A DNA stretch of 29,732 bases, taken from assembly GCA_037139885.1 (NCBI GenBank), contig JBAXFO010000001.1, forward strand, positions 1-29,732, written 5' to 3'. The position numbers and the translations under genes were made by a program. Below the pieces are notes generated by a model. That model did not search any database and had not been told where the DNA came from. It saw only the letters and a list, made by a program, of their open reading frames with translations. This document shows, one piece after another, positions 1-29,732 of this stretch. Origin of the DNA: Planctomycetota bacterium (GTDB lineage: Bacteria; Planctomycetota; Planctomycetia; Gemmatales; Gemmataceae). Within the stretch, counting starts at the first letter, position 1, and the number at the start of each line of letters is the position of its first letter.

Positions 1-104
1 ACGGCAGAATTTCGTGCTGTTTTCGGAAGACGATTTCAGTTCGAACGATTGAGGGACGAGCGACGAGGCTCTTCGCTTCTCGTTCTTTGGTCAGTCGCGA
101 TGCG

Positions 105-163
105 TCAGCGGAGCGCGGACTTCGACACGTCACCGAGATGACGTGCCGTCCGCGCTCCGCTGA
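105..163. repeat. Long intergenic inverted repeat (REP/REPIN-like hairpin; could act as a bidirectional terminator)
   Basis: Perfect 16-bp arms TCAGCGGAGCGCGGAC (105-120) and GTCCGCGCTCCGCTGA (148-163), with an inner stem CACGTCA/TGACGTG (126-132/139-145). Lies just downstream of the minus-strand dehydrogenase stop. Confidence 0.75.
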
Positions 164-188
164 TGGGTCGGGATTGACCCATTGTTGG

Positions 189-1217
189 TCACTTCCAATT
201 CATGACCACGCACAAATACTCGTCCTTCTTCTTCAGCAGCCCCTCATACGCGTCGCCGAGGCCTTCCGGTTTGATGCGGTGGGTGATCAGCTTTTCCAGG
301 TTGATACGGCCCGCGGCCAGGCTGGCGAGGAGCCATTTTTGGGCTTTGTTGATGTCCCAGGCGCCAGCGAGGCGGGTGTGGGCGGGTTCGAAGAGCATGT
401 TGCCGTGGCCGCCGGAAACTTCGATGTAACGGCGATGCAGATCGTCGTAGAAGTTGACGTTTTGGGCTTTGCCGCGGGGACTGCCGACGACGACGACCTG
501 GCCCGCGTTGTCCGCCAGCGACATGGCCACGGGCACGGCGTCGGGCACGCCGGTGCAGTCGGCGACGATCTCGGCGCCGCGCGCCCCGAGAAATTCCTGA
601 AGCTGTTGAATGTAAGTCGGATCGTTGGGGTCGAGAACGAGGTCGGCTCCGGCGGCGAGGGCGGCGTCGCGGCGCATCTTGACGGAATCGATGCCGATCA
701 CCGGATTCGCCCCGGCCGCCATGGCGCAGCGCAGCGCCGATTGCCCGATCATGCCCAGGCCCAGGACGGCGAACGAACGGCCCAGCGTCAGGCCCGCGCG
801 GATCGACGCGCCCATGCCGTAGCGCAAGATGCAAGCCAGGGCCGCCTTTTCGAAGTCGAGATGGTCGGGAAGCTTCCACCAGCGGCCCCGTTCATGGCCC
901 ACGGTGAGGAGTTCGTGCGAGGCATGGTTGCCCGGATAGCTGACGCGGTCGCCGGCCTTCCATCCCTTGATGCCCGAACCCACGGCCACGATCACGCCCG
1001 CAGCGCTGTAGCCCGAGCGGAAGGGGAACTTCCAGTCGGGCAGGTTCGGGTCTTTCAGCCACTGGTGAGTTCCCGTATAGACCGCGAGTTCGGTGCCGGG
1101 GCTGACGCCGCTGACGTGAGCCTCGACAAGAATCTGATTTTCGGCCGGGGCCGGCAGTTCGGCGGGGCGAACGTCGACCTTGAACGGTTCCATCACTGCG
1201 ACCTGACGAGCTTGCAT
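189..1217 (-). CDS. Medium-chain dehydrogenase/reductase (zinc-binding ADH superfamily; subfamily lacking canonical Zn ligands)
   Basis: C-terminal part of ORF 189..2468, starting [14 protein letters not shown] after a GGAG RBS. GroES-like N-terminus ([29 protein letters not shown]), Rossmann motif VLGLGMIG, typical MDR C-terminus [16 protein letters not shown]. Confidence 0.85.
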
Positions 1218-1349
1218 CCGAGTCTCCAAGTATCGATGGCGGCTTTCGTCGCAAGAGAACGCGAATCGCCTCCGCCAGCGTGGGGAATGAATACAATCGT
1301 AGAGATTCGGGAACCAACGAATACCCCGCGGACCGACACGGATTTCGGC

Positions 1350-2495
1350 ATGAACGAACCCAAGAAGACCTTGCCGCAACTCTTCGGCATTCCCCCGCTC
1401 TATTACTTGCTCATCGCCTTTCCCATCGCATGCGGCCTGCGCTTCATGCATGCGAACGAACTCGCCCTTTTCGCGGCCTCGTGCCTTGCGATCATTCCCC
1501 TCGCCGGCATCATGGGGCGGGCGACGGAAAGCCTCGCCGAGAGTATGGGCCCCGCGGCCGGCGGTCTGCTCAACGCCACCTTCGGCAACGCCGCCGAGCT
1601 CATCATCGCCCTGCTGGCGCTGCGTCAAGGCGAGCACGACATCGTCAAGGCGAGCATCACCGGTTCCATCATCGGCAATGTTTTGCTGGTGCTCGGGCTG
1701 TCGATTCTCGTCGGCGGTCTGCGTTATCCCCGGCAAACATTCAACCGCACCGCCGCCGGTTTGGGCACGACGATGATGGCCCTCGCCGCGATCGGCCTCA
1801 TGGTGCCGACGATCTTCTTCTACATCGCCGCTGGAACCCAGGCGCCGAGCAAAGATCTTGAACATCTGAGCGAAGAGATCGCGATCATCTTGGCGATCAT
1901 GTATGTCTTGAGCCTGTTCTTCACGCTCAAGACGCACCATCATCTTTTCGCCGAACCCAAGCCGGAGTGGGGGCCGGAAGAAGTGACCGAACCGGAATGG
2001 AGCCGGGCCAAGGCGCTCACGATTCTCGTCATCGCCACGGCGGGCGTCGCCCTCATGAGCGAGTTTCTGGTAGGCTCGGTCGAAGAGGCGGCCAAGGCGC
2101 TGGGCATGACGAAAATTTTCGTCGGCGTCATCGTCGTCGCCATCATTGGCAACGCGGCCGAGCATTCCACCGCGGTGTTGATGGCCCTCAAAGACAAGAT
2201 GGATTTGAGCGTCACCATCGCCGTCGGCAGCAGCATTCAAGTGGCCATGTTCGTGGCCCCGGCGCTGGTGCTGGCGAGCGTTTTGATGGGCGATCCGATG
2301 GACTTGCACTTCACGCCGCTGGAAGTGGTCTCCGTCACGATCGCCATGGGCGTGATGGCGCTCGTCTCGCAGGACGGCGAAAGCCACTGGATGGAAGGGG
2401 CGCTGCTGCTGGCGGTTTACGTGATTCTCGGCCTGGCGTTTTATCACCTGCCGGCGCCCGTGGAACAAGCTGCCGCCGTGCTTGGGACGTCTTAA
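1350..2495 (+). CDS. cax: Ca2+/H+ antiporter (CaCA family, CAX/ChaA type)
   Basis: Hydrophobic multi-TM protein with both alpha-repeat signatures, [14 protein letters not shown] and [13 protein letters not shown], plus [14 protein letters not shown]. Start taken at MNEPKK, downstream of a TACAAT hexamer at 1292-1297. Confidence 0.9.
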
Positions 2496-2528
2496 GGTGT
2501 GGGAAAAGCGAACGATCGATCACGACGC

Positions 2529-2552
2529 CAAGCGGGCAGCGCCGCCCGCTTG
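2529..2552. terminator. Hairpin between convergent genes (likely terminator)
   Basis: 9-bp stem CAAGCGGGC/GCCCGCTTG with a 6-nt loop, between the cax stop and the lipoprotein stop. Confidence 0.55.
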
Positions 2553-2569
2553 TTCCGCATGGGCGCCGA

Positions 2570-3271
2570 TCACTTTCCTTGTTCCATTTGCTGAAGAACG
2601 GCTTGCACCGCCGCCGCATAGTCGCGGGCGACGACGTCGTACGTGCGCAGTTGCGACGGGTTGCCCGACTGCGGCGCGACGGCGATAAGACGAACGGAGC
2701 CGTCGGGTTGCGGGTCGACGCGATGTTGCGTGACGCCGCGAGCCTGGAGCAGTGCGGTTTGCGGATCGACGAAATTGCTCGGTTGGGCGGCGAACGCACC
2801 GGAACCCGCGGGGGGCGTCGTCGGCGGCGCCACCCAGGAACCGTTGACGAAGGCCGGGTCTTTGGGCACGGGCCGAACGAGCGGTTCAGCGTTCGCGGTC
2901 AATTGAAACGTCCCCGGGGCTTTGCCGTCGTTGATCGCGAGAGCCTGGCTGCCCGGGAGCGGCTTCGTGATGCTCGCGAGATACGCGTTGCTGGTCGGGC
3001 TGGGGCCGATCACCGGGTCGTTCGGCACGTTCATCGACGATTTCTGCCCGGTCGTCTCGGCGTTGACCTTTTTATCGGTCGGCGGGGCCGGACCGTAAGG
3101 GTTGTTGCCTTGCGGATGGACTTCGCCCAGGATGGGGTCGGCCGACTTCTTTTTGTCGGCCGTTAACGACGTGCAACCGGAAAGCAGCGTCATGCTGACG
3201 GCGCAGACGAAGAGGACCAGAGACCACATCCCCAGCCGTGAACGACAAGTTATCTTTCCCAGATTATGCAT
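2570..3271 (-). CDS. Hypothetical lipoprotein with Pro-rich linker and small C-terminal alpha/beta domain
   Basis: GGAG RBS before MHNLGK. Basic N-terminus, hydrophobic stretch and lipobox LLSG-C, then a Pro/Thr-rich middle and a compact C-terminal domain (LQARGVTQHRVD...YDVVARDYAAAVQAVL). Confidence 0.7.
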   Translation of the reverse strand: MHNLGKITCRSRLGMWSLVLFVCAVSMTLLSGCTSLTADKKKSADPILGEVHPQGNNPYGPAPPTDKKVNAETTGQKSSMNVPNDPVIGPSPTSNAYLASITKPLPGSQALAINDGKAPGTFQLTANAEPLVRPVPKDPAFVNGSWVAPPTTPPAGSGAFAAQPSNFVDPQTALLQARGVTQHRVDPQPDGSVRLIAVAPQSGNPSQLRTYDVVARDYAAAVQAVLQQMEQGK

Positions 3272-3441
3272 GGCTCCCGTTTCTCGGGCTCTTGGCTCGT
3301 GGGCAGCTCGCGTGACCTTCAATAGAAAAGAATCGGCAGCGAGCCTCGCAAACTTGAGAGAATTTTCGAAATTTTCCTCGGGCCGCACCGCAGCGACGCG
3401 GGTGAGCCGGTCGTGTACAGAAGTCCCATTCAGGAGTTTTC

Positions 3442-4509
3442 ATGGCAGCGAACAAGATCGCCGTGTTGGGTGGCGATGGCATCGGCCCGGAAGTGATCGA
3501 TCAGGCGATTCGCGTCGTCGATGCCGCCCTGGCGCGCGACAAGGGCGCCTTCGAGTGGAACCATCTCCCCTGGGGCTCCGAGTTCTACAAGAAGACGGGC
3601 GCCATCCTGCCCGCCGATGGTTGGGACATCCTCAAGAAACACGACGCGATTCTCTTCGGAGCGGTTGGCGACCCAGCCGTGCCCGAAGTCGTCACCGTGC
3701 ACGGCTTGCTGCTGCCGATGCGCCGGCTTTACGACCAATACGTCAACCTGCGTCCGGCGTTCCTTTTCGATGGCGTGCAATCGCCGCTGCGGGATAAGGC
3801 GCCCGGCAGCATCGATATGCTCGTCTTCCGCGAAAACACGGAAGGCGAATATGCCCCGATCGGCGGCCGCCTTTATCCCGGCACCCCCTCCGAAACCGCT
3901 CTGGCCACGGCCGTGTTCACGCGCCGCGGTTGCGAACGCATCATGCGCGCCGCGTTCAACGCCGCCCGCGCTCCGGGCCGCCGCAAGAAAGTCACTTCGA
4001 TCAGCAAGGCGAACGCCCTCACCTATACGCTGGGGCTGTGGGACGAGACGTTCAACGATGTGAAAAAGGACTACCCCGACGTCCAGTCGAACTCGTTGCT
4101 CGTCGACGCCGCAGCCATGGATTTCGTGCGCAAGCCCGAAGTGTTCGATGTGGTCGTCGCCAGCAATCTTTTCGGCGACATTTTGACGGACCTTTCGGCG
4201 CAAGTGACCGGTTCCGTCGGCCTGGCCTCCAGCGCCAACATCAATCCCGAGCGGACGTTCCCGAGCATGTTCGAGCCCGTGCACGGCTCCGCCCCGGACA
4301 TCGCCGGCAAAGGCATCGCGAATCCGATGGCCGCGATCTTGTCGGCGAAACTGCTGCTCGATCATCTCGGTCAGCCGAAAGCCGGAGCCGCGTTGCATGC
4401 GGCCGTCGCCAAAGTGCTCAAGGATCGCAAGACGCTGACGCCCGACCTGGGCGGCAAGGCGACGACGACCGAAATGGGCGATGCCGTATTGGCGGCTTTG
4501 GGGGCGTAG
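3442..4509 (+). CDS. Tartrate / D-malate dehydrogenase-type beta-decarboxylating dehydrogenase (isocitrate/isopropylmalate DH family)
   Basis: IAVLGGDGIGPEV, DQYVNLRP, RENTEGEY, VVASNLFGDILTD, SANINPERTFPSMFEPVHGSAPDIAGKGIANP. Details such as WGSEFY, DAILFGAVG and NPERTFPS resemble TtuC/DmlA more than LeuB. AGGAG RBS. Confidence 0.85.
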   Translation: MAANKIAVLGGDGIGPEVIDQAIRVVDAALARDKGAFEWNHLPWGSEFYKKTGAILPADGWDILKKHDAILFGAVGDPAVPEVVTVHGLLLPMRRLYDQYVNLRPAFLFDGVQSPLRDKAPGSIDMLVFRENTEGEYAPIGGRLYPGTPSETALATAVFTRRGCERIMRAAFNAARAPGRRKKVTSISKANALTYTLGLWDETFNDVKKDYPDVQSNSLLVDAAAMDFVRKPEVFDVVVASNLFGDILTDLSAQVTGSVGLASSANINPERTFPSMFEPVHGSAPDIAGKGIANPMAAILSAKLLLDHLGQPKAGAALHAAVAKVLKDRKTLTPDLGGKATTTEMGDAVLAALGA

Positions 4510-4531
4510 GGAACTGTTTGACGACGAAAAA

Positions 4532-4561
4532 GCTCTCGCAGACAAAGCTTTCTGCGAGAGC
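4532..4561. terminator. Rho-independent terminator, probably bidirectional
   Basis: 11-bp stem GCTCTCGCAGA/TCTGCGAGAGC with an 8-nt loop. An A-run on the left gives a U-tract on the minus strand (argH). Lies between convergent genes. Confidence 0.7.
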
Positions 4562-4581
4562 ATTTGTGCGGAAAACGGACG

Positions 4582-5976
4582 CTACTTCACGGATATCTGA
4601 CTGGCGACGCGTGATCTCCACGCAGCTAACTGCTTGGCCACTTCCGCGGGACACGTCGAACCGTAGCTTTTGAACGCCTGGATCGCATTTCGAACGCCGA
4701 GCACCCCATACACCGTTTTGCTTAATCCCGGATGGATGCCGTCGAAAACCTCGGCCGGCAGCTCCGCAAGACGCATGCGCGACTCTTCGCACATCCGCAC
4801 CAGTTTGCCGACCGCTTCATGAGCCGAGCGCAGCGGCACGCCTTTGCTCGCGAGATGTTCCATGAACGTCGTCGCATCGAGATACCCATCCTCGAGGCGA
4901 GCGTTGATGGAGTCCGTCTTGAAACGGGTCTCGCGAATCAGCCCGGCCGCCAGTTCGAGCGTGATGGCGACGGTGTCGTAGGCGTCGAACAAGGCTTCCT
5001 TGTCTTCTTGCAGATCGCGGTTGTATGCGAGCGGCAGTCCCTTGATGAGCACGAGAAGCTGCTGAAGCTTGCCGACGACGCGCGCCGATTTGCCGCGGAT
5101 TAGCTCGAGAACGTCGGGATTCTTCTTGTGCGGCATGATGCTCGACCCGGTGCAAAAGCCATCGGGCAGGTTCAGAAAGTTGAACTCCGTCGTCGACCAG
5201 AGAATCCATTCCTCCGCCCAACCGGCGAGGTGGAGGGCGATGAGCGTCAGATCGAAGACGAATTCAATCAAGAAGTCGCGGTCGCTGGACACGTCCAAAC
5301 TGTTGGCGGCCACGCCCTCGAAGCCGAGCTTTTTCTCGACGCTGTGGCGATCGATCGGGATCGATGTTCCCGCCAAGGCCGCGGCTCCCAGCGACAGGAT
5401 GTTGACGCGTTTGCGCGTGTCGGCAAGGCGTTCGCGATCGCGTTGGGCCTTCTCGACATAGCAGAGAAAATAATGCGTGGCGAGCACGGGCTGGGCACGC
5501 TGGAAATGGGTGTAGCCGGGGATGACGAGATCGCCGCACGCCTCGGCGGCGACAATCAGCGACTTTTGCAGTTCGAGCAATTTCGCGTCAATGTCGTCGA
5601 GAGCGCCACGCGTCCAGAGTTTGACGTCGGTGATGACCTGATCGTTACGGCTGCGGCCCGTGTGCAGCTTGCGTCCGACATCGCCGAGCTTTTCGATGAG
5701 GGCGCGTTCGATGTGCGTATGAATGTCTTCGAGCGAAATCGAATACGCCATCTCGCCGCGTTCGATCGTCCCCTGAATCTCGCTCAAAGCGCCGACGATC
5801 TGCTCCGCCTCGGCGCCCGTGAGCACGCCAACCTCGGCCAACATGCGGGCATGAGCCTGGCTGGCGAGAATGTCCTGTTTATACAGGCGTTGATCGAAGC
5901 TGATCGACTCGGTGAAGAGTTCGACGCGGGTGTTGGTTTCGCCGCTGAAACGTCCGCCCCAGGTTTTTTGGCTCAC
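4582..5976 (-). CDS. argH: Argininosuccinate lyase
   Basis: GTG start giving (M)SQKTWGGRF. Motifs [34 protein letters not shown] (fumarate-lyase signature) and [14 protein letters not shown]. Confidence 0.96.
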
Positions 5977-6761
5977 GAGATATTGATCCCCGACGATACA
6001 AGGACTGCGTTTGCCCATTCGAGATCGGCGCCAACAAGCGGCGGTTCGGGGGCGGTCTTGTAAATGTAGTCTTTATAGTAGGCCTGATCGTAAACCCCGT
6101 GAAGGATTTGTTGCAGATCGAGCGAAGCCTCGATCGCGGGATTCCGTAACGGGACAGGAATCGTGGGGAGTCGGTCGGCAAGGAGAAGGGGCCAGAACCC
6201 GACGTCCGGCCGATTCTCGTACCGGCTTACGAGGACGCCGTAATCGCAAAGCGGCATCTCCTCGACTGGCATTCGCTCCCAGCCGCGCAAGAGATCGATC
6301 TCGATAAAGTTGGCCTGGCTATGAAGAATGCCGCGTCTCTTCGCGATGTACTGATCGCGATCCATGCCTGGCTTCTTATTCGACGGGCTCAACAACTCAA
6401 TGATGGCCACGACTTCGCGATTGGTCCGGGTTTGAACCTCGAGGTAAAGCTGTTTCTCGATTTCGAAATCGGTCGAAACCCTCAGGTTCCTGGGCGCCGT
6501 AAGTTGGGCGTGCTGGCTTGCCGTGGGTCCCTTCGTGGCAGCGCTGGCCCGGCTTAAAGCGACGTCGGCGTTTCCCACACGTAAGCGCTCTTCCGCGGAG
6601 GGTTCATGGATGTAGAGGCGCTCTTCGAGTTTAACGATGAAATAAGGACTGATCTGAGGGGCCAACGAGGCGCGAATCGCCGGCAGAAAGCTGTCGTGAA
6701 AATCTTGCCAGACATCTCGATTCTCGAGATACGGATTCATCCCCGGAAAGGGCGACGGCAT
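5973..6761 (-). CDS. DUF4058 family protein (putative PD-(D/E)XK-like nuclease fold)
   Basis: Characteristic N-terminus [13 protein letters not shown], plus [17 protein letters not shown] and LPTIPVPL...LDLQ. Its TGA overlaps the argH GTG (GTGA). Confidence 0.85.
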
Positions 6762-6869
6762 AAGGCACCTCGCATGCAACGCTCGTTCCGCATCATTTCA
6801 AAGCGGGTTTCGCCAGTTCCGCCGCCCAAACACGATCGGCGTCCGAGAGCGGCGGTTCGGGTCGTCCGA

Positions 6870-7109
6870 TTATTGCGTCTTGGTGAGTTCGCCGAACAAG
6901 CGCCCGCAAGCCAGATAGAAAACCGCGTCCTTCCGGCGACGCAAGACCAATGCCGTGAAACAGCAAAGACCTATCGCTCCGAGGAGCTCCCCGGCAGCAA
7001 TAATCGGCCGATAGTCGTTCGTGGCAAACGTGACGAAAGCGCACGCTAACGCTCCCAGGACGGCCAGCAAACCGCTCAGCGACAAACAAGTTTCAACGAG
7101 CGTTCGCAT
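6870..7109 (-). CDS. Small two-TM hypothetical membrane protein
   Basis: Two hydrophobic segments followed by RRRK, consistent with the positive-inside rule. Immediately downstream of aspS on the same strand. Start uncertain. Confidence 0.5.
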   Translation of the reverse strand: MRTLVETCLSLSGLLAVLGALACAFVTFATNDYRPIIAAGELLGAIGLCCFTALVLRRRKDAVFYLACGRLFGELTKTQ

Positions 7110-7155
7110 TCTAGAATTCGCCGTCCGCAAATTCGGAATACGCGTGCATCGTAAA

Positions 7156-8952
7156 CTAAAGCCCCAACTCCTTCAACTGCTTCGCGTCCACCGGTCCAGG
7201 CGCCCCGGTCATCATGTCGCGTGCTTTCTGGTTCTTGGGGAAGGCGATGACGTCGCGGATGTTGGTCGTTTGGGCGAGCATCATGGTCCAGCGGTCGATG
7301 CCCAGGGCGATGCCGCCGTGTGGGGGGGCGCCGAATTTGAGGGCGTCGAGGAGGAAGCCGAAGCGTTCGCGGGCTTGTTCGTCGGTCATGCCCAGGGCGC
7401 GGAACATGCGGGCTTGGACTTCGGGATTGTGGATACGGATGCTGCCGCCGCCGCACTCGTAGCCGTTAATGATAAGGTCGTAAGCTTTCGCCTTCACCGC
7501 TCCCGGGTCGGATTCGAGCAGCGGCAGGTCGGCGTCTTGCGGGGCCGTGAAGGGGTGGTGGTTGGCGGCGAAGCGTTTTTCATCCGCGTCGTAAATGAAC
7601 GACGGGAAATCGATCACCCAGGCGATCTTGTAGTCGGGCTTCGAGTTGTCGTAGAGCTTGAGCGTGGCGGCCAGGTTTTGACGCAATGCCCCGAGAGCCG
7701 CGCAGACGACCTCTTCCTTGTCGGCCACGAACAGGAGCACGTCGCCGTTTTCGGCGTTCATCGCCTTACGGAGTTCCTCTTGCGCGGCCGGGGGGAAGAA
7801 TTTCTCGATCGACGAGGTCAGCTTGCCCCCTTCGACCTTCAGCCACGCCAGGCCCTTGGCGCCGTAAGCGGAGAGGAATTCGGAGAGTTTGCCGCCGGGC
7901 TTGAGCTCGGTGTTGGAAAACTTGTCGGCCGCTCCCTTGGCGTTGATGCCGCGAACGAAGCCCCCTTTTTCGATGACGTCGAGGAAGACTTTGAACGTCG
8001 TCTGTTTCGCGATTGCGGAGACGTCGACGATCTCCAGGCCATAACGCAGATCGGGCTTGTCGCTGCCATAGCGAGCCATCACGTCCGCGTATTTCAGCCG
8101 CGGCAAGGGCAGCGGGATCTCGACGCCCAGGCATGCGCGGAAAATGTCGTAGGTCAGCTTTTCCATCACCGCGAAGATATCGTCCATCTCGACGAACGAC
8201 ATCTCGACGTCGAGCTGCGTGAACTCGGGTTGGCGGTCGGCGCGCAAGTCTTCGTCGCGCAAGCAACGGGCGATCTGAAAGTATTTGTCATAACCAGCCA
8301 CCATCAGCAATTGTTTGTAGAGCTGCGGCGATTGCGGGAGCGCATACCAACTCCCCGGCGTCACCCGGCTTGGCACGAGATAATCGCGCGCCCCCTCGGG
8401 CGAACTGCGGCCCAAAAGCGGCGTCTCCAATTCGAGAAAGCCCTGGACATCAAGGCTGTCGCGGATGATCTTGTTGAGGCGATGGCGCAGGGCCAGCGTG
8501 CGCTGGAGCGTCGGCCGGCGCAGGTCGAGAAAGCGATATTGCAGCCGTAAGTCTTCGTTGGCGAGCTCGGGATCCATGAGCACGCCTTTGTCTTGCGGGA
8601 TGCTCATCACTTCGAACGGCGGCGTCGGGCATTTGTTGAGCACGGTCCATTCCGCGATCTGCACCTCGACGGCCCCGGTCGGCAGCTTTTCGTTGATCTT
8701 GCCGTCGAGCCGTTTATGAACCACGCCCTTCACCGAGAGAACCCATTCATTGCGGATGTCGTCGGCATGATGGAAGTCGTCGTGATCGGCTTGAAACACG
8801 ATTTGCGTGAGGCCGTAGCGGTCGCGAAGATCGATGAAAATCTGGTCGTTGTAGCGGCGCGAGGTATTGACCCAGCCATTCAAGACAACGGTCTGATCGA
8901 GGTGGGCTTCGCGAAGTTCGCCGCAGGTGTGAGTCCGTTGCCAGGCTGACAT
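7156..8952 (-). CDS. aspS: Aspartate--tRNA ligase
   Basis: RTHTCGEL N-terminus, [19 protein letters not shown], motif 1 [33 protein letters not shown], motif 2 [18 protein letters not shown] insert, motif 3 [12 protein letters not shown]. Confidence 0.97.
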
Positions 8953-9180
8953 ATTCGGGTTCCAATCGGTGATTGCAGTCGTCCCCGCCGGGTCGGGAAC
9001 ATTGACGTTACGTTAGAAGAATGCATAGGTTCGGACAACCGTCTTGTTTTCAGGGCCGGCCGCAGCCATCGTGTGCGGCGTCGAGTTCGTACAAACACAT
9101 CTGGGGCGCCACGCCTTCGCGCGGGGCTCAACCCTCGAGCGTGCGAACCTTCGACCCTTGGCGATCGTGGAGATGGAACG

Positions 9181-10572
9181 ATGAAGCAAACCAGCGTGAA
9201 CGAGGCACGTCGCGAAGAAGCGGTGGGCAAGGATGTCGTCTTGCAAGGCTGGGTGCGCACCCGCCGCGATTCGAAGGGGGGCTTTAGCTTCCTGGAAATC
9301 AACGACGGCAGCTGCCTGGGCAACGTGCAAGTCATCGCCGAGGCGGCCCTGGCCAATTATGAAGCCGAGATCAAACATCTCACGACCGGCGCCAGCGTCC
9401 GCATCGAGGGGCATGTGCTCAAGTCGCCCGCGAAAGGGCAGGCCACCGAAATCAAGGCGTCGAAGATCGACGTTTATGGCTCCGCCGACGCCAGCTTCCC
9501 CGTGCAAAAGAAAGGGGCGACCTTCGAATTCTTGCGCACCATCGCCCACCTCCGGCCACGCACCAACACCTTCGGAGCCATGGCCCGACTCCGCAATCAG
9601 GTCTGCCAATCGATCCATCAATTTTTTCAAGAAAACGGCTTCCTTTACATCCATCCGCCGATCATCACGGCCAGCGATTGCGAAGGGGCGGGCGAGCTTT
9701 TTAAGGTGACGACGCTCGACCTCACCAAGGTGCCGCAGTCCGCTCCCGGCGTTGTCGATTTCGCCCAAGACTTTTTTCAGAAGCCCGCGTATCTCACCGT
9801 GAGCGGCCAATTGCAGGCGGAAATTTTCGCGTGCTCGCTGGGTAAGGTCTACACCTTCGGCCCAACGTTTCGCGCCGAAAACTCGAACACGAGCCGGCAT
9901 CTGGCCGAGTTCTGGATGGTCGAACCCGAAATGGCGTTCTTCGATCTGCAAGACAACATGACTCTCGCCGAGGCGTTCATCAAACGCATCGTCGCCGACG
10001 CTCTCGCCAAATGCGACGAAGACATGAAGTTCTTCGCCGAACGCATCGACAAAGAAGCGATCACGCGTCTGCAAGGAATTCTCAATACCGACTTCTTGCG
10101 TGTGACTTATACCGATGCGATCGAGATTCTTGAAAAGTCGGGCGCGTCGTTCGAGTTTCCCGTGAAATGGGGGATCGATCTTCAATCCGAACACGAACGC
10201 TTTCTCACCGAGAAGCACTTCAAGAACACCGTCATCCTGCACGACTATCCCCGCACGCTGAAGCCGTTTTACATGCGCGTCAACGACGACGGCAAGACGG
10301 TGCGAGCGATGGACGTGCTCGTGCCCGGCGTCGGCGAAATCATCGGCGGCAGCCAACGCGAGGAACGCTACGATGTGCTCGTGGAGCGGATGAAAGAGCA
10401 GAAGCTCGACCCGGCGGCGTATTGGTGGTATCTCGACCTGCGCAAATACGGCACCGTGCCCCATTCCGGCTTCGGGCTGGGATTGGAACGCATGCTGTTG
10501 TTATTGACAGGGATGGGGAATATTCGTGATGTGATTCCGTTTCCACGCACTCCCGGCAACGCGGAGTTTTAA
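9181..10572 (+). CDS. asnS: Asparagine--tRNA ligase
   Basis: [10 protein letters not shown]...[102 protein letters not shown] before MKQTSV. Confidence 0.97.
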
Positions 10573-10594
10573 GAAGTTGACGAGTATTGAAATC

Positions 10595-10682
10595 GTTCGC
10601 GGCTCTCCGCAGGAGAGCGCTGACAGGACGCCATCGCTGTTAATGGCGCGCCGTCAGCGCTCTCCTGCGGAGAGCCGCGAAC
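10595..10682. repeat. GTTC-tagged REP doublet (REPIN-like), copy 1
   Basis: Perfect 30-bp inverted arms GTTCGCGGCTCTCCGCAGGAGAGCGCTGAC (10595-10624) and its reverse complement (10653-10682). Each arm contains its own hairpin CTCTCC-GCA-GGAGAG. Confidence 0.85.
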
Positions 10683-10693
10683 AATTCCGACCG

Positions 10694-12121
10694 TCAGTTC
10701 ATGTTGGCGAGATAGCCGCGGCGCACTTGCCCCTGGCGGAGGATGTAGAACGACAACGGACTAAACGTGGCCAGTTCCGGATGAGTGAGGACATATTGCA
10801 CATTGTCGACGCTCAGCGTTTCCCATTGATGGAGACCGACGAGAATATCGCCCTTCCGGATGCCGGCTTTGGAAGCGACGCTTTCATCCAAGACGGCGGT
10901 GACTTCCAAGCCCCCATTGAGTTGACGATTGAGCTTGGCGACGATCTCGCCCGTGACCGGCGCGAGTTGGACGCCGAGCTTGCGCCAGACGACGTCGAGG
11001 TTGGGCATGGCGCGCGGCGTGCGATCGGGGCCGGCGAGAACGAGCTGCGTTTGCTGCTCTTTGTCGTCGCGGCGGATCACCAGGGCGAGGGCGTCGCCGG
11101 CTTTCGCTTCGAGAAACGCACGTTCGACATCGATGCTCGTGCGAATACGGACATCGCCGATTTGCTCGAGCCGATCGCCGATTTGCAAGCCGGCTTTGGC
11201 GGCCGGGCTTTCGAGTTCGACGCGGTCGACAGTGACCCAGCGGACGGGGACGTCGTAGGTCGTGTCGACTTGATCGCGGACGACCATGCCGTCATGAACG
11301 CTGTTGCGGCGGCGGGCGCGGAAAAGATCGCTGATCGTGCGCACCATGTTGTCGGCCGGAATCGCAAAGCCGATGCCCTGGGCCCCGGCCCGAATCGCGA
11401 CATTGACGCCGACGAGATCGCCGTTGATGTTGATGAGCGGTCCGCCGGAGTTGCCGGGGTTGATGCTCGCGTCGGTTTGAATGAGAGACTTGTACTGCAT
11501 ATCTTTGTTCAAACTCACATCGCGTTTGAAAGCCGACACGATGCCGAGGCTGACGGTGTGTTCATACCCATACGCGTTGCCGATGGCGAGTACGGTTTCG
11601 CCGACCATAAGATCCAGAGCGGTGCCGATGGGGATGGTCGGCAGGGGATGGCTGTGGTTGATCTTGATGATGGCGAGATCGGTTTCGGGAGAGCGGGCGA
11701 AGACGGAGGCGTTATGCGTGGTGCCGTCGGCGAGGCGGATGCGGAGGAGGCTGACGTCTTCGATCACGTGTTGATTGGTGACGATGTAGCCGCGGGGATC
11801 GATGATGATTCCGGTGCCCATGCCGTTGACGCGATTTTGGGACGGGCTGACGTTGTAGGAATCGACGGCGGCGGCGGTGACGGTGCGTTCGCTGTGGATG
11901 TTGACGACCGCGCTTTTTACGCGATCGACGGCCTCGACGACTTTCGTGCGTCGAGCGCCAGTACGTGACATTCCGCCAAAATCCTTGGCGCGCTCGTAGG
12001 AGGGAGCGGGTTGTTGAATGAGGTTGGTGCGGCTGGCTTCCTGCGCCGACACGCTAAAGTTCCCGCTCAAGATGAGGGCGATCGACCCAAAGCTGAGCAA
12101 GAACCGGCGCGGCAATTTCAT
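10694..12121 (-). CDS. HtrA/DegP-like trypsin serine protease with two PDZ domains
   Basis: Signal peptide MKLPRRFLLSF..., GMGTGIIIDPRGYIVTNQHVI (His), TDLAIIKI (Asp), QTDASINPGNSGGPL (Ser), two PDZ-like segments (SPAAKAGLQIGDRL; SVASKAGIRKGDILV). GAGGA RBS. Confidence 0.92.
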   Translation of the reverse strand: MKLPRRFLLSFGSIALILSGNFSVSAQEASRTNLIQQPAPSYERAKDFGGMSRTGARRTKVVEAVDRVKSAVVNIHSERTVTAAAVDSYNVSPSQNRVNGMGTGIIIDPRGYIVTNQHVIEDVSLLRIRLADGTTHNASVFARSPETDLAIIKINHSHPLPTIPIGTALDLMVGETVLAIGNAYGYEHTVSLGIVSAFKRDVSLNKDMQYKSLIQTDASINPGNSGGPLININGDLVGVNVAIRAGAQGIGFAIPADNMVRTISDLFRARRRNSVHDGMVVRDQVDTTYDVPVRWVTVDRVELESPAAKAGLQIGDRLEQIGDVRIRTSIDVERAFLEAKAGDALALVIRRDDKEQQTQLVLAGPDRTPRAMPNLDVVWRKLGVQLAPVTGEIVAKLNRQLNGGLEVTAVLDESVASKAGIRKGDILVGLHQWETLSVDNVQYVLTHPELATFSPLSFYILRQGQVRRGYLANMN

Positions 12122-12479
12122 AGGTTCCTCAGCGCATGCCGGAACGGCGGGGATAAAGGGTTGCTTCCGATGGGCCAGGCGCGACATGCGTTCTCCCGCC
12201 CATACTCCCCTTAACTTCGGCCGATCGTTCGGCGAGGCTCGATACGCGTTGTCCCAAGAACGCACGCAATTGTGCGAATCGGGGTCGCGCACAACGTTCT
12301 CGCGGGGACTACGAGAAAATGCGATTAGGCAGCCAAGTCAAGAAGCGCGCGACGTGCGCAATAGGACGGTGCGGACGTGAGGAAAAAACGGCAAGAGTCG
12401 CAGTTTGACTCAAGGTTCGACAAACTCGACCGAACGCGGCGACGAATCGGTGAGCCGCTGCCGCGCCTGCGGCTAACCA

Positions 12480-12980
12480 TTAGTTCAGACTCGGTTCCGG
12501 AATCGTCGACGGCGCCATCCGCACCCAGAGTTCCTCGTTGGGCACTTCGAACACTTCGGCGGCCGCCGCGGGGTGAACGATCCACGAGCCTTCCGCCATC
12601 TCATGTTCGAGCTGCTCGGGCCCCCAACCCGAATAGCCGGCGAAGACGCGCACACGCCAAGACGAACCGGGCTCCGGGTGAGCGATGCGTTGGAAGCATT
12701 CGGCGTCCCCCAGGAAAACTCCCGGGCAGATCTGGGCGGCGTCGCGTTCCTTTTCGTCGACCCAGTCATCTTGACCGTGAATGAGGATCAAGCCCTGAAA
12801 CTTACAAGGGCCGCCAATGTGCACGGGGAACGGCAGGTCTTTCGGTTTCTCGGCGCGATTGAGCACCAGGCCGAACGCGCCGTCGGGTCCATGCTGCAAA
12901 AGGAGAATGACCGACCGGGCAAAGAAACCGTCTTTGAGTGTCGGTCTTGCCACCAGGATTTTGCCAGCCAGGGACGACAT
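12480..12980 (-). CDS. algH: YqgE/AlgH (DUF179) family protein
   Basis: LAGKILVARP...FARSVILLLQH...GAFGLVLNR, HIGGP, RVFAGYSGWGPEQLEHEMAEGSW. GGAG RBS. Confidence 0.9.
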   Translation of the reverse strand: MSSLAGKILVARPTLKDGFFARSVILLLQHGPDGAFGLVLNRAEKPKDLPFPVHIGGPCKFQGLILIHGQDDWVDEKERDAAQICPGVFLGDAECFQRIAHPEPGSSWRVRVFAGYSGWGPEQLEHEMAEGSWIVHPAAAAEVFEVPNEELWVRMAPSTIPEPSLN

Positions 12981-13039
12981 CGTCGAATCTCCGCGCCATG
13001 CGAGCCGCAGCGTGGACAAGGTGCGGCTTCGATTTCCTG

Positions 13040-13046
13040 TATTCTA
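13040..13046. promoter_or_regulatory. Overlapping divergent -10 hexamers (TATTCT on + towards osmC-like; TAGAAT on - towards algH)
   Basis: The sequence TATTCTA reads as a TAnnnT hexamer on both strands in the short divergent intergenic region. Confidence 0.4.
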
Positions 13047-13097
13047 ATCCTCAGCGCGCTCCCAATTCATCGCCAATTCTCTTTTTTCGAGATCCCC

Positions 13098-13616
13098 ATG
13101 ACTCCCGAACAGCTTCGCTCGCTCCAGGCTCCCCTCAAGGCCAAGTACAAAGAGGATCCCGCGGCCGCTCATTACGCCATCGCCGTGACGGGGACTTTGG
13201 CCACGGACGACGTGAGTTGCGTCGTCCATTCGCCGCGCGGTTCGATCGTCGCGGGTTTGCATCCGGCGACGGGGGGCGACGGTTCGCAGGCGTGTTCGGC
13301 GGACATGCTTTTGGAAGCGCTGGTCGCGTGCGCGGGAGTTACGCTGAAAGCCGTGGCCACGGCCCTGGGAATTCCGCTCGCGAACGCAACCGTGACGGCG
13401 ACCGGCGAACTCGATTTCCGCGGCACTCTCGGCGTCGCCCGCGATGCGTCCGTCGGGCTCTCGGCGGTGCGGCTCGTCTTCGCGATCCAATCCCCGGCTA
13501 CTGCGGAGCAAATCGCCAAACTGATCGAATTGACGGAGCGCTATTGTGTGATTTACCAAACCCTCAAATCGTCGCCCAAGCTATCGACGGAAGTTGTTAT
13601 TAACGCCAGGACGTAG
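13098..13616 (+). CDS. OsmC-like family protein
   Basis: C-terminal part of ORF 12573..13616 from MTPEQLRSLQAPLK. Motifs GLHPATGGDG, ACSADMLLEALVACAGVTL, GELDFRGTLGV and TERYCVIYQTL, with the conserved Cys pair. Confidence 0.85.
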   Translation: MTPEQLRSLQAPLKAKYKEDPAAAHYAIAVTGTLATDDVSCVVHSPRGSIVAGLHPATGGDGSQACSADMLLEALVACAGVTLKAVATALGIPLANATVTATGELDFRGTLGVARDASVGLSAVRLVFAIQSPATAEQIAKLIELTERYCVIYQTLKSSPKLSTEVVINART

Positions 13617-13620
13617 TCTG

Positions 13621-13676
13621 TAGAAAGATTAGGATTAAGTTTTTTGTTGGCGTCTGCATGAGCGGTTCTATATCAT
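13621..13676 (+). promoter_or_regulatory. Sigma70-type promoter with AT-rich UP-like element
   Basis: TTGGCG (13647-13652), 18-nt spacer, TATCAT (13671-13676), preceded by AT-rich AAAGATTAGGATTAAGTTTTTTG in an otherwise GC-rich sequence. Confidence 0.5.
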
Positions 13677-13721
13677 CATCAACATGTCTGTGAAGTCTTA
13701 ACTCTCTTGGAGAAACCGGAA

Positions 13722-14045
13722 ATGGCGAAGAAATCGAGTAACGGCGGCGTGAACAAGTCGAAGGCGATTCGGGACCTGTTTATTCAGCAGCCGGACATCA
13801 AGGCGAAGGAAGTGGTCGAAACTCTCGGCAAGCAGGGGATCGAGGTCAAGTCGGGCTTGGTCTATATCGTCAAGGGTAAGATGCAAGCCGGTCAGCAGCA
13901 AGTTCGCAAGGAAAAGCGAGCTGCGACCCGCGTCGCCAGCGGCAACAGCGACGCCGTCGCCACCATTCTGAAGGTCAAGACCCTCGCCAACGAGCTCGGC
14001 GGCCTCGGCTCGCTCAAGGCGATCGTCGATCTGCTCAGCGAGTGA
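13722..14045 (+). CDS. Small basic hypothetical protein, wHTH-like N-terminus
   Basis: GGAG RBS. Lys-rich 107 aa. NKSKAIRDLF...KEVVETLGKQGIEVKSGLVY resembles an ArgR-type winged-helix pattern; C-terminal helix pair LANELGGLGSLKAIVDLL. Confidence 0.75.
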   Translation: MAKKSSNGGVNKSKAIRDLFIQQPDIKAKEVVETLGKQGIEVKSGLVYIVKGKMQAGQQQVRKEKRAATRVASGNSDAVATILKVKTLANELGGLGSLKAIVDLLSE

Positions 14046-14086
14046 TTCGTCGCCCCCCAGGGCTTCGGTTTTTCGCGGACAGTCGC

Positions 14087-14092
14087 TAGAAT
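14087..14092 (+). promoter_or_regulatory. -10 box TAGAAT, 6 nt before the thiS-thiG ATG (leaderless-type)
   Basis: TAGAAT-gtcagt-ATG with no Shine-Dalgarno sequence. Confidence 0.5.
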
Positions 14093-14098
14093 GTCAGT

Positions 14099-15130
14099 AT
14101 GCTCACAATCACACTCAACGGCGAACCGCGCACGCTCGAACCGTCGAAAACGTTGGCCGAGCTTCTCGCCCAACTGAAGATCGACCGGACCAAGGTGGCG
14201 GTCGAAGTCAACGGACACGTCATTCCCCGCTCGAAACAATCCGAGCACGCAATGGCGGCGGGCGATCAAATCGAAATCGTGACGCTTGTCGGCGGCGGAC
14301 AACCCAGCGCCCCGCCAGCCGACAAGCCTCTCGTCATCGGCAAGTTCACTTTCCAAAGCCGACTCATCACCGGCACCGGCAAATATGCAACGTTCGAACT
14401 CATGCGCGAGTGTCTCGACGCCAGCGGCTGCGAGGCGACGACCGTCGCCGTGCGCCGCGAACGCCTTGTCGATCGCGCGGGCCGCAACATTCTCGATTCG
14501 CTCGATCTCAAGAAGCTGACCATCCTGCCCAACACCGCCGGCTGCTTCAGCGCCGAAGACGCGATCCGCCATGCCCGGCTCGCGCGCGAACTGCTCACCA
14601 ACCTCGAAAACCCCGGCGCCGACTGGGTGAAGCTCGAATGCCTCGGCGATACGAAAACGCTCCTTCCCGATCCCATCGCGACGTTGCAAGCGACCGAGCA
14701 GCTTGTCAAAGAAGGCTTTCAGGTTTTGGTTTACACCAGCGACGACCCCATCCTCGCCAAACGCTTGAAGGCGGCCGGAGCCGTGAGCGTCATGCCGGCC
14801 GGCAGTCCGATCGGCAGCGGCCAGGGAATCTTAAACCCGAATAACTTGCGCATCATCCTCGAATATCTCAAAGACGGCGATCCGGATTATCCTGTGATTG
14901 TCGACGCGGGCGTCGGCACCGCCAGCGATGTGAGCATCGCCATGGAACTCGGTTGCGACGGCGTTTTGCTCAATACAGGTATCGCCAGCGCACAAGATCC
15001 GCTGCGCATGGCCTGGGCGATGCGCTATGCCTGTGAAGCAGGAAGATTGGCGTATCTCTCGGGCCGCATTCCGAAGAAACTCTATGCGACCGCGTCGAGC
15101 CCGATGGAAGGACGCATCGCGCCGCGTTAA
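14099..15130 (+). CDS. thiG: Fused sulfur carrier ThiS / thiazole synthase ThiG
   Basis: N-terminal ubiquitin-like ThiS (ITLNGEPR...[13 protein letters not shown]...[12 protein letters not shown]), a short Pro-rich linker, then ThiG ([24 protein letters not shown] with the Schiff-base Lys, [37 protein letters not shown]). Confidence 0.95.
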
Positions 15131-15154
15131 GAATCCAGCAGTTTACGTTTGTCT

Positions 15155-15281
15155 GTTAGCGGCTCTCCGCAGGAGAGCGCTGCCGTCACGCCAATACGGC
15201 AAACCAAACGCGATCGTAGCCGACCGAACGGATTTTCTATCGTGGCGCCACGTCATCGCTCTCCTGCGGAGAGCCGCGAAC
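15155..15281. repeat. GTTC-tagged REP doublet (REPIN-like), copy 2, with longer spacer
   Basis: Left arm GTTAGCGGCTCTCCGCAGGAGAGCGCTG from 15155; right arm GTCATCGCTCTCCTGCGGAGAGCCGCGAAC (15252-15281). Between convergent thiG and the ABC permease. Confidence 0.8.
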
Positions 15282-15282
15282 A

Positions 15283-16920
15283 TCATTCCCATTTCAAGCT
15301 CAACCACGCCAACGTCAAAAATGCGACCCCAAAACCCACAAGCACGACACACGCTTCAACAACGATGCCAATTCGCGGCTCCGGGTTAGTGAGCAGTTGT
15401 CGGTAAGCGTCGAGCGCCCAGGCGTGCGGCGTGATCCGGCTAATCTGCTGCATCGTTTCCGGCATCATGGAACGGTCGCCCATCAAACATCCGCTGAGCC
15501 CGGCCAAGACGAGCACCAAAAGCGTTCCATAGATGGCGACCTGGGTTTCGGTGCGTGCGAGGGCGGCCACCCAGAGAGCCAAACCCATCGCCGCGAACGA
15601 TGTCGCCAGCACCACGGCGATCAGCCAGCCCGGCTGCGTCCCCCAGTTCATGCCAAACAGAAACTTGCCCGCGAGCAATAAGCAAAACCCCTGAAACCAC
15701 GACAGCAACAAACAAGGCAACAATTTGCCGATAAGAATCTCCGCACGCGAAACCGGAGCGAGCGACAAGCGTTTGAGCGTCCCCTGCCGGCGCTCGGCGA
15801 CGATCAACCACCCGACCGTGAGCACAAGGAAGAATGCGAACATGACGAGATATGAAGGCACGAGAACTTGATACCGACTGCCCCCGCGGCGCAAGAGGCC
15901 GATGCCGTCTTCTTGAAACGGCGTCGCCTCGGCGCCGGACGCTGGCGTTTCTTGCGAACGCGTCAAGGCGGACCAAGTCTTGGCGGTGAGATTGTAGCGA
16001 GGGAAAAGATTCTGTAAGGCGTTTTGCAGGCCGATGCTCAGTTGCTTTTGTTGCAGCGGCACGAACGGGTTGGTCAGAAACACCTTCACGGGCAACGGCA
16101 GTTGCGGTTCTTTGCCGAGCAAGCCGAGGAATTGCGGATCGCTGATCTTCTCGAACGCTCGACCGATCATCCACGGCATGATGACACGCAGCAAACTCCC
16201 CTGGGCGACCTGGTCGATGATGGCGGCCGCGGTTTGTTGCGTCGGATCGCGCAACACTTCGACATCGAGCAGCGGCATATTCACGCCTTCGCGATGAAAC
16301 GGGTTGAGGCCGTCGAACAGATAGAGCGGCAGGGCGTTTTGGCGTTCGTCGAATAGCCCTCGACCCATGAGGGCGATCGGGTCGCCGGCATGGGGATACA
16401 TGGTCATTTGCGTCATGCCGTCGCGCCAACCGGGCGAGAGGAACGAGCAGCGGGCCACGCGTTTGGAAAATTTGGGCCCGAGAATGAGCACGGCCGCACG
16501 TTTGCCGGATTGGACGAGGGCTTCCGCGTCGGCCCGGCTTGGTATGAGTTCGACGCGAATATCGGCGGTTTCCGCGAGGTCGCTCAGCAGGCGTTCCGAC
16601 CACGACCCGCGCGGAAACCAAAGGCGTGCGTTCGCATGAGCAAAGGCGAGAGCCTCCCAGGGAGCGCTCGACGCCGTGCCGACGACGCCGAGGCCTTCGC
16701 GCAGCATGGCGATCTGATCGAATTGCCGCGGAGGGCCTTCATCGAGAACCAGAATGGAAACGCGTAAGCGATCGGCCGGCTTCTGTCCAAAGCCGTCGCC
16801 CAGCGACACCCCGAGCACGGCGATGAAAATGAGCGGCATCGCCAGCAGGATGACGATCGCCCGCGGATCGCGCGCGAGCAGGCGAAGATCCTTGCGAGCG
16901 AGCGTGGCGATCACACCCAT
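15283..16920 (-). CDS. ABC-2 type transporter permease with large extracytoplasmic domain
   Basis: MGVIATLARKDLRLLARDPRAIVILLAMPL, a long loop, then VPSYLVMFAFF, IVAERRQGTLKRL...APVSRAEILIGKLL and MQQISRITPHAWALDAY, all ABC2_membrane_3-like motifs. Confidence 0.9.
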   Translation of the reverse strand: MGVIATLARKDLRLLARDPRAIVILLAMPLIFIAVLGVSLGDGFGQKPADRLRVSILVLDEGPPRQFDQIAMLREGLGVVGTASSAPWEALAFAHANARLWFPRGSWSERLLSDLAETADIRVELIPSRADAEALVQSGKRAAVLILGPKFSKRVARCSFLSPGWRDGMTQMTMYPHAGDPIALMGRGLFDERQNALPLYLFDGLNPFHREGVNMPLLDVEVLRDPTQQTAAAIIDQVAQGSLLRVIMPWMIGRAFEKISDPQFLGLLGKEPQLPLPVKVFLTNPFVPLQQKQLSIGLQNALQNLFPRYNLTAKTWSALTRSQETPASGAEATPFQEDGIGLLRRGGSRYQVLVPSYLVMFAFFLVLTVGWLIVAERRQGTLKRLSLAPVSRAEILIGKLLPCLLLSWFQGFCLLLAGKFLFGMNWGTQPGWLIAVVLATSFAAMGLALWVAALARTETQVAIYGTLLVLVLAGLSGCLMGDRSMMPETMQQISRITPHAWALDAYRQLLTNPEPRIGIVVEACVVLVGFGVAFLTLAWLSLKWE

Positions 16921-16947
16921 GGCGACATTCCTTTTAAGAGGCGGATC

Positions 16948-17703
16948 CTAAATATTTTGACGGGGAAGCCGCAGGACGACATATCGGCTCCAGTGACGCA
17001 GCGGCGGGCAGCAAGCCAGGCAGACGCGGTCGACACGCGTCAAAACGCGCGTCGCGATCGTATCCCCGAGCACGCGGCGCAACATGCCGGCCAGTTGATG
17101 CCCTTGCCATTCCAGGCCCGGAAAGCGTTCGCGAAAGATCGGCAAACAGTCGGCGCGAAGCGGCGTTTCGTCGGGCGTGCGGGCCTTGCCGGGATAGGTG
17201 ATTCGCGAACGAGCCCAGCGCAGGAGCGGATTGCCGCCCCACGGTTCGCACGCCACCGCCCATCCGCCCGGCTTCAGCACGCGTTCCAACTCCGCAGCCA
17301 CGCGCGGCAGATCGAGATGATGAAGGATCGCATGGCCCCAGATACGGTCGAACGTCGCATCGGGAAACGGCAATCTCTCGGCGTCGGCCTGAACCCAAGC
17401 AGCCGACACGTTGTTGGCTGCGGCGCGGGACCGGGCTTCGGCGAGATAACCGGTGGAGAGATCGAGGCCTGTCACTTCGGCTCCGCGCCGCGCCAGCACG
17501 ACGGCCGCCATGCCGTGGCCGCAGCCGAGGTCGAGGATTTTGAGCCCGCGCGGATCGCCGAGCCAGGCGAAGGCGGGGCGCACCCAGCTTTCATGGTCAA
17601 GATATTCGTCGTCGGCGAAGCGGAGGGCGTCGGGCGACAAAGCCTGGCGACGCTGGGCCGCCTGCTCGTCGTGAAACGCCTGTTCCGTCGCCAATCGCGT
17701 CAT
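16948..17703 (-). CDS. Class I SAM-dependent methyltransferase
   Basis: KILDLGCGHG (motif I), VTGLDLS, QADAERLPFPDATFD, HAILHHL, LERVLKPGG. Confidence 0.9.
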   Translation of the reverse strand: MTRLATEQAFHDEQAAQRRQALSPDALRFADDEYLDHESWVRPAFAWLGDPRGLKILDLGCGHGMAAVVLARRGAEVTGLDLSTGYLAEARSRAAANNVSAAWVQADAERLPFPDATFDRIWGHAILHHLDLPRVAAELERVLKPGGWAVACEPWGGNPLLRWARSRITYPGKARTPDETPLRADCLPIFRERFPGLEWQGHQLAGMLRRVLGDTIATRVLTRVDRVCLACCPPLRHWSRYVVLRLPRQNI

Positions 17704-17755
17704 GGGGCATTGAACTCCGGACCGTGGGGCAAATTGTTGACTTAACCCACATTCT

Positions 17756-18337
17756 TCAACTATGCATCCGCGGTCTTGGGTCGCCGGCCGCGATGGCCTC
17801 GGCTTCTTTGATGGCGAGTTCGCGGAGGCGGGTCTTCACGGTTTCGTCGTCGGCGAAGTCGCGGGCAAGTTTGACGTACGTCCCATGATGCCGGGCTTCC
17901 GATTCGAACAGACTGCCGTAGAACGCCGCCAGTTCGGGGTCATCGTCCTTGAGAGCGTCGGCCAGCAGCGCGAAGCGTTCGCACGAGCGCGCTTCGATCA
18001 ATCCGGCCACAAGCATGCGATCGACCGCCCGACCAGGTTCGTCTTTGCGAATGAGGCTATGAAGCTGGCTCCCGTAAGCGCTTGGCGGAATCTTGCGAAA
18101 TGGGATGTCGCGGCGCTGGAGCAGATCGAGCACCTGGTTAAAGTGGGCCAGTTCTTCCTGCACGATCTCAGACATGGCCCGCACGAGCGGCGGCCGATCG
18201 ACGTACGCGAACAGAAGATTCATCGCCACTCCGGCTGCCTTCTTCTCGCAGTGGGCATGATCGATGAGGAGGATATCCAGGTGGGGCCGAACCTGTTCGA
18301 GCCAGAGCGGCGCGGTCGGTGCATGAAGGCTTAACAT
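17756..18337 (-). CDS. miaE: tRNA-(ms2io6A)-hydroxylase MiaE (ferritin-like di-iron)
   Basis: LLIDHAHCEKKAA, EELAHF, LIEARSCERF and FESEARHH di-iron ligand motifs in a 193-aa protein. Confidence 0.9.
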   Translation of the reverse strand: MLSLHAPTAPLWLEQVRPHLDILLIDHAHCEKKAAGVAMNLLFAYVDRPPLVRAMSEIVQEELAHFNQVLDLLQRRDIPFRKIPPSAYGSQLHSLIRKDEPGRAVDRMLVAGLIEARSCERFALLADALKDDDPELAAFYGSLFESEARHHGTYVKLARDFADDETVKTRLRELAIKEAEAIAAGDPRPRMHS

Positions 18338-18344
18338 GCGGATT

Positions 18345-18350
18345 ATTGTA
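18345..18350 (-). promoter_or_regulatory. -10 box TACAAT, 7 nt before the miaE ATG (leaderless-type)
   Basis: Minus strand reads TACAAT-aatccgc-ATG; no SD. Confidence 0.55.
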
Positions 18351-18360
18351 GCGAGAGGAG

Positions 18361-18393
18361 CCCAAAGAAATCCCCCTCAGGCACGAGGGGGAT
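18361..18393 (-). terminator. Rho-independent terminator of the aminotransferase gene
   Basis: 9-bp stem ATCCCCCTC/GAGGGGGAT (18370-18393) with a 6-nt loop, followed on the minus strand by TTCTTT. Confidence 0.7.
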
Positions 18394-18402
18394 CCCCATG
18401 CG

Positions 18403-19668
18403 TCACTTTGCTCGATACTTCGGGTGCCGATCCAGATACTTCGCGATGCGTTCTTTTCGGCCGATCGCGTCTTTCAAAAAGGCGACGGCGGCTTTGAGAC
18501 GGTCGTCGGGCTCGGCGCAGCTAAAGCGGAGGAAGCCCTGACCCGCGGGACCGAAGCATTCGCCGCCCAGGCAGGCGACGCCCTTCGCATCGTCGGCGGC
18601 TTCGAGCAAGAACATCGCCAGGCCATGCGAGGTGATGGCGAGGTCTTTGCAGATGGGGGCGACGTTCGGGAAGACGTAGAACGTGCCCGCCGGCATAATG
18701 ACCGTGACGCCGGGCACGCTCGACAGTTCGTTCACCAACAGTTCGACCTTCTTCTTGAACCGCTGCATCACTTCATCGCGCTCGGCGTCGTCGTTCTTCA
18801 GCGCGGCTTCGCCCGCGAGTTGCACGATGGGGGGAACGCAGGAAAGAGCCGTATTGGTCATCTTCCCGATCGCTTCGACGATGCGCGGGCTCGAGATCGC
18901 ATAGCCCAGCCGCCAGCCGGACATGCTGTACGATTTGCTGAACGTGTAACAGGCCACGGTTTGATCGAGGATGCCGTCGATCGCGAGCATGGGGACGTGT
19001 TTGCCCGACCAGACCATGTGGTTGTACGGCTCGTCGCTGAGGATCGCGATGTTCTTACCGAGAACAAGGTCGGCGAGTTGCCGCAGGTCTCTCTCGGTGG
19101 CGACGCCGCCGGTCGGATTGTGCGGCGAATTCAGGAAGATCGCCCGCGCCTTGGGCCGCTTCACGAACCTGGCGACATCGTCCATGTTCGGCCGAAACGC
19201 GGCTTCCTGTTTCAGATCCGACGTGACCAGCATCGCGCCGCGGCGTTGGATGTTGGGCAGATACGTCGGAAACTGCGGGCTGAAGCAGAGCACCTCATCG
19301 CCCGGATCGAGAAACGCTTCGCAGAAGAATTGCTCGAACACCTTCGCCCCCGGGCCGACGACGACATGCTCCGGCCCGATCTTGATGCCATATTCCTTGG
19401 CGTAATTGGCGGCGACCGCTTCGCGAAAACTCATCAGGCCCAGCGATGGGCAATAATGCGTTTGATTCGCGGCAATGGCGGCCGTGCCCGCTTTGAGGGC
19501 GCTGGCGGTGCTGTTGAACGGACTGTCGCCGATTTGCAGTTCGATGACGTCTTTGCCTTGAGCCTTGAGCTTCTTGGCGACGGCGAGGACGTCGAACGCG
19601 GTTTCGGTGGAAAGGCCCCGAGCGAACGAACTCAGGGAGACGGCGGTGGTGATGGTGTTTGTGCTCAT
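18403..19668 (-). CDS. PLP-dependent aminotransferase, class I/II (aspartate aminotransferase-like)
   Basis: VIELQIGDSPF, THYCPSLGL...REAVA, IFLNSPHNPTG, ILSDEPY, YTFSKSYSMSGWRLGY (PLP Lys), PAGTFYVF, GFLRFS. Confidence 0.92.
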   Translation of the reverse strand: MSTNTITTAVSLSSFARGLSTETAFDVLAVAKKLKAQGKDVIELQIGDSPFNSTASALKAGTAAIAANQTHYCPSLGLMSFREAVAANYAKEYGIKIGPEHVVVGPGAKVFEQFFCEAFLDPGDEVLCFSPQFPTYLPNIQRRGAMLVTSDLKQEAAFRPNMDDVARFVKRPKARAIFLNSPHNPTGGVATERDLRQLADLVLGKNIAILSDEPYNHMVWSGKHVPMLAIDGILDQTVACYTFSKSYSMSGWRLGYAISSPRIVEAIGKMTNTALSCVPPIVQLAGEAALKNDDAERDEVMQRFKKKVELLVNELSSVPGVTVIMPAGTFYVFPNVAPICKDLAITSHGLAMFLLEAADDAKGVACLGGECFGPAGQGFLRFSCAEPDDRLKAAVAFLKDAIGRKERIAKYLDRHPKYRAK

Positions 19669-19675
19669 GAGAATG

Positions 19676-19681
19676 AAGATA
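19676..19681 (-). promoter_or_regulatory. -10 box TATCTT, 7 nt before the aminotransferase ATG (leaderless-type)
   Basis: Minus strand reads TATCTT-cattctc-ATG; no SD. Confidence 0.45.
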
Positions 19682-19710
19682 CGCGAGTCGTCGGGTTCCG
19701 GCGAGATGCA

Positions 19711-19814
19711 CGTTCGCGGCTCCGTTCGCGGCTCTTCCGCAGGAGAGCGCTGGCGTGTGGTGACGGTTCAGTGAAGGCCACACGCCAACGCTCTCCTACG
19801 GAGAGCCGCGAACG
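19711..19814. repeat. GTTC-tagged REP doublet (REPIN-like), copy 3, with 12-bp tandem duplication at its left end
   Basis: Left arm GTTCGCGGCTCTTCCGCAGGAGAGCGC from 19724 (one extra T); right arm ends GAGAGCCGCGAAC at 19813. The stem extends inward as TGGCGTGTGG/CCACACGCCA. CGTTCGCGGCTC is repeated exactly at 19711-19722 and 19723-19734. Confidence 0.8.
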
Positions 19815-19874
19815 AAATTTTCTACGCCGCGCGCGCAGGGTGGGATAAGATCGTCGTATTCCAGTAGGCCCCCT

Positions 19875-22394
19875 ATGAACGACTCGGACGAAACTCTCGT
19901 GACCGACGCGCAGCGCGGCAACCGCCCCGCTCTTGAGGAACTCGTGCGCCGCACGTCGCGGCTCGTTTACGAACGCCTGTATCTGGAAACCGGCGACGCT
20001 CATCAGGCTGAAGACCTGACGCAGGAAACGTATCTCCAGGCCGTTCGCGCCCTCAAGACGCTGCAACGCCCGGGCCAGTTTCGTTCCTGGCTGTTCACGA
20101 TTGCGGATAATGTCTTAATCGATAGTATTCGCAGCCGACATCGGCAGAAGTGGGCCGAGCCGCCGCGTGCGCCGGCCGAGACGCTCAACGGCGTGGCCGC
20201 GATCGCGGCCACGAAGCAGGGCGTCGTTTCGACCACGAACAGCGAACAGCTCGCGAACGGCAAGATGCGCGGCACGGTCGTGGTGCGGATGCCGCCGGAG
20301 GAGTTGGACGATTTCGTGGCGGCGTTGCGGCGCGATCTCGGCAAGACGGGCGAGCTCAAGAAGCAGGACATTCGCAGTCAGGATGTCACCAAGGTTTATA
20401 CCGATATGGAAAGCGAATTGCGGGGTTTGCGCATCTCCGAAGAGCGCCTCATCGTCATGCTCAAAGACACCAAGGCGAAGCTTTCCGATCTGCTCGCCGT
20501 CGAAACGCAACTGGCGAAGACCCGCACCCGCATCGAGCAATTCGAGGGCGAGCTGCGTTATTACGCCAACCAGGCGGCCATGAGCACGCTCACGATTCAT
20601 CTGCGCGAGAAGCTGATTTTGACCGCGGCCGGGGTCGTCGAGAGCGAGCAGATTCAGGCCGGGGTCGAGGCCGAGGATGTTGAGAAGGCGTTCACCGACA
20701 TGAAGGCGGCCATCGCCGAACTCAAGGGGCGGATCATTCAGTCGGAACTCAAGCAGACATCGATTGGCCGCATTCAGGCGACCCTGCAATTCGAGGTGGC
20801 TCCCGAAGCAGCGGGGCCGATGCGCGATCGTTTGCGGCAGATCGGCACGGTGTCGCGGCTCGATATCGATCGTCTGCAAAACGTCGAAGGGGGGGGCACG
20901 GCGAGCCGCGAGTCGAAGATCAAACGGGGCGACACCAAGTTCATCGTCAACATCTTCGATCTTTCGAGCTACCAGCCGCGCGAGACGGTGAACGCGCGCA
21001 TCGTCGCCGAGGATGTGCCGGCGAGCTATCGCACGATTCGCGACCTGGTCGCCAAGGCGGGCGGTAAGCTTCTGAACACGTCGCTGCAAAACACCGATGT
21101 GCGCAATGTCGTCGCCAGCCTCGATTTTACCGTCCGCCGGGCCGACGAACCGACCGTGCAGACCGCCCTGGCCAAGGCGGGCGAGATTCTCACACGCCGC
21201 GTCGACCGCGCCGCCGAGACGGCGAACGTCACCGATTCGAAGGTTCGCTTCGTGATCCGCTTCGATTCCGTGACCAGCATCACGGCTCGCGAATCGAACA
21301 ACGTCACCCTGGCGGCTCTCGATGTGCCGGCGACCGACCGCGAGCTGCGTGCCGCCATCGCCAAGGTGAAGGGGTCGATCCGCAACGCTCATCTGCAAGA
21401 GACGACGAAAACCGACATCACCGCCACGCTCGATTTCGATGTCCTCCGCGAGCACGAAGCGGAAATCGCCCTGGCTCTCGACAAGGCGGGCGAGATCACC
21501 GCCCGCCGTCGCGATCGCCGGGCGGATTCCGAATCGGTGACCGACGCCAAGGTGAACTTTATCATTACGATGAGTTCCGTGGCCGCCCTGACGCCGCGCG
21601 AGACGGTGAACGTCACCCTCGCCGCGACCGATGTGCCGGCGTCGTTCGCCGCCTTACGCGATGTGGCGACGCGCAACGACGCCCAGGTGCAGACCGCGAA
21701 CCTGACCGAGAACAATCGCCGCGACATTTCCGCTCAGCTCGATTTCACAGCGCTGCGTTCGAAGGACGACGTCATCGCCGCCGCGCTCGCGGCCGCGGGG
21801 GAGCAACTCAATCGCCAGGTCGCCCGGCAAGAGAGCAGTTCGCAAGTGACGGACAAGAAGGTGCAATACCGGGTCAAGTTTGTGCCGACCGACGCGATCC
21901 CGCCGCGCGAGATCAACGCCTTCGAGGTGAAGGTCGACAATGTCGACGAACGGCTCAAATACTTCCAGGCGCGCGTCAAAGAAGTGCAGGGCCGCATCGT
22001 GGACGGTCCGAAGACCGGCAAACAGGCCAACGGCAAGACGATCGCCAGCTTCGTTTTCGATGTGCCGCTCGCGACCGCCGCGACGTTCATCGACGATTTG
22101 AACAAGTCCGGTTATGTCGCGGGGCGAAAGGAAATGAAGAACCCGCAGGCCCCCGAAGGCAAACTGGCGCTCGCCCGCTTCGATGTGATGATGTTCGATG
22201 CGGATTTGCTGCTGCCGCGCGACGAGGGCTTCATGTCGCAGCTTCGCAACTGGATTTCGATCAGTCTGCGGGGCTTGTCGATCGCGGTGAGCTTTGTGAT
22301 CGCGATCTTGTTGTTCCTGGCGCCGTGGGCGATCGTGACGTGGGCGGTGATGGCGATCGTGCGGCGCCGCCGAAGAATGGGGCAAAGGCCGTAG
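19875..22394 (+). CDS. In-frame chimera: ECF sigma-70 region 2 (no region 4) + DUF4349-like domain + tandem ~103-aa repeats + C-terminal TM
   Basis: Residues 1-~105: DETLVTDAQRGNRPALEELVRR...AEDLTQETYLQA...FRSWLFTIADNVLID (sigma-2). Then DUF4349-like VVVRMPPEELDDFV...SQDVTKVYTD...RL...LLAVETQL...RIEQFEGELRYY...MSTLTIHLRE. C-terminal hydrophobic helix followed by RRRRR. A TAAGAT hexamer lies at 19846-19851. Confidence 0.8.
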   Translation: MNDSDETLVTDAQRGNRPALEELVRRTSRLVYERLYLETGDAHQAEDLTQETYLQAVRALKTLQRPGQFRSWLFTIADNVLIDSIRSRHRQKWAEPPRAPAETLNGVAAIAATKQGVVSTTNSEQLANGKMRGTVVVRMPPEELDDFVAALRRDLGKTGELKKQDIRSQDVTKVYTDMESELRGLRISEERLIVMLKDTKAKLSDLLAVETQLAKTRTRIEQFEGELRYYANQAAMSTLTIHLREKLILTAAGVVESEQIQAGVEAEDVEKAFTDMKAAIAELKGRIIQSELKQTSIGRIQATLQFEVAPEAAGPMRDRLRQIGTVSRLDIDRLQNVEGGGTASRESKIKRGDTKFIVNIFDLSSYQPRETVNARIVAEDVPASYRTIRDLVAKAGGKLLNTSLQNTDVRNVVASLDFTVRRADEPTVQTALAKAGEILTRRVDRAAETANVTDSKVRFVIRFDSVTSITARESNNVTLAALDVPATDRELRAAIAKVKGSIRNAHLQETTKTDITATLDFDVLREHEAEIALALDKAGEITARRRDRRADSESVTDAKVNFIITMSSVAALTPRETVNVTLAATDVPASFAALRDVATRNDAQVQTANLTENNRRDISAQLDFTALRSKDDVIAAALAAAGEQLNRQVARQESSSQVTDKKVQYRVKFVPTDAIPPREINAFEVKVDNVDERLKYFQARVKEVQGRIVDGPKTGKQANGKTIASFVFDVPLATAATFIDDLNKSGYVAGRKEMKNPQAPEGKLALARFDVMMFDADLLLPRDEGFMSQLRNWISISLRGLSIAVSFVIAILLFLAPWAIVTWAVMAIVRRRRRMGQRP
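20192..20213. repeat. Perfect 22-bp palindrome at the sigma/DUF4349 junction
   Basis: CGTGGCCGCGA|TCGCGGCCACG is its own reverse complement. Confidence 0.9.
20976..22211 (+). repeat. Four tandem 103-aa (309-bp period) domain repeats inside the DUF4349 protein, plus a looser fifth unit from ~20640
   Basis: Unit starts PRETVN (20976), ARESNN (21285), PRETVN (21594) and PREINA (21903) are exactly 309 bp apart. Shared DVPA, A.LDF, L.KAGE and VTD.KV motifs. Confidence 0.85.
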
Positions 22395-22430
22395 GGCGGG
22401 CTTCGCCTGCTGGCTCAACCCAGCCTACGG
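22389..22430. repeat. GTAG-type REP-like hairpin between convergent genes
   Basis: CCGTAGGGCGGG ... CCCAGCCTACGG form imperfect inverted arms, each carrying GTAG; inner GGCGGGCTTCGCC hairpin. Overlaps the TAG stop of the chimera ORF. Confidence 0.55.
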
Positions 22431-22448
22431 GTTTCTGGATGATCCGGC

Positions 22449-25400
22449 TCAGGGGTCGACGCGGTTGATCTTCGCCTTGACGCCTTCGAGAAGGTCGCTG
22501 GCCTGGGTGAGCATGGTGGTTCGTTCGCTGTGCGAGAGGCCGGGATGGCCCGACTTCTTCAGCGAGCGTTCGTAATAATCGCGAGCTCGATTGTTTTCGC
22601 CCATGAGTTCGAAGGCGTAACCCATGTAGAGGTCGATGCGCGGATCGTTGGGGTAACGCTGGGCGGCCGCTTTGAAGGTTTCGAGCATTTCGCGCCCGTA
22701 TTCGGGCCTTTTGAGTTCGACGTAAACCGAGCCGAGGGTATTCAAGAATTCGACGGGGAGGCGTTCGGGCGGGCGCGTGTTATACGTCGGCGGGCCCGAT
22801 TTGAGCGAACCGAGCAAGACATCGCGAGCGCGGCTGGGCTGCTTGGAATGATGGGCCAACACATAGGCGAGATTGTTGGCGGCGAGGAGATTGTTCGGGT
22901 TGGCGACATTCAGGGATTCGAGCACGGCCTGCGCTTTGGCCCACGATTTCTGCTTAAGGTAAACTTCGGAGAGCAGTTCCTTGGCGGCGGTGGCGTTCAA
23001 ATAGGCTTTGGGGAGTGCTTGGAGTTGCGCTTCGGCGTCGGCCAGCGCGCCGCCGTTCAGGAAGCCGCGGGCCAGGATCATTTGCGACGTCCAGCGTGCG
23101 TTTTCGATGAGCTTATCGCGGGCGGCGGGATCCTTGACCGTTTGGACATTTTTGGCGGCCTGGGTCTGCACGTGCTGGACGAATTCTTGGGCGACTTCGC
23201 GGGCTTCTTTCAGTTGATCGGCATGGCTCAAACAGCGGATCTCGGCGGCGGCGGCTAGGGCGTCGTCCGGCAACTGCTTGCGCCAGGCTTTGGCCCATTT
23301 CAGAGCTTTGGCGGGTTCGCCTTGAACGTCGAGCATGGTCACAAGGTGCAGGTATGCGTCGCGATCGAACGGAGCGGTCGCCACAATCTGTTCGTAGAGA
23401 TCGGCGGCTTTGTTCCATTCTTGGGCGCTTTCGGCAGCCCGCGCCAGGATGCGTTTCGTGCGATTGGAGTTGGGCGCGAGGCGCTTGAGTTCGTCGAGAT
23501 ACTCGCGCAATTCGGCACGCGGTTCGCGAGCCGGGTCGTCGAGGATCATGGATGCGCAGGCGGCGAGGACGTCGACATTCTGCCGATCGACATTGAGAGC
23601 GCGCTGGAGTTGGCCCAACGCGAGATCGATGCGATTGGCCCGAAACCAAAATTCGCCGCGCGTCATGAGGGTGGCGGTGGGATTGATCATGCGGTTGCGA
23701 TCGATGTGGGCTTCCCAAACATTGAGGGCGGAGCCCATGTTGCGGCGTTGCTCCCAGTCGTCGTTGGGGGAGCCGATCTCGTCGCGAACGAGGAAGACGT
23801 ACGCATAGGAAAGCAGGACCGCCGGATCGTCGGGGAACGACGCAGTGATTTGCCTTATGGTGGTGAGGGCGAGTTCGGGGTTTTGATGGGCCAGGGCCAT
23901 CATGGAACGCAGCACGCCCTGTTCGGCGAGAGATTTGACGTTGGTGAAATCGAGAGTGTCGGCGAAGGCGGTGGCGGCCTTGGCGAAATCGCCGGTGGCG
24001 TAAATATCCTCGGCCTGCATCACGCGGGTGAGGCCGACGGTTTCGAAGCGAGTGAGGGCTCCGCGGATGTCCGCGCGTTGCTTCTCGCTGTTGAGGCTGA
24101 GATTGAACAGAGCTTTGTCGATTTGCGGATCGCGGGGCATGTGCCGGGCGATTTTGGCCGGGGAGTTGTCGGTGTTCAGCGTGAGCACGATGGCGGCGGC
24201 GACGCGGCGGAGTTCGGGGGTGATCGTGGTGGTGTCGACGATCTCTTTGAGATACTTCATGGCCTGATCGGGGCGGCGTGAATGGGCCAGCCAGGTGGCG
24301 TAGTAGAGGCGGGCCGATTGATTGTCCGGATACTCTTTGACAAACGACAGAATGAGGCGATCGATGTCCGCCAGCAACGCCTTGGCCCGCTCGGGACTTT
24401 CCGACTGGGCGGCCTCGCGCTCCATCAGGCCGACTTTGAGATTGAGAAGTTCGACGCGATCGGGGAACTCGCTGTGGAGTTTCTGCCAAAGCTCCTCGGC
24501 CTGGGCGCGGCGATCGGTGACGGATAAATGATAGATCCACGAGGTGCGGGCGATGAAGCCGGGCCCGGTGGCGGCGGAGGAGAGTTCCTGAGCGAGCAAG
24601 TTCTTCACGCGCAGCTCGTTCTCGCGGACGATCTCATCGGGGTAGCGTTTAGCGCGAGGATTCTTTACGAAATAGTTCGCGATGTTGCGGCGGGCGTTTT
24701 CGAGGCTGGCGATGACGGTGAGGGCGTAGTAATCTTGCGGGCTGCGCAGGAAGATCCCGAGCCATTCTTTTTCTTGCAGGGTGAGGTCGTTGTATTTCGC
24801 GTAAATGTGCTGAAGCTGGACGAGGCTGACGAGAGCGTCGTCGGGCCGGCCCAGAGCCATGTAGATGTTCGCCAGGCTCGCATGAGCGCGGACGTCTTCA
24901 TCGCCGTCGACGATCTTGATGGCCCGCAGCAGTTTCTCCTTGGCCTTCTCGAGCCGGCCTTCGCGTTCGTCGTACGCCGCTTCGATCACCAGGGCCGTGG
25001 CTTGCGCCTGCGGCACGCGCGTCTCCTGCAAGGCGGTCAAGAACGGCGTCACGGTCGCCCGGCTGTCGTTGTTGAAATAACAGATGTTGGCGGCGAGAAT
25101 GTTAAACGGCAACATCTGTAGGTGGAAATTGCCCGTCGCGTGCGTCTTGCTGTATTTGAGGCCGTCGTCGAGCCATTTCTGGGCCTCGACGCGCAGCTCC
25201 GCCGATTTCTTCGGGTCGCCGCCGCGCTTCACCTCGACCTGAGATTCCCGCATCAACAGTTCGGCGAACTGGGCCACGCGATACGGATCGCAGCGGTCCG
25301 CGTTGAATTGCTCTTTGAGTTGGGGACGCAGGAGTTCGATGCCGGCCTGCCATTCCTTCGGCTGATTGAGGGCGAGCAGCGTTTGCCCCTTGCACATCAA

Positions 25401-26510
25401 ATCGAGAAGGGCGCCGATCAACATCGGTTTGGGGAAGCTGGGGTCTTCCTTTTCGAACTTCTTACGGCAGAAAGCGAGCGTGTCTTCGTAGACGCGAGGC
25501 AACACGGAGGGGTCGATCCGCTTGCGGCGAATCTCGTCGAGAGCGACATCGGCGGCCATGGTGTGCAAACCGAGCACGCCTTCGACATCCCAGGAACTCA
25601 GCAGCTTCATGCCTTCGCCCTGGCGAATGCGGGCGATCGCGCCGTTGAGGTCGTCGAGCAGAATCTTGTCGAGTTCGTCGAGTTCGTCGAGGTATTCCTT
25701 CTCGCGAACGCCGGCGTAGCTCTTCATCAGCCAATGGTGAATGTTGGCGCGGAGAAACTCCGTGCGCCAGATCGGAAACTTGGGGTCGTCGCGCACTTCA
25801 TTGATGAGTTTGGCGGCGTTCTTGATGCGCTCGAGGCTGCGTTTTTCGGATAGAGTCGGACGATGCGTCGTCGGATCGGGTTGTTCGAAGTCGATCTTCG
25901 CGACCATATATTTCGCACGCGAATCGTCCGGTTTGATTTCGAGAATCGCTCGCGAATAGCGATCGACCTGATCCCAGGCAATCGGGTTCGACATGAGCGC
26001 CAGCCGCAGCGCATCGAGCTGGACATTGAAGTCCTTCGGGAGAAAGTGCGTCGCCGCTCCGCGCAAAAGGCCGGCGGCTTCGTTGCGGTCGTTGTCGTCG
26101 CGGATCGACATGATGCTGCGGAACTTCTCCCCCGTCACCGAATCGGTCGAGTCGGCGAGCGGCGTCCCCGCCGCGGCGGCGAGGGCGAAGTGCTTGTCGC
26201 GGATGGCTTTGGCTTTCAGGTAGAAAACTTTGCCCGCGGTCTCCTTGGCGACATCGAGCTCCAGGCCATGGGGGCCGTCGAGTCGCTTCTTCGCGTTCTC
26301 AAGCAGGACGCAAGCCTGATCGTATTTGACCGCGGCGTCTTTATGGTTTCCCTGCTGTTCGAGCGCTTTGGCTTCCTTGTCGTAGAGCCGCTCGGCCGCC
26401 TCAAGAGACGGAATGGGATTCCGCTCCTTGAAGACGAGAAAGCCGACATAACCGCACATGCCGGCAAGAGCCAGCAGCATCAACAAGCGAAACTTCGCTT
26501 TACCGCTCAT
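22449..26510 (-). CDS. Very large (1353 aa) membrane-anchored TPR/alpha-solenoid protein
   Basis: Basic N-terminus plus hydrophobic helix (FRLLMLLALAGMCGYVGFLVF), then mostly amphipathic helical repeats with TPR signatures (AADLYEQIVATAPFDRDAY, LAANNLAY, YPNDPRIDLYMGYAFELMGENNRARDYYE). TACAAT at 26572-26567 upstream. Confidence 0.85.
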   Translation of the reverse strand: MSGKAKFRLLMLLALAGMCGYVGFLVFKERNPIPSLEAAERLYDKEAKALEQQGNHKDAAVKYDQACVLLENAKKRLDGPHGLELDVAKETAGKVFYLKAKAIRDKHFALAAAAGTPLADSTDSVTGEKFRSIMSIRDDNDRNEAAGLLRGAATHFLPKDFNVQLDALRLALMSNPIAWDQVDRYSRAILEIKPDDSRAKYMVAKIDFEQPDPTTHRPTLSEKRSLERIKNAAKLINEVRDDPKFPIWRTEFLRANIHHWLMKSYAGVREKEYLDELDELDKILLDDLNGAIARIRQGEGMKLLSSWDVEGVLGLHTMAADVALDEIRRKRIDPSVLPRVYEDTLAFCRKKFEKEDPSFPKPMLIGALLDLMCKGQTLLALNQPKEWQAGIELLRPQLKEQFNADRCDPYRVAQFAELLMRESQVEVKRGGDPKKSAELRVEAQKWLDDGLKYSKTHATGNFHLQMLPFNILAANICYFNNDSRATVTPFLTALQETRVPQAQATALVIEAAYDEREGRLEKAKEKLLRAIKIVDGDEDVRAHASLANIYMALGRPDDALVSLVQLQHIYAKYNDLTLQEKEWLGIFLRSPQDYYALTVIASLENARRNIANYFVKNPRAKRYPDEIVRENELRVKNLLAQELSSAATGPGFIARTSWIYHLSVTDRRAQAEELWQKLHSEFPDRVELLNLKVGLMEREAAQSESPERAKALLADIDRLILSFVKEYPDNQSARLYYATWLAHSRRPDQAMKYLKEIVDTTTITPELRRVAAAIVLTLNTDNSPAKIARHMPRDPQIDKALFNLSLNSEKQRADIRGALTRFETVGLTRVMQAEDIYATGDFAKAATAFADTLDFTNVKSLAEQGVLRSMMALAHQNPELALTTIRQITASFPDDPAVLLSYAYVFLVRDEIGSPNDDWEQRRNMGSALNVWEAHIDRNRMINPTATLMTRGEFWFRANRIDLALGQLQRALNVDRQNVDVLAACASMILDDPAREPRAELREYLDELKRLAPNSNRTKRILARAAESAQEWNKAADLYEQIVATAPFDRDAYLHLVTMLDVQGEPAKALKWAKAWRKQLPDDALAAAAEIRCLSHADQLKEAREVAQEFVQHVQTQAAKNVQTVKDPAARDKLIENARWTSQMILARGFLNGGALADAEAQLQALPKAYLNATAAKELLSEVYLKQKSWAKAQAVLESLNVANPNNLLAANNLAYVLAHHSKQPSRARDVLLGSLKSGPPTYNTRPPERLPVEFLNTLGSVYVELKRPEYGREMLETFKAAAQRYPNDPRIDLYMGYAFELMGENNRARDYYERSLKKSGHPGLSHSERTTMLTQASDLLEGVKAKINRVDP

Positions 26511-26634
26511 GACGTGTTTCCGAACTGAAAAGGCGTCGTTCGACGACGGGGTTGGTCTGGTGATTCATTGTAAAACCCACTCCGTCCACGACGGAGAAGT
26601 TTCGATAAAGGTTTGCGGCGGGCCGGCATCGGCC

Positions 26635-28248
26635 TCAACGTTCGACGAGAATCGGCAATCGCTCACTACTCATTCTAACGTCGGGCGGCAGGTGTTTGCC
26701 GCGCAATTCGAAATCGAGCGGGGCGAGCAGCCTCTGTTCGAGCAGCGGCCATTGTTCGCGGGAGGCGTTGGATGTCACCAACACGGTCACGCTCGGGGGG
26801 CTGCGGTCGAAGGTGGCGTAGAGCTGTTGCAGCCAAGACTGTTGTTCATGTTGGAGCGGCCGAAAGGTGTAATGCCAATAGTAAACCGCCATGTTTTGCG
26901 AGGGGCCGACGTTGAAACCAAAGCGCTGCACCGTCCGCTGAGGGTCGTCGCCCAACGGCACGGCCGCACGACTTGCGACGTCTTCGGGCAACTGCAAGAC
27001 GTCGCGAATGCACACCTCGGGATGATGCTTGCGGTCCTCGCCGTTCTCGCTGTGCACGACGTAGACATTCGCGCTGACGTTCATTTCCGGCGAATAGAAG
27101 CGGCGGTAGAACAAATCGACCGGTTGATAGGGCAGCTTGGCGCGAATTTCCTTTTCGGGGACGATCGTCTCCATCTCCCAAGTCAACGGCCTCTTGCCCA
27201 CTCTTTCCCAAAGGAGCGTCTTGGGCATGTTGGCGAACGAGTCTCGCAAGGGGGCGTAGGTATTGGTCGGGCCGAGAATCATGTGCGCGAGCAAACCAAG
27301 CTGAAGCGCCAGAGCGACGCCGAGCAGCAGCGTCACGCGCCAAATGCGCGGCGCTGGCGAGGCTTTCGGCTCGTCGCCGCCGGTCGCAGCGGGTTCGGCA
27401 GGAGCTTCGGGGGGCGCGAGAAACCAGAGCAGGCCGAAGAACATAAGGATGCCCAGCGGCAACGTGAACATCGCCGGCACGTCGTGCATTTTGGTCGAAA
27501 TCCAGGTGGGGCCGAAACTGACCAATCCGAGGGCCATGAGAAGCACGCGCACGACATTGGTCGCGATCGCCACCGGAACCGCCAGAACCATGAGCAATGT
27601 CCCACGCAGCCAGCCGACCCGTCCAAGATAACTCACGAGCGCGGCCATGGCGAGAAACGCCATGAGTTGGCGGACGCCGCTGCATTCCTGGCCGACATAG
27701 AGCGTTTCGTTGACGCCGGCGATATGGATCGTATTGCCGCGGCGGAACGACAAGACAAACCAGCTCACGACTTCGCCGCTGATGGCCGTGATGATGTCTT
27801 GCAGCCCCACGGTGATGCGGGTCATCAAGGCCACAGGAAGCGGGAACAAGAAAATGAGGAAGAACGTCGGGAACAGAAGGCGATTGGCCCAGCGACGGCC
27901 GCCGAGCATGACGGCCATCCCCCGGAGCGTCAAAAATAGGGCGATCATTTCAATCGGCAAGAAGCGCAGCACGACGCCGAGAAGATGCAGGATGAGCCCG
28001 ATTATCAGGGTGATCGACCCGAGCGCGGTTTCGCCTTGGCCGGGCAGGGGATGCGCCGCGACGATGAGCCATGTGAGCCAAATGCTGATGGGGACGATGA
28101 AGAAGCCGTGCGTATAACTGCTGTCCAGAATCCAGATGCGTACGAGTTGGGAAAAGAGCGGCACGAACAAGCCGATGAGGCAGACCACGCCCACGAGCAA
28201 CCCGAGAGTTGGGCGGGGGTTCGAGGGTGCAGCGGCGCTTGACGTCAT
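26635..28248 (-). CDS. Exosortase/archaeosortase-family transpeptidase fused to an EpsI-like periplasmic domain
   Basis: N-terminal ~8-TM domain with SSYTHGFFIVP, FLIFLFPLP and the catalytic Cys-Arg-His set VGQECSGVRQL, TNVVRV, KMHD. C-terminal soluble domain with HHPEVC and VYYWHY, as in EpsI-type domains. Confidence 0.88.
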   Translation of the reverse strand: MTSSAAAPSNPRPTLGLLVGVVCLIGLFVPLFSQLVRIWILDSSYTHGFFIVPISIWLTWLIVAAHPLPGQGETALGSITLIIGLILHLLGVVLRFLPIEMIALFLTLRGMAVMLGGRRWANRLLFPTFFLIFLFPLPVALMTRITVGLQDIITAISGEVVSWFVLSFRRGNTIHIAGVNETLYVGQECSGVRQLMAFLAMAALVSYLGRVGWLRGTLLMVLAVPVAIATNVVRVLLMALGLVSFGPTWISTKMHDVPAMFTLPLGILMFFGLLWFLAPPEAPAEPAATGGDEPKASPAPRIWRVTLLLGVALALQLGLLAHMILGPTNTYAPLRDSFANMPKTLLWERVGKRPLTWEMETIVPEKEIRAKLPYQPVDLFYRRFYSPEMNVSANVYVVHSENGEDRKHHPEVCIRDVLQLPEDVASRAAVPLGDDPQRTVQRFGFNVGPSQNMAVYYWHYTFRPLQHEQQSWLQQLYATFDRSPPSVTVLVTSNASREQWPLLEQRLLAPLDFELRGKHLPPDVRMSSERLPILVER

Positions 28249-28325
28249 GCGAAGAGCGTCCTCGATTCGCGACCAAGTCGCGGCGAAGCCCTCCTTTCGC
28301 GAAGGGCCTCACAAGCAACGATCTT

Positions 28326-28355
28326 AGTCTAGCGGACGATCTGGCGTTTCCGCAA
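28326..28355 (-). promoter_or_regulatory. Sigma70-type promoter for the exosortase gene
   Basis: Minus strand reads TTGCGG (28355-28350), 18-nt spacer, TAGACT (28331-28326). Confidence 0.45.
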
Positions 28356-28361
28356 GGGAAG

Positions 28362-29462
28362 TCAATCGATACTCAACGAACCCGGACTCGGCGCGGCCGG
28401 CAAAAACGTCGGCAACGGCACGGCTGGTATCGAAATCTCATCCGAGAGGGGCTGCGGCGGAGCCGAGGGAAGCGGCGGCGGCGGTGCGATGTTCGCGCTG
28501 CGCGGCGACTGAAATCCGCTCGGCATGTTGACGTGAAACGGCTGCTCCACCGAACTGACGATCATGCCGGAACCCGCTCCGATGCTGCCCGTGGAGTCGT
28601 TGAGGGGCAGGCCGCGAGCGACCGACGGATTGACTTCCGGCGGGCGTTCGAGTTCGCGGGAGCGACGCCGCACATCCTGGCGTTCGCGATCCTTCTTGGA
28701 TTTGGGCCCTTCGTCCATGCGTTCGAGGGCGGCCTGGGCTTTTTGCAGGCCCGGTTCGTATTTGAGAGCCATGGCGTAACTGTCGCGGGCTTCCATCCAG
28801 CGTCCTTGCGCGGCCTGGATAAAGCCGATGTTGCACAGGCCTTGAGCCTTGTTGACTGATTTCTCAAACGCCGCCAGGCTTTCGGGATATTGGCCGAGCT
28901 GGGCCAGCGCCATGCCGAGGTTCGCCCAGGCCCGCTTGCTCTTCGGATCGCATTCGACAGCCTTGCGCAAACTCTTCTCGGCGGCTTCGAATTTGCCGCG
29001 GGTGTAATAGCCGTATCCCAGGTCGTTGTGGGCGTCCGCGTCTTTGGGATTGGCCGCGAGCAGCTTGTTGTATTCGTCGAGAGCTTTGTCGAAGTCGCCC
29101 TTGCGATCGTAGAGCATGGCCAGATGCCGGGCGCAGGCGAGATCGCGACGCGGATCGAGTTGCCGGATTTGTTCGTAGTAGATGATCGCTTCGGAGATCT
29201 TGCCCGATTTCTCCATGAGCTGAGCGGTCGCCAGGCAAGCGTCGATCTTCTTTTGTTTGGGAAGTTCCAGCGACGTTCCCGATCCGGAACCGTCGATCGG
29301 CGCCTGGCTCATGGCCGGGAACATGCTTTGGGAAGACTGCGCATTCGAGGAGTTGGGCGCTTGCGACGAGCCGGTCGGACCGGAGGGCAGAAACTGGCAG
29401 CCCGAATTGCCGATCAAGGCAGCCGTAATGAGCACGGCCGCACGACGGATGTGCATCCTCAT
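28362..29462 (-). CDS. TPR-repeat lipoprotein (TadD/PilF-like TPR pattern) with Ser/Gln linker and Pro-rich tail
   Basis: Strong RBS GAGGAGGGGG. Signal peptide ending GNSG-C. About five TPRs (LAMLYDRKGDFDKALDEY...NPKDADAHNDLGYGYYTRGKFEAAEKSLRKAVECDPKSKRAWANLGMALAQLG). Poly-Pro C-terminus. Confidence 0.85.
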   Translation of the reverse strand: MRMHIRRAAVLITAALIGNSGCQFLPSGPTGSSQAPNSSNAQSSQSMFPAMSQAPIDGSGSGTSLELPKQKKIDACLATAQLMEKSGKISEAIIYYEQIRQLDPRRDLACARHLAMLYDRKGDFDKALDEYNKLLAANPKDADAHNDLGYGYYTRGKFEAAEKSLRKAVECDPKSKRAWANLGMALAQLGQYPESLAAFEKSVNKAQGLCNIGFIQAAQGRWMEARDSYAMALKYEPGLQKAQAALERMDEGPKSKKDRERQDVRRRSRELERPPEVNPSVARGLPLNDSTGSIGAGSGMIVSSVEQPFHVNMPSGFQSPRSANIAPPPPLPSAPPQPLSDEISIPAVPLPTFLPAAPSPGSLSID

Positions 29463-29606
29463 GAGTCCCCCTCCTCAGCTCTCGTGAGCCGATCTCTGAA
29501 GTCGCAACAAGGAATCCCCCCCTTGTCGCGGCTGAATGAATACCCGAACGAGCGATCCTTGCAAGACCGAAATCGAAGGATTCGCCCGGATTGCGTCGAT
29601 TTTGTC

Positions 29607-29661
29607 GAGCGACGCTTCGTCGAGGCGTGTTAACGTCACACCCTTCCACGAAGCGTCGCTC
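29607..29661. repeat. Long intergenic inverted repeat (REP-like hairpin, separate family)
   Basis: Perfect 14-bp arms GAGCGACGCTTCGT (29607-29620) and ACGAAGCGTCGCTC (29648-29661), with imperfect inner pairing. Confidence 0.7.
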
Positions 29662-29732
29662 TGGCAGGCGTTCCTCGGCATGCGATCTTCGGTTAGAACG
29701 AAGGCGACGGGAAGTTGCCGCCGCCGCCGAAG

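Follow-up and report, generated by a model that had tools for sequence, protein, structure and literature searches.

The 29,732-nt stretch of Gemmataceae DNA analysed here (the window) contains a single open reading frame (ORF) in which part of an ECF sigma factor runs in frame into a DUF4349 protein. This ORF very probably arose by a recent deletion, specific to one strain lineage, in an ordinary two-gene ECF module of Gemmataceae, and the allele is most likely null for both genes. Compared with the intact locus, approximately 1970 nt are missing in frame: the 3'-terminal 227 nt of the sigma gene, the spacer between the genes, and the 5'-terminal 1633 nt of the anti-sigma gene. The locus is an ordinary broken regulator pair and not a new kind of protein, and its proper annotation is that of a disrupted or chimeric gene and not of a new family. 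What appears to be a sigma-2-only, membrane-tethered regulator would be a normal ECF sigma/anti-sigma pair that has recently suffered a deletion. The features of the locus are listed in Table 1.

Table 1. Features of the fused locus (positions are those of the window).
Feature	Position	Strand	Description
Chimeric ORF P0001	19875..22394	+	839 aa; sigma-2 remnant in frame with the last 730 residues of the anti-sigma/DUF4349 protein
ECF sigma remnant	19875..20202	+	codons 1-109 plus one base; start codon is that of the intact 184-aa P0123
Anti-sigma remnant	20203..22394	+	corresponds to residues 545-1274 of intact P0122
Deletion breakpoint	20201..20202	+	2-nt microhomology GA
22-bp palindrome	20192..20213	.	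left arm 20192-20202 from the sigma gene; right arm 20203-20213 from the anti-sigma gene
Three 309-nt (103-aa) repeat units of the DUF4349 ectodomain	20975..21641	+	families D1 and D2; from internal repeat alignments
C-terminal membrane anchor	22251..22364	+	sole hydrophobic segment (residues 793-830), then RRRRR

Pfam and NCBIfam both agreed with the first-pass annotation, in which sigma region 2 is followed by DUF4349 within one ORF. In Pfam, residues 23-90 matched Sigma70_r2 (PF04542, E 3.5e-15), and DUF4349 (PF14257) was matched from residue 100 in five stretches (E 6.5e-46, 156.8 bits against a gathering cut-off of 27.7); the NCBIfam ECF models covered just residues 1 to about 117. Residues 1-108 are 96% identical to the intact sigma factor P0123, which identifies them as region 2 of an ECF (group IV) sigma-70 factor. 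Region 2 is kept in the sigma remnant, which carries the derived change R93W and has lost the end of the linker and sigma-4. Across residues 110-839, 3 of 730 positions are different from the corresponding C-terminal region of P0122, the intact anti-sigma factor. This part consists of an N-terminally truncated DUF4349, a coiled-coil hairpin, tandem ACT/ferredoxin-like repeats of approximately 103 aa, and the C-terminal anchor. More diverged repeat units flank those listed in Table 1 on both sides.

No Pfam match to sigma-4 (Sigma70_r4 or r4_2), which ECF sigma factors need for -35 recognition, was found in the fused protein. The sigma-4 half of P0123 and the anti-sigma N-terminus had no tblastn match in any frame of the window, as had been claimed for sigma-4 from the forward frames. 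A class I anti-sigma domain (zf-HC2 or ASD) and the TM segment that follows it are absent from P0001 according to Pfam and hydropathy, and no export signal (signal peptide, lipobox, or N-terminal TM) was detected in a Kyte-Doolittle window scan, which was used in place of a dedicated signal-peptide predictor. The only hydrophobic span is the C-terminal anchor, in accordance with the single TM segment described earlier, and intact P0122 has an additional TM segment at residues 83-111. A scan for sigma-70 type promoters upstream of the ORF gave nothing useful.

The fusion enters the DUF4349 profile at position 16 of 213, whereas the intact allele enters it at position 3. In the AF2 model of the intact first DUF4349 domain (pLDDT 85), β1 is at residues 521-531 and α1 at residues 534-546 of P0122, with the junction at residue 545, and the fused protein is predicted from this model to lack β1 and most of α1 of its first ferredoxin-like DUF4349 domain. 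The switch had been placed in the middle of DUF4349; it falls midway along the 1274-aa anti-sigma protein (residue 545) but near the N-terminal edge of the domain. As sigma-4 is missing, the product should be unable to recognise promoters, and as there is no N-terminal TM or signal peptide, its DUF4349 part should not be exported. It is because sigma-4, the anti-sigma domain, and export are all lost and DUF4349 is truncated that we consider the allele most likely null for both genes.

The first-pass annotation had proposed that an in-frame deletion removed sigma-4, the anti-sigma domain, and a TM segment from a sigma plus anti-sigma/DUF4349 operon, and it had named intact two-gene versions in close relatives as the observation that would reduce the fusion to a strain-specific event. 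Such versions are present in close strains as P0123 and P0122. P0123 (184 aa) contains r2 and r4_2 (r4_2 at residues 126-177), and P0122 (1274 aa) contains a zf-HC2-like domain, the first TM segment, a linker, DUF4349, and the C-terminal TM segment. The zf-HC2 match in P0122 (residues 6-33, E 2e-4) is just below the cut-off, and the domain is clear in its homologue P0010 (E 1.2e-8). The intact 1274-aa anti-sigma factor is carried by a strain 98.7% identical to the window (L003), in which positions 1731-11263 correspond to window positions 20201-29732 and positions 1-1730 have no counterpart in the window. Contigs that are 90-93% identical (L005-L008 and L021) carry the intact 184-aa sigma gene followed by the anti-sigma N-terminus; their alignment to the window runs up to base 20202, and the intact anti-sigma (P0122) aligns from base 20201. 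The two-gene form is also found in L001 (73% identical). The neighbouring genes are unchanged between the alleles: an aminotransferase gene precedes the locus, and a gene for a 1353-aa TPR protein follows it.

Two separate genes were found in 9 of the 18 family genomes searched, and a contiguous match only in that of the window (G000); in relatives, the two ORFs are 1.3-2.4 kb apart. Among the best 120 of 257 homologues (E <= 0.001), PF04542 and PF14257 occurred together in P0001 alone, and the fused domain order was restricted to P0001 and P0121, members of the same 90% cluster, with no recurrence in independent lineages. No other junction-spanning protein was present among the best 150 matches from 1.84 billion representatives, and shorter gene fragments across the junction were not found. 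A junction 33-mer (Y at 20204) scanned against genome contigs had no match beyond the window's own genome, and a metagenome scan with a sigma-side 25-mer retrieved one further intact allele only (L021). Because the close relatives keep two genes and the fusion is otherwise absent, the ORF represents a strain-specific deletion, and the conserved sigma-2-only architecture considered earlier is not supported.

The breakpoints are within GCCGCGA/ATGGGG of the intact sigma gene and AAGTTGA/TTGCGG of the intact anti-sigma gene (the slash marks the break), and they coincide with the inner edges of two inverted-repeat arms. These arms, which form the palindrome in the window, are already present in the intact genes as a 10/11 inverted repeat. 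For deletions of 500-4000 nt placed at random in this locus, the probability of being flanked by abutting inverted-repeat arms with at least 10 of 11 matches is 2.9e-5 (9.5e-7 for 11/11). Among the zero-spacer palindromes of the window, this one is the longest, and a 22-bp palindrome was observed somewhere in 5 of 200 first-order Markov shuffles of the window. The deletion created the palindrome by abutting two pre-existing, separate inverted 11-mers, contrary to the earlier proposal that the deletion occurred at an existing palindrome.

The palindrome had been described as perfect, which holds for the window but not for the sister assembly L004, where the same junction has 21 of 22 matching positions. 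Base 20204 (C) in the window is a derived synonymous T-to-C change (ATT to ATC), which came later and made the window palindrome perfect. This change could be due to chance or to a template-switch mutation, and one SNP is not enough to establish that it was templated. Selection for a stabler hairpin was rejected as its cause, because an identical 9-bp stem is predicted for the two alleles, with base 20204 in the tetraloop. A transposon or hairpin-opening footprint (P nucleotides) was rejected as the source of the palindrome, because each arm is already found in one of the intact genes. REP-like elements are located upstream (19724-19813) and in the intergenic region of L003; there is no evidence that they played a role, as the breakpoints are within coding sequence.

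Based on these results, the parent module would have consisted of a 184-aa ECF sigma factor with sigma-2 and sigma-4, followed by an anti-sigma factor of approximately 1270 aa with a cytoplasmic zf-HC2-like domain, a TM segment, a linker of approximately 410 residues, an extracytoplasmic multi-repeat DUF4349, and a C-terminal TM segment. Approximately 1.97 kb would have been lost in vivo between the inner edges of the 10/11 inverted repeat, which share GA. We infer that the two arms probably paired as a transient stem in single-stranded template DNA and that synthesis crossed the loop by slippage or copy-choice; an 11-bp stem over a 2-kb loop would be weak. Joining of the arms would have left a quasi-palindrome, perfected afterwards by the T-to-C change at 20204 in the window's lineage. 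The in-frame fusion would be happenstance, and the ORF, most likely a null allele, would be one that has not yet decayed.

Glickman and Ripley reportedly described, in 1984, deletion endpoints set by palindromic or inverted-repeat structures, and the endpoints found here are similarly located at an inverted repeat with a short direct microhomology. In quasipalindrome template-switch mutagenesis (Ripley 1982; Dutra and Lovett 2006), as outlined in PMC7202029, the conversion of an imperfect into a perfect palindrome is the signature outcome, and the later point change at this locus is alike in perfecting an imperfect palindrome. The locus differs from these examples in that only the loop was removed and both arms were kept, and in that the perfecting base is in the tetraloop and does not stabilise the stem. 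The junction would be an unusually clear natural case of a short inverted repeat that set the endpoints of a deletion, with the palindrome perfected later.

L004 is a separate MEGAHIT k141 contig, which differs from the window by 38 SNPs over 16.3 kb, one of them inside the palindrome. The tree ((window, L004), L003) rests on 96 differences that are shared, with 6 and 4 that are private, and the divergence within the fusion-bearing clade is approximately 0.1-0.2%. The junction rests physically on these two assemblies, and their samples are possibly related. Between the two haplotypes, the fused ORF has seven synonymous and two non-synonymous SNPs, of which the DUF4349 part has five and zero, respectively, while two of the four changes in the sigma-2 part are non-synonymous. 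The ratio in the neighbouring intact genes (20:5) is equal to that of the fused ORF. Neutral decay predicts approximately 75% non-synonymous changes, from which the fused ORF departs with P ~0.001 if all SNPs are new, independent mutations. The pattern could reflect some constraint on the fused ORF or recombination importing older polymorphism.

An assembly or library artefact, in which the genome has two intact genes and the contig was falsely joined at the palindrome, is quite unlikely. The contig comes from a fragmented MAG (1207 contigs, 5.7% contamination), and palindromes can disturb assemblers; however, the two sides have just 2 nt in common in direct orientation, so a de Bruijn misjoin would have had no k-mer overlap. 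Palindrome-type chimeras yield inverted joins, whereas the join observed here is a co-linear deletion. No orphan contig with the missing 1.97 kb or the sigma-4 piece of the gene was present in the genome: the queries P0002:1-506, L003:1-1730 (DNA), and P0123 retrieved only REP-like or weak matches, the P0123 match being limited to residues 1-119 at the fused locus, and no second DUF4349 locus was found. The first-pass annotation had left the choice between an in vivo deletion and a misjoin open; the same junction in a second assembly, on another haplotype and with a different palindrome base, favours the in vivo event. It is hardly conceivable that the fusion is ancestral and that the two genes of the relatives arose by insertion or fission. 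Beyond the formal possibility, nothing points to this order of events; two genes are carried by members of the same species (L003), of the same genus, and of at least eight other genera, and segments with homologues in all relatives (sigma-4, zf-HC2, TM, and β1/α1 of DUF4349) are missing from the fused form.

A functional fused protein maintained by selection, namely a tail-anchored cytoplasmic sigma-2 that acts as an RNA polymerase core decoy or in another role, is unlikely. In its favour, the reading frame is preserved and open throughout, the fusion is carried by two haplotypes, non-synonymous SNPs are absent from its DUF4349 part, which hints at selection, and it retains sigma-2, the main core-binding surface in sigma-70 family proteins. 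However, an in-frame outcome is expected by chance in one of three deletions, and half of the sigma-2 changes are non-synonymous. The first DUF4349 domain is cut within its fold, and the ectodomain would be left inside the cytoplasm. The fusion is limited to one clade, and all other relatives, even the 98.7% identical one, have two genes. An autoregulated ECF promoter would presumably be left without its cognate sigma factor, the closest other sigma factor in G000 being just 33% identical. It is likewise improbable that selection keeps the chimera as a sigma-2/DUF4349 protein, e.g., a core decoy, and/or that the locus records two linked structure-driven mutations, namely loop excision between the short inverted repeats followed by template-switch perfection of the quasi-palindrome.

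As a deletion allele, P0001 resembles the ECF sigma/class I (zf-HC2) anti-sigma modules, represented by P0123 and P0122, in both protein halves and in gene neighbours; it differs in having one ORF instead of two, with the spacer, the linker of approximately 410 residues, sigma-4, the anti-sigma domain, and the first TM segment deleted. ECF sigma factors with fused C-terminal regulatory extensions (e.g., ECF41/42-type) are conserved families with both sigma-2 and sigma-4. P0001 shares with them a sigma domain followed by a non-sigma domain in one polypeptide, but it lacks sigma-4 and is restricted to a single strain clade. Canonical DUF4349 proteins are exported, tail-anchored envelope proteins and often lipoproteins (PMC10924467). 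P0001 is similar to them in its above-gathering match and C-terminal hydrophobic anchor; in contrast to them, its domain starts at profile position 16 and is interrupted by tandem ACT-like repeats of approximately 103 aa. With the DUF4349 model as Foldseek query, no PDB entry matched at E <= 0.001, and the similarities to ACT domains (e.g., SerB2, GcvR-like, and Rel ACT) were weak. The intact parent, an anti-sigma factor with a DUF4349 sensor expanded by tandem ACT-like repeats, is almost absent from the literature, where DUF4349 is named in 3 papers, and is widespread in Planctomycetota, with 387 representatives at E <= 1e-30.

The product of the fused ORF, P0001, was searched against Pfam, in which residues 23–90 matched Sigma70_r2 (E 3.5e-15) and five stretches from residue 100 onward matched DUF4349 (E 6.5e-46), the best of them covering profile positions 16–172 of 213. 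The ECF sigma models of NCBIfam matched only the first 90–117 residues, all far under their full-length cut-offs. Tblastn with the sigma-4 portion of the closest intact sigma factor, or with residues 1–544 of the intact anti-sigma protein, matched no frame of the window. The sole hydrophobic segment of P0001 (residues 793–830) is followed by RRRRR, and the protein lacks an anti-sigma domain, an N-terminal TM segment, and a signal peptide. The first-pass annotation, which described sigma region 2 followed by DUF4349, no sigma-4 in the other forward frames, a single C-terminal TM segment before RRRRR, and a perfect 22-bp palindrome within the ORF, was thus accurate on these points.

Features of the fused ORF and the intact anti-sigma protein, and SNPs between the window and contig L004 (the fused-ORF counts rest on nine SNPs, a small number)
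Feature	Location	Description
Fused ORF (P0001)	19875–22394, + strand	839 aa
Perfect palindrome	20192–20213	22 bp
P0122 zf-HC2	residues 6–33	weak match, E 2e-4
P0122 TM segment	residues 83–111	
P0122 linker	between TM segment and DUF4349 region	~410 residues
P0122 DUF4349 region	after linker	
SNPs, sigma-2 part of fused ORF		2 synonymous, 2 non-synonymous (S71T in L004, R93W in window)
SNPs, DUF4349 part of fused ORF		5 synonymous, 0 non-synonymous
SNPs, neighboring intact genes		20 synonymous, 5 non-synonymous

The nearest full-length homologues of P0001 (1000–1440 aa) come from Gemmataceae and other Planctomycetota, and most carry zf-HC2 (PF13490) and DUF4349; among the best 120 of 257 homologues (E ≤ 0.001), none besides P0001 contained Sigma70_r2. 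Its 90% identity cluster has two further members, P0121 (839 aa; contig L004 of an ENA MEGAHIT assembly) and P0122 (1274 aa; contig L003 of a Logan assembly), and the latter is an intact anti-sigma/DUF4349 protein sharing the C-terminal anchor of P0001. Window positions 20201–29732 correspond to L003 1731–11263 (DNA identity of 98.7%), and L003 1–1730, made up of the initial 1631 nt of the anti-sigma gene and 99 nt ahead of it, has no counterpart in the window. The zf-HC2 domain was matched at E 1.2e-8 in P0010, a homologue of P0122. The nearest intact sigma factor, P0123 (184 aa), contains Sigma70_r2 and Sigma70_r4_2 and shares 96% identity with P0001 residues 1–108. It is encoded on five short contigs (L005–L008 and L021) that follow the window at 90–93% DNA identity up to base 20202, past which they encode sigma-4, followed by a 110-nt spacer and the beginning of the anti-sigma gene. 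The same two genes were present at a locus with 73% identity (L001). Among 18 family genomes searched, nine had their sigma and DUF4349 matches in separate ORFs, the sigma one lying 1.3–2.4 kb upstream, and a single contiguous match occurred in the window's genome only. These two-gene relatives bear out the initial reading that a sigma/anti-sigma operon underwent an in-frame deletion, as P0123 and P0122 hold the sigma-4 and zf-HC2/TM parts in question.

In a composite of intact alleles, built for statistics only, the deleted stretch measures 1970 nt, made up of 227 nt from the sigma gene, the spacer, and 1633 nt from the anti-sigma gene. The last base kept from the sigma gene occupies codon position 1 and the first from the anti-sigma gene codon position 2; the fusion is therefore in frame at any spacer length, an outcome with a chance of 1 in 3. 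L004 has the identical junction; over 16.3 kb, its ungapped alignment to the window shows 38 substitutions, one of them within the palindrome. Over 8 kb, the two share 96 differences from L003, with only 6 and 4 private ones; the deletion-bearing contigs make up a tight clade whose two members separated after the intact strain had branched off. The direct-orientation overlap of the junction sides is "GA" only, and thus no k-mer overlap could have caused an assembly misjoin; the missing piece was not found as an orphan contig in the MAG (1207 contigs, 91% complete). We take the deletion to be real because of the L004 junction, the tight clade, and these two observations. It had also been suggested that the fusion might be a conserved, membrane-tethered sigma-2-only protein. 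This was not sustained; exhaustive phmmer against 1.84 billion representatives gave no other junction-spanning match to residues 1–330 among the best 150, no shorter fragments spanning the junction were found, the junction 33-mer was absent from 185,579 species genomes apart from the window's own, and relatives keep two genes. The fused ORF is an ordinary strain-specific lesion with an unusually tidy mutational signature.

The palindrome exceeds every other zero-spacer palindrome of the window in length; of 200 first-order Markov shuffles, five contained one of 22 bp. At the breakpoint (slash), the intact sigma gene reads ...CGTGGCCGCGA/ATGGGG... (five contigs), the intact anti-sigma gene ...AAGTTGA/TTGCGGCCACG..., and the window CGTGGCCGCGA/TCGCGGCCACG, with a microhomology of 2 nt (GA). 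In the intact genes the two arms already form a 10/11 inverted repeat with ~2 kb between them; the repeat therefore pre-dates the deletion, and the deleted DNA is exactly the stretch between its arms. The switch does fall on the palindrome, as was first noted, but the palindrome itself is a product of the deletion. Of all endpoint pairs 500–4000 nt apart at this locus, a fraction of 2.9e-5 has abutting inverted-repeat arms that match at 10/11 or better (9.5e-7 for 11/11), and owing to this rarity the repeat very probably played a part in the deletion. If the arms paired transiently in single-stranded template DNA, the stem could juxtapose the two GA dinucleotides, whereupon the polymerase would carry on along the far arm and skip the loop, in the spirit of the palindrome-assisted deletion reportedly described by Glickman and Ripley in 1984.

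Window position 20204 is T in both L004 and L003, and the ancestral junction palindrome was therefore 21/22; the C in the window is a derived, synonymous change (ATT to ATC) that perfects it. A perfected palindrome is the expected outcome of quasipalindrome template-switch mutagenesis (PMC7202029). The base lies in the predicted tetraloop, and the C does not stabilize the predicted hairpin (−14 kcal/mol with C versus −15 kcal/mol with the T of L004). The change is a single SNP and may also reflect chance.

The SNP pattern of the fused ORF is unlike free decay. Some of its SNPs may be older polymorphism imported by recombination, since such imports are suggested by SNP clusters elsewhere in the contig. 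One such cluster, at 17972–18257 in a MiaE-like gene, has 11 SNPs against L004 in 285 nt (10 synonymous), and another, at 15266–15327, has five in 62 nt; both resemble short tracts brought in from a diverged strain by recombination. Five SNPs (20085, 20091, 20126, 20151, and 20204), 5 of the 38 in total and 5 of the 9 in the fused ORF, span 120 nt left of and at the junction, against an expectation of ~0.3 at the overall SNP density. Two of them are non-synonymous, and either a relaxation of constraint or mutagenesis close to the palindrome may be behind the cluster.

Lacking sigma-4, P0001 cannot function as a sigma factor. DUF4349 proteins of the canonical type are exported and tail-anchored (PMC10924467), and the intact parent P0122 has a TM segment ahead of its ectodomain; the ectodomain of the fusion would remain cytoplasmic, held by the C-terminal anchor. 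In an AlphaFold model of residues 515–800 of the intact protein (33-sequence alignment, pLDDT 85.1), two beta-alpha-beta-beta-alpha-beta units flank a long helical hairpin. With the junction at residue 545, the first unit loses beta1 (521–531) and nearly all of alpha1 (534–546). A PDB fold search with the model returned weak ACT-domain similarities and nothing more. No second DUF4349 locus was found in the window's genome, and its next-best sigma factor is only 33% identical to P0123. The fused ORF is most likely a null allele of both genes, and we consider it very improbable that its product has retained a function. Several relatives have two sigma/DUF4349-anti-sigma pairs, and the deletion may have removed this genome's only copy of the signaling module.

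The parent family (P0122, L001, L003, and L030–L038) combines zf-HC2, a TM segment, a long linker, a DUF4349 domain enlarged by tandem ACT/ferredoxin-like repeats of ~103 aa, and a C-terminal TM segment. With 387 representatives at E ≤ 1e-30 in the same set of 1.84 billion, this planctomycete anti-sigma-like family is large, widespread, and poorly described, DUF4349 being scarcely covered in the literature. Just ahead of the sigma start, at 19724–19813, is a REP-like inverted doublet whose family recurs at 10593–10687. The intact strain's sigma/anti-sigma spacer carries a different GC-rich repeat (L003 1–43), which coincides with the contig end and matches at least five other contigs of the window's genome. 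Near the end of the window's contig, an intergenic single-base deletion relative to L003 was observed at ~29592.
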